DNA from: Candidatus Woesearchaeota archaeon
GTDB taxonomy: Archaea > Nanobdellota > Nanobdellia > Tiddalikarchaeales > Tiddalikarchaeaceae
NCBI GenBank assembly: GCA_964457955.1
Contig: CAYWEY010000001.1
Coordinates: forward strand, 38,277-99,978
Length of the DNA stretch: 61,702 nucleotides
Direction: 5' to 3'
Below the pieces are notes generated by a model that saw only the letters and a list, made by a program, of their open reading frames with translations, made no database searches and was not told where the DNA came from. Of the stretch, positions 1 through 61,702 are shown piece by piece (within the stretch, counting starts at the first letter, position 1; the number at the start of each line of letters is the position of its first letter). The position numbers were made by a program, and so were the translations under genes.

Positions 1-260
1 AGGAATGCTTGAGCAGTCTGGTCTATTAATTCTGCTTGTTCAGGAGGATATACAAAATTTCTCTCAGTGCTTAGTATTATATTAGTGACTGCTCCTGACG
101 AGATTATGTGGTCTGTAACTTTCTCCATGCACATTTCAGAATCTTCTATACTAGGATAATAAGGACATCCTGTGCAATCTATTCTGAGATTCCTCTCAGC
201 ACCTTCTCTTTCTATTTCAACTTTTTCACATGCGTCTTCGCCATATTTTGCTGCAGCCAT
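1..260 (-). CDS. hypothetical protein, N-terminal part only (gene runs off the left edge)
   Basis: ATG at 260-258 (minus strand), then an open frame to position 1 (MAAAKYGEDACEKVEIEREGAERNLRIDCTGCPYYPSIEDSEMCMEKV...). Absent from the ORF track because no stop lies in the window. Divergent from 337..744 across a 76-nt A/T-rich spacer. Confidence 0.5.
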   Translation of the reverse strand, partial: MAAAKYGEDACEKVEIEREGAERNLRIDCTGCPYYPSIEDSEMCMEKVTDHIISSGAVTNIILSTERNFVYPPEQAELIDQTAQAF

Positions 261-310
261 AAATACCGAAACATTATTATTATTTCTTAACAATTGTTAT
301 TATAATACTA

Positions 311-325
311 CGTATATAAAAAAAG
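311..325 (+). promoter_or_regulatory. TATA-like box for 337..744 (near-leaderless)
   Basis: cgtatataaaaaaag lies about 12-26 nt upstream of the ATG at 337, the typical archaeal TATA position for a short or absent leader. Confidence 0.3.
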
Positions 326-336
326 TTTGGTATAAA

Positions 337-744
337 ATGGCTGTTCCTGAAAAACAACAAAAAAGTAAAAAGTCTCAGAAAAAAGAAGGTGCTGGGATTA
401 GTGCGCAGAAAATTCTTGAAAGAATTAATAATATCAGCTCCCGGCTCAGGCTTACTGAGGAGCGCATAAATAATAATCGTGAAAGATTGAAAGTTTTTGA
501 TGCTGACTTAATGGAGAGTAAGAAAAACATTAATAATGATATTAAAGAGATTGAAAGTGAAATTAGGGATGTTAAGAAAAATATTAAAAGATTGGAGGAT
601 AATATTCAACATATTATTAAGGAGTTGGAGTTAATGGCAAGAAAACAGGATGTTAAAGTTATTGAAAAATATGTTGATATGATGGACCCTTCTCGCTATA
701 TTACTAAAGAAGAGGTTCTTAAATTACTGGAGAAAAGGGAGTGA
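337..744 (+). CDS. coiled-coil protein, K/E-rich (135 aa)
   Basis: Track ORF 172..744 trimmed to the internal ATG at 337 (MAVPEKQQKSKK...), because the upstream part overlaps the minus-strand gene 1..260 and the promoter spacer. Heptad-like K/E/I/L pattern. Confidence 0.6.
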   Translation: MAVPEKQQKSKKSQKKEGAGISAQKILERINNISSRLRLTEERINNNRERLKVFDADLMESKKNINNDIKEIESEIRDVKKNIKRLEDNIQHIIKELELMARKQDVKVIEKYVDMMDPSRYITKEEVLKLLEKRE

Positions 745-750
745 TTATTC

Positions 751-1362
751 TTGGCTGATAAAAAAAATGTTCCTGTTAAAGAAGTTATTGATATGAAAAA
801 GAAGGGAATGGATAATAATAAGATTATAAACGAGTTAAGGAAAAAGAATTATAATTATAAACAAATTAGGGATGCTCTTGAGCAGGCAAGTATTAAGAAG
901 AGTGTGGTTGGTTCTCCTTCAGGCGCTCCCAGCCCGCCTCCGGAAGGGCCTCCAGGCGCGCCTCCTTCAGAAGAGAGTCCTCCAGCAGCAGGACCAGCAC
1001 CTCCTTCTGGTATGCCTAAAAAACAATCAGTTGATATTGACCAGATTCAGCGAATTATTGAAGAAATCATAAGTGAGAAGTGGGAGGAGAGTGAAGAGCG
1101 TCTGAAAAAAATTGAAGAATGGAAAAGCAATATGAGTGCGCGTGTTGAAGGTTATGAGAAGCGGTTGGATGATTTCAGCAGTAGTTTGTCTAACATGGAG
1201 GGAGTTTTGAGCGAGAAAGCAGAAGAATTCAATGAGAGTATGCAGAATGTTGAGACTGAGATGAAGGCTTTGGAGAAAGCACTGAACAGGATTGTTCCAA
1301 GCCTGAGTGATAATATTAGAGAATTAAAAGATGTTGTTAGTGAAATGAAAAAAGAGAAATGA
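751..1362 (+). CDS. coiled-coil protein with small N-terminal helical domain and Pro/Ala/Gly/Ser-rich linker
   Basis: TTG start 7 nt after the previous stop, with GGAG about 10 nt upstream. The GC-rich island around 900-1010 encodes SPSGAPSPPPEGPPGAPPSEESPPAAGPAPPSG. The C-terminal half is coiled-coil-like. Confidence 0.6.
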   Translation: MADKKNVPVKEVIDMKKKGMDNNKIINELRKKNYNYKQIRDALEQASIKKSVVGSPSGAPSPPPEGPPGAPPSEESPPAAGPAPPSGMPKKQSVDIDQIQRIIEEIISEKWEESEERLKKIEEWKSNMSARVEGYEKRLDDFSSSLSNMEGVLSEKAEEFNESMQNVETEMKALEKALNRIVPSLSDNIRELKDVVSEMKKEK

Positions 1363-1363
1363 T

Positions 1364-1921
1364 TTATTTCTCCGCAGTCATCATGTAAGTTATTACCGCG
1401 AATAATACTAGAACGAATATTACTCCAACCACTTTAGGCTGAGTAACTACTGCCATCGGGTCCGTGAGTGTTTCCGGTGTTACTTCTTCTGTTGGTGTTC
1501 CTATACTAACGTTTCCACTTATTTCTGTACGAGTCTGATTAAGTGATATTGTCACTAATGAGAGTATTATTATCATTAGCATCATCCATACTGCGGGTTC
1601 TTTCAAGAATTTAACAATTGTTTCAGGCTTTAATCCCATCCACGTAATCAGCAATAATACTATTAGCAGGAATACAGCGAATATTAGGACTACAGGCATA
1701 AAATTAAGTATGAACCTGTTAAGAGTTAGGGAAACTATTGAAAGTATTCCTGCTGCTATTGCAACCATTGCATTAACGTCATGCCTGTCTCCGAATAGTT
1801 TTGATTTTTCAAGAACACCATACAATGCTGCTGAAACTATCATGAAAGGAACCAGAACATCAAATATTCCTATCTGATTAAGTACTTCAACTGCTTCCAT
1901 TGCTAAAGATGGTTCTGCCAT
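1364..1921 (-). CDS. polytopic membrane protein, paralogue family with 2504..3133
   Basis: Several hydrophobic helices. Shared motif IGIFDVLVPFMIVSAALYGVLEKSKLF (compare GFLDIVIPFILFYSIVFGMLERTQLF in 2504..3133). Last gene of the giant-protein operon. Confidence 0.7.
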   Translation of the reverse strand: MAEPSLAMEAVEVLNQIGIFDVLVPFMIVSAALYGVLEKSKLFGDRHDVNAMVAIAAGILSIVSLTLNRFILNFMPVVLIFAVFLLIVLLLITWMGLKPETIVKFLKEPAVWMMLMIIILSLVTISLNQTRTEISGNVSIGTPTEEVTPETLTDPMAVVTQPKVVGVIFVLVLFAVITYMMTAEK

Positions 1922-1961
1922 ATTCTTATAAATACTATTTTTTATATTATAAAATTTGTCT

Positions 1962-2498
1962 TTAATCCCTGTAGGCTTTTCCTACAGCAAGTCCAATAAG
2001 CAGGAATATTAAGAATATTATTGTGAATATTGCAAGAGCATCCATCCAATTAGTCATAAGCCAGTTTATTATTGGAGTAATCCAGTCAGTGTTTATTGAT
2101 AATTCTTTCAATCCCAGCCATACTGTTAGTATTATTCCTGCAATTATTGCTATAATCATTCCTTTCTCTTTATGCTCTGCAGGCATCACATAATATAGTA
2201 CGCTTCCTATTCCTATTGTGAATGCTGCGAAGAATCCGAAGAATGAGAGAACTTCAGCAAGAAAAGTTATGTAAGATACTGTGACAGTCATATAACCCAT
2301 TGCTATTGCAATAAGTATTCTAACACCCCTATATCTCGGGTCTTTGAATAATGGAGTGTATCCTGTTGCTGCGAATATTATGCTGAATACTAAGAAAAAG
2401 ATTAGGATGTACTCGATTCCTTGTGTTCCAGTTACATTCTCTATTACTGTTATTGCTTCTACAAACTGATTTATTGGGTCCAATAATGCATTAACCAT
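1962..2498 (-). CDS. polytopic membrane protein (diverged member of the same trio)
   Basis: Hydrophobic helices throughout. The gap to the upstream gene is 5 nt. Confidence 0.65.
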   Translation of the reverse strand: MVNALLDPINQFVEAITVIENVTGTQGIEYILIFFLVFSIIFAATGYTPLFKDPRYRGVRILIAIAMGYMTVTVSYITFLAEVLSFFGFFAAFTIGIGSVLYYVMPAEHKEKGMIIAIIAGIILTVWLGLKELSINTDWITPIINWLMTNWMDALAIFTIIFLIFLLIGLAVGKAYRD

Positions 2499-2503
2499 GA
2501 TAA

Positions 2504-3133
2504 TTATCCTTCAGGACGCCTTGTCACCAGCATTACTAATCCTATAATCACTGCGAGCACTACGAGGGGAATAATAGTGTTCATCACTTCAGGAGTGAGT
2601 ATGTCTGATATTTGGATTCCTAATATTTTTCCTGCCTGCATATTCATTAATGGAGTGCATGTTTCAGGATTGTTTCCTGTGCACGGCTCAACGAGTAATC
2701 CACTGTAATAAAAAGCGATTATTGCTCCTGCAAGCAATGCTGTTATTGCGAACCCCCAGCCTATAAAATTGTATATTTTATTATCTTTCTGCATTTCTTC
2801 AAATTGTTCTCCGAATATCATGGAGAGCGTGAGCATTACGCCTATAAGGATTAGGCTTATAACACTTAGTACTGGCAGGTATGCTCTTGTTATCCCTATT
2901 AGTTGGGCGGCGCTTGTTGCTGTTATTGCTATAGCGAAAGCAATCAGGCTGTGAAGATTAGTAAGTCTCTTACTAATTTTCTCTTCCTCAGGACGCTTGA
3001 ATAACTGCGTCCTTTCAAGCATTCCGAACACGATAGAATAAAAAAGTATGAAAGGAATCACAATATCAAGAAAACCCCACTCAGCCAAATACCTGAACCC
3101 AGTGGCGATAACACTCTCATTACCATTAGTCAT
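2504..3133 (-). CDS. polytopic membrane protein, paralogue of 1364..1921
   Basis: Shares the FLDIVIPF...FGMLERTQLF motif. Has 4-5 hydrophobic helices. Confidence 0.7.
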   Translation of the reverse strand: MTNGNESVIATGFRYLAEWGFLDIVIPFILFYSIVFGMLERTQLFKRPEEEKISKRLTNLHSLIAFAIAITATSAAQLIGITRAYLPVLSVISLILIGVMLTLSMIFGEQFEEMQKDNKIYNFIGWGFAITALLAGAIIAFYYSGLLVEPCTGNNPETCTPLMNMQAGKILGIQISDILTPEVMNTIIPLVVLAVIIGLVMLVTRRPEG

Positions 3134-3178
3134 AAAATAAATAATAAAAATTTAATACTTAAAAAAGTTTTTAACCCA

Positions 3179-5077
3179 CTATTTTAATAATTGATTAAGA
3201 GTATATTCTATCTTTTCCTTATTCTCTTTTATTTTCTTAAAATATTTTTCTTTCCCGTCCTTCCCCAAATTCATCATCTTTTCATAATATTCGTATATTT
3301 TTTTTAAACCATCCAAATCCTCGTTTTTAAGAATTTCTTTCCATATTTTTCCTTCATGCAAGTCAATATTCGTGTTGTAAAAGAATTGTTTAAGAACCCT
3401 GAGCAATATGAGCATTCTCCCTTTCAAAGTATGCTCTTCAGATAAAGTAAGATACTCCTCTATCCTTTTCTTCAACATTTTCTTGTTCTTTTCAACTAAA
3501 TCCTTACTTTCAACCTTTTTTTCGTAAGCTCTTTTAAATTTCTCCTTCAAATACTCTTTATAGAAATAACTCCATACATTAATCCATTCATCAATATTCT
3601 TTTTCTTCAAATCTTTAAATAATAAAAAGTTTTCATAAAAACCTGTTCTGAGCCTTCCGAAAAGAACTAATTTCGCGAATCCTGAAACTAAATAATTATT
3701 TTCATATTCTTCATTCTCTTTATCTAATCTTAACTTAACTAATGATTTAAAATAAGTTTTATTTTCATTACTTAATTTTTTGTAAAAATCATTGATATCA
3801 AAACTGTTTAATTCATCGATTATTTTCTTTAAATCTTTTTCATCTTCTAAATCTTTAAGCTTTGTTCTCATAATCTGTTCATAAAGATTAATATTCAGTA
3901 TTGAAGCAATTTTTTCAGCATATTCTTCAGGACTTTTTTTCTTCAGATTAAGTAATTTCTTAATATTACTGATTATTTCAAGAATGTTTTCAGGAATATT
4001 GGATAACAAATCCTGAACTTTCTTTTTAAAACTTTTATACTTATTCTTCTCAAGACTAGTCAAGTGTTCAGAATAATTCTCAAACAAATATTTTTTCAAA
4101 TCTACAATATCATCAACCATTTTTTCTATACCAAATATTTCATTAATATCATTATCTAAATTATTCATAATAAATTCTTTTTCAGGAAAATCAGAGCCTC
4201 CCTTATCAATAAAACCATACATTATTCGACTAAGAATTTTTTTGAAATCCCGTAAGAACTTATTATTCTCACGATAATATTTTGAAAAGTTAAAATAATC
4301 TGCTTTTATAAATTCATTAATTGCTTTAATATCATAAGAGTCCATAATACTCTCCAACCATTTCTTCAGAATTAAGTAAAAATCATGATGATTGTAAAAA
4401 AGAATTATTTGTCTATAATAAAATTTTGAATTAGTAATCATATAACGAGTATTAGCAACTTTTGTTTTACCAGACTTAAAAGAATCTTCAACTTTTCCTA
4501 TGGTCATGTTAATTCTCCCCAATTTTGGGAATTCATTTAATTTAAAATGTTCATAACAGTATTTTAGTCTGTTGAAAAGCAGTTCTTCACTGCCTGTTTT
4601 TTCTGATACTTTTTTTATTTTTTCCAAAACTTCTTCTTCATAATCATAATCAGGAAAATTAACAAGTATTTTGTCATAAAAATCTTCATCAACAAAATTA
4701 TAACAGAATAATTGGAAAAGACTTGGGTATTTTGTTAAAAAAGTTTTATCTTCCATAACACTTTTTTCTTCACTTATCCTTTTCATTTCTTTGAAATTTG
4801 AGAATAATTTTTTGAACCATTTTTTTTCTTCATTAAATCTATAATACATTTGGCTCAAACGATGAGAACTTAAATCCTCCAAAACCTGATATGTTCTAAA
4901 AATATTCTTGTCTTCAGGAATTTCACCTAATTCCTTATTTATCTTTTTTCTTAATTTTTTCTTTTCTTTATTCCCTACTTTTACGAATTTATAATCAGTT
5001 TTTTTAATGAATTCATTAAATTTTTTGACTAATTTCATACTGTTTCCTGACGCTTCTGAATTGCTTGCTGCACTCAT
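3179..5077 (-). CDS. large hypothetical protein (632 aa), K/E/N/F/Y-rich, no recognisable motif
   Basis: Long uninterrupted ORF. Its ATG overlaps the upstream stop (ATGA at 5074-5077). No TM segments or catalytic motifs seen. Confidence 0.75.
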   Translation of the reverse strand: MSAASNSEASGNSMKLVKKFNEFIKKTDYKFVKVGNKEKKKLRKKINKELGEIPEDKNIFRTYQVLEDLSSHRLSQMYYRFNEEKKWFKKLFSNFKEMKRISEEKSVMEDKTFLTKYPSLFQLFCYNFVDEDFYDKILVNFPDYDYEEEVLEKIKKVSEKTGSEELLFNRLKYCYEHFKLNEFPKLGRINMTIGKVEDSFKSGKTKVANTRYMITNSKFYYRQIILFYNHHDFYLILKKWLESIMDSYDIKAINEFIKADYFNFSKYYRENNKFLRDFKKILSRIMYGFIDKGGSDFPEKEFIMNNLDNDINEIFGIEKMVDDIVDLKKYLFENYSEHLTSLEKNKYKSFKKKVQDLLSNIPENILEIISNIKKLLNLKKKSPEEYAEKIASILNINLYEQIMRTKLKDLEDEKDLKKIIDELNSFDINDFYKKLSNENKTYFKSLVKLRLDKENEEYENNYLVSGFAKLVLFGRLRTGFYENFLLFKDLKKKNIDEWINVWSYFYKEYLKEKFKRAYEKKVESKDLVEKNKKMLKKRIEEYLTLSEEHTLKGRMLILLRVLKQFFYNTNIDLHEGKIWKEILKNEDLDGLKKIYEYYEKMMNLGKDGKEKYFKKIKENKEKIEYTLNQLLK

Positions 5078-7605
5078 GCTTCCACCTTCAAAACTTTACT
5101 ATCCAACAATTCTTTAACAGCATCTTTATCAATCAATTCTTTTTCTTCCATTTCTTTTTTGAATCTTTTTTTCGCTTTCTCAACAAAAGACTCATAATTT
5201 TCCAAACTCGCTCTTTTCAAAAACTTGTTTATATCTCCATAATCACCATCTCTTATAAATATTAATAAAGGAATACCGTGAAGCAGAAAATGATTAACGC
5301 ATTTCTCATTATCTGGTTTGTAATTCTTAAAAAAACGGTTCAGCATACTGAATATTTTTTTCTTAACTGATTCACTTAAACCTGCTTCATCTAAACGCTC
5401 TTTGAAAACATCCATATCTCCATCAGTTATTCCCTTAATCCTAGCAAAAAATTTTAGTTTCTTAAAGTCTTCAGGCTCAAAACCTTCCTCCAATTCTTTT
5501 ACTCTTCCAAAAAATTCGGATAAAGAAACATCTTTCTTGATTTCATCTAATTCTTCGCCATAAATTTTCTTATACTTCTCTTTTAATTCATTAATAAAGT
5601 CTTTGTGCAAAGTCCCTAAACCTTTTATTTGATTAATCAAGTTCTTCCATTCTTCATTATCCACATTATTCTTCCAATAATTGTTATAATCAGTAAATTC
5701 CTTAATTTTTTCTGAAAAATCTTCAAGTTTCTTAGTGAATTCTATACTATATGGTAATTCATAATTTTTAAGAAAACTCTTCAACTCTCTTTCAACATTA
5801 ATATCATCCAAATATTTCTTAATCTCCACAAATTTTTCCAAATCCTCATATTTCCATTCAAATTTTTTTTCTGAATACTCCTCTATTTTTTCATCTTCTG
5901 TTATTTTTTTCAAAAAACTTAATTTTTCTTTAATAGTTTCAACTCTTTCTTCATAAAAATTTTTAGAATTCTCCACAGCATTACTAAACTTACTAAAATC
6001 CTGAGGATAATCATCTGGTTTCTCATATAATAATTTGTTTATGAGTAAATTATAAATTTCATAATTCTTCAAAAAGAAATTAAAACTTTCCTCAAACTCT
6101 TTATACTCCCGAATGTCTAATTTATATTTATTACTTATTTGATTCATGCACTCATTCAACAGAGGTTTAAGAATATTATAATCACTAACATCGATATCTT
6201 CCTCCAGAAAATCATTAATGAGTTCAGTTTTCCTGAAATCATTAAAATCAAAAAGAAGGATTTTCTTAAAAGATTCATAATTCTCTTTTTTAAGTTCATC
6301 AATATCAAAATCTTTTCCTGCTAATTCTTGTTCAAAAATCTTGAAACCATCACTAATATTTTCCTTAACAAAATTCTCATCAACTTTTATTCCGAAAGCT
6401 TTTTTGTATAATTCTGCTATTTCTTCCCCTATACCTGCAGCTCCTTTTTCAACATTTCCTATCTTATTACCTAATATTTCAGAATAAAATTTAAAGCTCA
6501 TCTCTTCCTTCTTTTTCAAAGGTTTATATTCCTTAATTAATTCAACAACTTTTTCGTAACTATCAGCTTCAAGAATTCTTTCCTCTATTTTCTTAATAAC
6601 AGATAATCCTTGGTTTATAATGTTAATATTGTTTCGTCCGCCAATACTAACTTTTTCAAGAAAAGAAGTATCATATTTTTCTTCAAGGTCTTCACTAATA
6701 TTTAACTCCTCAAATTGTTCCAAAAACTTGATTAAAAAAACACTTGTTTTGTAAATGTTTTCTTTAATATTAACATCAACTCTGTAAGACAAGCTTGCCT
6801 CAAAATTTTCTTCATTAAAATCATAAGGTATTTCTTTAAAATAGTCCTCATAATTATTAAAATCAGTTATGTAAGTATTAAAATCATCAACCACTTTCTT
6901 AAGATTCTCTTTTCCTATTTCACCAAGTTTACTGAATAATTTTCTGTAAAAAAATAATTTTGTTATAAAAATAGAACTCACTCCATTACTCATACCCTTA
7001 AGTTCTTTCTTCCATTCATCAGGATTATAATTTATTTCATCGTCATCAATATCAAATTTTTTAAAATCGGAAGGCAATAATATTCTGATATTCTCTAATT
7101 TGGTGCGGAATTTTTCAACCTCATCAAAATACTTTTCCTTAAGTTCTTTATGTTCATTAATTATGTTTCTAATACATTCTTTAATCCCTCCAGGAGTAAA
7201 CATCATAACATAACTCCTATTCTCCCAACTTACCGATCCTAGAGAAGAAACTTTTGTATAGATATCTTCCGTGTAAATAAGCATTCCCATATATTCTTCA
7301 AACCTGTGTATGAGATTAAGACATTTTTCAAAATCAACATCTCCTGCAGTATTCTTTTTAAGAATGTTCTTGAATAATATTTTCACCAAATTATTAATTA
7401 ATTTTTTCTTGTTCTCCAGAATCTTTTTTTTATCTAAAGAACCATACTCATAATCAGGAATACTGGAATAAATTTTTTCATCATAATTTTTTTCTAAATA
7501 ATTTAACTGCTTCTCCACAGAACCATCCGAGTCAAATCTAAGGAATCTGTCTCTCTTTTCTTCTATTATTTTTAACAATTTTTTAAAATTCATGTTCCCA
7601 GTCAT
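5074..7605 (-). CDS. large hypothetical protein (843 aa), K/E/N/F/Y-rich, no recognisable motif
   Basis: Long ORF with ATGA overlaps at both ends (7602-7605 and 5074-5077). Confidence 0.75.
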   Translation of the reverse strand: MTGNMNFKKLLKIIEEKRDRFLRFDSDGSVEKQLNYLEKNYDEKIYSSIPDYEYGSLDKKKILENKKKLINNLVKILFKNILKKNTAGDVDFEKCLNLIHRFEEYMGMLIYTEDIYTKVSSLGSVSWENRSYVMMFTPGGIKECIRNIINEHKELKEKYFDEVEKFRTKLENIRILLPSDFKKFDIDDDEINYNPDEWKKELKGMSNGVSSIFITKLFFYRKLFSKLGEIGKENLKKVVDDFNTYITDFNNYEDYFKEIPYDFNEENFEASLSYRVDVNIKENIYKTSVFLIKFLEQFEELNISEDLEEKYDTSFLEKVSIGGRNNINIINQGLSVIKKIEERILEADSYEKVVELIKEYKPLKKKEEMSFKFYSEILGNKIGNVEKGAAGIGEEIAELYKKAFGIKVDENFVKENISDGFKIFEQELAGKDFDIDELKKENYESFKKILLFDFNDFRKTELINDFLEEDIDVSDYNILKPLLNECMNQISNKYKLDIREYKEFEESFNFFLKNYEIYNLLINKLLYEKPDDYPQDFSKFSNAVENSKNFYEERVETIKEKLSFLKKITEDEKIEEYSEKKFEWKYEDLEKFVEIKKYLDDINVERELKSFLKNYELPYSIEFTKKLEDFSEKIKEFTDYNNYWKNNVDNEEWKNLINQIKGLGTLHKDFINELKEKYKKIYGEELDEIKKDVSLSEFFGRVKELEEGFEPEDFKKLKFFARIKGITDGDMDVFKERLDEAGLSESVKKKIFSMLNRFFKNYKPDNEKCVNHFLLHGIPLLIFIRDGDYGDINKFLKRASLENYESFVEKAKKRFKKEMEEKELIDKDAVKELLDSKVLKVEA

Positions 7606-10600
7606 ATTAATGCATCCTCTAATTTAGGCAAATCCTTTAATAATTTAACAATCTTAAAATCATTATATAAGAAATCATATGATTCCGTCTCATCAGGTCC
7701 GGCTGTAGCAAATCTTCCAAGAACCTTACGATAAACTCTTTCAAGCTCTTCCTTAATGAACTCTCCTTCATCAATAGTGCTCAAATCAAAAACTAAAGCA
7801 CCTTCTAACTCTTTAATAACATCTCTGAATTCTTTCAAATGCTGAATGAACTTAACATATGATTTAATTGATTCTTTAACAGCAAAATAATAATTTTTAT
7901 CTAAATATTTTTGGGATTTTTCATCAAAATATTGATTTTTCACAATTTTAATTTTATTATATTTTCTAAAAACTGTTTCTAATTTATTAACAAAATCTTG
8001 GTAAAGATTTCTATCACCAACCATTTCATGAACAGGACGAATTGTGTTCCTTAAATAAATCATGAAAGCAAACTGTTTAAAAAAGAATTTCATTCTTTTC
8101 TTAACCCATTCATAATCTTCAGGAAACCCAAAATCCTGGTACGCAAAAACGCGGATGATGTCAAAAAAATCATAAAAATGTTCATCATCTTTTTCAATGT
8201 CTAAATCTTCTGCCTTTTCGGATAAGTCATAGAAATATTTTAACTCATTCTTTAACTCATCTACTACTCCTGGAGAATTAAAAAAAACATTCCTTTCCAA
8301 ATAATTCTTAAAATTATTAAAAGAGCTGAACTGTTTAAACCTAATCTTTCCTCCCTCCTCTTTAAAGATATTAATATCACTGTCTTCTTTACATAATTCT
8401 TCCTTAAGTTCCTCAATAACTTCACCAATCTTATCATCAAAAGTTTTGAAAGAATCAATAAAAATTTTAATTTTCCTAAACTTCTTAAAGTCATTTTCTT
8501 CTTCATTTATACTTCTTCTCTTTCTGTAAATTTGTTCATATAATTCTTTATTAGATTTATCTTTCTCAACTAGTTTATCAATAAGAACTTCATTATTCGC
8601 ATAATAATCAAGCTTATCCTTCAAAGAATCATAATATTTCATTACTTTATTCTTGAAATTTTTAAAATCAAAAGAATCATATCTTGATTTGAAATTATCA
8701 AAAATTTCTTCATATTTAGATGGATTTACAAACAAATTTAGTCTAGAATAAAAACTTTCTTCAGAAGGTGTGCTAATCGTCATCCCCCCTATTGTTTCTT
8801 CAACCTCTCCCCTAACTTCTTTATAATCCTTAAACCAAGTGCTTATCCTATACATTTCAGCTAAGTCTAAAAAATGATTATAAAAGAACAAAACCATCTC
8901 CCGTACATTCTCATCCAGGAATCCTTCTTTTTGCACATATTTAAGAAGAGGAAAGAATAATATCTTAACAAGGTCTTCATCAAGCTCAAAACTGTCTTCA
9001 TCAAAATTTTTATTAAAATATTTTTTATTATTCTTCTTAAAAAAAGAACCTATAATTCCAGAGAAATCATAATCCATAAAAATCTTGCCTCCAGAACTCT
9101 TCTTTATATTAATATCTCCTAATAGCTTTCTTTCAAAATCAATAGTTTGTCCATAGAGAATACTTTTCAAAATAAAAACAAGTCTGTCCCTCAAGTTAGC
9201 GTTATGTGTATTATTAAGATAATTTTCAAAATTATTAATCCATATTCCAGGAACATCACTTCTTCCAATTTCATTTAAAAAATCCCTGATTTTTCTATTA
9301 ATCGTATGCGATTCAATCTCAAAATCAGGTAGCAATTCTCCGAATTTTATTCCTGACTTCATAATATCAGCTTTAAAATTATTTATAAACTTCTCATCAT
9401 ATCCTTTTGCGACTTCATCAATCTTTCTTAATTCTTTTCTCTTTTTAACACCAACAGTTGAATCATACAAATTCTTTGCTAATTTTTTCTTAACCTTCTT
9501 ACCAGCACTAACTTCTTTTAATTTGTTTTCATAAACATCTTTCTCAACTTTTTCAGCAAGACTATTATACTCCTGGAACAATACTTGATTAACACCTGCC
9601 TCCTTCCTCCACTCCCTTATACGAGTAATGATTCCCAACTTGCGTTCCACTCTTTCAAAAGTAGGAATATTCTTCAAACGCAAATAATCATTAATATAAT
9701 AATCCATACTCTTAACAAGGTATGACTGAACATTATTAACTAATTTTAGATAAAAACTTTTGAAAGAACTCATCCTAGCATCATTCAAGACATGATTCTT
9801 CATATACTCCGGGCAAGTCTTCATCAAAATTTTTAAAAAAGAATTACAGAACACCATTGCCATATCTCTGCAGTAATTATTAAAACCTGCAACGAATAAG
9901 TGGCGGAAATCAAACACAATACTCCTCAAACTATCAAAAACTCCATTACTATAATAATCATAACGGCATGCAGGAATATTAAAATTCTCCCATAATTCTA
10001 AACTTAAATAACTAATAATTTGGTCAACAATTTTATCATGCTTCTTAACATATTTTCCTTTCAAATATTTTTTACGAAGAGATGATTTCTTAGCCGCCCT
10101 AGTTAAAATAGGAGAAGTAATATACCTAACTCTCTTATGCTTAAAACTCCTGTCACTGAATTTTAAGAAACTTATATTCCCCTCCTTATAAATGAATAAT
10201 TTGTTGGCTAAAGAATCAAACAAATTATCAACAAAATCCTTAACATAACCCTTATCAAAGGTTTTCCTGCTGAATTCATAATCTTCTGAATAATCAATAC
10301 CCTTATCATCATCAAGATCTTCAATCAAATAATTCAGCAATGCGTACATAACAAGGAACTGCTTGTCTCTTCTGTCCTTTCCTTTAAGGAACCACTTAAG
10401 CTTAAGTTCTTCTTCTTCCTTCACTAACTCCATGTGAGTTGATAAATAAGTGTTTGACAATGATAATAATTCAACAGCAGCATCATTAAAAAGGTCTTTT
10501 GGTTCAACTCCCCCCAATTTATCAACCAATTCACTCCTCTCCTCATAATACTTCTTGAACGATTCAGCTAAATAACCAAGAGCATAAATATCTGTATGTA

Positions 10601-11579
10601 GATTCTTAAAATGTTTAGAATATTTATTATAGTCTTTTATAACTTCTTTAAGACGATTAAATAAGTTTCTCATCACTTCAGCCCTGAAATCATCCTTAAA
10701 ATCACTATCATTTTTTTTCTTGTAAGCTTTCTTAAACTTTCTTAAACTGAAACCTCTCTCATACTTAATCCTCTTCTTAAAAACTTTATACATATAATCA
10801 GCGCATTTCTTAACACCATTCTTCTGAAGCAAGTAGTGAAAATTAATCCTGAAACCATTCTTAAAAACATTATTAAAATATTTCTCAAAACCAGTACCAT
10901 CAGCCATTCTTCTGTACTTACTAACATCTAATGATGCAAAACCATAATTTGTTGGAAGAGAAATAATTTTTTTTCCACCAAAAATCTCTTCCTCAATTTT
11001 CTTTCCAAAATTAAATAATATAATACCATTATTGTTTAAAGAAATCAAAATATTCTGAAAAGCAATAATGCCTGTAAAGATTATTTTAACTAATTCCTCA
11101 AAATTTTCTTCATCAGGAACATATGTTTTCTTAAGACGCTCAAGTTTAAAACGCAATTTTCGCAACTTATTCTGATACTTATCTGGAAGAGCAAACTTGT
11201 TAGGAATGCGATACTTCTCAATAAGTTCTGGAAAAACACTAGTATCAACTTTTTCAACAACACTGTATAATTCAACAAAACTATTAATAAAAGAACTATA
11301 GAGATTCGTGAATTCCTTATCCACTTCTTCATCAGGCTCGGGATTTGAAAAAATCATTTCCTTAACATAATCCCTGTTAACACTTCTTACACCATAATCT
11401 TTTCTTAAAACACCAACACCAAAACTACGCTTCCTTAAATCACTCATGCGCTTATGAGAAACTATTCCAGGAACACGAACTAATTTTCCGGATGGATAAA
11501 TAATCTTGCTTATTACTTTAAGAAAACTATCCTTAAACTTCTTACTTCTTTTTTTTAAATCCTCATAACTCTCAACCAT
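7602..11579 (-). CDS. giant hypothetical protein (1325 aa), no recognisable motif
   Basis: 3978-nt ORF. Its ATG (11579-11577) overlaps the TAA of the upstream membrane-protein gene by 1 nt. Confidence 0.8.
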   Translation of the reverse strand: MVESYEDLKKRSKKFKDSFLKVISKIIYPSGKLVRVPGIVSHKRMSDLRKRSFGVGVLRKDYGVRSVNRDYVKEMIFSNPEPDEEVDKEFTNLYSSFINSFVELYSVVEKVDTSVFPELIEKYRIPNKFALPDKYQNKLRKLRFKLERLKKTYVPDEENFEELVKIIFTGIIAFQNILISLNNNGIILFNFGKKIEEEIFGGKKIISLPTNYGFASLDVSKYRRMADGTGFEKYFNNVFKNGFRINFHYLLQKNGVKKCADYMYKVFKKRIKYERGFSLRKFKKAYKKKNDSDFKDDFRAEVMRNLFNRLKEVIKDYNKYSKHFKNLHTDIYALGYLAESFKKYYEERSELVDKLGGVEPKDLFNDAAVELLSLSNTYLSTHMELVKEEEELKLKWFLKGKDRRDKQFLVMYALLNYLIEDLDDDKGIDYSEDYEFSRKTFDKGYVKDFVDNLFDSLANKLFIYKEGNISFLKFSDRSFKHKRVRYITSPILTRAAKKSSLRKKYLKGKYVKKHDKIVDQIISYLSLELWENFNIPACRYDYYSNGVFDSLRSIVFDFRHLFVAGFNNYCRDMAMVFCNSFLKILMKTCPEYMKNHVLNDARMSSFKSFYLKLVNNVQSYLVKSMDYYINDYLRLKNIPTFERVERKLGIITRIREWRKEAGVNQVLFQEYNSLAEKVEKDVYENKLKEVSAGKKVKKKLAKNLYDSTVGVKKRKELRKIDEVAKGYDEKFINNFKADIMKSGIKFGELLPDFEIESHTINRKIRDFLNEIGRSDVPGIWINNFENYLNNTHNANLRDRLVFILKSILYGQTIDFERKLLGDINIKKSSGGKIFMDYDFSGIIGSFFKKNNKKYFNKNFDEDSFELDEDLVKILFFPLLKYVQKEGFLDENVREMVLFFYNHFLDLAEMYRISTWFKDYKEVRGEVEETIGGMTISTPSEESFYSRLNLFVNPSKYEEIFDNFKSRYDSFDFKNFKNKVMKYYDSLKDKLDYYANNEVLIDKLVEKDKSNKELYEQIYRKRRSINEEENDFKKFRKIKIFIDSFKTFDDKIGEVIEELKEELCKEDSDINIFKEEGGKIRFKQFSSFNNFKNYLERNVFFNSPGVVDELKNELKYFYDLSEKAEDLDIEKDDEHFYDFFDIIRVFAYQDFGFPEDYEWVKKRMKFFFKQFAFMIYLRNTIRPVHEMVGDRNLYQDFVNKLETVFRKYNKIKIVKNQYFDEKSQKYLDKNYYFAVKESIKSYVKFIQHLKEFRDVIKELEGALVFDLSTIDEGEFIKEELERVYRKVLGRFATAGPDETESYDFLYNDFKIVKLLKDLPKLEDALI

Positions 11580-12400
11580 TACTTAAACACCCTATCAAAA
11601 AACCTGCTCATCCTTGCTGAATGCTCTGAAACTTTAGAAGCTGGTTTTTTTACTTTTTTTACAGGAATTTTTTTCTCAGTCAATTTTTCAACTTCTTTAT
11701 CTTCTTCCCCTGCGCCTCCAATTCCTCTTTTCTCCCCCTCTTTTTTCTTCTTTTTCTTCCTTTCTTCCTTTTTTTCTTTTTTCCTCTTGAATGTTCTTCC
11801 TCCCTCACCACCTGGCACGTATACTGGAGCACTTCCTCCAGTAACAAAACTGAAAAGAGCGATAAAACCAACAATTAATGCTATAATCACTCCACCAATA
11901 ACTACTCCCTGCACAGTATTATCATATTCCTGCAAAAAAGAATCTTCTCCAGTAACAGAACCTCCTAAGTCAAGAACTCCTGTAAAAAAAATAAGATAAA
12001 TAATGGCTAATAAGAAAACAATCACGATGAAAATCTTAAGCTTCTTACTCTCAATAGTTGACAATCCTGCAATCATTAACAATATTGGTCCGAGAAAAGT
12101 GAAAACAATATAAAAATTACTAACCCATTCCATAACAAGAGGATTATTCATTAAAAACAAAGTGCTTAGTCCAGCAATACTAATACTGATTAATAAAGCA
12201 AGAATACGGTTCTCTTCACCCCTTGCACGCATAAGTCGGGCAATACTTATGAAAACAAGAGAGAATACGCTAACAAAACTAAATATTAGAATCCATACCT
12301 CACTCTCTATCATGCTTGTTTCAAAAAAACCATTTTCTTCCTGGGAGAAAACAGGAGATACGATTATTAGTAAAATTAATAAGTAAGTATAACTACGCAT
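11579..12400 (-). CDS. signal-peptide/polytopic membrane protein with poly-Lys/Glu C-terminal tail
   Basis: N-terminal signal-like segment MRSYTYLLILLIIVSPVFSQ, about 5 hydrophobic helices, tail KRKKEKKEERKKKKKKEGEKRG. The core is paralogous to 15216..15623. Confidence 0.7.
   Translation of the reverse strand: MRSYTYLLILLIIVSPVFSQEENGFFETSMIESEVWILIFSFVSVFSLVFISIARLMRARGEENRILALLISISIAGLSTLFLMNNPLVMEWVSNFYIVFTFLGPILLMIAGLSTIESKKLKIFIVIVFLLAIIYLIFFTGVLDLGGSVTGEDSFLQEYDNTVQGVVIGGVIIALIVGFIALFSFVTGGSAPVYVPGGEGGRTFKRKKEKKEERKKKKKKEGEKRGIGGAGEEDKEVEKLTEKKIPVKKVKKPASKVSEHSARMSRFFDRVFK
11722..11788. repeat. 67-nt uninterrupted homopyrimidine (plus strand) / homopurine tract
   Basis: Read directly: only c/t from 11722 to 11788. 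Encodes the K/E/R tail of 11579..12400. Confidence 0.9.
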
Positions 12401-12474
12401 GAATAATAAAAAGATAAGTAGAAATAAAAAAGTTTTGAAAAAAAATAAAAAAGAAAAAATTCAATATAAATACT

Positions 12475-12882
12475 ATGAAAAAGAACAAGAAGAAACTAAA
12501 AAAAATATTTGGAGCAGCACTTCCAGTCATACTTATTGCAATATTGATAGGAACGAGTTTCCAAGTATTCTTAACAAACAACAATAATAGTGGTGGAGGA
12601 AAGAAACCTGTAACAATATATTTGGGTTTCAGAATAAATAACCAAAGTTATCCTTATCAGCCAGTTAATACTTATGAAAACACCAGTATTGCACAATTAT
12701 TATATACATACACTAAAGGAGGAGTAAGTCTTCAGAGTGATGGCAGCATAAAATGTATAGGAAATATATGCAACAGCATACAAGAGAATAGTTTCTGGAC
12801 AACCAAAGTTAATAATGAGACAATAACAGATAATAGAAGAGAATTAAAACAAAATGATTACGCGTTCTTAATATATGAATAA
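12475..12882 (+). CDS. membrane-anchored small protein, DUF4430-like C-terminus (tentative)
   Basis: K-rich N-terminus plus one TM helix (IFGAALPVILIAILIGTSF). The C-terminal pattern FWTTKVNNETI...LKQNDYAFLIYE resembles the W.y.vNg...l.dGD.i.f.y pattern of DUF4430. Confidence 0.45.
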   Translation: MKKNKKKLKKIFGAALPVILIAILIGTSFQVFLTNNNNSGGGKKPVTIYLGFRINNQSYPYQPVNTYENTSIAQLLYTYTKGGVSLQSDGSIKCIGNICNSIQENSFWTTKVNNETITDNRRELKQNDYAFLIYE

Positions 12883-14033
12883 CCAATATTCTCTAATTCA
12901 TTAATAACAAAAACTGAATCAGATTCTTTTATCATAAGAAAACCATTAGGAATTTCTTCATAATGCATTCTTTGAATTAAATTCTCCAAGCAATTATTGG
13001 GTCCAGATTTTACAACAACACTATTATCATAATGAATATTAATAAAATCGGCAGGATCAATAAAAGCTTGAGCAGCATATTCAGAGTTTTTATTAAAATC
13101 ATTATTTCTAAACTTGGATAATAATTTTTTAAAAAAACCTTTTCTTTCTTTCTTCTTATTAACTAAACGCATGTAAGCATTCATTGAAAAACCAACTATA
13201 TTCTTAACAGTATTCAAGTCTCTTACACAACTAAGAGTTGAATCAATAATAGTTTTGGTTTCAACACTATCCAATTCTTTTCTGAATAATGAATCATATT
13301 TCTCAGAATTCAAAACTTCTTCAATCATTGAAGAAAAACTAATTCCCTTAACATTCTTAATGAATATTTCACAATAAAGATTATGAATAATATTATTGGT
13401 TGATTTTTTATTATTATAAAATAATTCTTTATAAACCCATCCTTTAAGTCCGTTCTCTTTATTATACTTACTTATTTTATCATACATTCTGGATGTTTCA
13501 AGCAATTTTTTGTCAAAATCACTTAAAGAAATACCTATTTCTTCAGCCCTTCTCACATCTTTCTCAAAATCCATAGTTAATTCTTCAAGAGAAGGAGGTT
13601 CTCTTCTGAAAATTTCAACAAAAGAACCATCATCTTCTTTCTCGTACTTACCAATTAATTTAAAATAGTGATATTTTCTTAACTTCTCAAGATTATAATT
13701 CAGAAATAATTCCTCATTATTTTTTTTAACTTGATTATATGCATATTCCAAATGTAAAGTATCTGCATAATCCATAATCTTGTTAGTTAAATTATTGTAG
13801 AATTTTCCAACTTTCATAGCAGTCTTCATTTCTGGTTTTATGAAATTAATTAAGGGTATTAACTCATCTTCTTTCATACTAAAATCATCCAAATAATCCG
13901 AAGAAAAAAAATTCTTCAAAACACTATATTTTTTATTAGAATACTCAGCATAATCGTCAGGGATTTCAAAAACAAGAATATTCTTATCATTGTTCTCATA
14001 CTTCATTACTCCCATAAACAAGAAAAAATCCAA
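12858..14033 (-). CDS. hypothetical protein (about 385-391 aa)
   Basis: Long ORF. The track start is TTG; in-frame ATGs at 14015 and 14006 are more likely starts. No motif recognised. Confidence 0.6.
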   Translation of the reverse strand: MDFFLFMGVMKYENNDKNILVFEIPDDYAEYSNKKYSVLKNFFSSDYLDDFSMKEDELIPLINFIKPEMKTAMKVGKFYNNLTNKIMDYADTLHLEYAYNQVKKNNEELFLNYNLEKLRKYHYFKLIGKYEKEDDGSFVEIFRREPPSLEELTMDFEKDVRRAEEIGISLSDFDKKLLETSRMYDKISKYNKENGLKGWVYKELFYNNKKSTNNIIHNLYCEIFIKNVKGISFSSMIEEVLNSEKYDSLFRKELDSVETKTIIDSTLSCVRDLNTVKNIVGFSMNAYMRLVNKKKERKGFFKKLLSKFRNNDFNKNSEYAAQAFIDPADFINIHYDNSVVVKSGPNNCLENLIQRMHYEEIPNGFLMIKESDSVFVINELENIGYSYIKNA

Positions 14034-14063
14034 ATATTTTTTTATTATAAAAGTTTCGGAAAG

Positions 14064-14074
14064 TTTTAAATATT
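14064..14074 (+). promoter_or_regulatory. TATA-like box upstream of the candidate small RNA
   Basis: ttttaaatatt lies 18-28 nt upstream of the 5' arm of the terminal stem at 14092. Confidence 0.25.
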
Positions 14075-14091
14075 AAAAAATGTGGTATTAT

Positions 14092-14183
14092 TTGTTATTG
14101 CAGATGACGATAAGAACACCCTGGCATAGACTATAGATGCATTGGTTAGATGGCCTTAAGGGTAGCTTCTGATGCAATAACAA
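14092..14183 (+). ncRNA. candidate structured small RNA with C/D-box (k-turn)-like termini
   Basis: Perfect 11-bp terminal stem (ttgttattgca 14092-14102 / tgcaataacaa 14173-14183). It directly encloses GATGA (14103-14107) at the 5' side and CTGA (14169-14172) at the 3' side. Locally GC-richer than the flanks, with a T5 run at 14185-14189. Confidence 0.35.
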
Positions 14184-14216
14184 CTTTTTAAAAAAATGCT
14201 TCATCAATATTTATTT

Positions 14217-14423
14217 ATGAAAATAAATTTTTTATCAGAATTAGACATGTTCAATCATGGTGTTTGCGGAGTAGAAACATCACTTAATAATAATTTAAAA
14301 ATACTTGAAAATAATAACATAGATTATGTAATTAACAATGACTTAAATGATGATTCAAACATATGTCATTTCCAAACAGTTTTCTTAATAAATCTTAAAA
14401 ATAATAATGTGCAAAAAACCTAA
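14217..14423 (+). CDS. GT4-family glycosyltransferase, N-terminal fragment (frame 0)
   Basis: MKINFLSE... is a typical GT-B N-terminal start. The frame ends at TAA 14421-14423, just after an A6 run. Confidence 0.5.
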   Translation: MKINFLSELDMFNHGVCGVETSLNNNLKILENNNIDYVINNDLNDDSNICHFQTVFLINLKNNNVQKT

Positions 14424-15219
14424 AGTTGCTTCTGCAAACGCAGTTCCTGAAGAAACTAAGACTTACAGATTCGACAATATTATTGAACCTATTGCTGAAA
14501 ACTATCTTCCATTCTTCTACAATCATGCAGATGTGATTATTGCTCCAACAAAATTCACTAAATCAAGATTAAGAGAATTAGGTGTTAAAAAAAGAATAGA
14601 ATTAATAAGCAACGGTATTGATACTAAAAAATTTAAGTATTCAGAAAAGAAAAGAAAAATTTTCAGAAAAAAATACAATATTAAAAAAGAAGATGTTGTT
14701 GTTTACATGATTGGAGGCATTTGTTTAAGGAAAGGAATTGATACATTCCTGGAAATTGCTGAAAGAATACCAGAATACACTTTCGTATGGATTGGAAAAC
14801 ACTTCTTAAACAAATTCTTTGAAAAAAAATATGGCAGGGTTGAGAGAATGATTAAAAACGCGCCTGAAAACGTATTATTCACAGGATTCGTTGACGACAT
14901 AATAAGCGCTCACTGTGCAGGAGACATATTCTTCTTCCCCAGTTATGCAGAAAATGAAGGAATAGCAATACTAGAGGCAGGAAGCTGCAGAAGACCAGTA
15001 ATAGTAAGGAATATTATGCCTTATGATGAATGGTTGTTCAACAATAAGAATTGCTTCAAATTCAATAATGAAGAAGAACTTGAGAAAAGTATAAGAAGAC
15101 TGGGAGAAGATGAAAAACTAAGGAAAAGAATGGGAAGAAGAATGCGAAAAACGGCTGAAAAAAAAAATATTAGTAAAACAGGAAAAAAATTAATCAAGAT
15201 GTATAAGTCACTTCTTTAA
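14407..15219 (+). CDS. GT4-family glycosyltransferase, C-terminal domain (frame +1)
   Basis: GT-B C-terminal domain signature: FTGFVDD...FFFPSYAENEGIAILEAGSCRRPVIV (E..G...EA...G.PVI). Continues the 14217 fragment after a 1-nt shift. Confidence 0.8.
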   Translation: MCKKPKVASANAVPEETKTYRFDNIIEPIAENYLPFFYNHADVIIAPTKFTKSRLRELGVKKRIELISNGIDTKKFKYSEKKRKIFRKKYNIKKEDVVVYMIGGICLRKGIDTFLEIAERIPEYTFVWIGKHFLNKFFEKKYGRVERMIKNAPENVLFTGFVDDIISAHCAGDIFFFPSYAENEGIAILEAGSCRRPVIVRNIMPYDEWLFNNKNCFKFNNEEELEKSIRRLGEDEKLRKRMGRRMRKTAEKKNISKTGKKLIKMYKSLL

Positions 15220-15623
15220 TCACATATACAATTACAGCTTCCGATTGTTACAAAAGAATAATCCTCTGTTTTGAAAACAATAAGCCAGTAAAGGAATAAT
15301 AAGAAACCTAAAACGAACAATATCAGCCACTTATCCCGATTAGTTGATGCAACAAGACTAAGTCCTGAGAGTATTACAAAACCAAGACCAAGAAATGGAA
15401 GGAATAAGAAAACCTTGCTTATAATAATCATACTCCACGCATTATTGGTTATGAACAAAACACTCAATAAACTAATTGATATACTTACAAGAAGTGTGAG
15501 TAGTGGATTATTATCCTTCCTATGCCTCATCATATAAGATAAAGGTATATAGACAAAACCAAAAATAAGGAAGAAAATAAGCAATAATACTGCTTCATCA
15601 TTAAATATGGAGAAAAGAGTCAT
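15216..15623 (-). CDS. polytopic membrane protein, paralogue of the 11579..12400 core
   Basis: LLTLLVSISISLLSVLFITNN...FLGLGFVILSGLS aligns with LALLISISIAGLSTLFLMNN...FLGPILLMIAGLS. 4-nt overlap with the ABC ATPase gene. Confidence 0.65.
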   Translation of the reverse strand: MTLFSIFNDEAVLLLIFFLIFGFVYIPLSYMMRHRKDNNPLLTLLVSISISLLSVLFITNNAWSMIIISKVFLFLPFLGLGFVILSGLSLVASTNRDKWLILFVLGFLLFLYWLIVFKTEDYSFVTIGSCNCICD

Positions 15624-16498
15624 ATACTCACTTCTTTAAGTTCACCATTATGCCTGTCACTTATTACTTTACCATCCTTAAGCCGGATAACGCGTTTAAC
15701 GTACTGTAATAGTGTCTCATCATGAGTAACCATTAAAAAAGTAAGTCCTTTATCCTCATTGAGTTTGCGCATAATTCTTACAATAGACTTGCCTGTCTTA
15801 CTGTCCAATTGTCCTGTAGGCTCGTCAGCAAGTATTATGTGGGGCTTATTAATCAAGCTGCGGGCGACACTAACTCTCTGTTTTTCACCACCACTTAATT
15901 CACTCGGCACATGATTCATACGCTTATCAAGCCCGAAATCATCCAATAATTTCTCAGCATACTTCTTCTTCTCCCTGCTCACACCAAAAGGAACAAGCGG
16001 AATAGTCACATTCTCATAAGCACTAATGTTGGGAATGAGATTAAAAGTTTGGAAGATGAAACCAATCTTTTCATGCCTGATATTCGCTAACTGGTTTTCT
16101 TTCAACTTGCTCACGTCCTTGCCATCCAGAAATACTTTTCCTTCTGTAGGAGTATCCAAACACCCAATCATGTGAAGAAGAGTGCTCTTGCCACTTCCGC
16201 TAGGACCCACAACAGCAACAAAATCTCCTTCATTAATCTTAAAACTTATATCACTAATAGCATGAACCTCATTGTGTTCTCCAATATTATAATATTTGGA
16301 AAGATTCTTGACTTCAATAATAGGTGGAGTTGATTTATTATCAAGGAATTCAATAAGTGTTTTACGATTCTTATTCTTCTTCTCGTAATCAAGCAATTCT
16401 TTTAATTCCTCCCTGCCAAAGTTCTTCTTATTAATCGTTTTCTTCACTTCATCAATACTTCTTTCCATGAACTTTTTATTCATAATAGCTTCATACAC
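15620..16498 (-). CDS. ABC transporter ATP-binding protein (MacB/LolD-type) with about 60-aa N-terminal extension
   Basis: Walker A GPSGSGKST, signature LSGGEKQRV, Walker B ILADEPTGQLD, H-loop VTHD. Confidence 0.9.
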   Translation of the reverse strand: MYEAIMNKKFMERSIDEVKKTINKKNFGREELKELLDYEKKNKNRKTLIEFLDNKSTPPIIEVKNLSKYYNIGEHNEVHAISDISFKINEGDFVAVVGPSGSGKSTLLHMIGCLDTPTEGKVFLDGKDVSKLKENQLANIRHEKIGFIFQTFNLIPNISAYENVTIPLVPFGVSREKKKYAEKLLDDFGLDKRMNHVPSELSGGEKQRVSVARSLINKPHIILADEPTGQLDSKTGKSIVRIMRKLNEDKGLTFLMVTHDETLLQYVKRVIRLKDGKVISDRHNGELKEVSI

Positions 16499-16507
16499 TC
16501 CTTTATT

Positions 16508-17674
16508 TTAATATCTTATCGCCTCAACCGCTTCCATATGACTACTCCTATATGCAGGGTACAAACTGCCCACAAAACCCAGAGTAAGAGCAAAAAGCAT
16601 TGCTTGTCCCAATAATTCAACAGTAATCTTAATAGGGATTGCAGTATAGTACTCAACCATATAACCTACACCATAACCAAGACCCATACCTAATACTCCG
16701 CCAACAATACTCAATACTACTGACTCCATAATTATCATAATCATAACATGCTTGTCCTGCCAGCCCACAGCCTTAAGCACACCAAACTCTTTAATACGCT
16801 CCATAACACTCATAAGCATAGTATTCATAACACCAATTCCACCAACAATTCCTGCAATAGCACTAACCCCCCATAATGCTGCAGTAAGATTATCTAAAAA
16901 ACTCATTAACTGGTCACTATAACTCTGAACATCAAAAACAGCAAGCTCGTCTTCAAAACGAAGTTCTATGCGGGACTTAACACTTCTTAAATCAGACGGG
17001 TCTTTAGGAATTACTTGAAAATTATTAACTATATCTTCATCCACATTAACTATTTCTCGAACTTCATCAATATGTCCTACAATGAAGAATTCAAAAATAC
17101 GCGCATCAGTTTCAAAAATTCCTATAACATGATAAGTCTTGTCATTAATTCTCATACTGCTCCCTACAAAAAGATTCATTAAATCAGCAAGAGTTCTTCC
17201 AACCATGACTCCCCGCATATCACTTGAAGAAATTTTTCTTCCTTCAACAACATTATAATAAGGACTGGGTTCATAACCTTCTGACCTTACAGGATCAATC
17301 CCTACAACGAAAAGCATGTTAGCGATTGCTTCAGCACCTGCAAGAATCCTGTCACTACTGCCAAGATTAATGCTTCTTACTTCAATACTGTCAGCAGTAC
17401 CCCATACTTCAGGAGTAACTAATTCAACACCCCTCACGTTCTCAATTTCATTAATCTTATCCTTATCAATGAAGCTGAAAGGAACATCAATTGCTCCTTC
17501 CTCAAGAATCCATAAACTCTGGAAAGTTCCTAAAACATTATTCGCTCTTTCAGCAATACCTAAACTAACACTCACTAAACTTACGATAGCACCGACTCCA
17601 ATCATTACACCAAGAAGTGTTAAAAAACTCCTTCTCTTATTTCTCAAAACGTTGCGGAGGGATAACTTAATCAT
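16508..17674 (-). CDS. ABC transporter permease, FtsX/MacB-type
   Basis: N-terminal TM, large periplasmic-type domain, then the C-terminal FtsX helices (GIGVMNTMLMSVMERIKEFGVLKAVG). Confidence 0.85.
   Translation of the reverse strand: MIKLSLRNVLRNKRRSFLTLLGVMIGVGAIVSLVSVSLGIAERANNVLGTFQSLWILEEGAIDVPFSFIDKDKINEIENVRGVELVTPEVWGTADSIEVRSINLGSSDRILAGAEAIANMLFVVGIDPVRSEGYEPSPYYNVVEGRKISSSDMRGVMVGRTLADLMNLFVGSSMRINDKTYHVIGIFETDARIFEFFIVGHIDEVREIVNVDEDIVNNFQVIPKDPSDLRSVKSRIELRFEDELAVFDVQSYSDQLMSFLDNLTAALWGVSAIAGIVGGIGVMNTMLMSVMERIKEFGVLKAVGWQDKHVMIMIIMESVVLSIVGGVLGMGLGYGVGYMVEYYTAIPIKITVELLGQAMLFALTLGFVGSLYPAYRSSHMEAVEAIRY
16748..16848. repeat. 101-nt tract identical to 17914..18014
   Basis: Compared base by base. 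Identical inside otherwise diverged paralogous permease genes. Confidence 0.95.
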
Positions 17675-18828
17675 TCATAAGTCACCGCCTCAATAGGATT
17701 CATTCTTGCAGCAATAATAGCAGGATAAATAGCACTAATAATACCTATAATAATAGAAAAAACAAGGACTTCAATAATTAGTGTTGAGGTAACAAGAGTT
17801 GTTATTCCAGAAAATTCCTGAACCATCCAGCTTCCTAAAAAACCAAGAAGTATTCCAAAAAAACCGCTGAGCAGGCCAATAATTCCTGCTTCACCAAGAA
17901 CCATTAATATAATATGCTTGTCCTGCCAGCCCACAGCCTTAAGCACACCAAACTCTTTAATACGCTCCATAACACTCATAAGCATAGTATTCATAACACC
18001 AATTCCACCAACAACAGCAGCGATTCCACTAACAAACCATAACGCGCTTGTCAAATTACCTAAAAAACTTGAAATACTCTCACCTATCTGCTGAGAACTC
18101 CTCACTCTTAAATCAGGAAAAGTAAGCTCCAACCTGTCCCTAAGCCTCTCAGTTTCTGAAGAATCATCAGGAGCAATCATCACCATACTAATTTCATTAT
18201 CGTCATAATCACTCAAATCCCATGCTTTCTCAATAGGAACAACGACAATACCTGCATTAAATCGTGACATAACAGAAACGGATTCGAGAATACCCACCAC
18301 CCTCCATGTTTCACCACTCATCTTCACACTACTGCCAACAAATAAGTTGAACTCTTCAGCAAGATTATCACTTACAACAATACTGTTTTCATCACCACTC
18401 TGCAAACTTCTTCCTTCAGCAACATCATAAACAAAATAACTTCCACTGAAAATAGGGACTTTATCAGGATTAATTCCCCAGCATACAACAGCAGGCCTGT
18501 CAGTACCCCACGACTCCGCGCTCGTCTTGAGTCCTGCAAAAGTTTCAGGAAAATAACTAATAATAGCAGTAGAGTCCTTAACTCCTTTAACCCTCTTTGA
18601 TTTCTCAACCAATCCTTTATCAATATTGCTGAGTGATTCATCAATCGCGCCTTTCTCAAGCATCATTAATCCCTGAAAACTTCCGAGAGTCCCTTCAGCC
18701 TCGCCTCTTATTCCATCACTAATACTTACAAGAGAAACAATAGCACCGACTCCAATAATAATTCCAAGCATAGTGAGAAATGTGCGAGACTTCTCCCTTA
18801 ATAAATTCTCAACACTTAACTTAATCAT
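17671..18828 (-). CDS. ABC transporter permease, FtsX/MacB-type (paralogue)
   Basis: Same architecture as 16508..17674, with a 4-nt overlap with it. Confidence 0.85.
   Translation of the reverse strand: MIKLSVENLLREKSRTFLTMLGIIIGVGAIVSLVSISDGIRGEAEGTLGSFQGLMMLEKGAIDESLSNIDKGLVEKSKRVKGVKDSTAIISYFPETFAGLKTSAESWGTDRPAVVCWGINPDKVPIFSGSYFVYDVAEGRSLQSGDENSIVVSDNLAEEFNLFVGSSVKMSGETWRVVGILESVSVMSRFNAGIVVVPIEKAWDLSDYDDNEISMVMIAPDDSSETERLRDRLELTFPDLRVRSSQQIGESISSFLGNLTSALWFVSGIAAVVGGIGVMNTMLMSVMERIKEFGVLKAVGWQDKHIILMVLGEAGIIGLLSGFFGILLGFLGSWMVQEFSGITTLVTSTLIIEVLVFSIIIGIISAIYPAIIAARMNPIEAVTYE
17914..18014. repeat. 101-nt tract identical to 16748..16848
   Basis: See the partner repeat. Confidence 0.95.
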
Positions 18829-18835
18829 AAGTATA

Positions 18836-19951
18836 TTATTTTCTGAAACGATTCCACAACAACCATAAAACCATTAAAGCAACTCCTCCAATAATATAAT
18901 ACATCATCGTATTATCTGTTTGAACTGGTTTTACATAGTAAGAAAAATTCTGAGTTATTGCGTGCTCGGTTCCAAGTTCATTCTCATAATTAACGATTAT
19001 TTCACCATCAATACTATTCAAATCTCTGGGAAGATTAAGATCAAAAATACCTGTTGTTAAATCATCACGTTCGAGTGTTCCCAAATATTCTGACTTTACT
19101 CCAGTAATATTCTCATTAGGAATATTTAACTGCACATTAATACTATATGCTTTATCAGTACCAATATTCTCAATCTGGACACTAATCATCTGCTCACTAT
19201 CAGCAACAGGGAGTTCAGGATCTAGATTAATCCCGCTGAAAGCAAGTTCAGGACTGCCTCTTACAGCAAGGTTCAAAACATCCTTGTCATAATAAGCATT
19301 AGCTGTCTTATTCAAAACAAACTGGAAATTGCCTGGTTCAATACTTTTCTCAACAAATACGGTAATATTAAAAACTCTGCTCTCCCCGACTCCTAATTTT
19401 TTGATAAAGAACTGGCTTCCTCTGCGCGGAACAAAACCACTTGGCATAATTATATCAAGCAGTATATTCTTTAAATCCTCATCACCCTGATTACTAATGT
19501 TTAAACTGAAATCATTATTTTCATTAATAACTAATCCGCTTGTATAATCCTCAGTAATTAAGTGATTGTAAGAATTAATCTTAATACTCACACTATCCTG
19601 AACAAAATAATTCTTGCTATCATCATAATCAATATTAACAAAAATAGCGTAATCTCCTGGCATAATATTCTCAGGAGCATAATAGTTGATAATAACTTTT
19701 TTAGTCTCGCCATCCTCAAGCGTTCCTATACGAATACTATTAGCGCTCAGGTTAAGGCTTGATGATAATGAAACTTCAGCATTTATAGCCCTGTTATCAC
19801 CATCATTAGTGACGGAGAAGCTGAGAAGTCCTGATTCTCCGACATCAATCATTGAATCAGTAACACTTAAATTATCTATATTAAGCTGGGCGCGGCAAAA
19901 AACAGTGTTAAATAATGCAAGAATCATAAATAAGAATAAAATTTTCTTCAT
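18836..19951 (-). CDS. secreted/anchored surface protein with CARDB-like repeats
   Basis: Signal peptide MKKILFLFMILALFNTVFC and C-terminal TM (YYIIGGVALMVLWLLW). Three repeats of the .N.G......N..V.L pattern (VTNDGDNRAINAEVSL, ISNQGDEDLKNILLDI, IENIGTDKAYSINVQL). First gene of the ABC operon. Confidence 0.6.
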   Translation of the reverse strand: MKKILFLFMILALFNTVFCRAQLNIDNLSVTDSMIDVGESGLLSFSVTNDGDNRAINAEVSLSSSLNLSANSIRIGTLEDGETKKVIINYYAPENIMPGDYAIFVNIDYDDSKNYFVQDSVSIKINSYNHLITEDYTSGLVINENNDFSLNISNQGDEDLKNILLDIIMPSGFVPRRGSQFFIKKLGVGESRVFNITVFVEKSIEPGNFQFVLNKTANAYYDKDVLNLAVRGSPELAFSGINLDPELPVADSEQMISVQIENIGTDKAYSINVQLNIPNENITGVKSEYLGTLERDDLTTGIFDLNLPRDLNSIDGEIIVNYENELGTEHAITQNFSYYVKPVQTDNTMMYYIIGGVALMVLWLLWNRFRK

Positions 19952-20036
19952 TATTTTTAATTAAAATATAGAATGTTTATAAAATTTTCTTTAAACAAAA
20001 CATTTAAAAAAATAAAAATTTAATTACCTTAAAATA

Positions 20037-21044
20037 ATGACTGACTTGAGCAAGTTAAAAAAGTATGCTAAAAAAATTGGTAAAGGACTCTTATTATTGA
20101 ATCCTATTGGTGCTGCTTATCTTGGTTATAAAATCGGCAAGAAAGGAGGCAATAAATTAAACATGATGAGTTATAAGAGGAATATTAAGCCTTATATTGC
20201 CAGTACAAAAAATAGTCTTCCTGAAAACAGTGTTTACATGACTGATGATGCTTTTAAAAAACTGGGAAGAAAATTTAAGAAAACTCAGAAAGATATTCTT
20301 GTTCATTCTCTTAATAATAAAGGGCTTGAAGACACTCTCAGAGTTTCAAGGATTCAAAAAAATCCTCAAGCTGGATTAATTCATGCTGACCCAGTTATTT
20401 CTTACCTGGAAAGAACTGGAGCCCATATTAATAAGAACAAGTTGAGGAATTTGCTTGCTGAATACAAATTAGGCGACAATAATCTTGATAAAGTGATTAC
20501 TATTCTTGAAAATAATAATTATATTATGCCTGAAGCAGGAAATCCTGGTTTTTACAAGATTAAGAAAGATAACAGTCTTTCAGGTGAAGAATCTCATCTA
20601 TTCACAGGACATAATCTTTTAACAAAGTCCAGGATTAAGGAGCAGAAAGATTCAAAATACTGCAGAATAATTGATTATAATAACCCAAACGGTCCGGAAT
20701 ATGTTGGAATATGGAGTAATAATGAGAAAGTATTAACCAATCCAGAAAATACTCTTTCAGGAAGCATGGTTAAATTGAATCCTAAAATTTACAAGTATAA
20801 GGCAAGAACTCCAAAAAATACTAATTCAGGCGGTCCTGCAACTATAATAATACCTGATGATGTTGAGATTAAGAAAAAGTGGGGTACGGAAAAAGTTCCT
20901 GTTAAGACCAAGAAAGGATATACTAATCTGCCGGTAGTGGTTAGTGCTGGTGTTCAAGAACCGGTTCTGACAAATAATGAAGTAAGAATAGGGCATGATG
21001 ATGTTAAGATAAAAGGAGTTTATCCTAGTTTTGCTCTAGCATAA
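20037..21044 (+). CDS. hypothetical protein (335 aa)
   Basis: Long ORF; no motif recognised. Confidence 0.5.
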   Translation: MTDLSKLKKYAKKIGKGLLLLNPIGAAYLGYKIGKKGGNKLNMMSYKRNIKPYIASTKNSLPENSVYMTDDAFKKLGRKFKKTQKDILVHSLNNKGLEDTLRVSRIQKNPQAGLIHADPVISYLERTGAHINKNKLRNLLAEYKLGDNNLDKVITILENNNYIMPEAGNPGFYKIKKDNSLSGEESHLFTGHNLLTKSRIKEQKDSKYCRIIDYNNPNGPEYVGIWSNNEKVLTNPENTLSGSMVKLNPKIYKYKARTPKNTNSGGPATIIIPDDVEIKKKWGTEKVPVKTKKGYTNLPVVVSAGVQEPVLTNNEVRIGHDDVKIKGVYPSFALA

Positions 21045-21078
21045 ATATATTTATAATACTAAAAACACTTATTTCTTT

Positions 21079-21303
21079 ATGTGCATGGCTTATCCTGCCC
21101 GGGTTAAGGAGAAATCCTCTGATTATTCAATAATTCAGACAATGAATGGTGGGGAGAAGAAGATTAAACCCTGCCCTGTACCAAATATTGGTGAGGATGA
21201 TTACGTTCTTGTTCATAATAAGAATATTGTTCAGAAAATAAGTTATGAAGATTTTAAAAAAATAAAGGAAGAATATTCTGCACTAAAAGAATTAGACTGT
21301 TAG
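21079..21303 (+). CDS. hypC: [NiFe] hydrogenase maturation chaperone HypC/HupF family
   Basis: N-terminal MCMAYPARV (the MC..(V/I)P consensus with the essential Cys2) and GEDDYVLVH (the GDyVLVH core). 74 aa. Confidence 0.7.
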   Translation: MCMAYPARVKEKSSDYSIIQTMNGGEKKIKPCPVPNIGEDDYVLVHNKNIVQKISYEDFKKIKEEYSALKELDC

Positions 21304-22462
21304 GGAATAATCCGAACAGTATTATGGAGATTATTAGAAGAGTTATAACAATTTTCTGATTCAGACTTAATTCTATATCTTCTATCCTCCTTTTCTTCTT
21401 GAAAAGAATGTATAATGTGTTTATGTAATAAACACTTGAAATCACAAGATTCATTATCATTATTAATGAGAATAATAAATTATTGCTTCCTAATAGTATT
21501 AATGCTTCGCTTACGAATAATGCTAGTCCTGGAATACTGCTCATGGATAAGAATGATATTAATAATCCTGCACTTATGTAAGGATTTGTTCTTGCGATTC
21601 CTTTAAGCCCTTTTATTGTTGTATTATTTGACTCTTTTATTAATATGAATACTGTTATGAATGCGAGTGTAACCGTGAATCCATGACTTATTATATGGTA
21701 TAAAGAACCAGTTAGTGCTTGTGTTGAGCCCAAACTGAATCCGAAAAGTATTATACTTAACTGAGCTATACTGCTGTACGCGAGAAGTGTTTTAATATTT
21801 TTCTGCACTAACGCACTTATATTCGCTAAAGTCATACTCACCAATGCAATTATTGTTAACACTAATCCATACTCTGTGAATAAATTATAGAATTTGAAGA
21901 GAGCCAATCCCCCTATCTTGCTTAGTATTGCTGAAAATATTATTACAACACTTAGTTTTGCTGTTGAATAAACTTCAGGAACCCACATATGAAAAGGCAC
22001 TATTCCCATTTTCACAGCAAGTCCTATAAATATTATTAAAAGAATTATAATATGGGGTGCAGGTATGGAAAGCATGCTTATTCCTAACAATAATAAACTG
22101 CTTCCTATAGTACTTAATATGAAATATTTCAGCAGGACAAGAAGTTTTTCTCTTTTCTTCTCGAATAATAAGAAATAAGAGCATATTAGACACCATTCAA
22201 AGTACAAAAAGATTTCAAGAAAATCTTTTGCATATATTAATCCATACGCTCCTCCAAGAAGAAAGAAGTAAAGCGCATAATCTATTGGATTAATCTCTTC
22301 ATTCATTAAAGTAATGATAAGGATTATTATGATGAAGAATACGATATAAATATTTGATGACAGGAATAATAAAATAAGTAGCAGGGTGATTGTTAAGTAC
22401 TTATTTTTTTTAAAAAAACTTGTTAGTAGTCCTGACATAAAGAAGATGAAAACTTTTATCAC
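21254..22462 (-). CDS. Mrp/NuoN-like antiporter-type membrane subunit
   Basis: GIVPFHMWVPEVYSTAKLSVVIIFSAILSKIGGLALFKF matches the NuoL/M/N-MrpD core motif P.H.W.P(D/E).... Polytopic. Confidence 0.8.
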   Translation of the reverse strand: MIKVFIFFMSGLLTSFFKKNKYLTITLLLILLFLSSNIYIVFFIIIILIITLMNEEINPIDYALYFFLLGGAYGLIYAKDFLEIFLYFEWCLICSYFLLFEKKREKLLVLLKYFILSTIGSSLLLLGISMLSIPAPHIIILLIIFIGLAVKMGIVPFHMWVPEVYSTAKLSVVIIFSAILSKIGGLALFKFYNLFTEYGLVLTIIALVSMTLANISALVQKNIKTLLAYSSIAQLSIILFGFSLGSTQALTGSLYHIISHGFTVTLAFITVFILIKESNNTTIKGLKGIARTNPYISAGLLISFLSMSSIPGLALFVSEALILLGSNNLLFSLIMIMNLVISSVYYINTLYILFKKKRRIEDIELSLNQKIVITLLIISIILFGLFPNSLILLVQNILPLFF

Positions 22463-23835
22463 GGAATCACTCCATTAAGCAGTTTTATTAATGGTTCTGG
22501 ATAAACTCCCGTAATTATGATAAGCACCGCAAGTATTACCTGCACTATTTTTGCTTCAAAAGATGGTTTTCTTATTTTCGGAAATTTATTACGCTGGCTT
22601 ATAATACTTTTTACAAGAATTATGAAATAACTTAAAGTAATTACTCCTGCAAAAATTGCAGCACTAATCATAAAGAATCCTTGCTCAATTACGTGTTCAA
22701 ATATTAATAATTCTGATACAAAACCATTCAGTAAAGGCATTCCTATAAGACTGAAACTTGCTGTTATTAAACATGCTGAGGTGAGGAATAATTTTTTCAT
22801 AACTCCTTTTAATTCTTTTATTTTTCTTGTCTTCACTGAATAAATATAAGTGCCTGCGCAGAGGAATAATAATGATTTACATAATGCATGAGTGATTACG
22901 TGCAGGGCTCCACCCACATTATCTATTCCTAATAGTACATAACCCATCTGACTTACTGTACTGTAAGCAAGCATTCTCTTAATATCATCCTGCACTAGTG
23001 CCATGAATCCTCCGTAAATCATTGAAGCAAGAGCCAAGTACTTAATTAAGGTGAAATCGTATTTAAAAACTATTAAGAGTATTCGTATTATTCCATAACC
23101 ACCCATTCCAACCATTAAACCGCTTAGCATTGCACTTACAGTGCTTGGTGCTTCACTGTGAGCGTCGGGCAGCCAGTTGTGCAAGGGGAATACTCCCATC
23201 TTTATCAAGAATCCTGTTAAGAATAATGATGAAATATTCCATGGAATAGTTTTTGACTCTAATTCAATGAATTCAAAACTCGAATATGTTGAGTAAATCC
23301 ATAAAATGCTTATGAGTATTAATAATGCGCCTATGTGCATATAAATAAAGTATTTCAGTCCTATACTTCCCTTATTTTTTGTATGCCCATAATACGATAT
23401 TAAAAAATATGCTGGTATAATCATTACTTCAAGAAACATATAGAATTGTATGAAATTAGTTGATAAGCATAATCCGAGCATTCCTACTGCAAAAAAATCG
23501 AGGAGTGAGAAGAATTTTTTAGGCTTCTTCTTCTCCATCCTCAGCGCATAAACTTGGCATAATACACTTATTATCATCACAGTAAGCGAGTAAAGAAATG
23601 ATAAACCATCAAGACTTAAGTCAAAACTTATATCCATTGAAGGTATCCATGAATATTCTTCAACAATTGTTCCATGCGTAAGTATTTGAGGTGTGTTTAA
23701 TAATAATATTAGTGTGCCTAGACTCATTGAAACTATTATTAAATAAACTGATAATTCTTTTTTCTCAAAATCAAGAAAATAAGATAATAAACCCCCTATT
23801 AATGGAATAATTATTGTCCACACAAGAAGAGTCAT
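22459..23835 (-). CDS. MrpD/NuoM-like antiporter subunit (MbhH-like)
   Basis: GVFPLHNWLPDAHSEAPSTVSAMLSGLMVGMGGYGIIR is the canonical proton-pumping antiporter-subunit motif. About 14 TM helices. Confidence 0.85.
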   Translation of the reverse strand: MTLLVWTIIIPLIGGLLSYFLDFEKKELSVYLIIVSMSLGTLILLLNTPQILTHGTIVEEYSWIPSMDISFDLSLDGLSFLYSLTVMIISVLCQVYALRMEKKKPKKFFSLLDFFAVGMLGLCLSTNFIQFYMFLEVMIIPAYFLISYYGHTKNKGSIGLKYFIYMHIGALLILISILWIYSTYSSFEFIELESKTIPWNISSLFLTGFLIKMGVFPLHNWLPDAHSEAPSTVSAMLSGLMVGMGGYGIIRILLIVFKYDFTLIKYLALASMIYGGFMALVQDDIKRMLAYSTVSQMGYVLLGIDNVGGALHVITHALCKSLLFLCAGTYIYSVKTRKIKELKGVMKKLFLTSACLITASFSLIGMPLLNGFVSELLIFEHVIEQGFFMISAAIFAGVITLSYFIILVKSIISQRNKFPKIRKPSFEAKIVQVILAVLIIITGVYPEPLIKLLNGVIP

Positions 23836-24722
23836 AAGAATAATCCTCCTAACAGCACCAATATTATTCCTATCATTATAAACATCACATCCCTATTAAT
23901 AGTGTTCTTCTGCAATGAAACAGCTGTTTTTCCAAAACCAAAAATATTGTATATGAAATACTTTGTTGTATTATCGATTAATTCATCTAAGAATTCTGAA
24001 ACATCTGAAAGCGAGAGGAATAATTTTATGAAATTATCATGAATTTTTATAAATATTTCATTAATTGCTTCAATTATATTTTTCTTCTTTTTCTTACCAT
24101 CAAGTTTTTTCACTAATTCTTCCATAAAATAATAATTAATTTCTCTCTTGGATAAGAAACTCATTAGTATTCCTGAAATAATTCCGAAAAGAGAGAGTGA
24201 AAGGAATAATACTATTATTATTGTCTGAAACAATGTATAATCATAAAATATTATTTCTTTTGTTGTAATTCTTGAGAAATAAGCCATTAAAAGAATCATG
24301 ATTAGTGAAGAAATATTGCTCATTAGTAACAAGTCAAAAACATACTTATCTCCTATTATGATACTGTAACCAAAAATCATTAACGCCCAGAACAAGTAAA
24401 CAAGGAATACGTTGTTAAGATTTAGGATTGCATAAAAAAGCAATAATTCTATAAGCATTATTGTTGAGAAAGTATTAATATATTCATAATCTCTGCGCGA
24501 CTTAATAATCAACCATGTAAGAAGTAATCCTGTGAATAATATTAATAATATTCCTGACTCTTCAAGTATGAAGAAAGCAAGAACTGCTAGTAATACGATT
24601 TTTGTCAACCAACTTATTCTTGCTCCAGCATTAGATAATGATACATTCACTAATACTGTTCCTATCAATAAGATTATGCTTATTATTTCAAGAGGAACTT
24701 CACCCACTGCAGCTATTATCAT
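23832..24722 (-). CDS. membrane subunit of the Mrp-like module (unassigned)
   Basis: Polytopic, with 4-nt overlaps on both sides with Mrp-like genes. Confidence 0.5.
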   Translation of the reverse strand: MIIAAVGEVPLEIISIILLIGTVLVNVSLSNAGARISWLTKIVLLAVLAFFILEESGILLILFTGLLLTWLIIKSRRDYEYINTFSTIMLIELLLFYAILNLNNVFLVYLFWALMIFGYSIIIGDKYVFDLLLMSNISSLIMILLMAYFSRITTKEIIFYDYTLFQTIIIVLFLSLSLFGIISGILMSFLSKREINYYFMEELVKKLDGKKKKKNIIEAINEIFIKIHDNFIKLFLSLSDVSEFLDELIDNTTKYFIYNIFGFGKTAVSLQKNTINRDVMFIMIGIILVLLGGLFL

Positions 24723-24949
24723 TCCTCACCCACCTCTCTTAACTTAGCGTACCGCCATATGTAATGGGAGAGGATTAGGACGATTCCGAGACTTCCTGCT
24801 TCAATACTAAGAACAATTAATCCACTTATTTCATTACTGATGCTGGCAAATACCAGCATACTAGGATAATTCAATAATCCTATGAGTATCACTATTTTCA
24901 ACAAATTCTTCTCAGTGCTTAATCCATAAATTATTAATCCTATAATCAC
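24719..24949 (-). CDS. small membrane subunit, MrpC/NuoK-like (tentative)
   Basis: 76 aa with 3 hydrophobic helices. EKNLLKIVILIGLLN resembles the NuoK/MrpC segment. Confidence 0.45.
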   Translation of the reverse strand: MIIGLIIYGLSTEKNLLKIVILIGLLNYPSMLVFASISNEISGLIVLSIEAGSLGIVLILSHYIWRYAKLREVGEE

Positions 24950-24971
24950 AAAACTCGTGAGTATGAAGTAA

Positions 24972-25169
24972 TTAATCGCTTATCACCTTCTGAACTCCTA
25001 TTATGACTGAATAAATTATGAAACTGATTATGACAGGATAAGGCGTGTTGAACAAGTTTTCCGGACTAGTCACTTCGTCAGGAATGCTTAATCCTATTCC
25101 ATAATAAACCATTAATCCAATTATGATTACTGCAAGCAGTATATTATATTTCTTCATTCTCAACACCAC
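24972..25169 (-). CDS. small membrane protein of the Mrp-like module
   Basis: 65 aa, 2 hydrophobic helices, in the array. Confidence 0.4.
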   Translation of the reverse strand: MVLRMKKYNILLAVIIIGLMVYYGIGLSIPDEVTSPENLFNTPYPVIISFIIYSVIIGVQKVISD

Positions 25170-25374
25170 TATGGATTGAATAAAATACTATTGTGAAACT
25201 AACTGCTGAAACAAACTGGAATACGCTTAAATAATACATTCTTTTAATCCAGAAAAGAATTGCCATAAAGAATCCTGCACTATAAAACCAGATTATGCTG
25301 TTGCTGGATAATTTTGAAAATATTACTAAAAGAACACATATTATTAGTAAGATTAAAAAAAAGTTCTCTATCAT
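25144..25374 (-). CDS. small membrane protein of the Mrp-like module
   Basis: 76 aa, 2-3 hydrophobic helices, 25 nt downstream of the GTPase-like gene. Confidence 0.4.
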   Translation of the reverse strand: MIENFFLILLIICVLLVIFSKLSSNSIIWFYSAGFFMAILFWIKRMYYLSVFQFVSAVSFTIVFYSIHSGVENEEI

Positions 25375-25399
25375 GATTAATAATTAATCTGAAGATTTC

Positions 25400-26956
25400 T
25401 TAAAAATATTCCTGAAAAAAGTTGTTTAGTTTTTCTTTAGGCATTAATAAACTCTTTGCCACGTTTCTCAAAACTTTTTGTCTGGAACCGACTTTTTCAA
25501 CAGCAGTACTTATTGCTTTTTTGGTGACTCCGAAAGTTTTTTCAAAATCTTCAAAACTACTGCATTTCTCCAGTTTTTCACCAACACTATTCTTCCACGA
25601 TTCCTTCATTTCTATCAGTCTTTCAGCACGATAATAGAATCCTTTATCAGGATGTGATTCTGTGTTCTTAATTTTTATCCCAAATTTTTCAGGAAATATG
25701 CTTCCCGCCATTTCAGAAAATAATTTTAAATCCAGATTATCTTCCCTTACTTCACCATCAATATAGAACAATTCTTTCTTTATCTTAACCGAGTAAATAT
25801 CAGGAGCAACTGTTAGAGTCAGATTATACCAGGTAAGGCCTTCAATTAAGTGTTGGTTTGCTCTTAAGTTTGCTGTTTTTCCTGCACCTCCTGAACCATA
25901 CATTACTGATTTTGCTGCTCCTCCCAAATGCCCCATATCCTGCATATCCATCACATACCTTAATAATAATGGGAATAATCTACAGTTAACAAAATCAAGG
26001 CAGGGTCTTGCTGAAGTCATTATTGTTCCAATAATATTTGATTCCCCAACCTCATCTGTCTCTATTAATTTATTCCAATTCATTAAGTTGCCAATATTCT
26101 GGAGCAGTGATGTTATTTCTGAATTATGGGAAGGGTCTTCAGTTATGAAACTTAATCTCTTGGATAAGTCATAAAAGTCTTCCCACATATTACTATTATA
26201 AATAAAATCATTCCATTCCTTGAATGAAAATATTTCTTTAGTGAATTCGCTGTCTTCTTCAGAACCAAGATATTCTTCAACACTTTTCTTAACATTATTC
26301 CATGGCAGGATTTTTTTCAGCATATTAAATGATTTGTTCCATTCTTCATTAACATATTCTCTGGTGAATACTTTTTTTGCTCTTTTCAAAAAGAATTCTC
26401 CTTTCCTCTCATCCTGGTCAATACTGTACTTATTATTTATTCTCTTAATACTTCCTTCCTTATCCTCCAAATCTATTAAGGAATCAAGATGGGTTTTAAC
26501 AAGAACTAAAGTATGATAATTTTTCGGCAAGTGTTTGATATAAAAATTTCTCTGAGTATCATTATAATAATCTATGAGAGTATCAAGTGTTCTTAAATGC
26601 CTTGTTATATCACTGAATGCCATTCCATAAATGGCTCCCCCTGATACTGCTGTTCCTTTCTGTAAAAAATCTGCGAACCTATTCTGTCCTGCAGTATCCC
26701 ACATCTGCAGTCTTGATGCTGGAGTGTCTGGATCGTACTCGAAACCATTCACTATATCACCTAATCCTTCAATTCTCTGCATCATTAAAGACAAGTCATC
26801 ATAATTCTCTACTGTAAAATTATGCATTAAGTACCCTACTAATTCTTTTCCAGATATGCTGAATTTCTCACCAACCTTATTAAAATAATTAGTATATTCT
26901 GAAGAATCTATTTTTAATTCTTCCATAAATTTTTCACCATAATTTTCATATTCCAT
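25400..26956 (-). CDS. Ras/Rab-superfamily-related protein with non-canonical motif order (518 aa)
   Basis: LQMWDTAGQNRF (DTAGQ at aa 87-91, nt 26684-26698) closely matches the Rab switch-II motif WDTAGQERF. Canonical Walker A GSGGAGKT sits at aa 354-361 (nt 25874-25897), i.e. downstream of G3. Only a degenerate P-loop-like GEKFSISGKE (aa 29-38) occupies the expected G1 position. Confidence 0.6.
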   Translation of the reverse strand: MEYENYGEKFMEELKIDSSEYTNYFNKVGEKFSISGKELVGYLMHNFTVENYDDLSLMMQRIEGLGDIVNGFEYDPDTPASRLQMWDTAGQNRFADFLQKGTAVSGGAIYGMAFSDITRHLRTLDTLIDYYNDTQRNFYIKHLPKNYHTLVLVKTHLDSLIDLEDKEGSIKRINNKYSIDQDERKGEFFLKRAKKVFTREYVNEEWNKSFNMLKKILPWNNVKKSVEEYLGSEEDSEFTKEIFSFKEWNDFIYNSNMWEDFYDLSKRLSFITEDPSHNSEITSLLQNIGNLMNWNKLIETDEVGESNIIGTIMTSARPCLDFVNCRLFPLLLRYVMDMQDMGHLGGAAKSVMYGSGGAGKTANLRANQHLIEGLTWYNLTLTVAPDIYSVKIKKELFYIDGEVREDNLDLKLFSEMAGSIFPEKFGIKIKNTESHPDKGFYYRAERLIEMKESWKNSVGEKLEKCSSFEDFEKTFGVTKKAISTAVEKVGSRQKVLRNVAKSLLMPKEKLNNFFQEYF

Positions 26957-26964
26957 TTTTTTTA

Positions 26965-29595
26965 TTACACCTCAATAATATCTTCCCATTTTATATTATC
27001 ATATACTTTGGGAGCATTTTTTTTAATAATATTCTTAACCATATTCCTTGCATTCCTTAAAGGAGTTAAGAAATCTCCTCCTTCTTTATCTCTTTTAAGG
27101 ATTAGTTTGACTTTTTTTGAAATACTGGGCAGTTTTCTTTCAAAACATTCATAAAGTTCTTCTCCTAAAAACTTTCTGAAAACTTCTCTCTTTTCTTTAA
27201 TATTTTCAAGAGTTGAAGGATCATTTATATAATTAGTGCAGTATCCTGCTTTATTCTCCAGAATAATTTTCTTCAATCTTTTTTTATTACTTAAAACATT
27301 TTTTAGTTTGTAATAAATTCCTCCTGCTTTTTTCATGAATGAGTACTTAATCTTTTCAGGAGTTGATAATAACTGGTTAGAGAATAATCTTTCTATTCCT
27401 TCAGGTTCGGATTCAATTATATTCTTAACTTCTTCTGAACTTCTTTCTCCCATTTCAGGATTCTTGTAAGATAATTCTTCGAAAGCTATTTTTTTCTTAA
27501 TCTTTTTTCTCGCCTCTCCATAAGTTATTTCTCCAACACTTGCGAGAGTAACGGATTTCTTAATATAATCAACCAAGTTTTTTGAGAGATTAACCGAGTC
27601 GGATAATTCTTTTGAGAAACGATTAAGAGGATTATGTCTTCCTTCTTTCAAAACAAGTTCTAAATAAGATTTCACTGTTCCTGATGAATAATTGATTAGT
27701 GAAGGATCTTTTATTATTTCGTTAAGATTATAATTTTTAATGAATTTGGATAATTCATAAACCTCCTTAACCCTATCTTCCATAATAAGGTGTTCGTATT
27801 TTGTTAAGAATTTTTCAGGAATCTCGGATAATTCTTTTTTTTCAAAAATGTAAGGGGATTCTCTTGGTGAGAAAAAATACAGTTCGTTCCTGTACTTCCA
27901 GTTCATTAATTCTGTTTTTGAGCCATTAAATTTTCTCTCACTAACTTTCTTGTAAGAATGTATTAGGAAAGCAGTTACTGCTGCTGCTGAAATAACTGCT
28001 GATACGCCGAATAAGAACTGGTTTTCCTGAAGTGCTTTTTCAAGCCCGGATGTTTTATCTTCCTCCTTACCCAATTCTGACTCAGATTGGTCTATTTCTT
28101 CATTAGTATCCTTATAATTCTCATAATCCTCATGCGCTTCAAGCCCTTTTTCAGTCCATTCCTCATCAGGATAATCTCCATAATCATCATCTATTTCCCC
28201 GTCATTGTTCTGGTCAGCATCCACATATCCATCATAAGGGTTGAAATCTCTTATTCCATCACCATCCGTGTCTTCAACAGGGTCGCCGTGCACTGCTTCA
28301 TAATTTGCGCAGCTCTCGTACTCGTAACGATTCACACTAAAACTCTCAAAATACTCATCCCTCTCAATTTCCAATGCTTCTATCTCCTGCTCTTTCTTTT
28401 CAATATTCTCCTGATTAGTATCATATGCGTCTTGTGAACTCGCCATATTAGTGTAGGTTAGAAGTGTTAGTACTGCGCTCGCAGCCACTCCCACTCCTTC
28501 AAGAACTGTTCCTTTTGTTCCCATCCTTATTGCTTTAGGCGCGTACTTTGCTCCCGGAACTTTGTTTAAAAACTTTGAAGTTTTAGAATTAATTTTTTCA
28601 AAGTATTTTTTGAATTTGGAGGGTTCTTTCAATTCTTTGCTTACGTATGGGAGTATGATTGATGCATTAGGATATTCTTTAACCAGTTCTTCCAATCCTT
28701 TTGTTCTCTTATAATCTCTGTTGAGAACAAAATCATCATATAATTTTTCATATTTTTTTATGATTTGGTAGAATTTCTGGATTCTTTTCTGGACAGAATT
28801 AATTTCTGGCGGGCTTCCCACAAGTTTTATTCTTGTTTTAGGATTATATGGTGTTTTTGCACCTAATGATTTCACATAACCTTCTGTGTTCTCCGGATCA
28901 AGAAATATTCTTTCATCTATTTCAAAATTCAGCATTCTTTCTTTAATACCCATATAACTTAGTGTTTCAATAGTTCTAGCGAGTCTCTGTATAGAGTTCT
29001 TATTATGTGATGATTCAAGTACTGCACTTATTTCTCCTTCGTGTGAAAAATCTCCATTAATAACTGATATTTTTGCTAATTGTCCTCTGTAATCATACTT
29101 TATTATTTTGTCAGGCTCTTTATCCAAGTATTTCAAATCAGTGATTTCTTTTCTTAATTCTTTGATTGTTTTATAATCCTCTTTCTTTTTTACTTCAGAA
29201 GTTTTCTTATCTCTATTCTTTTTATCAATTATTTTTATTCTCTCTTCCAACCCATTTATTTTTTCTCCTAAAATTTTTCTCCTATTATTCTCGTATTCTT
29301 CGAATGTTTTTCTTTTAACATCATAATGTGCTGCTATTATTTCTTCATCTATTTCTTCATTTTCAAGAAGATATGCTTCTACAGGAGGGTCTCTCATTGT
29401 TCCTGAAGAATCAATTGTTGTAACATAATGTGTGCCACTAACAGGACAGTCATAACCGAAAGTAGCAATATCATCAATGATCCTGTTTAAAGAATATTCA
29501 TGAATGTTTCCGCATTTACATTCTATCTTCGTTTTAGTCAATGTTATACTCTCAAAAAAATAAAATACTTTTAAATATTTGTCATCATTAGTCAA
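26965..29595 (-). CDS. 876-aa two-TM membrane protein with N-terminal Cys cluster, coiled coil and acidic DxDxDG loop
   Basis: TTG start. CKCGN...DCPVSGTH near the N-terminus. Hydrophobic helices at about aa 362-384 and 527-547. Between them lies an acidic loop with DTDGDGIRD and DADQNNDGEIDDD. 8-nt gap to the GTPase-like gene. Confidence 0.65.
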   Translation of the reverse strand: MTNDDKYLKVFYFFESITLTKTKIECKCGNIHEYSLNRIIDDIATFGYDCPVSGTHYVTTIDSSGTMRDPPVEAYLLENEEIDEEIIAAHYDVKRKTFEEYENNRRKILGEKINGLEERIKIIDKKNRDKKTSEVKKKEDYKTIKELRKEITDLKYLDKEPDKIIKYDYRGQLAKISVINGDFSHEGEISAVLESSHNKNSIQRLARTIETLSYMGIKERMLNFEIDERIFLDPENTEGYVKSLGAKTPYNPKTRIKLVGSPPEINSVQKRIQKFYQIIKKYEKLYDDFVLNRDYKRTKGLEELVKEYPNASIILPYVSKELKEPSKFKKYFEKINSKTSKFLNKVPGAKYAPKAIRMGTKGTVLEGVGVAASAVLTLLTYTNMASSQDAYDTNQENIEKKEQEIEALEIERDEYFESFSVNRYEYESCANYEAVHGDPVEDTDGDGIRDFNPYDGYVDADQNNDGEIDDDYGDYPDEEWTEKGLEAHEDYENYKDTNEEIDQSESELGKEEDKTSGLEKALQENQFLFGVSAVISAAAVTAFLIHSYKKVSERKFNGSKTELMNWKYRNELYFFSPRESPYIFEKKELSEIPEKFLTKYEHLIMEDRVKEVYELSKFIKNYNLNEIIKDPSLINYSSGTVKSYLELVLKEGRHNPLNRFSKELSDSVNLSKNLVDYIKKSVTLASVGEITYGEARKKIKKKIAFEELSYKNPEMGERSSEEVKNIIESEPEGIERLFSNQLLSTPEKIKYSFMKKAGGIYYKLKNVLSNKKRLKKIILENKAGYCTNYINDPSTLENIKEKREVFRKFLGEELYECFERKLPSISKKVKLILKRDKEGGDFLTPLRNARNMVKNIIKKNAPKVYDNIKWEDIIEV

Positions 29596-29615
29596 TAAGT
29601 AATAAATTATTTAAT

Positions 29616-31667
29616 ATGGAGATAATAAGTTCTTCTTTAATTATTATGAATAAGAAAACTTTTTTTATAATCTTACTGTTTCTATCAGTTAGTATTGGTT
29701 TTTGTGAGAATCTTCAGTGCGCTGCTGAACTCCAGAATACTCCTGGAGTATGTATAGATAAGAAGTATGATATGCTTTCAGGAGACATTGCTTACTGGGG
29801 ATGCAACACTATTCTCCACCAGAACGGGAGATGGTTTTATTATGAGAAATGCAAAGCAACTATCAGCAGCATGACTAAGAAGACAAAGGAAGGGAATTAT
29901 GTTGCTGAAGCATGGACTAATAATAATGCTCCTTTATCAAAATGCTCTTCTTACAACGGCTGGGCGTGCGATGTCTATCCTGGCGAGCCGAGCGGTTCTG
30001 GTTTTGACAGTGATGATTCTCATAGTGACAGGGGATATTGTGATGCCAGTGATGGCAACTGCGTCAAGTGCAACAATAATAATATTGAGACTAAGAAATG
30101 GGATGGTGGTGCTTCAATAAGCGGGAGTGGTGATTATAAATGCGAGAGTGGTTGCGGCGCCCACCCTCATTGTGATGAATTATTTCCTGGTAATAATACT
30201 GGAAGTTGTTTTGGTGTTTTTGAAACTCGATGCACGAGTAGTTGTGGAGCAGTAAGTGATTCGTGCGAGAGTGATTGTGGTGCTCATAACTTGTGCGATG
30301 AGCTTAATCCTAACAGTGTTTGCGTGACTGATTACTGCGATGAGCATAATCGTTTGGTGGATTATAATGGTGATTATTATCTTAACAGCAACACATGCAC
30401 CAGTACTTGTGATTGTGATAATATTGTTGACAACACATTGTGCGATAGTGATGACTGCGGAGCAAGCACTGAATGCAATAATAAAGAGTTGGGTTATAAT
30501 ACTGGTAATAGTGGTTGTGATACTAATTGTTATTGGCAGGATTGCGGAATGTATGCTTGGAACACTAATAATGATGAATGTTATACTAGTTGCTCTCTGA
30601 ATTCTCATTGTTATGAATCTGTATGTAATGATTATACGAGTGATTGTGTTATGGATGGTGAGAATCCTATAATACTCATCAATCAACCTATTGATGATTC
30701 CAGGAATAATGAGGATATTGTTCTTGAATTCTATATTAATGACAGTGTTGACGGCGAGCTTGACTGTTCTTATATTCTTGACTCCACTATTTCTTATATT
30801 GGTGAATTAGTTAGTGGCAATACTTATCAGGAAGATATTACTTGCGATGAGGAATGGCATACTTTGAGTGTGAATTGTTCTGATGATGCAGGTAATCATA
30901 ACCTGACTATTCCCGTGAGTTTCTTGTACGATACTACTCCTCCTGATTATTCACACCAGTCCTGGACTGATATTACACCAACTCCGGATAATACACTCAT
31001 AACTGGTGATGAAGTAAGGTTGAGTGTTTACTGGACGGATAATTTTGAGCTCGACAATAGTACTTTGCAGATTAAGCCCGAGCATGGTGGTTGGAGTGAT
31101 GAGGAAGTAATAGAGCATAATCTTACTTCAAGCAGGTGGAGCAACTTCACTCTTAACACAAGCAGTTATGGTGACGAGCTTATTGAGTGGCGTGTCAAGA
31201 CTCTTGACAGCAGTGGGAATGAGAGAGTGTCTGATACTATGAGTTTTTTTGTGAATACTCCTTCTGCTGAAATCACTATCACGATATACGAAGTTGGAGG
31301 AGATATTAGTGATGTTTTTGAATTCTCTGGTGACGCGAAACCAGTTGTGGATAAGCCTGCTGATGACAGCAACAGCACTGAATTCATCGGTGACTTCACA
31401 ATTGAGCACGTGGGTATAGGTACTTTGATTAATAATAGTTTTTACTTGAATAATTCAATGAGTAGTGGTATTATTATGAAGGTTAGTGATAATAATGATG
31501 CAGAAAATTCTGTGATTCTTTCTGACAGTCCTAAAAATGCAGGATTCTGCAATGGTATGATTAGCGGGGATACCTGCCAGGTCTGGTTGTGGATGGATTT
31601 GGATAAAGCAACTCCTCCGCAAGTCCAGAATAATAGGGTGATGGTAGAATCAGTGAGTGTGGAATAG
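29616..31667 (+). CDS. secreted Cys-rich surface protein (683 aa from the track start; signal peptide begins at M11, nt 29646)
   Basis: MNKKTFFIILLFLSVSIGFC signal. Three copies of the C(E/D)S(G/D)CGA...C(D/N)E module. Downstream beta-rich domains include a YWTDNFELD module. Confidence 0.7.
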   Translation: MEIISSSLIIMNKKTFFIILLFLSVSIGFCENLQCAAELQNTPGVCIDKKYDMLSGDIAYWGCNTILHQNGRWFYYEKCKATISSMTKKTKEGNYVAEAWTNNNAPLSKCSSYNGWACDVYPGEPSGSGFDSDDSHSDRGYCDASDGNCVKCNNNNIETKKWDGGASISGSGDYKCESGCGAHPHCDELFPGNNTGSCFGVFETRCTSSCGAVSDSCESDCGAHNLCDELNPNSVCVTDYCDEHNRLVDYNGDYYLNSNTCTSTCDCDNIVDNTLCDSDDCGASTECNNKELGYNTGNSGCDTNCYWQDCGMYAWNTNNDECYTSCSLNSHCYESVCNDYTSDCVMDGENPIILINQPIDDSRNNEDIVLEFYINDSVDGELDCSYILDSTISYIGELVSGNTYQEDITCDEEWHTLSVNCSDDAGNHNLTIPVSFLYDTTPPDYSHQSWTDITPTPDNTLITGDEVRLSVYWTDNFELDNSTLQIKPEHGGWSDEEVIEHNLTSSRWSNFTLNTSSYGDELIEWRVKTLDSSGNERVSDTMSFFVNTPSAEITITIYEVGGDISDVFEFSGDAKPVVDKPADDSNSTEFIGDFTIEHVGIGTLINNSFYLNNSMSSGIIMKVSDNNDAENSVILSDSPKNAGFCNGMISGDTCQVWLWMDLDKATPPQVQNNRVMVESVSVE

Positions 31668-31751
31668 AAAAGTTTTTAATAAAAAATCTTTAAAGTGAAA
31701 AATAAGATGGTTTCGAAAAATTTAATAAAAGAAAAGACGTTATATATCGAA

Positions 31752-32387
31752 ATGAAGAAATTGCTTTGTTTTATTTTTGTATTATTTTTCATTCCTAATA
31801 TCGGGTTTAGTTCAAATCCTGCTTGCACTGAAAGAGCAGGTTATTATTTATGGCATTGTGATAATAATAGTCCTGGAATAAGCATTAAACCAGGTGAAAC
31901 TGGAACATTAATATTAAAATGCTGTTACACAGGACCTGGACTCAAAAACAGCAATAAAACTTACAATATTAACATTGAGAAAAAATCAGAATATTCAAGA
32001 AATGTTCAACAACCAAATGGTAGTTGGTTAATGATGTATGAACATTATCCTGCAACAAAATACATAACTAATATCAATTATGATTCTGAAATAACTCCTT
32101 ATGAACCTGTTGAAATAAAAGTAAATTTTAGTTTACCAAGATACGAAGAAATTTACAAATTAAATGGAGTATTAATTGCAAGAATTGATGTTAATCTTGA
32201 TAGTCCGGGCGCATTTATTTATAGTAATAGAGTTGATATGAGAGTAATAATCCCTTCCAGTTATAAACCCCCGTTAATTAATACTTTATTCACTTTACTT
32301 GCAGGCAATTATGTTGCTGGAATAATGGGTTTAGTAATGCTAATATTAAGCATCATATTATATTTTAAAGTTACCTCAAAAGAATAA
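31752..32387 (+). CDS. secreted protein with C-terminal TM anchor
   Basis: Track ORF 31695 starts at GTG. The ATG at 31752 gives the signal peptide MKKLLCFIFVLFFIPNIGFS. C-terminal helix GIMGLVMLILSIILYF. Confidence 0.55.
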   Translation: MKKLLCFIFVLFFIPNIGFSSNPACTERAGYYLWHCDNNSPGISIKPGETGTLILKCCYTGPGLKNSNKTYNINIEKKSEYSRNVQQPNGSWLMMYEHYPATKYITNINYDSEITPYEPVEIKVNFSLPRYEEIYKLNGVLIARIDVNLDSPGAFIYSNRVDMRVIIPSSYKPPLINTLFTLLAGNYVAGIMGLVMLILSIILYFKVTSKE

Positions 32388-32408
32388 CAACAAAACTTTA
32401 AAAATAAT

Positions 32409-32987
32409 ATGGGTTTTATTTTATTACTTATGAAAAATAGTTTAACTATATTTTTAATAATTGGTTTACTTTTAGGTATTTCAACAGTAATGGCAGATAC
32501 AGAAATAACTGATGAGCAGAGTTTAGCATTCAGAATAGAGATAGTGAAGGATTGGACTATTGCTGTTCCTGCTCTTTGCGAAGATGCAGATAATACAATA
32601 GATGGTACTTTGGAATTTTCTCCTTCAATTGAAGGGGTCTGGACTGACGGCTCCAGGCCTGATGATGGTTGTGGAGATGCTAATCTTGGAGATTATAACG
32701 TTACTAACGAGGGAAATGTCCCTATAGACTTGAATTTCAGACTAAATGATACTGCGCCTCAAGGAGTAACAATTGCTCTAGGAAACAATCTTACTTATGC
32801 AGAAATCGGAGACCATAGTTACTTCAACTTAACAACAGGAGATCAGAATCCTTCATGGGGGCAAAGTATATCAGCAACAGGAAGTGACACAGTTCAGATA
32901 TGGCAGAGAGTTGGAGCAAATGATACAGCAATAGGTGGAGATTCCTATATGAGACAAATGGTAATAACAAGTAGTGATGCAAGTTAA
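32409..32987 (+). CDS. secreted protein (192 aa), related to the C-terminal domain of 29616..31667
   Basis: Signal peptide. The NVTNEGNVPIDLNFRLN...VQIWQRV pattern parallels FTIEHVGIGTLINNSFYLN...CQVWLWM. Confidence 0.55.
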   Translation: MGFILLLMKNSLTIFLIIGLLLGISTVMADTEITDEQSLAFRIEIVKDWTIAVPALCEDADNTIDGTLEFSPSIEGVWTDGSRPDDGCGDANLGDYNVTNEGNVPIDLNFRLNDTAPQGVTIALGNNLTYAEIGDHSYFNLTTGDQNPSWGQSISATGSDTVQIWQRVGANDTAIGGDSYMRQMVITSSDAS

Positions 32988-33049
32988 ACCGAAAGAGTTT
33001 TTAATTTCTTTTTTTTATCTTTTTTTATTATTTTATCGATTGTGAGAAT

Positions 33050-33751
33050 ATGGAAAAAAAGATATTAATATTGTTCATGTACTTGTTCTTGCTTAGTCCT
33101 GCCTTATGCCAGACGAATGGTTACATAAATTTTATGATAACTCTTGATTTCGAGCCTCCGCAGTATTCCTTATTAAGTTCTAACACTATCAGCATTAATA
33201 ATATTGGTGAGAGTATTGAATTCAGTGCTTACTGGACTGATTACGAACTTGGGGATTACAAGTTCTCATGGAACATAACCAACACTTTCGAGAACAGCAG
33301 TAATCAGGAATACGTGAACGGATGGAGTAATGAGACAAGAACAATAAATAATGCTAATTATGAAGGAAGGAGTGTTGGATGGAAGTATTACGGGTTTGAC
33401 GCGAACAATAATCTTAATACAACAACCATAAAATATTTTGACATAATTAGTGAAGAACCCGAATACTCTCAAATTAGTCAGGACAAGGACACTCCAGCAG
33501 AAGGAGAAGTTGTGAATATAAGTAGTTACTGGACGGATAATTTTGAAATCGACCACGTGGACATTCTCACGAACGAGACCAGTAGTTGGGAGACGCATGA
33601 CACAGTGAATATTAATGACGTTAGTGGTTGGGCGAACTTCACATACGACACGACAGGACACTCTGGAGAAACAATATGGTGGAGAGTTAATGGTTATGAC
33701 GCGATAAGCACTAATACAATAAGCACAACTCACAGTTTCAGTGTTCAATAA
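33050..33751 (+). CDS. secreted protein with two YWTD(N/Y) modules
   Basis: Signal peptide MEKKILILFMYLFLLSPALC. FSAYWTDYELGD and SSYWTDNFEIDH repeat the module seen in 29616..31667. Confidence 0.65.
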   Translation: MEKKILILFMYLFLLSPALCQTNGYINFMITLDFEPPQYSLLSSNTISINNIGESIEFSAYWTDYELGDYKFSWNITNTFENSSNQEYVNGWSNETRTINNANYEGRSVGWKYYGFDANNNLNTTTIKYFDIISEEPEYSQISQDKDTPAEGEVVNISSYWTDNFEIDHVDILTNETSSWETHDTVNINDVSGWANFTYDTTGHSGETIWWRVNGYDAISTNTISTTHSFSVQ

Positions 33752-34677
33752 AAATAAATAGACAAGACTAATAATAAAAGACTAAGTGGCAAATAAGTCG
33801 TCCAGCCAGTCCTGACCGCGTCATCAATACTATACCTATTATTGCTTGCGCTGTAAAAACTAAGCAAGAAGACAACTAAGAAGCTCATGAGCCACGGATT
33901 CCATGGGAGGAAGACACTGCTCAACAAGAAACTTATTAAAAAGAGTTTAATATTCTCAGCATAATTAATCACTGCAAGGAAAGGGCCGCCGTACTCAGTC
34001 ATCCATCCTCCAGCAATCTCCTGCGCAGCATGAGGAATATCAAAAGGCACCATCTCCACTTCTAATAAAGAGATGAAGAAAGCAGGCAGGAACAACAACA
34101 AATTATAAGGATTAAACGATTGATTGATTAAGAAACTATTATTATTTAAAGCAGGAATCAGGAATAATACAATAAGAGGAAATTCAAAACTAAGTTTAAG
34201 AATCAGGTTTCTTCCACCACCCACTATTGCATAACGATTCTTACTAGCGTACGCAAGCATCCATATAAAAACACTGTCCAACAACAAAATAGTGAAAATT
34301 ATTAATAATCCATAACTTGAGTCTAAAAAGAAGTAAGAACATAACAAAACTATTACTCTGAAGAAAGGAATAAGCATATACCACGATTTCCTCACACTCC
34401 TCGGAACAATCAATTCCTTACTTAATAACTTGAAGAAGTCATAAAAAGGCTGAAATAATGGAGGGCCCACTCTCTGCTGAGAATAAGCTCTTACTTTACG
34501 CTCAACCCATTCAAAAAAGAAAGGGAATAATAAGAATAAGACTAACTTAATAATTTCACAACACCCCCTAATTGTAAAGTTGTAAGAAGCAGGACAAATA
34601 AGAATAATGACGCGTTCACATTCTCCTCCAATACTCCTATAAAAATAATAAGTCCATGAAGAGCAAGAAAAACACAC
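33745..34677 (-). CDS. mbhM: NuoH/MbhM-like membrane subunit, main body (lacks its own ATG start)
   Basis: FEWVERKVRAYSQQRVGPPLFQPFYDFFKLLSKE matches the NuoH/HycD consensus (ERK..a..Q.R.GP....Q...D..Kl..KE). The frame opens only with a GTG lying inside the upstream fragment. Confidence 0.75.
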   Translation of the reverse strand: MCFSCSSWTYYFYRSIGGECERVIILICPASYNFTIRGCCEIIKLVLFLLFPFFFEWVERKVRAYSQQRVGPPLFQPFYDFFKLLSKELIVPRSVRKSWYMLIPFFRVIVLLCSYFFLDSSYGLLIIFTILLLDSVFIWMLAYASKNRYAIVGGGRNLILKLSFEFPLIVLFLIPALNNNSFLINQSFNPYNLLLFLPAFFISLLEVEMVPFDIPHAAQEIAGGWMTEYGGPFLAVINYAENIKLFLISFLLSSVFLPWNPWLMSFLVVFLLSFYSASNNRYSIDDAVRTGWTTYLPLSLLLLVLSIYFY

Positions 34678-34763
34678 AATAACAAATAATACTTAGTATC
34701 ATAATTAGGACGAATCTCACTAATATCCTCTCCTCCACTGAATAATCTTTCTTTCCAACTCAT
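34542..34763 (-). CDS. mbhM: MbhM N-terminal fragment (first TM helix), frame-shifted relative to 33745..34677
   Basis: The ATG overlaps the mbhN stop (ATGA at 34760-34763). The hydrophobic N-terminus ends 20 nt after a G5 run (C5 on plus strand, 34564-34568). Confidence 0.55.
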   Translation of the reverse strand: MSWKERLFSGGEDISEIRPNYDTKYYLLLCVFLALHGLIIFIGVLEENVNASLFLFVLLLTTLQLGGVVKLLS

Positions 34764-35056
34764 TTCTTAATCACGTTCTCAAACTCATTAGATGGCCTTA
34801 TACAATTAACAGGACACACCCTACCGCACTCACCGCAACTAATACAACGCTCCTGCTCAACAACAATCTTCCTCTCCTTATTGAAAGACAAGCACTTTGT
34901 AGGACAATTAATTATGCACTTCGCGCAACTAATACACATACTAGCATCATAATACAACTTATTCCCCTTCCACTCCTTACTCATACGAGTCTTCTTGAAA
35001 GGATACCTAATAGTATATCTCTTACTCAAGAAATTCTTAACCATCCTTATAATCAT
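34760..35056 (-). CDS. mbhN: 2x[4Fe-4S] ferredoxin-type subunit (NuoI/MbhN-like)
   Basis: CISCAKCIINCP and CISCGECGRVCP are two CxxCxxCxxxCP motifs. Confidence 0.85.
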   Translation of the reverse strand: MIIRMVKNFLSKRYTIRYPFKKTRMSKEWKGNKLYYDASMCISCAKCIINCPTKCLSFNKERKIVVEQERCISCGECGRVCPVNCIRPSNEFENVIKK

Positions 35057-35436
35057 AAATCATCCACCAATTTCTTAATACCATTAATAATACTCTCTGG
35101 TCGCGGAGGACATCCCGGAATAAACAAGTCAACATCTAAATCAATTCTTTCATCTCTGAAAACATTACCACTACTCGGACAATTACCTACTGCTATAATT
35201 TTTTTAGGCTCAGGAACCTGGTTTATTATTCTCTTAGCGCGTAATACTCCTTTCTCACTCCCACTCCCTGTCAAGAGCACAATATCTGCATGCCTCGGGC
35301 TCTCAACAAAAACACACCCCAATCTTTCAATATCATACTTAGGAGTAAGAATATTCAATACTTCTACTTCGCAACCATTACAACTCCCTATACTTACTTC
35401 ATAAATCCACGGACTCTTCTTAATCCATCTCAACAT
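35053..35436 (-). CDS. mbhJ: [NiFe] hydrogenase small subunit, NuoB/MbhJ-like
   Basis: GSCNGCE, GNCPSSG and IPGCPPRPE are the four Cys ligands of the proximal [4Fe-4S] cluster in NuoB-type subunits. Confidence 0.9.
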   Translation of the reverse strand: MLRWIKKSPWIYEVSIGSCNGCEVEVLNILTPKYDIERLGCVFVESPRHADIVLLTGSGSEKGVLRAKRIINQVPEPKKIIAVGNCPSSGNVFRDERIDLDVDLFIPGCPPRPESIINGIKKLVDDL

Positions 35437-36550
35437 AACTTACCTCATCATCCTCATTAATAACAGTTATTCTATCACAGCAAGCAAAGCAAGGATCAAT
35501 ACTATTAACTATTACAGGAACATCACACAATTCAGAATTCTTGCACATTACAGGAACCGCCTGCAAATTAGCATAAGTAGGTGCTCTTATTCTGATAAAA
35601 GAAGGATTTCCTCCACCACTGCTCTCCACATAATGAAAATCTTCACCCCTCGGAGCTTCCTTAATATTAGCACTCTTGCCTTCAGAAACTTTGTCAATCC
35701 TGTGCCACAAAATATTTCCTTCAGGAATATTACTCAAGCATTGTGTTATTATCTTAATAGACTCGAGCACTTCCTTCAACCTAACTCTCGCCCTCCCATA
35801 ACAATCACCCGTCTTCTCCTGAACAAGCTTGAAATTAATATCAGGATAAACAAGGTAAGGATTAGTCTTACGCGCATCAACATACAATCCGCTTGCTCTT
35901 GCAGTCGGACCAACCACTCCTAACTTCTTAGCCTTATGCTGTGAAAGTACTCCAACACTTTTCCATCTTGAATGAATAGTGTTGTTAGTGTCAACTTCCT
36001 GAACTAATTCTCTTACAGGATTAACTAATTTCTTAATATCTCTCCTAATTGACTTATTCTTATTTTTTGAAATATCAAAACGGACACCCCCAGGAACATT
36101 CATGCCTGGAAACATTCTTGAACCGCAAACTTTTTCAACAAAATCCATGAACTTAGTTCGAATCTTCCAGGACTCCATGAAAAGTGTCTGGAAACCAATA
36201 TTATTCGCTGCAGTACCAAACCATAATAAATGATTCTGAATTCTCTCGAGTTCTGTTACTATAGTCCTAATATATTTTGCTCTCTCACTTACTTCATAAT
36301 CCATCATTTTCTCAACATTAGTTACAAAACACAATGTGTGAGTAGTACTGCATATCCCGCAAATCCTCTCAATCAAATAAAGTGCTTTATTCCACGTCCT
36401 TTTTGTGACTAATTCTTCAATACTCCTATAATTATAACCAAGTTTCATATCCACCTCCTTCACTAACTCACCCTCCACACGCACTTTAAAATACTCAGGC
36501 TCGTGAATTCCAGGATGATACGGACCTATAGGAATATTAAACTGGCTCAT
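35420..36550 (-). CDS. mbhL: group-4 [NiFe] hydrogenase large subunit (MbhL/NuoD-like), Ni-ligand cysteines intact
   Basis: RICGICSTTH (L1 motif RxCGxCxxxH) and DPCFACCDR (L2 motif DPCxxCxx[H/R]). Start set at MSQFNIPIGPYHPG (ATG 36550-36548), which forms an ATGA overlap with the upstream stop. Confidence 0.9.
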   Translation of the reverse strand: MSQFNIPIGPYHPGIHEPEYFKVRVEGELVKEVDMKLGYNYRSIEELVTKRTWNKALYLIERICGICSTTHTLCFVTNVEKMMDYEVSERAKYIRTIVTELERIQNHLLWFGTAANNIGFQTLFMESWKIRTKFMDFVEKVCGSRMFPGMNVPGGVRFDISKNKNKSIRRDIKKLVNPVRELVQEVDTNNTIHSRWKSVGVLSQHKAKKLGVVGPTARASGLYVDARKTNPYLVYPDINFKLVQEKTGDCYGRARVRLKEVLESIKIITQCLSNIPEGNILWHRIDKVSEGKSANIKEAPRGEDFHYVESSGGGNPSFIRIRAPTYANLQAVPVMCKNSELCDVPVIVNSIDPCFACCDRITVINEDDEVSYVEMD

Positions 36551-36801
36551 TCTTCCGTGAACAACCTCTCTAATCGTGGATGATTCTTGAATTTTAGTCC
36601 GGACTTCTCCCATATTTCGCGCTCATAAAAACCTGCGTTAGGAAATAAGGGAGTGATGCTATCTGTTTTCTTAACAGCTTTCACACGCGCCTCCGCCAAC
36701 TTGTTGCCAATCATGAAGTGATAAATAAGGACGGGTTCATTATAACTAATAGTGATGAGACGCGCTCCCTTACTTTTTAGTTTCTCAAAATCAACCTTCA
36801 T
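36547..36801 (-). CDS. mbhK: short NuoC/MbhK-like subunit (84 aa)
   Basis: SITPLFPNAGFYEREIWEKSGLKFKNHPRLERLF matches the NuoC core (s....fp.a.w.ERE..d..G..F.gHP). Only about half the usual length. Confidence 0.6.
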   Translation of the reverse strand: MKVDFEKLKSKGARLITISYNEPVLIYHFMIGNKLAEARVKAVKKTDSITPLFPNAGFYEREIWEKSGLKFKNHPRLERLFTEE

Positions 36802-36821
36802 TGTCTTTTATTAATAATTTA

Positions 36822-37376
36822 TTAATTGTTAAGTTTTTCCTCCTCCATATTTACTTTCTTTAATGATGTTCTCGTAGCCGGGCTTGAAGGAAGGAAAGGA
36901 CACTTAGTTGCTTTCACACTAAATTCGTAAGTCCCTATATTTTTTGCTATACTTATTATCTCATTCTTATTAAATCCTATGAGTGGTCGGAGAATAGGAG
37001 TACTTACTGCTGAATCAAGAACTCTCAAATTCTTCAACGTCTGACTAGCAACCTGGCCAAGATTTTCTCCAGTAATAATAAAATCAACACCCTGTTCTTC
37101 AGCCTTCCGGTACATCATACGTTTGCATATAATACAACGATATTTGGGTTCGCACTTATCAGCAATCTTTTCCAGCATCTTATAATGATTATAATACATT
37201 GTTCTCAACTCTTTTCCCGTAACTTTACTTAACTGCTCTTTCATCCTCTCCACATTAATATTTTTTTCTCCATCAGGACTTCCATTAAGTAATACTGGAT
37301 TTAATCCTTTCTTAATCATCAAGTAAGCTGCTACAGGACTATCAATACCCTCACTAATTAATGCCACTGCTTTCAT
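36822..37376 (-). CDS. stand-alone ThiI-type PP-loop ATPase domain (no THUMP)
   Basis: ALISEGIDSPVAAYLM (PP-loop SGGxDS with the first G replaced by E), TGENLGQVASQT, RPLIGFNKNEI, and Cys residues CIIC plus KCPF. Confidence 0.7.
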   Translation of the reverse strand: MKAVALISEGIDSPVAAYLMIKKGLNPVLLNGSPDGEKNINVERMKEQLSKVTGKELRTMYYNHYKMLEKIADKCEPKYRCIICKRMMYRKAEEQGVDFIITGENLGQVASQTLKNLRVLDSAVSTPILRPLIGFNKNEIISIAKNIGTYEFSVKATKCPFLPSSPATRTSLKKVNMEEEKLNN

Positions 37377-37412
37377 AAAAATATAAAATACTGTGAATCA
37401 TTAATAACTTTT

Positions 37413-38096
37413 ATGAAAAAATATTACTCGCGCCAAGAAAAATTAATAGACAATAAGAAATTATCAAAAAAGAAAGCACTAATAATTGGTTTAGGAAGTC
37501 TTGGATGCACAGTAAGTAATCATTTGGTTCGTGCAGGAGTTGGAGAAATAATAATTGTTGATGATGACGTGGTTGAAGAGTCAAACCTTAACCGCCAAAT
37601 ATTATACGACACAAATAATATTGGTAGAAGGAAGATAATAGTTGCTAGAAAAAAATTAAAGAAAATAAACAAGAATATTAAAATTACTGGATTAAGCAAA
37701 AAATTCAACAAGAACATGCTTGATGGTGTGGATTTAGTATTTGATTGTGTTGACAAATACAATATTAAGAAAGAAATAAACAAGGAATGCTTCAATAAAA
37801 GAGTTCCTCTTGTTTTCGGAAGCGCTGACGAGTATTACGGCATGACTTCTTTATTCATACCTGGAAAAACGCTCTGCCTGAATTGTTTGTCAAAAAAAGC
37901 AAGTCATTCAGGACAAACAATATCTCCTGTTCCAGGAATGGTTGGAAGCATTCAGGCAGTTGAGGGACTCAAGTACTTGAACAATAAAGGATTTCTGTTA
38001 ATGAATAAGTTATTGTATATTGATTTATTCAATAATAGTTTTGAAATAATCAGTATTAAGAAAAAAAAGGATTGCAGTGTCTGCCAAAATGTTTAA
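37413..38096 (+). CDS. ThiF/MoeB/UbaA-type E1-like adenylyltransferase
   Basis: IIGLGSLGCTVSNHLVRAGVGEIIIVDDDVVEESNLNRQILY is the Rossmann GxGxxG plus NLNRQ motif. CLNC...CSVC are zinc pairs. Confidence 0.8.
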   Translation: MKKYYSRQEKLIDNKKLSKKKALIIGLGSLGCTVSNHLVRAGVGEIIIVDDDVVEESNLNRQILYDTNNIGRRKIIVARKKLKKINKNIKITGLSKKFNKNMLDGVDLVFDCVDKYNIKKEINKECFNKRVPLVFGSADEYYGMTSLFIPGKTLCLNCLSKKASHSGQTISPVPGMVGSIQAVEGLKYLNNKGFLLMNKLLYIDLFNNSFEIISIKKKKDCSVCQNV

Positions 38097-38988
38097 TTGC
38101 GTCATAATCAGGTATAGTGAAATAGGACTAAAAGGAAAATACATCAGGAAGCGTTTCGAGAAATTATTGTTAAATAATATTAAGAAAGCAATAAGAGATT
38201 ACGAGCATGAAGGAGTGATTAAGAGTCCGAGACTAATAATATATTGCAAAGAATGCGGAAAAATCAGCCGTTTATGCAGCAATGTTTTCGGAGTAAGCAG
38301 TGCAAGCCCTTGCATAGAGATTAGTCAGAACTGGGATTTAATAAAAGAGACAGCGCTAAAAATTTACAATATAAATAAAGGAGTGTTCAGAATCACATGC
38401 AGACGAATCACAAAAGAATTTGAAAAGAAAAGCAGAGAAGTGTGCGTGGAATTAGGCGACTACATCAGAGAAAAAACAGGTGCGGGTGTAAACATGGAAG
38501 AATATGACACTAATATATACTTGGAGTTCTTTAAGAATAAGGCTTACGTGTTCAACAAGAAAGAAAAGGGATTCGGGGGACTGCCAGTAGGCAGTCAGGA
38601 TAAAGTAATAGTATTATTCACTGGAAGAACTAACAGCGCACTCAGCAGTTTGTTAATGATGAAAAGAGGATGCCACCCAGTCTTCCTGCATTTTGATACA
38701 GGAAATAAGAAGAGAGCTGAAAACGTTTTTAACAAGATAAAGAATAAGTATGCCAAGAATTTAGGACTAAGATTAATAATTAAGAAATTAAAAGAGAATA
38801 GTGTTAAGAATTTTATGAAAACTGCAAAAAAAATAATGAATGAAGAAGATTGTCTTGCTTTAGTCAGTGGTGAAACACTGAAGACTAAGAATAATTTCAA
38901 GTTGGAGAAAAGTATTATTAAGAAGCCTGTGTTCTATCCAATAATAGGATTAGACAGTGAAATTATGATTAAGAAACTAATGCAGTGA
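38077..38988 (+). CDS. ThiI-like protein: NFLD+THUMP domains fused to a degenerate, shortened PP-loop domain
   Basis: IIRYSEIGLKGKYIRKRFEKLLLNNI is the ThiI N-terminal signature. The PP-loop position reads LFTGRTNSALSS (SGGxDS lost). GQVASQT is replaced by KTKNNFK. Confidence 0.65.
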   Translation: MSAKMFNCVIIRYSEIGLKGKYIRKRFEKLLLNNIKKAIRDYEHEGVIKSPRLIIYCKECGKISRLCSNVFGVSSASPCIEISQNWDLIKETALKIYNINKGVFRITCRRITKEFEKKSREVCVELGDYIREKTGAGVNMEEYDTNIYLEFFKNKAYVFNKKEKGFGGLPVGSQDKVIVLFTGRTNSALSSLLMMKRGCHPVFLHFDTGNKKRAENVFNKIKNKYAKNLGLRLIIKKLKENSVKNFMKTAKKIMNEEDCLALVSGETLKTKNNFKLEKSIIKKPVFYPIIGLDSEIMIKKLMQ

Positions 38989-39183
38989 AATCCTTGCTCA
39001 CTGTATAATTCCTAGAACCATTAACAAAAACAGCACTAACAGTATTAGAAGAAGCACAATCCAACTCCCAATAATCAACAATTACTTCCCAACCCCCATA
39101 ACTATCAGTAATATCAGAATACTCAATGCCGCCAACAGTAATACTCATTCCTCACCAACAACAGGAGTCACACACCTACGCAT
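38969..39183 (-). pseudogene. possible remnant of a class-III-signal-peptide (pilin-like) gene
   Basis: ATG at 39183 gives MRRCVTPVVGEE then TGA (39145-39147). Compare MRKCVTPIIAIVLL of 41916..42290. After the stop, the same frame continues as hydrophobic VLLLAALSILILLIVMGVGK. An overlapping 59-aa ORF (38969..39148) encodes ...VFVNGSRNYTV. Confidence 0.3.
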
Positions 39184-39261
39184 ACTACTTAAAAAAATAG
39201 AGAAGATATAAAAAAGTTATTAAACAATATGGAAGGGGTTGGTTTATTGCATTCAAAAATC

Positions 39262-39289
39262 TATTTATTTACCATATGGTAAATAAATA
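39262..39289. repeat. perfect 28-bp palindrome in an intergenic region
   Basis: tatttatttacc atat ggtaaataaata: 12-nt arms are exact reverse complements, 64 nt upstream of the ATG at 39353. Confidence 0.9.
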
Positions 39290-39352
39290 TTAAAACATAA
39301 TTCCAGAACATTTTCAAAAACTTTTTAAGAATATTTTTCTAAATTATATTTG

Positions 39353-40324
39353 ATGCTTGAAAAATTATTAGTGGATGAAAGAATTCCTTTAGAGAAGAGG
39401 AAGGTATTAAAGTACGTTGTTAATTCTCTAAGTCCTTTAAGTTTTGAACTCACAAAAGACACTCTTAATGCTGCAGATAGTTTGGAAGTTCCTGAACTTT
39501 ATGATTTTAACCACGGGCTTAAGAAAAAGAAAAAAGAATATAAAGGGTTCTTGAAAGATTTAAGAAATAATTTTTATAACGAGTTGAAATCAATCATTGT
39601 TTTCGGTTCTTTAGCGCAAGGTTATTACTGGCGCTCTAAAGAACTGATTGAGAAATGCGAGCCAGATGAAGATGCTTCTCATGAGAAGAAAATCTTGTTT
39701 TATAGTACGGTTCTTGACTTGTTTAATTATCCTAGAATGAGTGATGTCGACTTATGCCTAGTAGGGAGTGATGATTTAAATAGTAGTGAGGTTAAGAAAG
39801 AGTTAAGTAAGTCAAGTTTTTATTTTGAGCATGCTTCAATAATAAGTAAAAAGGACTTCACTGATTGTTTAAAAGATTTTTATAAATATACTAAAAAAGA
39901 TAAAGGTAATGCACCGACTAATTTTGAAGTAATTCTTTTCGAGCATGAAGAGGATGAGAAAGTTAGAGAATTGAGAAAGAAATTAGAAAGTTTGAGAACT
40001 GAAAAATATAATACAATGATTGATTATTCTCTCAAAAGATTAGATAATAATATAAACAGGGATGAGATTGTTTTCAGCCAAGCAACTGTTATTAAGGCAC
40101 TGCATCAGTCTTTTATTATTAATTTCGACCCGATGATAGGAGAAGTTTATTTGCCAACAATTAATGAATATTATAATAATATTAGTGGAGATTACAAAAG
40201 TTTTGTTAATAATTTTTTTTATGAAAGAGCAGTTAATGACATGCTCTCTTCAGAAAGGATTGATAAATGGCATTTTCTTAAAAGATACAGGAAAAGTATT
40301 CTTAATAATCTGAAAAACCTCTGA
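39353..40324 (+). CDS. nucleotidyltransferase-fold (Pol-beta superfamily/MNT-like) protein with helical C-terminal extension
   Basis: VFGSLAQG ... MSDVDLCLVG matches the minimal NTase motif G[SG]x9-13Dx[DE]. ATG at 39353 (the track start 39350 is TTG). Confidence 0.65.
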   Translation: MLEKLLVDERIPLEKRKVLKYVVNSLSPLSFELTKDTLNAADSLEVPELYDFNHGLKKKKKEYKGFLKDLRNNFYNELKSIIVFGSLAQGYYWRSKELIEKCEPDEDASHEKKILFYSTVLDLFNYPRMSDVDLCLVGSDDLNSSEVKKELSKSSFYFEHASIISKKDFTDCLKDFYKYTKKDKGNAPTNFEVILFEHEEDEKVRELRKKLESLRTEKYNTMIDYSLKRLDNNINRDEIVFSQATVIKALHQSFIINFDPMIGEVYLPTINEYYNNISGDYKSFVNNFFYERAVNDMLSSERIDKWHFLKRYRKSILNNLKNL

Positions 40325-41114
40325 TTCCTTCACTATTCTTTTTTCTTTTCTTATAATTTGCTCTTACAATATAATTGTCCCCGTCAGGTTTTATATGAAT
40401 TTCAACACCTTTATCTCTCTTATATAAATCAGTTACTACTTTTGTAACGTCTTCCATACTCATATCTTCAAAATGAAGAACTAATTCACAACCATCCTCA
40501 TCTTTTGATATGACTCCATTATCAGTTATTATGTCAGTATTGTCCTGAATGTCAGGTTTTTTTTCTTTTAATAATTCATCAAGACTTGCCTGATGAGTTA
40601 TCCTTTCTTTCTTCTTTTCCTCAATAACTATATTTGATAATTCTTTCAGACTTTCTTTAAAATCATTCCTTAATTCTCTTAAATAAGGTTTCTTATTATC
40701 TTCAAGTGAATATTTTTTAGAATCATAATCAATAAAACCAATTATATCAACTTCCCCCATTTCCATCTCTTTCCTGGCTTTCTCAATCTCTTCCCTGTAA
40801 TTTTGATTATTCTTCCAGGAATGCTTGTCCCTGAAGATTATTCCAAAAGATGCTCCTTTATAATAAACGTTTCTTATGAATTCAAATCTCTTCTGTTCAC
40901 CAATATTCCATAAACAACAAGTTATGAGTTCATTATCCTGTATGCTTATGTCAACAGTATTAATATCCAATCCAACTGTTAATTTATACTTTTCCTCAAA
41001 CCTGTTCTTCATAACATCATAAAATGAATTCTCAATTATTTCTTTAGAACTGAAAGAATCACATAATCCCAAATAAGGGTTTCTTACAACACCTTTAAGT
41101 TTATAACTGCTCAT
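40302..41114 (-). CDS. Rab-like small-GTPase-fold protein with degenerate G1/G3/G4 motifs plus C-terminal extension
   Basis: KYKLTVGLDINTVDISI...CCLWNIGEQKRFEFIRNVYYKGASFGIIFRD aligns with the Rab pattern sY.sTiGvdF..k.i...l.iWDTAGQERF..i...YYRGA.G.i.vyD. The P-loop position reads RNPYLGLCDS (no GK[ST]). DTAGQ is replaced by NIGEQ. Confidence 0.6.
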   Translation of the reverse strand: MSSYKLKGVVRNPYLGLCDSFSSKEIIENSFYDVMKNRFEEKYKLTVGLDINTVDISIQDNELITCCLWNIGEQKRFEFIRNVYYKGASFGIIFRDKHSWKNNQNYREEIEKARKEMEMGEVDIIGFIDYDSKKYSLEDNKKPYLRELRNDFKESLKELSNIVIEEKKKERITHQASLDELLKEKKPDIQDNTDIITDNGVISKDEDGCELVLHFEDMSMEDVTKVVTDLYKRDKGVEIHIKPDGDNYIVRANYKKRKKNSEGIRGFSDY

Positions 41115-41181
41115 TTTTTTTATTCACCAAAAAGATTTAATAAGGATTCTCATTTATTAATATTACTGACTACTGAGAGTT

Positions 41182-41919
41182 GTGAATAAATTGATGGATA
41201 TTCTTCAAAAAGCAGGTTTAACAAAGTATGAAGCAATGGCTTATGAAGGCTTAATAAAGAATAAGTCTTTAACAGGGTACGAGCTTGCTAAAATATCAAA
41301 AGTTCCTTCATCAAAGATTTATGAAGTTCTGAATAAATTAGTGAGCAAGGGATTGGTTTCAGCAACTCCTGGAAAGCCGAAAAAGTACGAAGCAGTGAAT
41401 CCAAAAACTGGTTTGAATAACTTGTTTTTTGAAAAAATAGAGGAAATTAATAAGAAGAGGAAGAAAGTTAATGATTACTTCAAGAAGCATAAGTTTGAGA
41501 AAGGTGAAGAAATAGTCACTGTCCACAAGTCGGATAAGTCAAGACTTAACATTTTTGAAAAAGACTTGAAGAATGCCAAAAAGTATTATTATTCTTTGTT
41601 CAAAAAGATTCCGTCAATCAATCACCCCGTAACTAAAATAATAAAGAAAAAAATGGATGAAGGTGTGGATTTGAAGAGTGTTGTGACTCTGACAAAAAAT
41701 AATAAAGAGAGATTAAAAAAGTGGAGGAAGAAATTCCCAGAAACTTACAGAACATCAAGCTATACGGAAAAAACACGATTCGCAGTAAGTGACGACAAAA
41801 TAGCACATATAACAATAGTTGGTCCCAAGAAGAAAATATTACTAAGAATAAGAGACATTGATTTTGCGAAAATAATGAAGAAAACATTCCTAGAAGTGTG
41901 GAAAAAAGCAAAATCTTAA
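41182..41919 (+). CDS. TrmB-family transcriptional regulator
   Basis: LQKAGLTKYEAMAYEGLIKNKSLTGYELAKISKVPSSKIYEVLNKLVSKGLV is the TrmB N-terminal wHTH. Track start is GTG; an ATG at 41194 is an alternative. Confidence 0.75.
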   Translation: MNKLMDILQKAGLTKYEAMAYEGLIKNKSLTGYELAKISKVPSSKIYEVLNKLVSKGLVSATPGKPKKYEAVNPKTGLNNLFFEKIEEINKKRKKVNDYFKKHKFEKGEEIVTVHKSDKSRLNIFEKDLKNAKKYYYSLFKKIPSINHPVTKIIKKKMDEGVDLKSVVTLTKNNKERLKKWRKKFPETYRTSSYTEKTRFAVSDDKIAHITIVGPKKKILLRIRDIDFAKIMKKTFLEVWKKAKS

Positions 41920-42290
41920 CTAGGCAAGTATCCGGTGTTATTATTGTTCTGATGAAAAGTGGGCCAAGTCTTAGTTGTTTCAGAAGAGAGTATTTCGAAT
42001 AAAATTATTGAATCTCCAGTAGACACTACTAATTCATTATAACCATCAACAACAGATACATTCTCAACCATGTCACAACCAACATTAGATACAGCAACAC
42101 TATCCCCACGCACAGATACAATATTAAGACGACTACAATCACTCCCCGGACTACTACCAACAGCACTACCCGCTTCTTCAGTAACACTAGACTGAACATT
42201 ACTCATCCAAAAAAACGCGACACCAACAGCACCAACAGTCATAAGACTAAGAAGCACTATAGCAATAATAGGAGTAACACACTTACGCAT
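41916..42290 (-). CDS. archaeal type-IV-pilin-like protein (class III signal peptide)
   Basis: MRKCVTPIIAIVLLSLMTVGAVGVAFFW: a short charged N-terminus, then the (V/I)(S/T)P(V/I)IA hydrophobic helix typical of archaeal prepilins. Confidence 0.6.
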   Translation of the reverse strand: MRKCVTPIIAIVLLSLMTVGAVGVAFFWMSNVQSSVTEEAGSAVGSSPGSDCSRLNIVSVRGDSVAVSNVGCDMVENVSVVDGYNELVVSTGDSIILFEILSSETTKTWPTFHQNNNNTGYLPS

Positions 42291-42354
42291 AAATAAAAAG
42301 AAAAAAGAGAGTTTTTAAAAACTTTTTTTAAGAACTAAATACAATCTTATTATC

Positions 42355-43032
42355 ATGATTAAACTCGTATTGTTTGACATGGATAACACACTGGTTGATT
42401 TTTATAATATGAAAATCAGGTGCTTGAAAGAAGCCTTCAAAGCTATGAAGAAAGAAGGACTGGATATTAAGATTAAGAAAGGCATTAAGAAAATAATTGA
42501 GATTTATAAAGAATCAAGTTTTGACAGACAGGACGCTTTCCAAGAACTACTTAAGAGAGAGACAGGAACTATTGATTACCGCATATTAAGTGCGGGAATA
42601 GTTGGTTACAGAAAAGTAAGGTATAATGTGCTTAAGCCTTACAAAGGAGTAGTTGATGTTCTTAAATTCTTAAAATATAACAAGTTAAGAATAGGAGTTG
42701 TTACTGACGCTCCTGAACTCAGTGCGTGGATAAGATTGACGACTGCAGATATTAGTGAGTATTTCAATAAAGTCATAGCCGGGGTGAAGAAACCAAATAA
42801 GATGCCTTTCAAAAAAGCATTGAAAAGTTTTGATGTAAAAGCAGAAAACACAGTATTCATCGGAGATAATATAGTCAAAGATATTTACGGCGCAAATCGT
42901 GTTGGTATGAAAACAATCTTTGCGAAATACGGAGATTTTCTTGAACAAAAACAGAGTTCAAAACATAAAAAACCTGATTATGTTGCTAAAGAAGTTGATG
43001 ATATCAGAAGAATAATAAAAAAAATTATTTAG
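42355..43032 (+). CDS. HAD-superfamily hydrolase
   Basis: LVLFDMDNTLVD (DxDxT motif I), VVTDA (motif II-like), GDNIVKDIYGANRVGM (motif IV). Confidence 0.8.
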   Translation: MIKLVLFDMDNTLVDFYNMKIRCLKEAFKAMKKEGLDIKIKKGIKKIIEIYKESSFDRQDAFQELLKRETGTIDYRILSAGIVGYRKVRYNVLKPYKGVVDVLKFLKYNKLRIGVVTDAPELSAWIRLTTADISEYFNKVIAGVKKPNKMPFKKALKSFDVKAENTVFIGDNIVKDIYGANRVGMKTIFAKYGDFLEQKQSSKHKKPDYVAKEVDDIRRIIKKII

Positions 43033-43069
43033 TAAAATTTTTAAAAATATTTTTTTTAATTTAATAATC

Positions 43070-43624
43070 ATGATTTTAGAAAGAAAATTAGATGATATTG
43101 AAATAGATGAAATTACTAATGAATTAATTGTTAATTCTAAAAAACTCAGAGTAATAAGTAAAGCTTATGGTGTAGAAAACTTGAGAGCCAGGATTAATGA
43201 AGGAAGACTAGTTTTTTATATTAAGGAAGGAGTGAGTAAAGTAATAAAACTTGACTCTGATGATAAAAAAGAAAATAATATTAAAGGAAATAAATATTTT
43301 TATTCCCACAGAATGGATGATGAACATGGATTCTTAGAAAAATTAGGAACTTATTCTTACAGAGAAAGAGAAACTGGTTTTGATTATTTCATAAATTATT
43401 TAAAGAATAATGGTTTTGATGCAAGATTCTTTCCTATTAAAACAAATCCTGATTCACTGAATAATTTTTTGAAAAATTTTAATTATGAAAAACATGTTCC
43501 AAAGAAATACGTGATTAACTTAAAAAAACATAATATACTGGGAGAAGATAATGATAAAGTTAGTTTTGAAGAAAATAACGGATTATTCATAATAAATAAT
43601 ACGGGATTAAGGTATGAAAAATAG
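43070..43624 (+). CDS. hypothetical protein (184 aa)
   Basis: ORF only. Confidence 0.45.
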   Translation: MILERKLDDIEIDEITNELIVNSKKLRVISKAYGVENLRARINEGRLVFYIKEGVSKVIKLDSDDKKENNIKGNKYFYSHRMDDEHGFLEKLGTYSYRERETGFDYFINYLKNNGFDARFFPIKTNPDSLNNFLKNFNYEKHVPKKYVINLKKHNILGEDNDKVSFEENNGLFIINNTGLRYEK

Positions 43625-44207
43625 TTTATGCTCATTAATTAAATGCAGTAATTGCTGCAGGTTTTCTCTATATGATTCTAAGAAAATAGTGGATTGGATT
43701 AAAGAGAATGATGATGAAAAAGTCAGAAGTATTTTTGGAATAAAAATTTATGAAGATATTAAAAATACTTGTTATAAAAAAATAGTTAGGTATTTTAAAA
43801 AACTTAAAAAAAAGAAAAAAAACAAGTGCTACCTAATAAGTGATGATGGATGCATGATTCATCCTGAAATAATAGGTGAAGAAATCAGGCCTGAAGGCTC
43901 CTCAGGATTCTTATGCAGTGCTGCCAGAACATATGATGAGAATGAAAAAGCAAGAAACTTTTTTGAAGAAAACAAAAAATTCCTGAAAAAATTATTCGGG
44001 GAAAAGTTTTACATATTCAATAATCATAGACTAACAGATGCTTCCATATTCATAAAACAATTTATGAAAGAAGATGTAAATAAAGAATTATATGTTGAGA
44101 ATAAAAAATTAATCGAGTCTTATTTAATAAATTTTGATTTCCTTTACAAAAATTTTCCAGAGAAAGCATTATTGTTCAATGAAAGACTAAAAGATTTATT
44201 ATTATAA
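43614..44207 (+). CDS. YkgJ/CxxCxxCC-type putative Fe/Zn-binding protein (tentative)
   Basis: CSLIKCSNCC near the N-terminus and KCYLISDDGCMIHPE...RPEGSSGFLC resemble the UPF0153 pattern. Confidence 0.45.
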   Translation: MKNSLCSLIKCSNCCRFSLYDSKKIVDWIKENDDEKVRSIFGIKIYEDIKNTCYKKIVRYFKKLKKKKKNKCYLISDDGCMIHPEIIGEEIRPEGSSGFLCSAARTYDENEKARNFFEENKKFLKKLFGEKFYIFNNHRLTDASIFIKQFMKEDVNKELYVENKKLIESYLINFDFLYKNFPEKALLFNERLKDLLL

Positions 44208-44246
44208 CTAAAGTTTATAATTAATCAATTATTATTAATTCATTTA

Positions 44247-44666
44247 ATGGTTAAGAAGATTTGCTGCCTGATTTTCAGAAAACACGATATGAACGGACTC
44301 CAATATTTGGTTTTAAGAAAAAATTTGAAATGGACTGGATGGGAGTTTGTGAAAGGAGAAGTAAGAAGTGATGAGGCATTAATTGATGCTGTCAGTAGAG
44401 AAATAAAACAGGAGACAGGAATTAATGTTAAAATACATAGTTTCATGCCTTACTCTTATTCTTATTCTTATTTCAAGAACCTTAATTTTGTTGATTCAGA
44501 TGTTGCCTGCTTCGTTGCAGAAGCAAAGAATAGTGATGTAAAACTAAGTCAAGAGCATAGTCATTATAAATGGCTGGATTATGATGATGCTTTGAAAATA
44601 ATAGATTTTAAAGGCCCTAAAACTTTTTTAAAAACCGTGCACGGTCATTTAAGGAATTTTGTATAA
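44247..44666 (+). CDS. Nudix hydrolase
   Basis: GEVRSDEALIDAVSREIKQETGI fits the Nudix box Gx5Ex7REUxEExGU (with QE for EE). Confidence 0.8.
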   Translation: MVKKICCLIFRKHDMNGLQYLVLRKNLKWTGWEFVKGEVRSDEALIDAVSREIKQETGINVKIHSFMPYSYSYSYFKNLNFVDSDVACFVAEAKNSDVKLSQEHSHYKWLDYDDALKIIDFKGPKTFLKTVHGHLRNFV

Positions 44667-45700
44667 TGAATGTAACTGATTTCAGGATTGATTTCCCTGC
44701 ATTAAGAAAAAAAGTTATTTATTTGAACAATTTTAACTCCTGCCTCAAACCAGAGATAGTTATTAATTGTCTAAGAAATTATTATGAGAAAGAATATGAT
44801 GTTCATGACGAGATTACGCGTTCGATTAAGACTGTAAAAAAATTCATTAACGCTTATGATAGGGGTGGAATAATATTCACAAATAATTTAGGTGATTCAA
44901 TAAATACAATTTATGAAAAATCCGGAATAAAAAAAGATGATAAGATAGTTCTTACAAACCTGGAGGAGAATAATAATTTGATTAACTGGTACGAGCTTAT
45001 TAAGAACAAGAAATTAAAATATGATTTGTTTAAAGCAGCAAAGGTTTTCAGTTCAGAAAAATTTAAAGAATTAATTACTAAAGATACAAAAATAGTCTGC
45101 ATACCCCACATAAGCAGTTGTTCAGGAATTACTCTTCCAGTTAAAGAAATATGTGATTACTGTCATGAAAAAAATATTAAAGTGGTTATTAATGCTTCAT
45201 ATAGTTCTGCACATAAAACAATAAATATTAGTGAATGGAATGCTGATTTTGTTTTATTGAATCCTGATTATTTATGCGGGCCTGAAGGAATCAGCATATT
45301 GTATGCTAAAGATGAAGAAGATGATTATTGCAAGGATTATAAAGGAATCATATGTGCAGGAAAAGGAATAAAATATCTTCATAATTTAGGAATGGAAGAT
45401 ATTATGAAGCACGAGAAAAGATTGGTGAAAAGATTATACAAAGGTTTAGAAAATGATAATATTGACATAATAAGCAAAGACGGGCCATTGATTAATATTG
45501 TTGTCAAGAACATTTTGAACAAGAAAGTCAGGGAGTTATTAATAGACAGCAACAATATACATGTTAGTTCTGGTCTTAACTGCGAGCAGTGGTGCAAGGA
45601 CAATAATATTAAAGATTCAGTACTAGTATGCCCTTATTTTTATAACACGATGGAAGAGGTAGAATTGTTCATGAAGGATTTGAATAATATTATTTCTTAA
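44666..45700 (+). CDS. class-V aminotransferase/cysteine-desulfurase-like protein lacking the PLP-lysine
   Basis: Collinear with the NifS/SufS pattern (FPALRK.VIYLNN..., IPHISSCSGITLPVKEI, GPEGISILYAK). SGHK reads NPDY and D(G)AQ reads NASY. Confidence 0.7.
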   Translation: MNVTDFRIDFPALRKKVIYLNNFNSCLKPEIVINCLRNYYEKEYDVHDEITRSIKTVKKFINAYDRGGIIFTNNLGDSINTIYEKSGIKKDDKIVLTNLEENNNLINWYELIKNKKLKYDLFKAAKVFSSEKFKELITKDTKIVCIPHISSCSGITLPVKEICDYCHEKNIKVVINASYSSAHKTINISEWNADFVLLNPDYLCGPEGISILYAKDEEDDYCKDYKGIICAGKGIKYLHNLGMEDIMKHEKRLVKRLYKGLENDNIDIISKDGPLINIVVKNILNKKVRELLIDSNNIHVSSGLNCEQWCKDNNIKDSVLVCPYFYNTMEEVELFMKDLNNIIS

Positions 45701-45904
45701 AAAACCATATTTATAAACACAAATTTTTAATATATTTTCCCAAATGAGCATAGAACAACTAATAAAAGGACTGGAAATATATGTGACAAAAGATGGAATG
45801 AAAGAAACATAAATTAATTGACTAACATAACCCACACTTTTATATAATAATCGTCGAGTATAATTGATATATTTAAATATTATTTGGGTCTTAATTAATG
45901 ATTA

Positions 45905-46226
45905 ATGGATGAACAATTAAGGAGCGCATTAGAAGCTCAGAATCCCTGGTGGTTCGGCAAAAATTTTGATTCAGGTATTCAACGATTAAATTATTATCCT
46001 AAAATAATGAATTATTTAAAAACCCCTGAAATACTATTACTAATTGGTGCCAGACGAACAGGCAAGTCAACACTAACTTACCAAGTTATTAAAAAAATTA
46101 ATAAAACAAGGAGTGAAGCCAAAATCAATATTATTCATCAACTTAGATGAACCCCTTCTTCAAAGCAAGAGTTCAACCTCAAGTGACTTCATCCCGCATA
46201 CTATAAAATTAATTTATAACACATAA
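45905..46226 (+). pseudogene. frameshifted and truncated COG1373-type AAA+ ATPase
   Basis: NPWWFGK...LLLIGARRTGKSTLTYQ is the typical N-terminus. After the A7 run (46091-46097) the +1 frame continues as LIKQGVKPKSILFINLDEPLL, then stops at 46224-46226. Only about 105 aa in total are encoded, whereas this family is typically several hundred aa. Confidence 0.6.
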
Positions 46227-46392
46227 TGAGTCAAGATACAATTTTCCAGAAGCGCGCATCTAAAATCCTAAACTAAAAAAGTAGTCCACTAAACACAAAA
46301 ACAAGCCACTTACTAACAATCAAAAACGCAACAAAAATATACAACGAACCAAAAGAAAAAAAAATATTATTAAGGGTGAACAAATAAATTCA

Positions 46393-46668
46393 TCATATCG
46401 TGAAATAATCTTTTAATTCATCAGGCACCTCGAATATTTCTAAGCGGAGGCCGGCATCCACATAAGTCCAGCTTATTATGAGTGCTTCAAAAGACTGAAC
46501 CCATTTCTCTTTTTTCCTGAAATACTCAGCATCCTTGTAATAAGTATAAGCGAGTTCAAGTAATTCCTCAAAATCTTTGCCTTCTTCAACAACTTTGACT
46601 TTATCAAAAACTTCTTTCATCTTCTTTTGATGCTTACTGATTTGGTTTTTCAACTCTTTTTTCATCAA
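46393..46668 (-). CDS. small helical protein (DUF357-like, tentative)
   Basis: 91 aa, ATGA overlap with the polB stop. YKDAEYF...ALIISWTYVDAGLRL resembles the DUF357 core. Confidence 0.45.
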   Translation of the reverse strand: MMKKELKNQISKHQKKMKEVFDKVKVVEEGKDFEELLELAYTYYKDAEYFRKKEKWVQSFEALIISWTYVDAGLRLEIFEVPDELKDYFTI

Positions 46669-49004
46669 AATCCCTCCAGTGTCTTCTGCCTAGTCAATCC
46701 TATTCTTTTCTCATTTACTCCTGCAGCAGTGAGTATTCTTTTAACACTAGGTATTAACTGATTATTTATATAATAATCCGCGTCAGGAACCAATCCTTTC
46801 TTCTCTGCCTGTTCAGGAATATACGCCCTGTCACTTATGCTTCCGTGCCCGCTAACAACAACGTACTTAATATTCATTCCTGAAAGAATATTAACTCCTT
46901 TCCTTTTCGCTCTTATTGCAGCACGCACGTGAGGTCCCTGGCTCTTATAATTCTCTATCTTCTTACGCAGTTGTGTTGTAATAACAAAATCTTTTAAATC
47001 ATAATCATTATTCTTAACTTTTTGAATAGTATTATTAACAACTCTTAATGCATTATCAAAATCTTTCTTGACAAGAATATTGTACAATACTTTTTTCTGC
47101 AGTTTCTTGGCAAGCATACTCCAGTCCCTGCGAACAGCTTCAAAACCCTTTACTTCAATACCTGATTCTTTGTTATACAGTGCATACTTTTTCTTCGCCC
47201 CTCCCTTCTCTCTTTTCTTGCTTACAAAAACACCTGTCTGGAAAAAACCTTCAAATTCAAGAGTTACTCCCTCAGGAAGTTTTTTATTAACTCCTTTAAT
47301 AAAACTTTCTGCCTTACTCTTATTATCTGAAGGAAGAGAAAAAATTATACTATCAGTGTCTCCGTACAGAACGCTGAATCCTTCTTTTTCTGCAGTATTC
47401 ATGACTTCATGAATGTATTTTCTGCCCCACCCAGTTATGCTTGCAGCGCATCCAAGATCATACCATCTTGAATGAGGGAAACCAAGATAACCATAAATCG
47501 CGTTAGCCAATAATTTCATAGCGCTCTGACGAGAGTCAAGAATATTATATTCTTTATTATTCTCATCCATTTTCTTTAATTTTTTCTTAATCTTTGTTCG
47601 GGAATTAATTAGTTTTTCAATAAGAAAAGGAATAAACCCCTGCGGGGTTTTCAGGAACTTAAAACTTTCCCCATTAACAACAGGACTCTCATAAATATTC
47701 TCATTCTTGTCAGTGAGTGTTGTGGGGCAGATATTATGGGCTACAATTATACTCGGATATAATGAACGGAAATCATAAACAACAATGTTTTCATAAAAAC
47801 CAGGCACTGGTTCGCGCACAAAACCTCCTTTGTAAGTTTTTGCAAAACGCTTACCAACCTCACTGCCTGAAGGATTGTTCGGAATAATTTGGTTAAAATT
47901 ATGCGCGTTCTTCATCAAGTAATTCTCAACCAGGCTGCTGATGCCTATTCGGGAAGCATTAAAAACAGGAATACCAACTATGCGCGTGAGTTCAAAAAGC
48001 AGGGGGAAGACTTCCTCAGCAAGCTTCAAAGTTAACACACTGTCCTGAAGATTATACTCAGCATACTTTTCAAGATCTTTCTCTTCATCCCAGTCATTAT
48101 ACATATTGTCGAGTTCGCATTCATTCTTCTTATCACCCAATAATGCTTCACACACGCTGTCAAGCTTATAATCCTCTGTTTTCAAATAAGTTGATAAAGC
48201 AGTGCTTATGAAAGGGTATAAATCAATATGGACTGGTCCGAAAATTCTGTAAGGATAACCTCTTCCTTTCCTTATTCTCTCCACTTTCTCACTGAACGGT
48301 TCAAAAACAAGAGTCATACCATATATTTTGGCGCGCTTAACTAAGTATTTGAAGTCAAACCTGTCTGAATTATAACCAACCAAGAAATGAGGATTCAACT
48401 CATTAATGACTTTGTTGAATTCCTTAATCATTTCTTTCTCAGAACCAAGAACTTTAACAAAACCTCTGTCAATTTTTTTATAAGTCAATACTTTCTTATA
48501 ACCCGTGTTTGACACTATTGAAATCATAATAATAGGGTGCTCGTCAGGACTGCTGAATCCGCGTGGATTATAAGTCTCAATATCAAAGCAGACAATACGC
48601 GGATTTTCTAATAATTCATTATTGCTTACTAAAGGAGTTATTTTTTTATCAAACAAGAATTTTTTATAACCCTTAACCCTGTGTTCATAAATTTCTATTA
48701 CAAAAGACAATTCTTCCTTGATTTTTTTAGCAGTTTTTTTCAGAATTTTATGACCATTAACCCATATTTTCAGGAATTCTTTTTCTTCACCGAATAATTC
48801 TTTCTTAATCAGTCTGCATTCAGTGACTTCATCATAATCTTTTATTTTTTTCAAAAAATTTTTGTCATTCTCTGTAAGAAGAGCATAAAAATAGGGGTTA
48901 AAAACTTCTTCTTTTTTAACAAAACTTCCTTCTTTATCCACTCCACTAAGCAAAATCTTGTTTTCAAAACTCCTGATGCTGAGCAAGTAAAAATCTTTCA
49001 TCAA
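46665..49004 (-). CDS. polB: family-B DNA polymerase
   Basis: Exo I FDIETY, Exo II YNSDRFDFKYL, Exo III YNLQDS. Pol motifs DFRSLYPSII, KLLANAIYG, YGDTDS. No intein. Confidence 0.95.
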   Translation of the reverse strand: MMKDFYLLSIRSFENKILLSGVDKEGSFVKKEEVFNPYFYALLTENDKNFLKKIKDYDEVTECRLIKKELFGEEKEFLKIWVNGHKILKKTAKKIKEELSFVIEIYEHRVKGYKKFLFDKKITPLVSNNELLENPRIVCFDIETYNPRGFSSPDEHPIIMISIVSNTGYKKVLTYKKIDRGFVKVLGSEKEMIKEFNKVINELNPHFLVGYNSDRFDFKYLVKRAKIYGMTLVFEPFSEKVERIRKGRGYPYRIFGPVHIDLYPFISTALSTYLKTEDYKLDSVCEALLGDKKNECELDNMYNDWDEEKDLEKYAEYNLQDSVLTLKLAEEVFPLLFELTRIVGIPVFNASRIGISSLVENYLMKNAHNFNQIIPNNPSGSEVGKRFAKTYKGGFVREPVPGFYENIVVYDFRSLYPSIIVAHNICPTTLTDKNENIYESPVVNGESFKFLKTPQGFIPFLIEKLINSRTKIKKKLKKMDENNKEYNILDSRQSAMKLLANAIYGYLGFPHSRWYDLGCAASITGWGRKYIHEVMNTAEKEGFSVLYGDTDSIIFSLPSDNKSKAESFIKGVNKKLPEGVTLEFEGFFQTGVFVSKKREKGGAKKKYALYNKESGIEVKGFEAVRRDWSMLAKKLQKKVLYNILVKKDFDNALRVVNNTIQKVKNNDYDLKDFVITTQLRKKIENYKSQGPHVRAAIRAKRKGVNILSGMNIKYVVVSGHGSISDRAYIPEQAEKKGLVPDADYYINNQLIPSVKRILTAAGVNEKRIGLTRQKTLEGF

Positions 49005-49060
49005 ATAATAATATATTAAAAAAAGGTTTTTAATTCTTTGTATAATAAAATATACTTACA

Positions 49061-51019
49061 TTGAAGTGCCAGGCTAGTTTTGATATTAAAGTAATAGTGG
49101 AAGAATTGAAGGAATTTATAGGAAGCAGAATAGATAAGTTCTACAATACCAAAAAAGGAGAGCTCCTCATAAGGTTTTACAATAAGAAAAAAGGAAAAAG
49201 AGTTCTCAGAATACATAAAGGCTGCTGTCTACATCTAACAAAACACAAATACCTTGTGCCCAGAGAACCTTCCGGATTCACAATGCTTATGAGGAAGTAT
49301 ATGAAAAGCGCGGTAGTTACTAATATTAGTCAACCTGGTTTTGAAAGAATAATCATAATAAGTGTTAAAACAAAAGACAAGTCATACAATTTATTCTTCG
49401 AATTATTCGACAAAGGAAACGTTGTTGTATGCACAAGCAATAATAAAATAATAAATGCATTAAGATTCACAGAAAGAAGAAGTATCAAGCCAGGAACAAG
49501 TTACGAACTCCCTGAACCAAGATTCAAACCAGAATACATAGATAAACTGGAATTCAGAAGAGTAATAAAGGGTTCGGATAAGGACATGCTTGTAAAAGCA
49601 CTGGCGAGTGATATGGGATTAGGAGGGAAATACGCTGAAGAATTAATAGAATTAAGTAATATTGATAAAGAAACAAATCCAGGATACATGTCAAAAGAAG
49701 ATATTAAAAAATTATACAAAACCTTCCTAATAATGTATAAAAGCGTTAAGCATTACATGCATATTAATCCTGTTGTGGTTGAGACTGAAGAAGGAGAATT
49801 AATAGATTTCTGCCCTTTCAAATTCAAATCTTACAAAAAATACAATTTCAAGAATTTCTCCTCATTCAACGCTGCATGCGATTATTACTATAGTTTAAAG
49901 AAAAAGCATGAAAAAATAAGGAAAAGGAGAGAAAAATACTTAAGAAAAGTGAATAAACTAAAAAAGAGGAAAGAAGAACAGCATGAGAGACTGAATCACT
50001 TAATAAAAAAATCCAAGTATTTGCAGAATGTTGGAAACATAATATACAATAATTATGAATTCTTAAACAGTATTTTAAGAAAAATACTTGAAGCAAACAA
50101 GTCAGGAATAAGTTGGAACAGGATTAAGGACATGATAAAAAGAGAAAAAGACAAAGAATCTCCAGAAGCATTAAGCATTAAGAAAATAAATGAAAAAAAT
50201 AATTCAATAATAATCCAATTGGGTGGAGAAGTTTTCGACCTGCCGATAAGTGGTGACTTAAATGATGCTGCTCAGGAATATTTCAATCAGAGCAAGAAAT
50301 TGAAGAGAAAAATAATTGGTGCAGAAGAAAGTATGAGGAATACTCAGGAAAGATTACAAAAAGTCAAGGAAGAAAAAATGATTGAACCTGAAAGAATAAT
50401 TGAGAAAATAAAAAGAGAGAAAAAATGGTATGAAAAATTCAAGTGGATGATAACAAGCAACAAATTCTTACTAATCTGTGGAAAAGACAGAGAACAAAAC
50501 GAGATACTTATAAAAAAATACAAAGAATCAAACGATTTAGTTTTTCACGCAGTAATAAAAGGCTCTCCTTTTGGAATATTAAAAAATGGACAAGACGCGG
50601 AGTACAAAGATTTAAAGGAATCCGCCCATTTCGTGGCCTGCTTCTCAAAAGCATGGAGTGAAAAAATGCCTGTTGATACTTATTACACAAAACCAGAAAA
50701 TGTAAGCAAAAGAGCTCCGAGCGGAGAATATGTTCCATACGGTTCATTCACCATAAAAGGTGATGTGAAGTATTTCAAGAACATAATACCAAAACTAAGC
50801 ATAGGATATACTAAAAAATTAAAAATAATTGGGGGGTCTGAAGAACTTATTAAAAAAAAATGTTTAGAATACGTTAATATCAAGCCTGGAAGAATCAAAA
50901 CAGGAAAAATAGCTGAAAGAATAAAAAAAATACTTGGTAGGCATGAAAGCAGAATAAAAAAATTAAAAAGCGAGGAGTTCCTAAAATTTATACCAGGACC
51001 AAGCAGGCTGGAGATATGA
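49061..51019 (+). CDS. NFACT-family protein (archaeal Rqc2/RqcH/FbpA homologue)
   Basis: NFACT-N-like N-terminus (FDIKVIVEELKEFIGSRIDKFYN), central coiled coil, DUF814-like DLVFHAVIKGSPFGILKN. TTG start. Confidence 0.8.
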   Translation: MKCQASFDIKVIVEELKEFIGSRIDKFYNTKKGELLIRFYNKKKGKRVLRIHKGCCLHLTKHKYLVPREPSGFTMLMRKYMKSAVVTNISQPGFERIIIISVKTKDKSYNLFFELFDKGNVVVCTSNNKIINALRFTERRSIKPGTSYELPEPRFKPEYIDKLEFRRVIKGSDKDMLVKALASDMGLGGKYAEELIELSNIDKETNPGYMSKEDIKKLYKTFLIMYKSVKHYMHINPVVVETEEGELIDFCPFKFKSYKKYNFKNFSSFNAACDYYYSLKKKHEKIRKRREKYLRKVNKLKKRKEEQHERLNHLIKKSKYLQNVGNIIYNNYEFLNSILRKILEANKSGISWNRIKDMIKREKDKESPEALSIKKINEKNNSIIIQLGGEVFDLPISGDLNDAAQEYFNQSKKLKRKIIGAEESMRNTQERLQKVKEEKMIEPERIIEKIKREKKWYEKFKWMITSNKFLLICGKDREQNEILIKKYKESNDLVFHAVIKGSPFGILKNGQDAEYKDLKESAHFVACFSKAWSEKMPVDTYYTKPENVSKRAPSGEYVPYGSFTIKGDVKYFKNIIPKLSIGYTKKLKIIGGSEELIKKKCLEYVNIKPGRIKTGKIAERIKKILGRHESRIKKLKSEEFLKFIPGPSRLEI

Positions 51020-51426
51020 AAAAATATATTAAAAAAATAACTTTATCAACACACAAAAAATTTGAAGTTAAAGACTTAACAGAAGACGTAATAAATGCAG
51101 TGAATGAATCTAAAATCAGAGACGGAGTAGTAAATATTTTTGCAAAACATGCAACATGTGCAATAATACTTAATGAAAACGAGTCAGGATTATTAAAAGA
51201 CTATATCAGAATAATCAAGGAATTGTTTGTAAAAAAAGATTACGAACACGACAGAATAGATAATAACGCTCATGCCCATTTAGCATCCGCGTTTATATCA
51301 CAGCAAAAAAGTTATCCTATAATCAAAGGTGAGATTAAAAAAGGAACCTGGCAGGATTGTTTATTACTAGAATTTGATGGTCCTAGAAAAAATAGAGAAA
51401 TAATAATTCAAGTGCTAGGCGAATGA
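51016..51426 (+). CDS. YjbQ/UPF0047 family protein
   Basis: GVVNIFAKHATCAIILNENESG...DNNAHAHLASAF...GTWQDCLLLEFDGPR is a family signature. Confidence 0.8.
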   Translation: MKKYIKKITLSTHKKFEVKDLTEDVINAVNESKIRDGVVNIFAKHATCAIILNENESGLLKDYIRIIKELFVKKDYEHDRIDNNAHAHLASAFISQQKSYPIIKGEIKKGTWQDCLLLEFDGPRKNREIIIQVLGE

Positions 51427-51659
51427 TTAAAAAAGAAAAAATAATATTTGAATTAAAAAAAATCATAGACCCCCATCTTAATAAAGATATATGGAGTTCT
51501 AATCTGGTTACAAAAATTAAAATCAAAAAAAACATTATTTTACTAAATTTTAAACCAACAACTCCTTTTTGTCCTTTAATAGATTATTTTGTTTCAGAGA
51601 TTAAGGAAAGACTTGAATCTTTAGAAGATGTTGATGAAGTTAAAATAAAAATAAAATAA
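51423..51659 (+). CDS. DUF59/MIP18-family (Fe-S assembly-related) protein
   Basis: LKKIIDPHLNKDIWSSNLV...FKPTTPFCPL matches the DUF59 pattern (V.DPe...di..lGlv...mtlT.p.CP). Confidence 0.7.
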   Translation: MIKKEKIIFELKKIIDPHLNKDIWSSNLVTKIKIKKNIILLNFKPTTPFCPLIDYFVSEIKERLESLEDVDEVKIKIK

Positions 51660-51693
51660 AAAAAAAATAAGAAAAGAAAAAAAGTTTTTTTAT

Positions 51694-51861
51694 TTATAAG
51701 TCATAACCTTTAATTGTTACTCTTCCATTAGCTTTTGATCTCTCTGAAGCATCTCTTATTAATTCTTTAACCTGTTCATCTAATTTCTCTAAAGCACTGT
51801 CTGGAAACCTAACACCTAATTCTTTTCCAAAATCTTTGCAACTTTTTTTAACAATTAACAT
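51694..51861 (-). CDS. 55-aa histone-fold protein (archaeal histone/DUF1931-like), below the ORF-track cutoff
   Basis: MLIVKKSCKDFGKELGVRFPDSALEKLDEQVKELIRDASERSKANGRVTIKGYDL aligns with the HMf-type pattern ...R.s.dA...L.e.......i...A...A.haGRKTiK.eDi. AGGAGGT sits about 10 nt upstream of the ATG. Confidence 0.55.
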   Translation of the reverse strand: MLIVKKSCKDFGKELGVRFPDSALEKLDEQVKELIRDASERSKANGRVTIKGYDL

Positions 51862-52192
51862 TTTTTTTTAACAACCTCCTATAATTTTTTCAAAAAGGCT
51901 GATATTTTAAAAGTTTAACGGTAAAAATGTTTTAACACAAAAAACAATAAAATATAATAATTAACATTTTGTTAATTATAAACAATTAAATAAATAATTT
52001 GTTTAATAAAATTATTTTAATAATCAAAATACTTATATTTAATAAATGGTTGTAAACAGTTAAAGGAAATCATTTATATATGCCCCTTAATTTATAATTA
52101 CTTGTAATCAAATCAAAAAAATAGTGTGTTTTGTTTAAGTAAGTTCAGAAGAACAAAGAAATCCAAAGAACCAAAGTAATACAGTAATCTTT

Positions 52193-53083
52193 TTATATTA
52201 TTTTATCACTTAGTTTCAGAATATTTTTCCTGCCAGAACGCTCTATCCTTATTATGTTCTTTGAACTAAGATTATTAACTATTTTAGAAAGTTTTGACTT
52301 AGAAAAATCAAGAGGTTTTAACAACTTATTCTGATAAACACCTTTAGGATTCTTACTAACCATATCAAAAACTTTTTTTTCATCATCAGATAATGCCATA
52401 ACCACCAATTCTTTTCTTTTACTTCTTAAAAAAAGATAGGTTATCATACCCCCCGCCAGTAAACCAATTATTCCAAAAAAAAATATTAATACAAAAGAAT
52501 TATTCTGTGTTGATAACTGCTGGAAAAAAAACAAGTAAGCATTCTCTTCACCATAACTTAATGGCTCAATCCAATTAATTATTATTTGCTGTCCATCAGA
52601 ATACAGATTTGAAGGAGATGGAGAAATACTGCTACCTCCTTTTCTCACTATCCCATAACCCTGGGGAAGAATAACTTCATATTTATAATCAGATATATTA
52701 TAATAAGAAGTAAAAGAATAACTGAATAAAAAATAATCCTCAACAGATTCAACAAGCTCAGAATCATAAGTAATCACATATTCTTTAGTACTGTTCGGAC
52801 TTAATTCGTCAATTATTTTAATACTTGGCACATTATTCAACATCAGTAAGGCATGATTTACTTCTTCATTGTTATGAAAAACTTTTAAATCATCCGGCGC
52901 TTCTCCAAGTAGGAAAAAAAATTCTTCCTGCGTAATATTCTTATTATTCTTAACACCAATAATTATTTCCTGTTCAGTATAATCAGGAAAAATTTCAGAG
53001 GAGATATGCAAGTAATCATAATTTACACAAAAAACCGGACTGAAACAAACTATTAAAATGATAAAAACAAAGAATCTTCTCAT
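52193..53083 (-). CDS. membrane-anchored winged-helix regulator with extracytoplasmic domain
   Basis: Signal peptide MRRFFVFIILIVCFSPVFC, an extracellular domain of about 190 aa, TM (FVLIFFFGIIGLLAGGMITYLF), and a cytoplasmic wHTH-like tail (LSDDEKKVFDMVSKN..GVYQNKLLKPLDFSKSKLSKIVNNLSSKNIIRIERSGRKN). Confidence 0.55.
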   Translation of the reverse strand: MRRFFVFIILIVCFSPVFCVNYDYLHISSEIFPDYTEQEIIIGVKNNKNITQEEFFFLLGEAPDDLKVFHNNEEVNHALLMLNNVPSIKIIDELSPNSTKEYVITYDSELVESVEDYFLFSYSFTSYYNISDYKYEVILPQGYGIVRKGGSSISPSPSNLYSDGQQIIINWIEPLSYGEENAYLFFFQQLSTQNNSFVLIFFFGIIGLLAGGMITYLFLRSKRKELVVMALSDDEKKVFDMVSKNPKGVYQNKLLKPLDFSKSKLSKIVNNLSSKNIIRIERSGRKNILKLSDKII

Positions 53084-53100
53084 TAATAACCTTTATATAA

Positions 53101-53322
53101 ATGGGGTTTTTATATAATTTTTTAATGAAAGCAATAAGTTTAAAGAAGAGCATGGAGTCAATAGTGATAATTCTTGGAATAAGTTCATTATTATGTATGC
53201 TGCTTGCAACTATATCTCTGGTTTATAAACAATTATCCCAAATAATGCTTATTTTTGGGTTATATACATTGTCAGGAGTTCAGATAATAACTGCTCACGC
53301 GCTTAGTAAAATAAATACTTAA
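53101..53322 (+). CDS. small membrane protein
   Basis: 73 aa, two hydrophobic helices. Confidence 0.35.
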   Translation: MGFLYNFLMKAISLKKSMESIVIILGISSLLCMLLATISLVYKQLSQIMLIFGLYTLSGVQIITAHALSKINT

Positions 53323-53364
53323 ATTAGCAAATATTTTAAATAACCAATTACTTTTTTTAAAACT

Positions 53365-53598
53365 ATGGCAAGGAAAAAAAAGAAGTCAAAAAAAAGTAAG
53401 AAAGAAATATTAAGTAAGGATGTTGGAAAAATAGAGTTCCTATACATTACGGAAGCAGTACTGTTCTTAGTATTAGCATCACTTGTTGGTGTTAATCCTG
53501 CATTATTACAATATGTTGTTATGACAGCATTAGTAATTCTTGCAATAGGAGCAGTTGTTCTTGCTTACGAATGGGTAAACTTAGAAACAGAACTATAA
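53365..53598 (+). CDS. small membrane protein with K-rich N-terminus
   Basis: MARKKKKSKKSKKE then two hydrophobic helices. Confidence 0.45.
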   Translation: MARKKKKSKKSKKEILSKDVGKIEFLYITEAVLFLVLASLVGVNPALLQYVVMTALVILAIGAVVLAYEWVNLETEL

Positions 53599-53664
53599 AA
53601 AATTTATTATTTTTTTATTTTTTTTTAATAATTTTAATAAATAACAGGACATTCTAATATAATT

Positions 53665-54636
53665 ATGAATTTTTTGGAACTAATCACTCAAAAAAATATT
53701 GAGAAAAAGAGAAAGATACTGGAGATTAAAAACTTACAGAACAAGTATGATAATAAAGTATTCATAAACAATCTGAGTTTCACAGTTTACAGGGGAGAAA
53801 TATTCTCAATAATTGGATTAAGCGGTAGCGGGAAATCAACACTTCTTAAACTAATTAGTGGAATACTTCCAAAATCAGGTGGTAAAGTCAGGTTTTGGAA
53901 CAGGGGATTGTTCTGGATTAAAAATCTTATAGGATATTCTCCGCAGGAAGATAGTTTTTTCAACAACTTAACCATTAAAGAAAATATTATTTTATTCTCA
54001 GAAATACTGGGAGTTAATAAAAAAAAAGGTATTGAAAGAGGAAGAAGATTGCTGGAGATAGTGAAGATGAAAGAATACTTAAATGAGGAATGCTCAAATT
54101 TGTCAGGCGGGGAGAAAAAAAGACTAAATATTATCCTAAGCTGTCTGCACGAACCAAGATTATTAATTCTTGATGAGCCTTTTGCAGGACTCGATTATTA
54201 TAATCGGAAAATATTATGGGATTTCATAGTTGGTTTAAAAAATAAAAGCACATCAATAATACTTACCACACACTTACTCCAGGAAGCCCAGAAATACAGT
54301 TCAAGAATGCTAATATTGAAAGATGGTAAGAAATTCAATTACGGGACTTTCAAAAACATAAAGAAAAAAATTGGGTTTAATTATTTATATCATATAAAGT
54401 TTTCAAGAAGATTAAGTAAAAAAAATCATGAACAAATAAAACACTATCTTTTACTGAAAAATATTCCTATAATATATAATCATAAAAAAGAATTCCAGTT
54501 CTCTGTTAAAAACGAAAAAGAGAAAGAAATAATAAGTGATTATTTGAAGAATAAAAAATTAAGTTTTGATGAAATAAGTTTTCGCAAACCAAATCTTGAT
54601 GAAGTTATGCTGATGAGTAAAAATGAGAATTATTGA
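53665..54636 (+). CDS. ABC transporter ATP-binding protein (ABC-2 type)
   Basis: Walker A GLSGSGKSTLL, signature LSGGEKKRL, Walker B LLILDEPFAGLD. Confidence 0.9.
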   Translation: MNFLELITQKNIEKKRKILEIKNLQNKYDNKVFINNLSFTVYRGEIFSIIGLSGSGKSTLLKLISGILPKSGGKVRFWNRGLFWIKNLIGYSPQEDSFFNNLTIKENIILFSEILGVNKKKGIERGRRLLEIVKMKEYLNEECSNLSGGEKKRLNIILSCLHEPRLLILDEPFAGLDYYNRKILWDFIVGLKNKSTSIILTTHLLQEAQKYSSRMLILKDGKKFNYGTFKNIKKKIGFNYLYHIKFSRRLSKKNHEQIKHYLLLKNIPIIYNHKKEFQFSVKNEKEKEIISDYLKNKKLSFDEISFRKPNLDEVMLMSKNENY

Positions 54637-55903
54637 ACTTTTCAAAAAAGAATGGGAAATGTTCAGAAAGAACAGGAAACAGATAGCGATAGTCATATTA
54701 CTGCCATTAATATTTTCATTAATATACTCATTCATGTTCTCAGCAGCAAATATTGATTTAAACATATGCTTATGCAATCTTGATAACGGAGAATACGGGA
54801 ATAGTTTAGTTAATAATCTTAAGAACTCGTATAATAATGTAAAAATATTAGAAAGTAATAACAGCAGTGAATGCAAGAATTTAATAAAAGAATCCATACT
54901 TTCTGGTTCAACAATAGGTATTTTAATAGAGAAAGAATTCACTGAAAAAATAAGAGTTTATGAATCACCATCATTAATTATTTACTATGATAATTCCAAA
55001 CCAAGTTTGGGTTTTTTTTCAAGAATATATATCAATAAAGACATAAGCGAACTTAGTAAAACAGTTTTAAGAAATACTGAAACAAAAATAAAGAATAAGA
55101 CAAGAAATATTGAATCAGGATTACAAAGCATTACCCAGATAATGAATATAATGAATTCAACAATACCATCTAATCTAAAAACAAGTTTTAACGTTATGTA
55201 TGAAAACATTAATGAATATAAAGATTCTATGGAGAAAGTTAATAATATAGATCTTGAATTCTTAGTTAATCCTGTTAAGACTCCTCTTATAGGGATTTTT
55301 AAAGGAGAAAATTCCAGAGGATTCAGTTATTCCGTACTATACATTGTTTTAGTCATGTTCATAGTTTTATTACTATCATCAGTTAGTATGGTTTATGACA
55401 AGAAAAATAATTTTTTAGTAAGACTGAAAACAAGCACTACTCCAATAATATATTATTTATTGTCAAAAATATTATTTTACACAGTAATAAACATATTCTT
55501 ATTCATACCTTCTTTCTTGATTTTTGTAGTGAATAACGCATATTTTAATATTAACTGGCCAACATTATTTTTAAGCATAATAATTGTTTCAACAATAACA
55601 ACCCTTATAGGAATAATAATAGGATTGTCCTCAAGAAATGAGTCCTCAAGCATTATGCTTTCAATTTTTGTAGGATTCAGTTACATGCTCTTGTCAGGAC
55701 TTTTTTACCCTGTTGAACTGCTCCCAGAACCAGTTAGTTACATAGTTTATATTCTGCCCACATATTTTGAAATATTATTACTAAATCATGCTCTTGTTTT
55801 TAATACTGCAATAACATCATTAAAATTTATAATATATCCCTTAACAGCGTACTTTATTGCTTTGCTGGCAATAAGTTATTATATGATTATAACAGAAAAT
55901 TAA
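54623..55903 (+). CDS. ABC-2 family permease
   Basis: N-terminal TM, a large extracytoplasmic loop, then 5 C-terminal TM helices. Overlaps the ATPase gene. Confidence 0.75.
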   Translation: MRIIELFKKEWEMFRKNRKQIAIVILLPLIFSLIYSFMFSAANIDLNICLCNLDNGEYGNSLVNNLKNSYNNVKILESNNSSECKNLIKESILSGSTIGILIEKEFTEKIRVYESPSLIIYYDNSKPSLGFFSRIYINKDISELSKTVLRNTETKIKNKTRNIESGLQSITQIMNIMNSTIPSNLKTSFNVMYENINEYKDSMEKVNNIDLEFLVNPVKTPLIGIFKGENSRGFSYSVLYIVLVMFIVLLLSSVSMVYDKKNNFLVRLKTSTTPIIYYLLSKILFYTVINIFLFIPSFLIFVVNNAYFNINWPTLFLSIIIVSTITTLIGIIIGLSSRNESSSIMLSIFVGFSYMLLSGLFYPVELLPEPVSYIVYILPTYFEILLLNHALVFNTAITSLKFIIYPLTAYFIALLAISYYMIITEN

Positions 55904-56220
55904 TAAATCTTATTCCTTAAATCCCTGATTCTTCTTCTCATCTGATTATTAGTCTGCAATAACTGCCTGTACTGATCAAGCAGTAAATTATACTTCTTAA
56001 CTAATTCATTATATTCTTTGATTTTAACATGATTATTCTTCAAATAATTTAATTCCTCTTTCAAAGAACTGAATTTTTTGTTAAAAATCTTCTTCAAACG
56101 ATTATTCTTTCTCCTGAACTTATCATTCTTTTTCCTTAAAAAAAATAATAGTTTATTAAAAAAGTATAAAAATATATTTATGCTTATGAGTGAAATAAGT
56201 AAAAAAGTTATTATATTCAT
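55900..56220 (-). CDS. TM-anchored coiled-coil protein
   Basis: N-terminal helix IITFLLISLISINIFLYFF, then a K/R/N-rich helical region. Confidence 0.45.
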   Translation of the reverse strand: MNIITFLLISLISINIFLYFFNKLLFFLRKKNDKFRRKNNRLKKIFNKKFSSLKEELNYLKNNHVKIKEYNELVKKYNLLLDQYRQLLQTNNQMRRRIRDLRNKIY

Positions 56221-56322
56221 AACTCTTTGTTAAGAAAAATCTTTTTATAAAACTTTATAACTATTAAATAGTATTCAAAAAAAAAGAAGATTTTAATACT
56301 AGTTCTGTTTTTTTATAAGACT

Positions 56323-56661
56323 ATGAAAAAATGCGAAAAATGCGGTTTTGTAATAATTGACAATGAAGAGCCTCTTAAAGTATTGAAAATGCTTCGCAGA
56401 CGGGAGAATGACAAAGAAAAATATCCTATGCTTATTGCTGATTTTTACTGCGAGAACGTAAGTAAAAAAAAATGCAGTCATACCAAGCATGTTAAATGGA
56501 ATAATTTATCCGAAGATATTGAAGTAAATGAATGTCCTGAATGCGGCGGGAAAATACTAGCAAGCGTTTTTTTAGGCATTCTGAAAGGACTTCATATTGA
56601 ATCATACTGTTTTAACTGTTATAATAAAATAAAAAGCGGGAGTGCAGGAAAGATTATTTAG
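56323..56661 (+). CDS. zinc-ribbon protein
   Basis: CEKCG...CPECGG and CFNC Cys pairs. Confidence 0.5.
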   Translation: MKKCEKCGFVIIDNEEPLKVLKMLRRRENDKEKYPMLIADFYCENVSKKKCSHTKHVKWNNLSEDIEVNECPECGGKILASVFLGILKGLHIESYCFNCYNKIKSGSAGKII

Positions 56662-57077
56662 AAATAAAATTGTGTTTCATCTTTTTCTTCAGATTCCTTT
56701 CTTCTTTTCTCACCTTCTTCACTGAATAAGAAAAAAGGTTTTTGTTCAGAACTATCTGTATGTTTTTCTCCCTCTTCCTTTCTCTCCTCATAAGGCATCT
56801 TATATTTTGTATAATCTTTTTTCTTATGCTGATGATTCAATAATTTAACGTGTTTAATATCATGCATTCTAAGAAAATGATTCAACTGGTCTCTCAAGCA
56901 TCTTGCTTCATCAACATCCAGTTTAAAAGCTGACTTAATGCTGCTCTGCTCACCAATTTTCACAACCACAAAACCTTCTTTAGGATATCCTTTAATAATC
57001 TCAGGAGGGTTTCCTTCCAACTCCATAAAAGTTCGATGGTCTTTCCAGAAATGAACTTTTCTGAAGATTCTTGTCAT
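56658..57077 (-). CDS. hypothetical protein with acidic/basic tail
   Basis: ORF only. Confidence 0.45.
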   Translation of the reverse strand: MTRIFRKVHFWKDHRTFMELEGNPPEIIKGYPKEGFVVVKIGEQSSIKSAFKLDVDEARCLRDQLNHFLRMHDIKHVKLLNHQHKKKDYTKYKMPYEERKEEGEKHTDSSEQKPFFLFSEEGEKRRKESEEKDETQFYF

Positions 57078-57113
57078 AGAAATATTTTAGTAAAGAATAT
57101 TTATAAACTTTTT

Positions 57114-59729
57114 TTATTCCCAGTACTGCCTAGTTCTAACAAAAGTACGCTCTGCGCGTATTATTTTCTTTAATAACAATTCTTTTCTGAAATGTATAAT
57201 TCTCCTCGCTGTTCTGGGACCAACTCCATAACCCGCAATTACGAAGCAGGATTTCTTACCATAATTAAGAAATAATTCGGCAGTTTCTTCCATCCACTTT
57301 TTGTCCGGTTCCTGTCCTGGAGAGTAAAAACTTATTAACCCCATTCCGCATCCAGGACACTTATTGTAAGGAATATTCTCAACACTAAAAACTCCTAAAT
57401 CCTTATCACAGTTATTACAGACAAGATGAAACTTCTTGCTCAATAATCTTTTTTCAACTATATCATATATTTCTCCATAAGATTCGGGATTCTTCAAAAT
57501 ATTGGAAAAACTCTTTAAGTTAAGTCCTGAAATACTTATTGGTGAAACTTTATCAGAAACAATAATACTTATTCTTTCATCACTTAATTTTTTAACAACA
57601 CTTTTTGCTCCATCAATATCAAACTTTTCGTTAAAAATTTCATTGAATGTTTCTTCATAAACAAGAGTATCCTCATACTGTTCTGCAGTATAAAAAACTC
57701 TTCTTTTCGAAAACTCTGAATTCCTGCTTATAATACCAAAACGCTGGGCTACGTTAAAAAAACGCATTGTGAATAATGCTGTATTCTTAACACTCAATCT
57801 TAGAATACTAACTAAATTCTCAGGAGTTATTTTCTTCAATTCTTCCAGCACTATTTTATGAGAATAATTCGGAGGTATTGTGAAAATTATTCTATAAGGA
57901 TCAACCATTACTCCAATATTAAAACCTGTTCTTGCACTTATAAGTGATGATAAAGCAGTGCTTAATGCATTGTTGATTCTTGTACCATTACAGGAATGCA
58001 TAATAACCTTATTCTCATAAGACTCGATTAAAATACTGTTTTTGTCAGGAATATGAAAATCTTTACTGAAGTACTCTTCCCTGTTAACACCAACTCTCCA
58101 AGCAACTCTTTTCTCAACAGGAATCATTTCTCCAGTCCATGAAGGAACTGCTGAATCATAATTATGGGTTCGTGTAACATTCACTATATTTTCTTCCACT
58201 TCTAAAATTTTCCATGCTTCTCCCTTAAGAATTATGACACTGCCTGTACTCCCGTATTCAAGTATGAATCCTTCATCCAGCGCACCTATTCTCTTATTGG
58301 ACTGTATGTCATTAACAATATAATACTTCATATCAGGTATTGTTGAAACATTCTTGAAATAGTACTGGAATCCTTTCCATGTTGCTTCCAGTTTGTCATT
58401 TTTTTTCAAGTATCCTAAACTTTTTAAGAAATTTATGAGTTCAGAAAATTTTTCTTTACCAATACTAAAACAATAAGCTTTTTTCATTCTTTCATAAAGT
58501 TCATCAAATGAGATTGGAGAATCCCTACAAAAACCTATTATTTGGTGAGAAATAACATCAAAACTGTTCTTATGAATAACTGGTTTTTCCAGCCATTCCT
58601 CATTAACTAATTGTTTAATACTTAATGATTCAAGATAATCATCAGTGTTAAGACAATAAATCCTTCCTTTTGATTTCTTGAAATAAACATGCCCGCTTCT
58701 ACCAACTCTCTGCACAATCTTATTAACTTGTCTCGGACTCATAAACTGAACAACAAGACTAATGCTTCCGACATCAATACCTAACTCCATTGAACTCGTG
58801 CTTATAAGTGCCTTAATATTTCCTTTACGCAAATCATCCTCCATCTTAATCCTGTGCTTTTTCGAAAGAGATGAGTGATGAACTCCAATCCTTAATTCTG
58901 GATAGATTTTCTTAAAAAGAGATGACAATACTTCTGCATGGTGCCTAGTATTCACAAATATTAATGTTCTTTCATTATTTTCCAAATCCTTCTTAATCCT
59001 TCTTAATACTGATGCTATTTTTGGTGAAAAATAATTTTTTTCCGCAACAACCTTATCCTCTGAGTCAGGTTTAACATTAACTACGTCAAGAACCATTTCT
59101 TTAACTCCCCCAATATTAATAATATCGTATTCTCCACCATTGCATAAGAATTCAGCAACTTCATTAATATCCGAAATAGTTGCACTAATACCTATTGTTG
59201 TAAAATCAGAAAATCTTTTCAGACGCTCAAGGCAAAAATTAAATTGTGTTCCTCTCTTCGAATTAATCAGTTCATGAACTTCGTCAACAATAACATAATC
59301 AAGATTTTTGAGATTTTTCTTCATATTCTCACTTATCAGCATTCCCTGAACAGATTCAGGAGTCGTGATTAGGATGGATGGAGGATTAATAACTTGTTTA
59401 TGCTTCTCATAACTGGTTGTATCCCCATGCCTGACTGAAGTCTTAAGCCCAAAATGCTCAGCAAATTCAAAAACCCTGTTAAAAATATCCCTATTAAGAC
59501 TCTTTGTGGGGGCGATATATAATATTCTAAGTCCTTCCTTTTTCATAATATTCTGGAAAACAGGAATCACTGCAGCCAGTGTTTTTCCATAACCAGTAGG
59601 TGCTGTTATAAGAACATTCTTGTTTTCAAGAATCAATGGGATTGTTCTTTTCTGAACACTTGTTAATTCCCCTATATCGTTCTTTTTCAACCAGTTCTTA
59701 ATTTCCTTATTTATCATAATTTCAATCAA
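57114..59729 (-). CDS. lhr: Lhr-type superfamily-2 DEAD/DExH helicase
   Basis: Motif I APTGYGKT, motif II VIVDEVHEL, motif III SAT, motif VI QRVGRSGH. Long C-terminal Lhr-like region with CNNC...CPGC. Confidence 0.85.
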   Translation of the reverse strand: MIEIMINKEIKNWLKKNDIGELTSVQKRTIPLILENKNVLITAPTGYGKTLAAVIPVFQNIMKKEGLRILYIAPTKSLNRDIFNRVFEFAEHFGLKTSVRHGDTTSYEKHKQVINPPSILITTPESVQGMLISENMKKNLKNLDYVIVDEVHELINSKRGTQFNFCLERLKRFSDFTTIGISATISDINEVAEFLCNGGEYDIINIGGVKEMVLDVVNVKPDSEDKVVAEKNYFSPKIASVLRRIKKDLENNERTLIFVNTRHHAEVLSSLFKKIYPELRIGVHHSSLSKKHRIKMEDDLRKGNIKALISTSSMELGIDVGSISLVVQFMSPRQVNKIVQRVGRSGHVYFKKSKGRIYCLNTDDYLESLSIKQLVNEEWLEKPVIHKNSFDVISHQIIGFCRDSPISFDELYERMKKAYCFSIGKEKFSELINFLKSLGYLKKNDKLEATWKGFQYYFKNVSTIPDMKYYIVNDIQSNKRIGALDEGFILEYGSTGSVIILKGEAWKILEVEENIVNVTRTHNYDSAVPSWTGEMIPVEKRVAWRVGVNREEYFSKDFHIPDKNSILIESYENKVIMHSCNGTRINNALSTALSSLISARTGFNIGVMVDPYRIIFTIPPNYSHKIVLEELKKITPENLVSILRLSVKNTALFTMRFFNVAQRFGIISRNSEFSKRRVFYTAEQYEDTLVYEETFNEIFNEKFDIDGAKSVVKKLSDERISIIVSDKVSPISISGLNLKSFSNILKNPESYGEIYDIVEKRLLSKKFHLVCNNCDKDLGVFSVENIPYNKCPGCGMGLISFYSPGQEPDKKWMEETAELFLNYGKKSCFVIAGYGVGPRTARRIIHFRKELLLKKIIRAERTFVRTRQYWE

Positions 59730-59772
59730 AAAAATTTTTGATTTAAATAATTTTTAGTTAATTATTTATTTA

Positions 59773-60099
59773 ATGCTGATATTAAAAAAAAATATGAACA
59801 TGCTTATTATCTTAATAAGTATAATAACAATAGTAGTGCAAGCAACAGTTTTTATAAGTATGTTGTTAACTTATGACAGTTGGATTCTATTATACAAGAT
59901 GAAATGGTCTGGTTTTTTAAAATCAACAAATATGGCGTTTTTATGCTTCATATTCTTCAGTCTTTTTTATTTATCAGAAGCAATAATTAATAATGAAATA
60001 GTAGGAATTCTTCTTCAGACAACTGCATGCGTTTTTAACATTATTTCTGCAGGAACAGCATTTATTAATATTAAAGAATTGGTGGTTGCGAGTGAATAA
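59773..60099 (+). CDS. small polytopic membrane protein
   Basis: Three hydrophobic helices. Confidence 0.4.
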   Translation: MLILKKNMNMLIILISIITIVVQATVFISMLLTYDSWILLYKMKWSGFLKSTNMAFLCFIFFSLFYLSEAIINNEIVGILLQTTACVFNIISAGTAFINIKELVVASE

Positions 60100-60433
60100 T
60101 ATAATCTCATTAGTTAATAGTTTGTTATTATTAATTGGAAGCATATTATATTTTCTAAAAATAAAAGAAATTATGGAAAAAGGAGGAGTTCTTAAAAAAA
60201 CAATGCTTCCAATATATTTCTTCCTTGGTTCAACACTATTGCTTGTCCCAATTAACTTTTATATATATAACAGTCTTGAAAAAATTCATAAATATACTCA
60301 GTTTATATTAACTCTAACACTATCATTATTAACTGTTTTTGTAATAAAAGGATATATTAAGGTGAAAGAAAAAGATGAAGAAAGTGCTGAAAAAAGTTCT
60401 CAAACGAGTGAAGCCGTCGAAAAAAGAAGTTAA
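60086..60433 (+). CDS. small polytopic membrane protein
   Basis: Three hydrophobic helices and a K/E tail. The 3' end overlaps the cca start. Confidence 0.4.
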   Translation: MRVNNIISLVNSLLLLIGSILYFLKIKEIMEKGGVLKKTMLPIYFFLGSTLLLVPINFYIYNSLEKIHKYTQFILTLTLSLLTVFVIKGYIKVKEKDEESAEKSSQTSEAVEKRS

Positions 60434-61610
60434 AAAAATAAACTCTGTTGTAAAAAAACTTAAAAAAAAGATTAAAGAATCTGTGAAAGAACAGGGTATT
60501 AAAGCAGAAGTAGTAATTGGAGGGAGTGTTTCGAGAAACACTTTCACAAAAGGAAAACATGACCTTGATTTTTTCGTAAGATTCATGAGAGAAGATTCTC
60601 TTAAAAAATACTCCAGAAAAATAATGATGGGTTTAAACGTTGCTTATAACACTATTCATGGAACAAGAGATTATTATAATTTTGAATTCGAAGGATACGA
60701 TGTTGAATTAATACCTACTCTGAAAATTAAAAAACCAGAAAATGCTGAGAATTCAACAGATGTAAGTTATTTCCATATTAATTACTTGAAAAAAAAATAT
60801 GAAAAAACTCCTGAACTGCGTGACAATATTAGAATATTCAAACAATTCTGCAGAGGAGTGGATGTTTATGGAAGCGAAAGTTCAAAACAAGGAATATCAG
60901 GATATGTTGCTGAACTCCTCATAATTCATTACAAGAGTTTTAAGAAATTATTGGAAAAAATGGAGGAAGCGAAACCAAAAATAATTATTGACATAGAGAA
61001 AGATTACAAGAACAAAAACGTTTTAAAAAAAATGAATAAGAGTAAAACAAGAGGCGCTCCTATCGTACTGGTTGATCCTGTTCTCCCTGAAAGAAATGCG
61101 GCTGCAAGCCTCTCATACAACACTTTCTCAAAAATGCTATATAATATAAGACTTTTTATAAGAAAACCCAGCATAAAGTATTTCAATATTCAGCACACAA
61201 CTATTGAAGATATTTATAAAAAAAGCAATAAGAGAGGAACAAGACTTTTTTATTTTGAATTAAGAAATAGCAAGAAATATGATGTTTTTAAAGCAAAATT
61301 ATTGAAAAAATTAAAAAAATTAATCAGAATGCTTAAAAGAGAAGGATGGAGTATTTATAATTATGGAATATTGGATGGGGAGAAAAAAATTTATTTCGAG
61401 CTGGAAACCATCCGGATGTCAAAAAGCAAGCAACACATAGGCCCCATGGTATGGATTGATAGTGAGGATTTTGAAAAATTCTTGAAAAAATGGAAGTATA
61501 ATGTGCTCGGAAAACCATATGTTAAAGATTCTCATCTGGTTGTTGATGTTTTCAGAAAACAAAATATTAAGGAAGAGATTGAATCTTATCTCAAGGATTT
61601 CTTAAAATGA
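60375..61610 (+). CDS. cca: archaeal class-I CCA-adding enzyme (tRNA nucleotidyltransferase)
   Basis: VLKRVKPSKKEVKKI..., IGGSVSRNTFTKGKHDLDFFVRF (GS.arGT.l.g.sDiDiF), ISGYVAELLIIHY. Confidence 0.85.
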   Translation: MKKVLKKVLKRVKPSKKEVKKINSVVKKLKKKIKESVKEQGIKAEVVIGGSVSRNTFTKGKHDLDFFVRFMREDSLKKYSRKIMMGLNVAYNTIHGTRDYYNFEFEGYDVELIPTLKIKKPENAENSTDVSYFHINYLKKKYEKTPELRDNIRIFKQFCRGVDVYGSESSKQGISGYVAELLIIHYKSFKKLLEKMEEAKPKIIIDIEKDYKNKNVLKKMNKSKTRGAPIVLVDPVLPERNAAASLSYNTFSKMLYNIRLFIRKPSIKYFNIQHTTIEDIYKKSNKRGTRLFYFELRNSKKYDVFKAKLLKKLKKLIRMLKREGWSIYNYGILDGEKKIYFELETIRMSKSKQHIGPMVWIDSEDFEKFLKKWKYNVLGKPYVKDSHLVVDVFRKQNIKEEIESYLKDFLK

Positions 61611-61702
61611 AAAGATTAAACAATTATTTCAGAAAAAAATATGCAAAATTTTACGGAAAAAAATTTGTTAAAGAATATGAAAAAAAAATAAATACAGAAT
61701 AT
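61607..61702 (+). CDS. hypothetical protein, 5' end only
   Basis: The ATG overlaps the cca stop (ATGA). The frame is open to the window end (MKRLNNYFRKKYAKFYGKKF...). Confidence 0.3.
   Translation, partial: MKRLNNYFRKKYAKFYGKKFVKEYEKKINTEY

Follow-up and report, generated by a model that had tools for sequence, protein, structure and literature searches.

Archaella are equipped with cytoplasmic accessories such as ArlX, the ArlCDE rings and, in Pyrococcus and Thermococcus, a polar cap or cone; each is a large structure in the cytoplasm, in some cases anchored to the membrane, around a FlaI-type ATPase. To our knowledge, the proteins of the polar cap or cone have not been identified. In the terminal organelle of Mycoplasma, the cytoskeletal proteins HMW1/2/3, P65 and P200 scaffold a polar adhesion apparatus. 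Archaeal TFF/T4P-like loci have been catalogued (Makarova, Koonin & Albers 2016, PMC4858521; Sivabalasarma & Albers 2026, 10.64898/2026.04.22.720090), and these catalogues know cytoplasmic coiled-coil accessories for the TFF subclade 4F; for the nanoarchaeal ATPases of the 4F clade, no pilins were identified in the 2016 paper (PMC4858521). In the Tiddalikarchaeum paper the annotation goes no further than 'pilus type IV (FlaIJK)' (PMC8561730). An attachment organelle with a cone, a portal, a gate and a 7-8 nm filament has been described in cultured Nanobdellota, and its genes are not known (PMC11420986, PMC11104419, 10.64898/2026.06.04.730037); cones are mentioned in PMC11420986.

Here we analysed a stretch of archaeal DNA of 61,702 nucleotides (the window), in which seven minus-strand genes at 1364-12400 encode a putative membrane anchor, three giant proteins (giants 1, 2 and 3) and three small membrane proteins (TM-A, TM-B and TM-C). 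The region probably encodes an undescribed accessory of a cell-surface filament machine. More specifically, we tentatively favour the possibility that the giants are cytoplasmic proteins, tethered to the membrane, which serve a type IV filament-like machine specific to Nanoarchaeia as accessories or as a scaffold; the physical assembly, the cytoplasmic location of the giants, their scaffold role and the link to a filament are what we infer.

As in archaeal TFF loci, the block to which the region belongs has a FlaI/GspE/CpaF-family ATPase followed directly by a platform-size polytopic membrane protein, and in the relatives of the block proteins with an N-terminal TM segment come after the platform-like gene. 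Unlike those loci, the block has no match to a described TFF component among the seven genes, and its platform-like protein is not recognised as T2SSF. In the papers on TFF loci that we consulted, no locus is described with three paralogous 5-TM proteins, nor one with a membrane anchor and 1.6-2.8 thousand residues of TM-less giants. The seven proteins differ from the archaellum accessories in that they have no sequence similarity to them (Pfam FlaC_arch, NCBIfam archaellum models), the FlaC_arch, FlaD/E and KaiC-like FlaH models of Pfam and NCBIfam giving no match, and the organisms here are not known to use the locus for motility. The Nanobdellota organelle comes from the same phylum and is a large repetitive assembly at the cytoplasmic membrane through which a filament passes. 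The likeness is no more than an analogy: thermoacidophilic Nanobdellales are the archaea in which the organelle was seen, whereas our loci belong to Tiddalikarchaeales and unclassified 'Nanoarchaeia'/'Nanoarchaeota' MAGs, and its cone is described on the outer membrane face whereas the giants are predicted to be cytoplasmic. The Mycoplasma organelle proteins are, like the giants, large, fast-evolving and domain-poor; they are cytoplasmic and belong to a reduced, AT-rich, host-dependent cell (PMC4669176), but they are bacterial, unrelated in sequence and without association with a TFF ATPase.

Seven genes in two putative transcription units

The seven ORFs run in the same direction and fill 99% of 1364-12400 with coding sequence, all on the minus strand. 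The first encodes the anchor protein (273 aa, 11579-12400), for which a hydropathy scan gave a signal-peptide-like N-terminus, five TM segments and a K/E/R-rich C-terminal tail. It is followed by giant 1 (1325 aa, 7602-11579), giant 2 (843 aa, 5074-7605) and giant 3 (632 aa, 3179-5077), all soluble and without a known domain; the start of giant 1 overlaps the stop of the anchor gene (TAATG), and ATGA overlaps join giant 1 to giant 2 and giant 2 to giant 3. TM-A (209 aa, 2504-3133), TM-B (178 aa, 1962-2498) and TM-C (185 aa, 1364-1921), each with five TM segments, lie after gaps of 45 nt (giant 3/TM-A), 5 nt (TM-A/TM-B) and 40 nt (TM-B/TM-C). The ORFs, the three overlaps and the 5-45 nt gaps are all as a sequence-only reading of this DNA had described them.

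One might suspect that the large ORFs are artefacts, either non-coding sequence or a misassembly, as homologue searches with the giants came back empty. However, the longest stop-free run is 1326 codons, whereas in 200 shuffled controls it averaged 105 and never exceeded 177, and the codon-position composition is coding-like across the region (GC1>GC2, purine-rich first position). Identical giant-region proteins were found on two contigs, one of them the independent Logan assembly SRR7048218, the 209 aa gene is present in SRR7048219 too, and the architecture is kept at other loci. These observations effectively refute the artefact explanation, and the seven genes are real.

An identical 12-mer, the BRE/TATA-like element AAAACTTTTTTA, precedes both the 273 aa gene (12425-12436, minus strand, 26-37 nt upstream) and the 209 aa gene (3160-3171, minus strand, within the 45-nt gap and 27-38 nt upstream). 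Allowing one mismatch or none, it has 20 matches in the window against 7.2 expected, and several of these AAAACTTTTTTA-like matches precede a start codon by 22-47 nt. Upstream of the anchor gene there is an equivalent element, CATAACCTTTTTATTAAAA, in L003, L018, L019, L007 and L002 (locus names as listed below), and a counterpart, AAACATTTAAAATAT / TAACCTTTTTAATAT, stands at the same distance upstream of TM-A in 10/10 related loci; promoter-like elements are conserved at three sites, namely before the anchor gene, TM-A and the ATPase gene. Because such an element precedes the 209 aa gene as well as the 273 aa gene, here and in every related locus, two transcription units of four and three genes are probably a better description than the single seven-gene operon originally proposed.

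A conserved block around a secretion ATPase

Nine further distinct loci whose flanks are informative, every one from Nanoarchaeia, conserve the block (loci compared: L002, L003, L005/L006, L007, L008, L011, L015, L017, L018 and L019). Proteins of the slot held here by the anchor and giants come first, then TM-A, TM-B and TM-C. Wherever the contig extends further, there is next a pair of coiled-coil genes on the reverse strand, then the gene for the T2SSE ATPase and one for a polytopic protein of ~680 aa. The outer flanks vary between loci. The cassette as read from this one genome keeps its gene order in related genomes.

TM-A, TM-B and TM-C occur in the same order in 10 Nanoarchaeia loci. TM-A has 14 homologues, Nanoarchaeia without exception, at 37-54% identity; its invariant residues include E40, T42, Q43, H61, TAT71-73, C151 and C159, and in the predicted N-out/C-in topology the conserved Cys pair lies in the last outside loop. 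TM-B has an orthologue at the same position in every related locus, and TM-C has orthologues in 9 loci (E 1e-44 to 5e-53), those in L002, L003 and L005 being 46-48% identical. Profile comparison with hhalign gave 97.9% for TM-A vs TM-C, 94.3% for TM-A vs TM-B and 98.2% for TM-B vs TM-C, where the TM-B figures may be inflated as the TM-B set wrongly took in the TM-C-type L017_217. Judged by these profiles, the three are ancient paralogues of one another. The AF2 model of TM-A (pLDDT 63.7) found no Foldseek or PDB match. A MntP/LysE-type transporter was considered for TM-A and rejected: the Pfam Mntp score of 20 bits is below the cut-off of 24.4, and sub-threshold matches were seen in only 4/15 members of the family. 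Nor does TM-A look like a prepilin peptidase (PibD/FlaK, two catalytic Asp), since it has five TM segments and no invariant Asp; a Pfam peptidase match is absent from all seven proteins.

The two coiled-coil genes of the window are divergent (plus strand). The 203 aa protein (751-1362) has a small N-terminal domain, a Pro-rich linker and a coiled coil; its orthologues in L002, L003 and L005 are 39-44% identical, equally placed and equally oriented, and every other full-length locus has a gene that corresponds to it in size and orientation. The 135 aa protein (337-744), whose orthologues are 48-51% identical, is a paralogue of its 203 aa neighbour's C-terminal half (5e-5). Searches of NCBIfam, and of Pfam at a permissive threshold, returned generic coiled-coil noise only for both, with no match to the FlaC_arch, FlaD/E or KaiC-like FlaH models. 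A secretion ATPase of the FlaI/GspE/CpaF type, 764 aa long, has its first 86 codons at 1-260 (minus strand) and the rest beyond the window start; the protein was taken from window 260-1 plus L001 16518-18812. The ATPase has an N-terminal Cys-rich motif, scores 82.7 bits with Pfam T2SSE (cut-off 24.9), matches afGspE (2oap, 9e-33), FlaI (4ii7, 9e-25) and CpaF (2e-24) in the PDB, and is 66-67% identical in L002, L003 and L005. On these matches, the gene, which stands beyond the coordinates of the seven, encodes a TFF-superfamily ATPase of the GspE/PilB/FlaI family.

In every locus the stop of the ATPase gene is overlapped by the gene for a ~680-689 aa polytopic protein with a cytoplasmic N-terminus and ~8 TM segments, for which sequence searches of Pfam (T2SSF), NCBIfam and PDB gave no match. 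In the relatives, this platform-like gene is followed by genes whose products have one hydrophobic segment, at the N-terminus, for example a 365 aa protein of L003 that starts MNDELLKGLILG, and these downstream proteins may be pilin-like. At the other end of the region, a divergently transcribed gene (12475-12882, plus strand) encodes a 135 aa protein with one N-terminal TM segment that matches a 207 aa gene of L003 (BLAST 6e-6); a 205-215 aa gene stands in its place and orientation in L007, L018 and L019, by position only. This gene is possibly part of the block.

TM-A/B/C belong to a larger block that runs past the seven genes and the window start, and the earlier picture of a self-contained set bracketed by membrane proteins is not supported. 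The seven proteins could still be one stoichiometric cytoskeletal or coat-like complex that is independent of the ATPase: the start/stop overlaps and short gaps speak for it, as do the 5-TM, N-out/C-in topology predicted for the anchor and TM-A/B/C alike and a weak hhalign similarity of TM-B to the anchor (67%). We consider this distinctly unlikely, because promoter-like elements divide the set 4+3, and because at every locus TM-A/B/C still have the ATPase and the coiled-coil genes as their neighbours whereas the giants change beyond recognition.

The anchor, the giants and their slot

The K/E/R-rich tail of the anchor is predicted to be cytoplasmic; the loop charges obey the positive-inside rule with the tail inside. 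The 273 aa protein is homologous to the first slot gene elsewhere (L007_366 at 1.5e-6; the L019_1315 N-terminus at iE 6e-7), these E-values deriving from small-database searches with TM-rich sequences, and an iterated search joined L002_428 and L003_521 to the family. A paralogue lies at 15216-15623, and PHROGs gave a weak match to a membrane protein (4.3e-5). In two genomes the anchor is fused N-terminally to the giant region (L018_869 and L019_1315), and the anchor family with its promoter element holds the first slot position in six loci; in the L005/L006/L008 lineage it was not seen in a hydropathy scan of the slot proteins. By these similarities the 273 aa protein is a member of a conserved family of anchors that is giant-fused in two genomes. 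The fusions link the giants to the membrane, in line with the membrane association suggested earlier, and because the anchor topology puts the tail inside, the fused giant part would be cytoplasmic.

The same fusions bear on whether the giants are exported, as effectors or host-contact proteins that are moved by the ATPase machine and evolve fast through a host arms race. The giants adjoin a secretion-type ATPase and diverge very rapidly relative to their neighbours, and cultured Nanobdellota depend on host contact via elaborate organelles (PMC11420986, PMC11104419). However, the giants have no signal peptide of any class, the giant region in L018 and L019 is fused to the end of the anchor that is predicted to be cytoplasmic, and the substrates that TFF machines are known to export are pilin-like and carry a class III signal peptide (Makarova 2016, PMC4858521). 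Export of the giants thus seems improbable.

Walker A, DEAD/DExH, HExxH and CxxC motifs are absent from the three giants by regular-expression search, and a hydropathy scan detected neither TM segment nor signal peptide, except for one borderline hydrophobic helix in giant 1 (residues 163-181); the motif-less, TM-less character first ascribed to them is confirmed, and the same scan found no TM segment or signal peptide in the giants of any locus. Searches of Pfam, NCBIfam, PHROGs, PADLOC and PDB gave no match for any of the three, and their family is not recognisable among 1.84-5.8 billion proteins. Giant 1 matches itself alone among 5.8 billion proteins (word index), its residues 1-1200 gave the self-match alone in 1.84 billion representatives (exhaustive phmmer), and it has no phage match; for giant 2, the slots of the other loci hold no relative. 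Residues 211-486 of giant 1 are weakly homologous to residues 278-540 of L002_1035, the first giant of L002 (BLASTP E 7e-5, SW z=8.1, hhalign P 0.0014, 296 columns). This is the sole homology trace for the giants of the window, and L002 (Tiddalikarchaeum) is the closest relative.

The composition of the giants had been described as K/E/N/F/Y/I/L-rich and Gly/Pro-poor. They stand out only by high F+Y (13-15%) and low G+P (4-6%), while their K+E of 22-28% is ordinary, being inside the 17-29% range of the soluble proteins of this genome (PolB 20%, NFACT 26%); their G+C is 26-29% vs 30-37%. The single-sequence AF2 model of giant 3 is all-alpha, but with a pLDDT of 37. The giants are probably all-alpha, as the model suggests, whereas the long helical scaffolds of the sequence-only reading find little backing in a model of this pLDDT, and canonical coiled coils are disfavoured because the composition is aromatic-rich.

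Among closer relatives the giants are homologous, with 29-37% identity between genomes whose TM-A proteins are 64-76% and whose ATPases are 86% identical, and giant identity decays smoothly. On these comparisons the giants hold a conserved slot yet evolve very fast, and a divergence close to the limit of sequence comparison would explain their lack of homologues.

The contents of the slot differ in number and size among loci. HNH and AbiEii genes are found in the slot of L018, and a Metallophos-domain protein in that of L003; unrelated cargo is therefore tolerated there. The anchor and giants may themselves be lineage-specific conflict, defence or selfish cargo in a hypervariable hotspot, with no functional link to the TFF-like block: the giants of the window have no detectable similarity to most slot proteins elsewhere, and with their own promoter and lower G+C they could have a function apart from that of the ATPase block. 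This is unlikely in our view, given the constant first position of the anchor family and its promoter element, the smooth decay of giant identity in closer relatives and the match of giant 1 to L002_1035 at the same position. In addition, PADLOC-DB gave no match for the anchor and giants of the window or for six giants from L002, L003 and L007, tblastn gave none in 50,697 phage records, no relative was found in IMG/VR, and there is no tRNA gene in the window and no integrase-type family among the genes scanned.

A possible filament machine of Nanoarchaeia

In the accessory or scaffold reading that we tentatively favour, the region would be the upstream half of a Nanoarchaeia-specific block built around the TFF-type secretion ATPase. 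A first unit with its own promoter would supply the 5-TM anchor, its K/E/R tail inside, and the three large soluble, translationally coupled giants, which would assemble on the anchor tail at the inner membrane face as a fast-evolving cytoplasmic scaffold or accessory layer rather than as enzymes. From a second unit, also with its own promoter, TM-A/B/C would most likely form a hetero-oligomeric membrane subcomplex. Together with the two cytoplasmic coiled-coil proteins, the ATPase, the platform-like protein and the N-terminal-TM proteins, both units would make up a filament-assembly or secretion machine.

DPANN/Nanobdellota archaea live attached to other cells, and the source organism is one of the tiny symbiotic archaea of this kind (DPANN/Nanoarchaeia). 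The attachment organelles and filaments seen by cryo-tomography are elaborate, but no genes have been assigned to them. The block, which is conserved across Nanoarchaeia, joins a pilus-type motor to four uncharacterised membrane protein families and to membrane-tethered giants, and so supplies concrete, testable candidate genes; the giants keep their position, promoter and anchor despite their divergence, and such genes are easily dismissed as noise. It is a long shot that the whole block is, in these obligate symbionts, a Nanoarchaeia apparatus that builds and gates a host-contact filament or attachment structure, with the giants as a large cytoplasmic base that diverges as hosts change. If this host-contact reading is true, these genes would be the first gene candidates for DPANN host-attachment organelles.

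Seven genes in two probable transcription units

All seven minus-strand ORFs proposed at 1364-12400 lie exactly where the sequence-only reading had placed them, and the start/stop overlaps it described were seen (TAATG at 11581-11577, ATGA at 7605-7602 and 5077-5074); the other neighbouring genes are separated by 45, 5 and 40 nt. Coding sequence fills 99% of the region, its codon-position composition is coding-like, and its longest run without a stop is 1326 codons, compared with a maximum of 177 in 200 shuffles. The seven proteins were found on two contigs, one of which is an independent Logan assembly of SRR7048218, and the gene of the 209 aa protein (TM-A, encoded with TM-B and TM-C) is present also in SRR7048219.

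The seven genes had been taken for a single operon. However, a 12-mer, AAAACTTTTTTA, is located 26-38 nt upstream of two start codons, that of the 273 aa gene and that of the 209 aa gene, and equivalents are kept in related loci upstream of the anchor gene (the 273 aa gene in the window), the TM-A gene and a nearby ATPase gene. Because these predicted promoter elements precede both genes and are kept in relatives, the genes probably form two transcription units of four and three genes, with read-through possible. Similar elements are enriched in the window (20 matches against 7.2 expected) and occur 22-47 nt upstream of several starts, for example at 44619-44630 (+), 42318-42329 (+) and 39317-39328 (+); the element looks like the BRE/TATA consensus of the organism, with very short leaders.

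The three giant proteins (1325, 843 and 632 aa) lack Walker A, DEAD/DExH, HExxH and CxxC motifs, as claimed, and the claim that they also lack TM segments and signal peptides holds apart from one borderline hydrophobic helix. Their supposedly unusual composition has to be stated more softly, because their K+E content of 22-28% is what soluble proteins of this genome (~31% G+C) normally have, and only their F+Y (high) and G+P (low) are unusual. None of the seven proteins had a significant match in Pfam, NCBIfam, PHROGs or PADLOC, nor had giants from other loci in Pfam or PADLOC. Searches of PDB sequences were empty for the giants of the window, for the TM-A profile and for the platform-like protein encoded after the ATPase. 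The 1325 aa protein retrieved only itself in a word-index search of 5.8 billion proteins, as did its residues 1-1200 when 1.84 billion representatives were searched exhaustively with phmmer; the 843 aa protein was likewise its own sole match in the word-index search. A metagenome scan for closer relatives yielded just four short contigs, BLAST among the three giants detected no internal repeats and no paralogy, and AlphaFold2 gave for the 632 aa protein alone an all-alpha model that was unusable (pLDDT 37). A viral origin was ruled out, as the 1325 aa protein had no match in phage genomes or IMG/VR. As judged by these comparisons, none of the seven genes belongs to any described family.

A block conserved around a T2SSE ATPase

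Homologues of TM-A were found (14 in total) and their contigs were inspected. The check for conserved gene order in relatives was positive: nine further, distinct loci whose flanks are informative share one order, read on short contigs only to the contig end, in which a slot of large Pfam-less proteins is followed by the small proteins TM-A, TM-B and TM-C (about 220, 150-204 and 188 aa, respectively), two coiled-coil genes on the reverse strand (about 200-240 and 136 aa), a T2SSE ATPase (~762 aa), a polytopic protein (~680 aa) and proteins with one N-terminal TM segment. Identity to the window proteins is 66-67% for the ATPase, 46-48% for TM-C, 38-54% for TM-A, 25-40% for TM-B and 39-51% for the coiled-coil proteins. 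The relatives of the conserved genes are all Nanobdellota of the class Nanoarchaeia, including Ca. Tiddalikarchaeum anstoanum, so the window comes from a DPANN archaeon without a close sequenced relative. The outer flanks of the block vary from locus to locus; the block is thus kept beyond ordinary order-level synteny decay, which suggests a functional link between its genes.

The ATPase gene of the window organism starts at 260 and runs past the window start. Its closest PDB relatives are archaeal GspE (2oap), FlaI and CpaF, and the Tiddalikarchaeum paper labels it type IV pilus and nothing more (PMC8561730). Its sequence places the ATPase in the type IV filament (TFF) superfamily, to which the platform-like protein and candidate pilins of the block may belong as well. 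The N-terminal extension of the ATPase (~300 residues) begins with a Cys motif that may be a zinc-binding module, C-x17-C-x2-C ... C; the motif is conserved, being seen in the orthologues and at 16518-16640 of L001, another contig of the organism (window 260-138 (-)).

TM-A, TM-B and TM-C form three orthogroups whose order is fixed in 10/10 related loci, and the orthogroups are mutually paralogous (hhalign 94-98%, where the TM-B figures may be inflated by one misplaced TM-C-type sequence). From loop charges, the small proteins are predicted to have five TM segments with an N-out/C-in topology. A Cys pair in the last outside loop is invariant, and so are E40, T42, Q43, H61 and TAT71-73. The lack of an invariant Asp rules them out as prepilin peptidases. 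AF2 gave for TM-A a model with a pLDDT of 63.7, and its Foldseek search against PDB returned only noise (E>4) and no structural neighbour. Sub-threshold matches to Pfam MntP (manganese efflux, LysE superfamily) occurred in 4/15 members of the TM-A family (best E 5.6e-4; TM-A at window 2504-3133 (-)), and may reflect chance TM similarity or a remote relationship.

Neighbours in the window include a family B DNA polymerase, NFACT, Lhr, Mrp antiporter subunits and a MacB-type ABC transporter. A MacB/FtsX permease pair and ABC ATPase lie upstream of the slot in the window (15620-18828 (-)) and in three related loci (L003 1-960, L007 72-3122, L019 1-2187), so the conserved neighbourhood may reach beyond the block. 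Two adjoining, paralogous Mrp/NuoL-type antiporter subunit genes (402 and 458 aa; 21254-23835 (-)) are followed by that of an 8-TM protein without a Pfam domain (23832-24722). Further large Pfam-less ORFs encode 518 aa (25400-26956 (-)), 876 aa (26965-29595 (-)) and 683 aa (29616-31667 (+)); the last is a paralogue (8e-13) of a 233 aa protein (33050-33751 (+)), each with one hydrophobic segment. In the related locus L018, the slot is preceded by HNH endonuclease and AbiEii genes and three Pfam-less paralogues (279, 596 and 335 aa), all at 952-7284, and TM-C is followed by two inserted genes (186 and 129 aa), a pattern that points to local insertion of mobile or defence elements. Immediately before TM-A, L005 (9459-9974) encodes a 171 aa protein with a Walker A-like GKKNVGKT near its N-terminus and no window counterpart.

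The anchor and the fast-diverging giants

The 273 aa protein belongs to an anchor family with a signal peptide, five TM segments and a charged tail, whose members hold the first slot position in L002, L003 and L007. In L018_869 and L019_1315 the first ~190 residues are the anchor domain, and the giant region is fused to it; this is the strongest argument for a partnership of anchor and giant. Judged by the positive-inside rule, the tail of the 273 aa protein, and by extension probably the giants, should lie in the cytoplasm, a location that speaks against the alternative that the giants are exported cargo. A 135 aa 4-TM protein at 15216-15623 (-), whose gene overlaps that of the MacB-type ABC ATPase (15620-16498) at the stop of the latter, is a paralogue of the anchor's TM domain (BLAST 1.6e-13, phmmer 7.5e-14).

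The slot proteins, which lack TM segments and domains, add up to 1.6-2.8 thousand residues per locus, and Metallophos in L003_911 is the only enzymatic domain among those scanned. A ~125-aa repeat occurs in six tandem copies in the 1266 aa protein of L003 (L003 3361-7161) and singly in the fused region of L018_869 and L019_1315; its HMM, built from the L003 protein, matched no window protein. Giants are homologous among closer relatives and diverge very fast: they share 31-38% identity, in fragments, between L003 and L018 (TM-A 76%, ATPase 86%), 37% between L005 and L008 (TM-A 75%) and 29% between L019 and L015 (TM-A 64%). As no relative exceeds 54% identity to the window TM-A, this trend predicts that homologues of the window giants should be undetectable. 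One trace survives, between residues 211-486 of the 1325 aa protein and 278-540 of L002_1035, which comes first among the giants behind the anchor in the closest relative (BLASTP E 7e-5 as a single comparison, 26% identity, 296 columns; Smith-Waterman z=8.1 against shuffles, 20 other pairs z<=3.8; hhalign P 0.0014). No other pair emerged when the window giants were compared with all other slot giants by hhalign and Smith-Waterman shuffle tests, and a two-sequence profile of the region recruited no further members. In our reading, the giants are positional orthologues whose evolution has taken them to the limit of detection. Their F+Y content is 13-15%, compared with 2% in the true coiled-coil neighbours, a contrast that weakly suggests helical bundles or solenoids as more likely than coiled coils.

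A possible accessory set of a filament-type machine

The gene-level observation was confirmed, and its interpretation as a membrane-associated complex was borne out in part. The best-supported interpretation, ahead of a variable island, a self-contained complex or exported cargo, is that the genes encode accessory components, so far undescribed, of a TFF-like machine specific to Nanoarchaeia. TM-A, TM-B and TM-C would form a hetero-oligomeric membrane subcomplex around the FlaI-like ATPase and the platform, and the giants would form an anchor-tethered cytoplasmic layer, also around them. A bolder reading links the block to the attachment organelles of Nanobdellota, to which no genes have been assigned (PMC11420986, PMC11104419, 10.64898/2026.06.04.730037). 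The cone of that organelle is reported on the outer membrane face, whereas the window giants are predicted to be cytoplasmic, and we therefore consider this link improbable. In the preferred reading, the TFF-type system of these archaea would carry components without a known counterpart.

Follow-up and report, generated by a model that had tools for sequence, protein, structure and literature searches.

The stretch of DNA analyzed here, in the following called the window (61,702 nucleotides), contains an open reading frame, P0001, that was singled out by a sequence-only reading because of a DTAGQ motif, a THLD motif and one Walker A motif, all of which are borne out by translation of the 518 codons (Table 1). 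Transmembrane segments are present neither in P0001 nor in the other proteins of its family. The gene follows a co-oriented gene for a membrane protein, upstream of which four genes with the opposite orientation encode proteins with signal-like N-termini. The genomic context is that of an archaeon (PolB, NFACT, Lhr and Mrp/Mbh-type genes), and PolB encoded in the window is 49% identical to PolB of a Nanoarchaeota MAG. The same window also encodes a Ras/Roc-like protein of canonical motif order in which P-loop and DxxG have clearly been lost.

Table 1. Features of P0001 and of the neighboring genes. Amino acid positions refer to P0001.
Feature	Position in the window	Strand	Remarks
P0001, whole ORF	25400..26956	minus	518 aa; soluble, multidomain, with putative circularly permuted Ras-superfamily G domain
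Helical domain at the N-terminus, aa 1-75	26732..26956	minus	Family motif FGxSxxELxGY; contains GEKFSISGKE
beta3 + G3/switch II, SRLQMWDTAGQNRF, aa 81-94	26675..26716	minus	D87, G90, Q91 invariant in family
DTAGQ (G3), aa 87-91	26684-26698	minus	Inside LQMWDTAGQNRF (aa 83-94); position by translation
beta4-alpha3-beta5 up to G4 THLD, aa 109-158	26483..26632	minus	Conservation and AF2 elements
THLD (G4), aa 155-158	26483-26494	minus	Family [TS][FH]LD; L157, D158 invariant
G4-G5 helical insert, aa 160-300	26057..26479	minus	AF2 helices, pLDDT about 80-93
beta6 + G5 (TSAR, aa 314-317) + alpha5	25946..26041	minus	Family SSA[RM]PCLGF
beta1 + G1 P-loop + alpha1	25838..25912	minus	G354, G356, G359, K360 invariant
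GSGGAGKT (G1/Walker A), aa 354-361	25874-25897	minus	Sole Walker A of the ORF
Invariant W376 + G2/switch I candidate T382 + beta2	25760..25831	minus	Family M[TS]xGV versus Rab TIGVDF
TWYNLTLTVAPDIYSVKIK, aa 375-393			Position by translation
C-terminal region, aa 403-518	25403..25750	minus	Motifs PLNLEL, SW..YA..KI..C and YFGI; helical from about aa 444
Upstream co-oriented gene, 876 aa	26965..29595	minus	Membrane protein; 8-nt gap to P0001 gene
683-aa Cys-rich protein	29616..31667	plus, divergent	Signal-like N-terminus
230-aa protein	31695..32387	plus	Signal-like N-terminus, C-terminal TM anchor; syntenic orthologs
192-aa protein	32409..32987	plus	Signal-like N-terminus; syntenic orthologs
233-aa protein	33050..33751	plus	Signal-like N-terminus; syntenic orthologs

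The 876-aa protein features an acidic loop with two DxDxDG motifs followed by a strong transmembrane helix. By position it corresponds to proteins of ~960-1,190 aa encoded upstream of other family members, and it is similar to them in architecture, while sequence homology to these counterparts was not detectable. Orthologs of the 683-aa protein, 38-39% identical, occupy the same position in loci L004 and L005, and a repeat is common to the 683-aa and the 233-aa protein. Neither PDB relatives by sequence nor Pfam domains were found with the profiles of the ~960-1,190 aa membrane protein family and the 683-aa secreted protein family. Synteny around the family gene is kept in five loci (L003, L004, L005, L006 and L008). 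The P0001 gene thus belongs to a conserved cluster that also encodes a membrane protein and four predicted secreted proteins, and this synteny suggests a functional link between P0001 and its neighbors.

Exhaustive phmmer/HMMER searches yielded six distant homologs of P0001 (25-34% identity, E-values from 1e-33 to 4e-6), to which synteny added two paralogs. The homologs stem from at least six different samples and one relative carries the annotation Candidatus Nanoarchaeia (DPANN archaea). Long-form members contain the ~140-aa insert between G4 and G5, which is mostly missing from the short-form paralogs (405-467 aa). Word-indexed searches with single P0001, the full family alignment or a consensus-headed core alignment returned nothing besides the query, further family loci were not found in scans of genome_contigs, metagenome_contigs and viral_contigs, and a search for a second paralog within the window was likewise negative.

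Throughout the family, the G motifs occur in the order G3-G4-G5-G1-G2 (DxxGQ, [TS][FH]LD, SSA[RM], GxGxxGK[TS], M[TS]xGV) instead of the canonical G1-G2-G3-G4-G5. In alignments of only eight to nine sequences, D87, G90, Q91, L157, D158, S315, P318, G354, G356, G359, K360 and W376 are invariant. The assignment of LQMWDTAGQNRF to a Ras/Rab G3/switch II by the sequence-only reading agrees well with this pattern, D, G and Q of DxxGQ being retained in every member covering the region. The same is true for GSGGAGKT as the sole canonical Walker A, in which the glycines and the lysine are fixed and position 361 is T or S. T382 is the candidate switch I threonine of G2, with M[TS]xGV aligned to TIGVDF of Rab23, and G5 reads TSAR in P0001, SSA[RM] in the family and SSG in one member. 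The exception is G4, where THLD had correctly been noted in place of [NT]KxD: L and D are kept and N and K are absent in every family member. Two weaker motif assignments made earlier must be abandoned. GEKFSISGKE (aa 29-38), regarded as a decayed G1, belongs to the FGxSxxELxGY motif of the confidently helical N-terminal domain, and at LFSEMAGS (aa 412-419), regarded as a weak G3, DxxG is not conserved and the family reads PLNLELxxR.

When the native P0001 sequence is considered singly, Pfam returns sub-threshold Ras and Roc matches at aa 70-109 (17.6 bits for Ras at a cut-off of 21.6) and phmmer against PDB gives E-values of 0.06 or worse, so that a chance match would be conceivable from this one sequence. 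Family profiles provide a clearer picture. The native-order profile matches Rab23 in two pieces that are swapped, 345-387 aligning to Rab23 5-43 and 93-144 to Rab23 45-96. An un-permuted profile with the P-loop segment moved in front gives one single alignment in an hmmsearch against PDB (4-108 to Rab23 5-96, E 7e-8), followed by matches to Rab6, Ran, Thorarchaeota Rab and MglA. In hhalign, the un-permuted family aligns with a canonical small-GTPase profile from columns 3-122 to 4-110 (98.4%, E 1e-14, score 94), as compared with a score of 58 (columns 5-63 to 52-110) and a separate P-loop match (146-158 to 5-17) for the native order. Global hhalign places SSA of the family (G5) on SAK, and Pfam Ras and Roc alignments of single un-permuted sequences begin at profile position 1. 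A permuted reference is available in cpRAS, the only described case of the order G3-G4-G5-G1-G2, which has been reported only in a few eukaryotes (Elias & Novotny 2008, Biol Direct 3:21, PMC2430557). With five cpRAS domains, the native-order family forms a collinear alignment of 143 columns that extends from G3 to alpha1 (E 5e-8) and again places G5 on SAK, and in the control the un-permuted family matches the P-loop only.

The N-terminal piece of the domain corresponds to beta3-G3-alpha2-beta4-alpha3-beta5-G4...beta6-G5-alpha5 and the C-terminal piece to the missing beta1-G1-alpha1-G2-beta2, such that the two are complementary. Local hhalign alignments end before G4, and its assignment therefore rests on its place after beta5 and on conservation. 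Taken together, the profile comparisons support the view that the core of P0001 is a Ras-superfamily G domain circularly permuted with a break in the beta2/beta3 hairpin. Of permutation and duplication, both of which had been considered before, the former is favored by the profiles and the latter is not, as no element is repeated. The N- and C-terminal domains have an FG[VI][ST] motif in common, and an internal repeat was ruled out for them (hhalign probability 1.7%).

AF2 applied to the single P0001 sequence resulted in a pLDDT of 39 and the model used here is based on an MSA of seven sequences. The N-terminal domain (aa 1-75) consists entirely of helices at pLDDT 78-92. Strands are predicted at 81-85, 110-116, 149-155, 307-313 and 388-392 and helices at 125-137 and 359-372, with more helices between 155 and 307. 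This succession fits the expected beta3, beta4, alpha3, beta5, insert, beta6, alpha1, beta2 in a model whose core segments have pLDDT values below 50, namely aa 79-109 (switch II) and 333-390 (alpha5-beta1-P-loop-alpha1). Foldseek found no match to this partly low-confidence model in PDB at E <1, which is uninformative because Foldseek aligns in sequence order and is poorly suited to permutations, and because of the low-confidence parts. From the sequence profiles and the order of secondary structure elements we infer that both pieces probably fold into a single G domain.

As a whole, the observations are best explained, with a probability of roughly 0.7, by a permuted G domain that binds and hydrolyzes nucleotide and thereby switches the co-operonic membrane protein. 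The two pieces would pack as one G fold and guanine nucleotide would be bound and hydrolyzed, with the phosphates contacted by K360 and T361, Mg2+ by T382 and D87 and the base by D158, and with Q91 as the catalytic residue. The C-terminal domain would be attached via beta2 (switch I), while the N-terminal domain would lead into beta3 (switch II). As the new termini flank switches I and II, the nucleotide state would shift the flanking domains relative to each other. P0001 may then serve as a cytoplasmic switch on the 876-aa membrane protein and, via the latter, reach the four secreted or surface proteins encoded on the divergent strand.

It is also conceivable, albeit distinctly unlikely, that P0001 does possess the permuted domain, but as a pseudo-GTPase or with altered specificity, binding ATP, binding nucleotide without hydrolyzing it or acting as a scaffold only. 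The loss of N and K of NKxD in all members would fit such a protein, as would the uncertainty of the AF2 model near the nucleotide site, and the canonical-order Ras/Roc-like protein without P-loop and DxxG in the same window indicates that the lineage tolerates pseudo-GTPases. However, G1, the hydroxyl residue of G2, G3 with the catalytic Gln, the Asp of G4 and G5 are all conserved at an overall identity of 25-30%, which speaks for selection to keep the nucleotide site functional. Moreover, THLD is also the G4 box of LRRK2 Roc, which binds GTP, and nucleotide binding is therefore still possible without a canonical G4.

Much less probable is a protein made up of two unrelated pieces, an N-terminal Ras-like remnant without P-loop and a C-terminal P-loop NTPase of another class. 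G4 and P-loop are indeed about 190 residues apart, a distance made up in part by a helical insert, and the P-loop region is not confidently packed in the AF2 model, but the short-form paralogs, which lack most of the insert, exhibit a near Ras-like spacing of G4, G5 and G1. The C-terminal piece aligns specifically to beta1-G1-alpha1-G2-beta2 of Ras/Rab including TIGVDF of Rab, Pfam contains no other P-loop family matching P0001 even at E up to 1 and a conserved Walker B following Walker A was not found in the family alignment. Furthermore, the pieces are exactly complementary with nothing duplicated, and in native order the alignment with cpRAS runs collinearly across the alpha5-to-beta1 junction.

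We consider it just as improbable that the P0001 family belongs to cpRAS by common descent, be it owing to a horizontal transfer between archaea and eukaryotes or to a shared ancestor, and is not the product of an independent permutation. Both have the same motif order and the same break point in the beta2/beta3 hairpin, and they align collinearly in native order. On the other hand, cpRAS is a typical VWA-fused RAS-family domain with TIE at G2 and NKxD, reported from eukaryotes only, whereas the P0001 family has M[TS]xGV and [TS][FH]LD and no VWA. Its scores with Rab7 (65), Ran (60) and Rac1 (54) are at least as high as those with H-Ras (47) and un-permuted cpRAS (45-53), and in PDB it matches Rab23, Rab6 and Ran best, Ras being absent from the top 60. 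Finally, a chance co-occurrence of DTAGQ and GxxxxGKT in an AT-rich ORF of low complexity, a possibility raised at the outset and compatible with the sub-threshold scores of the single sequence, is refuted by the existence of homologs from at least six samples with conserved G1-G5 motifs and by profile-profile E-values of 1e-14 (canonical small GTPases) and 5e-8 (cpRAS).

A more far-reaching version of the nucleotide-dependent switch reading is possible but rather unlikely. The permutation would have originated independently in archaea, and P0001 would be a self-contained, GTP-driven mechanical switch acting via the membrane protein on a DPANN-specific surface apparatus, possibly for host attachment. 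To our knowledge, cell-cell interactions of DPANN-type archaea are poorly understood, and the conserved association of the family with genes for one membrane protein and four secreted proteins makes the cluster a candidate GTP-regulated cell-surface module. If the P0001 family is indeed a second independent case, the G3-G4-G5-G1-G2 permutation would be a recurrent, viable solution that also occurs in prokaryotes. It would be open to study in small proteins, especially the short forms, whose expression for structural and biochemical work may be less difficult; we know of no experimental characterization of cpRAS.

Among known GTPases, Roc domains of ROCO proteins share several traits with P0001. 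Pfam Roc is among its best, though sub-threshold, matches, the G4 of LRRK2 Roc is exactly the same and the G domain is likewise situated inside a larger multidomain protein. P0001 differs in being permuted, and COR or another ROCO domain was not detected with Pfam. Rab23, Rab6, Ran and Thorarchaeota Rab are the best matches of the un-permuted family, and prokaryotic MglA aligns as well (3-137 to 12-144). Rab/Ran-like proteins and the P0001 family have in common DxxGQ with the catalytic Gln, a Rab-like T-I/V-G-V at G2 and SA at G5. Unlike Rab, Ran and MglA, which are single domains of ~20 kDa, P0001 is a permuted 518-aa multidomain protein with a large insert and a G4 other than NKxD.

Proteins of the YRG/YlqF-YawG/RsgA type are circularly permuted P-loop GTPases with a switch region tethered to a flanking domain, as proposed for the P0001 family. 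Their order is G4-G5-G1-G2-G3, with the cut between beta3/G3 and alpha2 (PMC2430557), whereas in P0001 G3 precedes G4. YRG proteins serve in ribosome assembly and occur in all three domains of life (PMC2430557), while nothing at P0001 points to ribosomes. The closest parallel is cpRAS, in which the beta2/beta3 hairpin is likewise broken, alpha5 likewise connects to beta1 and the G domain lies within a larger protein with a short, non-homologous N-terminal region. It is a typical RAS-family domain with TIE at G2 and NKxD that occurs either in fusion with VWA or as an insertion within an A2M/COG2373-like protein (PMC2430557). The P0001 family, in contrast, resides on DPANN-type archaeal contigs, carries M[TS]xGV at G2 and [TS][FH]LD at G4, has different N- and C-terminal domains and, in its long forms, a ~140-aa helical G4-G5 insert, and is not particularly close to RAS proper; Pfam gave no match of P0001 to VWA or A2M at E-values up to 1. 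An earlier survey held that the G3-G4-G5-G1-G2 permutation should not fold, as recounted in the cpRAS paper (PMC2430557). Given cpRAS, the motif order of P0001 is not without precedent, contrary to the sequence-only reading, which did not recognize it from described small-GTPase families, and the P0001 family is probably the second family with this permutation, of independent origin.

Taken alone, P0001, the candidate circularly permuted Ras-like GTPase of the window, is a marginal, sub-cut-off match to small-GTPase models: Pfam Ras yields 17.6 bits (cut-off 21.6) and Pfam Roc 18.0 bits (cut-off 27), both for aa 70-109 only, NCBIfam small_GTP gives an E-value of 0.1 and phmmer against PDB a best E-value of 0.06. 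Further P-loop families were not detected in Pfam, even at E-values up to 1. Word-indexed searches of 5.8 billion proteins recovered the query alone. Exhaustive phmmer against 1.84 billion cluster representatives returned six relatives (25-34% identity, E 1e-33 to 4e-6), and two additional paralogs are encoded next to such relatives in their contigs. On sequence grounds, we consider the family to be real and very rare. Its contigs stem from at least six different samples, which rules out an assembly artefact. The database entry for one member lists it as a hypothetical protein from a Candidatus Nanoarchaeia archaeon. PolB of the window shares 49% identity with its counterpart in a Nanoarchaeota MAG, and PolB, NFACT, Lhr and Mrp/Mbh-type genes elsewhere in the window are of archaeal type.

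Profile comparisons support a circularly permuted G domain in P0001, with the motif order G3-G4-G5-G1-G2. In native order, the family profile (hmmsearch, PDB) matched Rab23 as two pieces in swapped order, with profile positions 345-387 on Rab23 5-43 (P-loop and TIGVDF) and 93-144 on Rab23 45-96. When aa 345-401 were placed before aa 76-175 and 301-341 in every member, a single alignment resulted (4-108 on Rab23 5-96, E 7e-8), followed by matches to Rab6, Ran, a Thorarchaeota Rab, RhoG and MglA. Pfam Ras/Roc alignments of single sequences begin at profile position 48 in native order and run contiguously from position 1 to 102-109 after un-permutation. With a canonical hhalign profile of H-Ras, Rab7, Rab5, Ran and Rac1 (sequences serving as comparators only), the un-permuted family aligned over columns 3-122 to 4-110 (98.4% probability, E 1e-14, score 94), the native-order family over columns 5-63 to 52-110 (score 58) with a separate second match for the P-loop (146-158 to 5-17). 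Five eukaryotic circularly permuted RAS (cpRAS) domains from the supplement of Elias and Novotny (2008) gave the reciprocal outcome, as a shared permutation predicts: the native-order family is collinear over 143 columns (94.8%, E 5e-8) spanning beta3/G3, G4, G5, alpha5, linker, beta1/G1 and alpha1, and the un-permuted family matches at the P-loop only. The sequence-only reading had offered permutation as one alternative and HMMER as a check; Ras/Roc stayed below cut-off for the single sequence, the un-permuted profile reached Rab23, and it is the permuted alternative that the profiles bear out.

All motif strings quoted in that reading are present in P0001, and conservation was read from a 9-sequence family alignment and a rearranged 8-sequence alignment (Table). 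Two of the strings lose their proposed role: GEKFSISGKE, noted at the expected G1 site, falls within a helical stretch of the N-terminal domain that is conserved as the motif FGxSxxELxGY, and LFSEMAGS, regarded as weakly G3-like, shows no DxxG conservation in the family. Most of aa 160-300 is missing from the short-form paralogs (405-467 aa), so that their G4, G5 and G1 are spaced nearly as in Ras. In three other contigs a long form (534-632 aa) is followed by an adjacent short form without the helical insert, with a 4-nt gene overlap in L003; the window and the genome encoding P0002, another family member, feature the long form alone. Both forms keep all G motifs in the paired loci, which suggests a heterodimeric pair.

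Table. Features of P0001, its family and the window (motif strings from translation of exact coordinates)
Feature	Position	Strand	Remarks
P0001 ORF	25400-26956	-	518 aa
GEKFSISGKE	P0001 aa 29-38
LQMWDTAGQNRF	P0001 aa 83-94
THLD	P0001 aa 155-158
GSGGAGKT	P0001 aa 354-361
TWYNLTLTVAPDIYSVKIK	P0001 aa 375-393
LFSEMAGS	P0001 aa 412-419
G3			DxxGQx[RK][FY]; invariant D87, G90, Q91 (P0001 numbering)
G4			[TS][FH]LD, immediately after hydrophobic strand; invariant L157, D158
G5			SSA[RM]PCLGF; invariant S315, P318
G1			GxGxxGK[TS]; invariant G354, G356, G359, K360
G2 region			W376, then M[TS]xGV; invariant W376; T382 in the window protein
Long + short form pairs	L003 1325-4143; L004 10001-13359; L005 7394-10686
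Three consecutive large ORFs	3179-11579	-	632, 843, 1325 aa; no Pfam match
ORF	11579-12400		273 aa; no Pfam match
ORF	12858-14033		391 aa; no Pfam match
Two Mrp-antiporter-type subunits, several small hydrophobic ORFs	21254-25374	-
876-aa protein	26965-29595	-	8-nt gap before P0001 gene
Four proteins with signal-like N-termini	29616-33751	+	683, 230, 192, 233 aa; divergent from P0001/876-aa pair
683-aa protein	29616-31667	+
233-aa protein	33050-33751	+
NuoH-like	33745-34677	-
NuoB-like	35053-35436	-
NuoD/[NiFe]-hydrogenase large-subunit-like	35420-36613	-
ThiI-like, ThiF-family, THUMP-ThiI	36822-38988		184, 227, 303 aa; adjacent
Second Ras/Roc-like protein	40302-41114	-	270 aa; canonical motif order; Roc 6e-9, Ras 3.6e-8 (Pfam), both above cut-offs
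TrmB-type regulator	41182-41919		adjoins the 270-aa protein gene
Class-V aminotransferase/cysteine-desulfurase-like	44666-45700		near ThiI/ThiF set

An AF2 model of P0001 from a 7-sequence alignment (pTM 0.69, mean pLDDT 69.6) shows confident helices at both ends of the protein, in the N-terminal domain (aa 1-70) and at aa 444-518 of the C-terminal region, and also in the insert (about aa 160-300). The predicted elements between them (strands 81-85 and 110-116, helix 125-137, strands 149-155 and 307-313, helix 359-372, strand 388-392) fit the order beta3, beta4, alpha3, beta5, beta6, alpha1, beta2. As pLDDT is below 50 for aa 79-109 and 333-390 and Foldseek of this model found no match in PDB, we only infer that both pieces would pack as one G fold.

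The family G4 retains the base-contacting Asp and has lost the N and K of NKxD, so that a pseudo-GTPase or a domain of changed specificity is possible. However, all five nucleotide-site motifs are conserved at 25-30% overall identity, and with them the Gln that is catalytic in Ras-like GTPases; the Roc domain of LRRK2, which binds GTP, has the same THLD box. An active guanine-nucleotide switch is therefore the favoured prediction for P0001. With this break point, beta3/switch II would follow immediately on the N-terminal domain, and switch I/beta2 would lead straight into the C-terminal domain; since these domains abut both switches, nucleotide-driven movements should be transmitted to both.

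L004 and L005 share the layout around P0001: each of the four secreted proteins has an ortholog there (30-44% identity), and a gene for a protein of about 960 aa precedes the long and then the short family member; L003, L006 and L008 contain parts of it. Sequence homology between the 876-aa protein and its positional counterparts is undetectable. Common to them are a large N-terminal region, an acidic loop with two DxDxDG motifs and, after it, a strong TM helix; the N-terminal region lacks a signal-like hydrophobic N-terminus and is taken to be cytoplasmic. Neither these proteins nor the four secreted neighbours have relatives by sequence in Pfam or PDB, and no TM segments were found in family proteins. 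Judged by synteny alone, the most economical reading of P0001 is a cytoplasmic GTP switch on a membrane/surface module. The secreted 683-aa protein carries repeated Cys-rich motifs (C-E-S-x-C-G-A-x3-C-D-E-L) and shares with the 233-aa protein a repeat of about 85 aa that contains YWTDNFE[LI]D (blastp E 1e-6 to 9e-10 across orthologs); known domains were not detected in either.

The six-gene module (25400-33751) sits between two blocks of respiratory-complex-like genes (21254-25374 and 33745-36613) and looks as if it splits an Mbh/Mrp-type membrane-bound hydrogenase cluster; a cluster of this type seems unusual in a DPANN-like genome. Module neighbours differ in other genomes (AsnC, MscS, an MMR_HSR1 GTPase). 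The ThiI-like, ThiF-family, THUMP-ThiI and desulfurase-like genes resemble a gene set for tRNA thiolation or sulfur relay. The 270-aa protein covers Ras profile positions 20-103 only; its P-loop is lost (YKLKGVVRNPYLGLCDSFSS), WNIGEQKRF stands at G3 and IIGFIDYD at the G4 position. Overall it resembles a Rab-like pseudo-GTPase whose C-terminus is extended by a K/E-rich stretch of about 150 aa.

Among known systems, assignment of P0001 to the ROCO proteins fails for want of a COR domain, and YRG-type cpGTPases are permuted at a different break point. The sequence-only reading could not place the architecture among described small-GTPase families; the motif order does have a precedent, as eukaryotic cpRAS domains are arranged G3-G4-G5-G1-G2 (Elias and Novotny, 2008, PMC2430557). 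Topology and mode of working appear to be the same, whereas cpRAS has RAS-type G2 and G4 and VWA and P0001, which is non-eukaryotic, has none of these. By its profiles the family has no special affinity to RAS, because Rab7 (65), Ran (60) and Rac1 (54) outscore H-Ras (47; un-permuted cpRAS 45-53) and no Ras is among the best 60 PDB matches of the un-permuted profile. A survey of prokaryotic Ras-superfamily GTPases (PMC4316618) does not contain the phrase 'circularly permuted', a search for circularly permuted Ras-like small GTPases in archaea gave nothing relevant, and a prokaryotic G3-G4-G5-G1-G2 GTPase is undescribed within the literature searched. The archaeal permutation probably originated independently of cpRAS.

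Follow-up and report, generated by a model that had tools for sequence, protein, structure and literature searches.

A Rab-like fold without its nucleotide-binding motifs, joined to a conserved C-terminal domain, in a small-genome archaeon

Can a Rab-like protein that has lost the residues for holding GTP remain in use, and if so, as what? The question is raised by a gene, P0001, in a 61,702-nucleotide stretch of DNA (the window) from a Candidatus Woesearchaeota archaeon, which a first-pass annotation had described as encoding a Rab-like pseudo-GTPase that retains the fold signature and has lost its nucleotide-binding motifs. The source assembly spans 1.26 Mb and is 94.8% complete, the genomes of the whole class ranging from 0.5 to 1.2 Mb, and it is on these sizes that the organism is described here as DPANN-type. 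The ESM Atlas clusters to which the PolB of the window leads are archaeal, Altarchaeota being the most frequent among them.

A Rab-like fold and the loss of its nucleotide-binding motifs

The gene and the G-like part of its product comprise the following features:
40302..41114, minus strand: P0001 gene, 270 codons plus stop, from its frame and translation
41124..41128, minus strand: Shine-Dalgarno-like motif GGTGA, 9 nt upstream of the P0001 ATG
40590..41114, minus strand: Rab-like G-fold remnant, residues 1 to ~175, from the AF2 model, VIA-align, Foldseek and Pfam
41037..41081, minus strand: degenerate P-loop region, residues 12-26 (NPYLGLCDSFSSKEI), from alignments
40827..41009, minus strand: switch I, interswitch, switch II and beta4, residues 36-96, from Pfam, alignments and PDB matches
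40893..40910, minus strand: G3 remnant WNIGEQ, residues 69-74, from alignments

The open frame around the gene extends over 273 codons, with three codons between the upstream stop and the ATG, and on the opposite strand the next gene begins after 67 bp. Thus, no P-loop is hidden upstream, and a frameshift or wrongly assigned start concealing such a motif is ruled out. In DNA of 30% GC a stop is expected roughly every 13 codons, and the likelihood of 270 open codons arising by chance at the base composition of the gene is ~2e-10. The GC content of the gene (0.29, compared with 0.31 for the window) represents native composition, and motifs resembling its GGTGA are found upstream of 16 of the 51 ORFs in the window.

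The absence of any significant small-GTPase profile match was to count against the first-pass reading. The Pfam profiles Roc (PF08477; 36.5 bits, cut-off 27) and Ras (PF00071; 33.6 bits, cut-off 21.6) both exceeded their curated thresholds at residues 34-117, and so that reading is not refuted; the match covers profile positions 19-109 and excludes the P-loop part. An exhaustive phmmer search with P0001 identified 186 proteins at E<=1e-3, and the nearest solved structure by sequence is 7ezb, a Thorarchaeota Rab (E 3.6e-8), with Rab7/Ypt7 next in order. The AF2 model (mean pLDDT 66, core 78-88) displays the order beta1, alpha1, beta2, beta3, alpha2, beta4, alpha3, a short beta5 and a long helix at residues 141-173; of the six strands and five helices of the G-domain order, the beta6 strand is absent from the G-fold of this model. 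The AlphaFold comparison that had been proposed places the model among Rab GTPases: the top Foldseek matches are Rabs throughout (Rab11/Rab8/Rab1), VIA-align of residues 1-175 returned Ypt32 (Z 12.7, 151 residues aligned, rmsd 3.9) and Rab23 (Z 12.5), and in the ESM Atlas the highest target TM (0.71) belongs to a Thorarchaeota cluster without a Pfam assignment. The Rab likeness of the protein is far above chance, and the retention of the fold signature is borne out by the profiles, the significant PDB matches and the model alike.

The Rab-like region, originally placed at about residues 40-96, was located at residues 36-96, which bear the signature YKLTVGLD, W, QKRFEFIR and YYKGA. The RabF motifs are reportedly those set out by Pereira-Leal and Seabra in 2000, IGVDF, KLQIW, RFrsiT, YYRGA and LVYDIT. 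At these sites P0001 contains VGLDI, CCLWN, RFEFIR, YYKGA and IIFRD, a partial match in which RabF4 is the best preserved. The C-terminus of P0001, GIRGFSDY, contains no prenylation cysteine, and such a motif is missing from Asgard Rab-like proteins too (PMC10933270). Prediction of a homodimer from two copies of P0001 gave a score of 0.08 against a mark of 0.42, a result that speaks neither for nor against dimer binding.

The alignments show that G1, G3, G4 and G5 are all lost. In place of the G1 motif GxxxxGK[ST] there is CDSFSSKE, preceded by a six-residue insertion; both glycines and the Ser/Thr are gone, and K24 alone aligns with the P-loop lysine. The G3 sequence DxxG has become NIGE, in which Asp is replaced by Asn and Gly by Glu, while neither [NT]KxD (G4) nor SAK (G5) is present at the aligned positions or anywhere else in the G part. 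The protein retains the switch-I threonine (T46) and the switch-II glutamine (Q74). Class i pseudoGTPases, in the scheme of Stiegler and Boggon, are said to be those that keep the G-fold and do not bind nucleotide. P0001 resembles this class in its modelled fold and its missing motifs, and is predicted to be non-binding.

Relationship to Asgard Rab-like proteins

The affinity of the G-like domain lies outside the usual small GTPases of the class. P0001 scored 84.9 bits on a profile of Asgard motif-less proteins and 80.6 on Asgard canonical proteins, compared with 72.4 for other Rab-like proteins and 28.3 for the canonical small GTPases of its own class. It displays 36-48% identity with proteins of Promethearchaeota, Hermod- and Hodarchaeota over the first 94-125 residues, and 36-42% with Asgard Rab-like proteins over residues 1-125. 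The signature of this Asgard-type subfamily is YKLTVGVD...WDIGGQQRFEFIR.

The phylogeny that the first-pass annotation had called for was less uniform. A quick tree left the position of P0001 without resolution, whereas in a careful tree the protein is sister to the Asgard clade (100/78) and, with the motif columns removed, lies outside it (98/84). The motif loss common to P0001 and the Asgard forms may therefore be convergent. Two constrained trees, whose groups were chosen after the quick tree had been seen, both scored higher than the quick free tree: placing P0001 and P0002, its one full-length relative, with the Asgard motif-less clade improved lnL by +15.9 (p-AU 0.8), and placing them with all GTPases of the class by +7.2 (p-AU 0.62), and neither grouping is rejected. 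Taken together, profile scores and the careful tree assign the G-like domain to the Asgard Rab-like subfamily and not to the small GTPases usual in the class. Within that subfamily about 20 of 66 distinct sequences lack GK[ST], NKxD and SAK, and these form clades, indicating that motif-less Rab-likes are a recurrent and retained form; in the literature we found no paper on these members.

It had been suggested that the genome might be searched for a canonical partner GTPase. None emerged: in the 94.8%-complete assembly no intact Rab-like GTPase was found, and all that the search recovered was a Rab-like gene broken into three frames and one intact MMR_HSR1-type small GTPase, each on another contig, together with a 518-aa permuted-looking protein (25400..26956). 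The latter had been put forward as a second atypical Ras-superfamily member; Ras/Roc matches to it were indeed found, but all are sub-threshold (E 0.003).

The C-terminal part, a distant relative and competing explanations

Beyond the G-fold, and on either side of the gene, the following features were defined:
40545..40589, minus strand: charged linker, residues 176-190, low confidence
40347..40544, minus strand: predicted C-terminal alpha/beta domain, residues 191-256, from AF2 models and the P0002 alignment
40305..40346, minus strand: basic stretch and terminal peptide, residues 257-270, KKRKKNSE and then GIRGFSDY at the very end
39350..40324, plus strand: convergent neighbour of 324 aa, no known family, whose 3' end overlaps the P0001 gene by 23 nt
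41115..41181, no strand: divergent intergenic region of 67 bp between the P0001 and TrmB-family genes
41182..41919, plus strand: divergent TrmB-family regulator (Pfam TrmB, 1.8e-23)

A C-terminal extension, as first described, is present; its length, however, is ~95 aa rather than ~130 aa, because the helix at residues 141-173 aligns with Rab structures and the G-fold thus reaches to ~175. In the model pLDDT falls below 50 across residues 172-191. The following domain is predicted to consist of three strands, one helix and two strands, a topology identical in two models and of low confidence (pLDDT 55-70; 55 for a stand-alone AF2 model). Pfam, NCBIfam, PHROG and PADLOC yielded no match for this domain, the last three containing no match for P0001 or P0002 at all; a search of the ESM Atlas by features gave nothing usable, and VIA-align of the C-terminal model against 48,161 chains reached a best Z of 6.0, in the range of common arrangements. 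A C-terminal Roadblock domain, which with a G domain makes up the Rag/Gtr-type architecture, was looked for specifically: Robl_LC7 (Pfam) does not match P0001, hhalign of the domain against three Roadblock proteins of the same class gave a probability of 0.1, Roadblock is absent among the VIA matches of the low-confidence model, and the structural match of P0001 to LokiRagO is through its G domain only. An eight-residue motif, I[IV]T.NGV, common to P0001 and the end of a 482-aa protein in another genome (G001), proved not significant (E 0.45). The gene for the 482-aa protein lies upstream of tandem degenerate Rab-likes.

Among 1.8 billion representatives a single full-length relative, P0002 (34% identity; lineage from JGI sample 3300042731), was found. 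Word-indexed searches with P0001 and with a profile of both proteins returned these two only, two metagenome scans (with the C-terminal profile and with P0002) added no further member, and exhaustive phmmer located the C-terminal domain in no other protein. The family so far thus has two members, from two related metagenomic lineages. P0002 is also motif-less, lacking the P-loop lysine and the switch-I signature and containing LNPNQ as G3, and is no longer recognized by Pfam. Between the two proteins the G part is 25% identical and the C-terminal part 52%, the latter being 48% in residues 191-256 and 71% in the tail (257-270), where the last eight residues, GIRGFSDY, are invariant; by this comparison the C-terminal part is the best conserved.

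The genomic setting is also common to both lineages. P0152, a homologue of the 324-aa neighbour (63% identical), adjoins P0002, and in each case the P0001 or P0002 gene lies antisense between a ~320-aa gene and a TrmB regulator. In more distant relatives the homologue of the ~320-aa gene and the TrmB gene directly adjoin, and the P0001 gene is a lineage-specific insertion between them. Against PADLOC the 324-aa neighbour produced one weak match (PDC-S09, E 0.0019), in which no single stretch passes alone.

These data are probably best explained if P0001 is a functional, nucleotide-independent pseudoGTPase, built of an Asgard-type Rab-like fold, a charged linker, a conserved alpha/beta domain and the GIRGFSDY tail. 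As P0002 lacks the P-loop lysine and the switch-I signature, any function common to both proteins cannot need nucleotide. In such a protein the Asgard-type G-fold would no longer be able to hold GTP or Mg2+ and might instead serve as a rigid platform or as a surface to which proteins bind; docking of a partner would fall to the C-terminal domain and tail, in which the conserved function would reside. On this view P0001 would not switch at all but would act as a fixed adaptor, and the most likely reading of the protein is a binding module that lacks a switch. With two members only, constraint is beyond the reach of substitution-rate measures, which tells against the functional reading.

It could be argued that the gene is a functionless relic, a former Rab-like GTPase gene that is being lost from a shrinking symbiont genome. 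All the G motifs are gone; the G part is 25% identical where the neighbour is 63%, a gap also compatible with relaxed selection; a search of the eight remaining genomes of the family did not recover the gene; and the second Rab-like gene of the genome is split over three frames. The presence of other broken or degenerate genes in this genome is a further observation against function. Decay is, however, difficult to reconcile with full-length frames in both orthologues (270 codons in P0001 and 265 in P0002) at 30% GC and in lineages far enough apart for neighbouring proteins to be 63% identical, nor does it fit the 52% identity of the C-terminal part, its invariant last eight residues or the Shine-Dalgarno-like motif. 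We therefore consider it unlikely that the gene is merely decaying.

A second explanation, in which the pocket is non-canonical, constitutively bound or ATP-using, and the protein is not a nucleotide-free module but a switch that is slow or locked, draws on the retention of K24, T46 and Q74, which may leave room for weak binding in P0001 alone; non-canonical small GTPases do exist (review PMC13236570). In contrast with this view, both P-loop glycines and the Mg-binding Ser/Thr are lost, the loop carries its six-residue insertion, the DxxG aspartate, the base-specificity motif NKxD and SAK with beta6 are missing, and P0002 contains no equivalent of K24, T46 or Q74. A residual switch is quite improbable.

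Alternatively, the C-terminal domain alone may work, possibly being of mobile-element or viral origin, with the G-fold as a carrier acquired by fusion. This would be in keeping with the location of the conserved part and with the lineage-specific antisense insertion between genes that are adjacent in relatives, and a different genome of this class contains an 89-aa stand-alone ORF with a weak match to the C-terminal profile. That match (E 2.4e-4 for one genome, with 400 searched) is, however, near chance level and lacks the helix; moreover, PHROG and PADLOC provided no support, no repeats beyond AT-rich chance matches flank the gene, its base composition is native, and the domain occurs in no other protein by exhaustive phmmer. 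We regard such an origin as very improbable. Highly improbable, too, is a reading in which an Asgard archaeon, perhaps the symbiont's own host, was the source of the gene, and the protein now mimics host Rab-like (pseudo)GTPases through its retained interswitch face and new C-terminal docking domain, engaging the Rab-binding machinery of the host across cell-cell contact; bearing on this are the Asgard-type G-fold by profile and tree and the grouping with the motif-less clade, which is not rejected.

Comparison with known systems

The preferred reading, a nucleotide-independent binding module, may be set against three groups of known proteins. Mills et al. (2024, PMC10927574) reported small GTPases of the ArvA family or MMR_HSR1 type from Euryarchaeota and DPANN, and the genome of P0001 contains an intact one of MMR_HSR1 type; P0001 scores 28 bits against the canonical small GTPases of its class, compared with 81-85 on Asgard Rab-like profiles.

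PseudoGTPases have been described mainly in eukaryotes, and a full-text search for archaeal examples yielded general reviews only. Eukaryotic proteins that do not bind nucleotide include the pG1 and pG2 domains of p190RhoGAP (PMC5593906), AAGAB (PMC12490416), whose G domain is among the structural matches of P0001 (Z 8.4), and the pseudoRab EhRabX10 (PMC8514894). Like P0001 they have a motif-less G-fold, which acts as a protein-binding module where studied, and by analogy P0001 may function similarly. They are, however, of independent origin and have other partners, and none is archaeal or contains the C-terminal domain of P0001.

The closest counterparts are the Asgard Rab-likes, exemplified by Thor-Rab (PDB 7EZB/7EZD/7EZE; Tran et al. 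2024, PMC10933270), which provide the best solved-structure match and have in common with P0001 the fold, the signature YKLTVG.D, W, Q.RFEFIR and YKGA and, in Thor-Rab, the lack of prenylation cysteines. In contrast with these proteins, P0001 has lost G1/G3/G4/G5 and beta6, has a six-residue P-loop insertion and an added C-terminal domain and tail, and belongs to a small-genome, DPANN-type host. An Asgard-type Rab-like protein in such a genome bears on gene flow between both groups. Motif-less Asgard members (e.g. L013-L016, L023 and L044), a kind to which the best tblastn matches of P0001 belong, have likewise lost GK[ST], NKxD and SAK but not the interswitch signature; unlike P0001, most retain DxxGQ, and at 175-191 aa they lack the C-terminal domain. 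P0001 would represent a Rab-type fold, stripped of its nucleotide site and fused to an extra domain, that selection maintains in an archaeon whose genome is very small; being small and clonable, it lends itself to tests of nucleotide binding, structure determination and pull-down. Together with the many motif-less Asgard forms, it suggests that dead Rab-like folds were reused as fixed binding modules before eukaryotes, and that this reuse reaches beyond the Asgard archaea.

The gene and its Rab-like fold

40302..41114, minus strand: open reading frame of P0001, 270 codons

The window is archaeal, encoding PolB, an archaeal class I CCA-adding enzyme, NFACT, Lhr and TrmB, and belongs to an assembly of 1.26 Mb (94.8% complete; class relatives all 0.5-1.2 Mb). 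These genome sizes are the ground for describing the host as DPANN-type. The P0001 gene has a GC content of 0.29 vs 0.31 for the window. Its open frame spans 273 codons and a TrmB-family gene on the opposite strand starts 67 bp upstream; thus no N-terminal sequence of P0001 is hidden. A GGTGA motif lies 9 nt 5' of the ATG; 16 of the 51 window ORFs have a similar motif ahead of them. The 67-bp region also holds a direct repeat (TACTGAC TACTGAG, 41150..41165), a possible regulator site.

The first-pass annotation read P0001 as a Rab-like pseudo-GTPase, and this reading is upheld by profile matches, structural matches to Rabs and the loss of motifs. P0001 exceeded the Pfam cut-offs for Roc (36.5 bits, cut-off 27) and Ras (33.6 bits, cut-off 21.6) across residues 34-117, which correspond to profile positions 19-109, with the P-loop end of the profile unmatched. 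With phmmer, run exhaustively on 1.84 billion representatives, 186 matches reached E<=1e-3, almost all restricted to residues 34-115. The top solved-structure match was a Thorarchaeota Rab (7ezb, E 3.6e-8), followed by Ypt7, Rab7, Rab11, Rab23 and Rab1. The AlphaFold2 model, built from 64 aligned sequences (mean pLDDT 66; core 78-88), is ordered beta1, alpha1, beta2, beta3, alpha2, beta4, alpha3, a short beta5 and a long helix (141-173); beta6 is absent. Its top Foldseek ranks were exclusively Rabs, and its best ESM Atlas match by target (TM 0.71) was a Thorarchaeota cluster without a Pfam family. In VIA-align, Rab23 scored Z 12.5, and residues 1-175 matched Ypt32 with Z 12.7 (151 aligned, rmsd 3.9). 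The Rab likeness is therefore genuine, and as the alignment carries the G-like fold to around residue 175, the C-terminal extension is about 95 residues rather than the 130 first estimated.

The loss of all nucleotide-binding motifs, also proposed initially, was borne out by alignments with the nearest relatives. G1 (GxxxxGK[ST]) has become CDSFSSKE, preceded by a six-residue insertion, G3 (DxxGQ) reads NIGEQ, and both NKxD and SAK are absent. The nucleotide site thus appears, from its sequence, to be gone.

A single orthologue and the C-terminal part

P0002, a 265-residue protein from a 2.5-kb JGI metagenome contig, is the single full-length relative of P0001 (E 3.6e-27); no further family members were found with P0001, with a two-sequence profile or in metagenome contigs. 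It could be argued that P0001 is a decaying relic. The expected interval between stops in this DNA, however, is about 13 codons, and the chance of 270 open codons about 2e-10, such that two intact frames of this length argue for selection on the product; the relic explanation is thus unlikely. P0001 retains Lys K24, the switch-I Thr T46 and the switch-II Gln Q74, and might be viewed as a non-canonical nucleotide binder. P0002 is even more degenerate: it lacks the P-loop lysine, its switch I can no longer be discerned, the G3 region has become LNPNQ, and Pfam does not recognise it. We regard nucleotide binding of this kind as improbable.

Identity between P0001 and P0002 rises from 25% in the G part through 28% in the linker and 48% in the C-terminal domain (residues 191-256) to 71% in the tail, which ends in eight identical residues (GIRGFSDY). 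Set against the 63% identity between the neighbouring 324-residue protein and its homologue encoded beside P0002, this gradient indicates that the G part is fast-evolving and the C-terminal part constrained. That function resides solely in a C-terminal domain of foreign origin is an improbable explanation. Two models of residues 195-254 (pLDDT 55-73) concur on an order of three strands, one helix and two further strands; comparisons with families, the Atlas and known folds gave no match that stood out. The domain is followed by a basic stretch, KKRKK, and then the invariant octapeptide. A Roadblock identity was unsupported in family, fold and Roadblock comparisons. Separately, an 89-residue ORF in the related genome G021 (L128 1444..1713, plus strand), flanked by genes without assigned function, weakly matched the C-terminal profile (E 2.4e-4 for a single genome, with 400 genomes searched); it may be a relative of the domain and is a lead only.

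In G006 and G007, two genomes from the window's family, and in one Logan contig, the homologue of the 324-residue protein gene is followed directly by TrmB on the same strand and then by a metallophosphatase gene. In the window the P0001 gene lies antisense between the 324-residue protein gene and TrmB and, judged by gene layout, the P0002 contig likewise has a P0001-type gene antisense between the former and the next gene; in both, the 3' ends of the P0001-type gene and its 324-residue neighbour overlap. A search of the eight other genomes in the family did not recover P0001, and at the insertion there were neither flanking repeats nor matches to defence or phage families. The P0001-type gene is a lineage-specific insertion. 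The 324-residue protein (39350..40324, plus strand) is kept across the family, usually directly upstream of TrmB; Pfam, NCBIfam and PHROGs assign it to no family, PADLOC gave one weak match, and its G-S ... D-V-D pattern could be a nucleotidyltransferase motif with a long insert.

Asgard affinity and possible partners

A one-genome-per-species scan for P0001 relatives yielded 80 loci (identity 34-52%), the majority in MAGs titled Asgard (Promethearchaeota, Hermod-, Hod-, Odin- and Sigynarchaeota) and the remainder in unclassified bins ('uncultured archaeon'), apart from a Bathyarchaeota bin and another titled Flavobacteriales. Of 300 genomes from the class to which the window belongs, 21 encode related small GTPases, mostly with canonical motifs. 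P0001 scored 84.9 bits against the profile of Asgard motif-less proteins, 80.6 for Asgard canonical proteins, 72.4 for other Rab-like matches and 28.3 for the canonical GTPases of the class, an order that P0002 reproduces. A careful tree, omitting motif columns, P0002 and other long branches, gave (G053,(P0001, Asgard clade)), with support of 100/78 for P0001 plus Asgard and 98/84 for the Asgard clade without P0001. Scores and tree together identify P0001 as an Asgard-type Rab-like protein. Neither constraint was rejected when trees were forced to group P0001 and P0002 with the motif-less clade of Asgard proteins or, alternatively, with every GTPase of the class. P0001 may have come from Asgard archaea by transfer or may stem from an old family common to both; an artefact, too, would place a long branch at the clade base.

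A canonical partner GTPase had been suggested as a target for a genome search. With the Ras HMM and a subfamily profile, the 94.8%-complete assembly gave four finds including P0001, and no intact Rab-like GTPase. The other three, and a Roadblock/LC7 gene, are:

L002 1389..1868, contig C7, minus strand: split small-GTPase gene in three frames, with shifts at A7 and A6 runs
L006 1498..2130, contig C25, minus strand: intact small GTPase, 210 aa, all G motifs, best Pfam match MMR_HSR1
25400..26956 (window), minus strand: 518-aa protein, WDTAGQNRF near residue 85, GSGGAGKT near residue 355
L125 1474..1842, contig C2, plus strand: lone Roadblock/LC7 gene, immediately following a histidine kinase gene

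The split gene, of a type found in G063 and G042a, has an intact P-loop, GNRDD, TSAK and a shortened switch-I/beta2 region, and is either a pseudogene or a homopolymer assembly error. The C25 protein is the sole intact small GTPase found; ArvA is annotated under MMR_HSR1 (Mills et al. 2024, PMC10927574). The 518-residue protein, initially taken as a second atypical Ras-superfamily member, does match Ras and Roc, but below cut-off. The Roadblock/LC7 gene precedes two Cys-containing paralogues (158 and 172 aa); Roadblock was found in only 3 of the 31 related genomes searched, including G001, which encodes degenerate Rab-like proteins. As a candidate partner of P0001 its product is a lead, not evidence.

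Motif-less Rab-like proteins in archaea

In the nearest Asgard subfamily (loci L013-L092), about 20 of 66 distinct sequences lack GK[ST], NKxD and SAK, the last often replaced by SPT, and some also lack DxxG. All of these still have YKLTVGVD as well as the signature of switch II, and in trees they group into clades. The matches P0007, P0008 and P0026 carry Cys-rich extensions (CxxC ... CC). In G001, from the window's family, a minus-strand operon (L124 809..3232) comprises a gene for a 482-residue coiled-coil protein with a Pro-rich stretch and two tandem Rab-like genes (168 and 164 aa) that have lost all G motifs; successive genes share 23 and 4 nt at their ends, and the Rab-likes are translationally coupled to the coiled-coil gene.

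Our favoured reading, which we consider probable, is that P0001 is a selected, nucleotide-free Rab-like pseudoGTPase, in which the C-terminal domain and terminal peptide would carry the conserved function and the protein would act as a fixed adaptor. Eukaryotes are known to have dead G-folds; our literature search found no paper on archaeal pseudoGTPases. What is new in P0001 is the domain partnered with the dead G-fold, and a DPANN-type genome as host.
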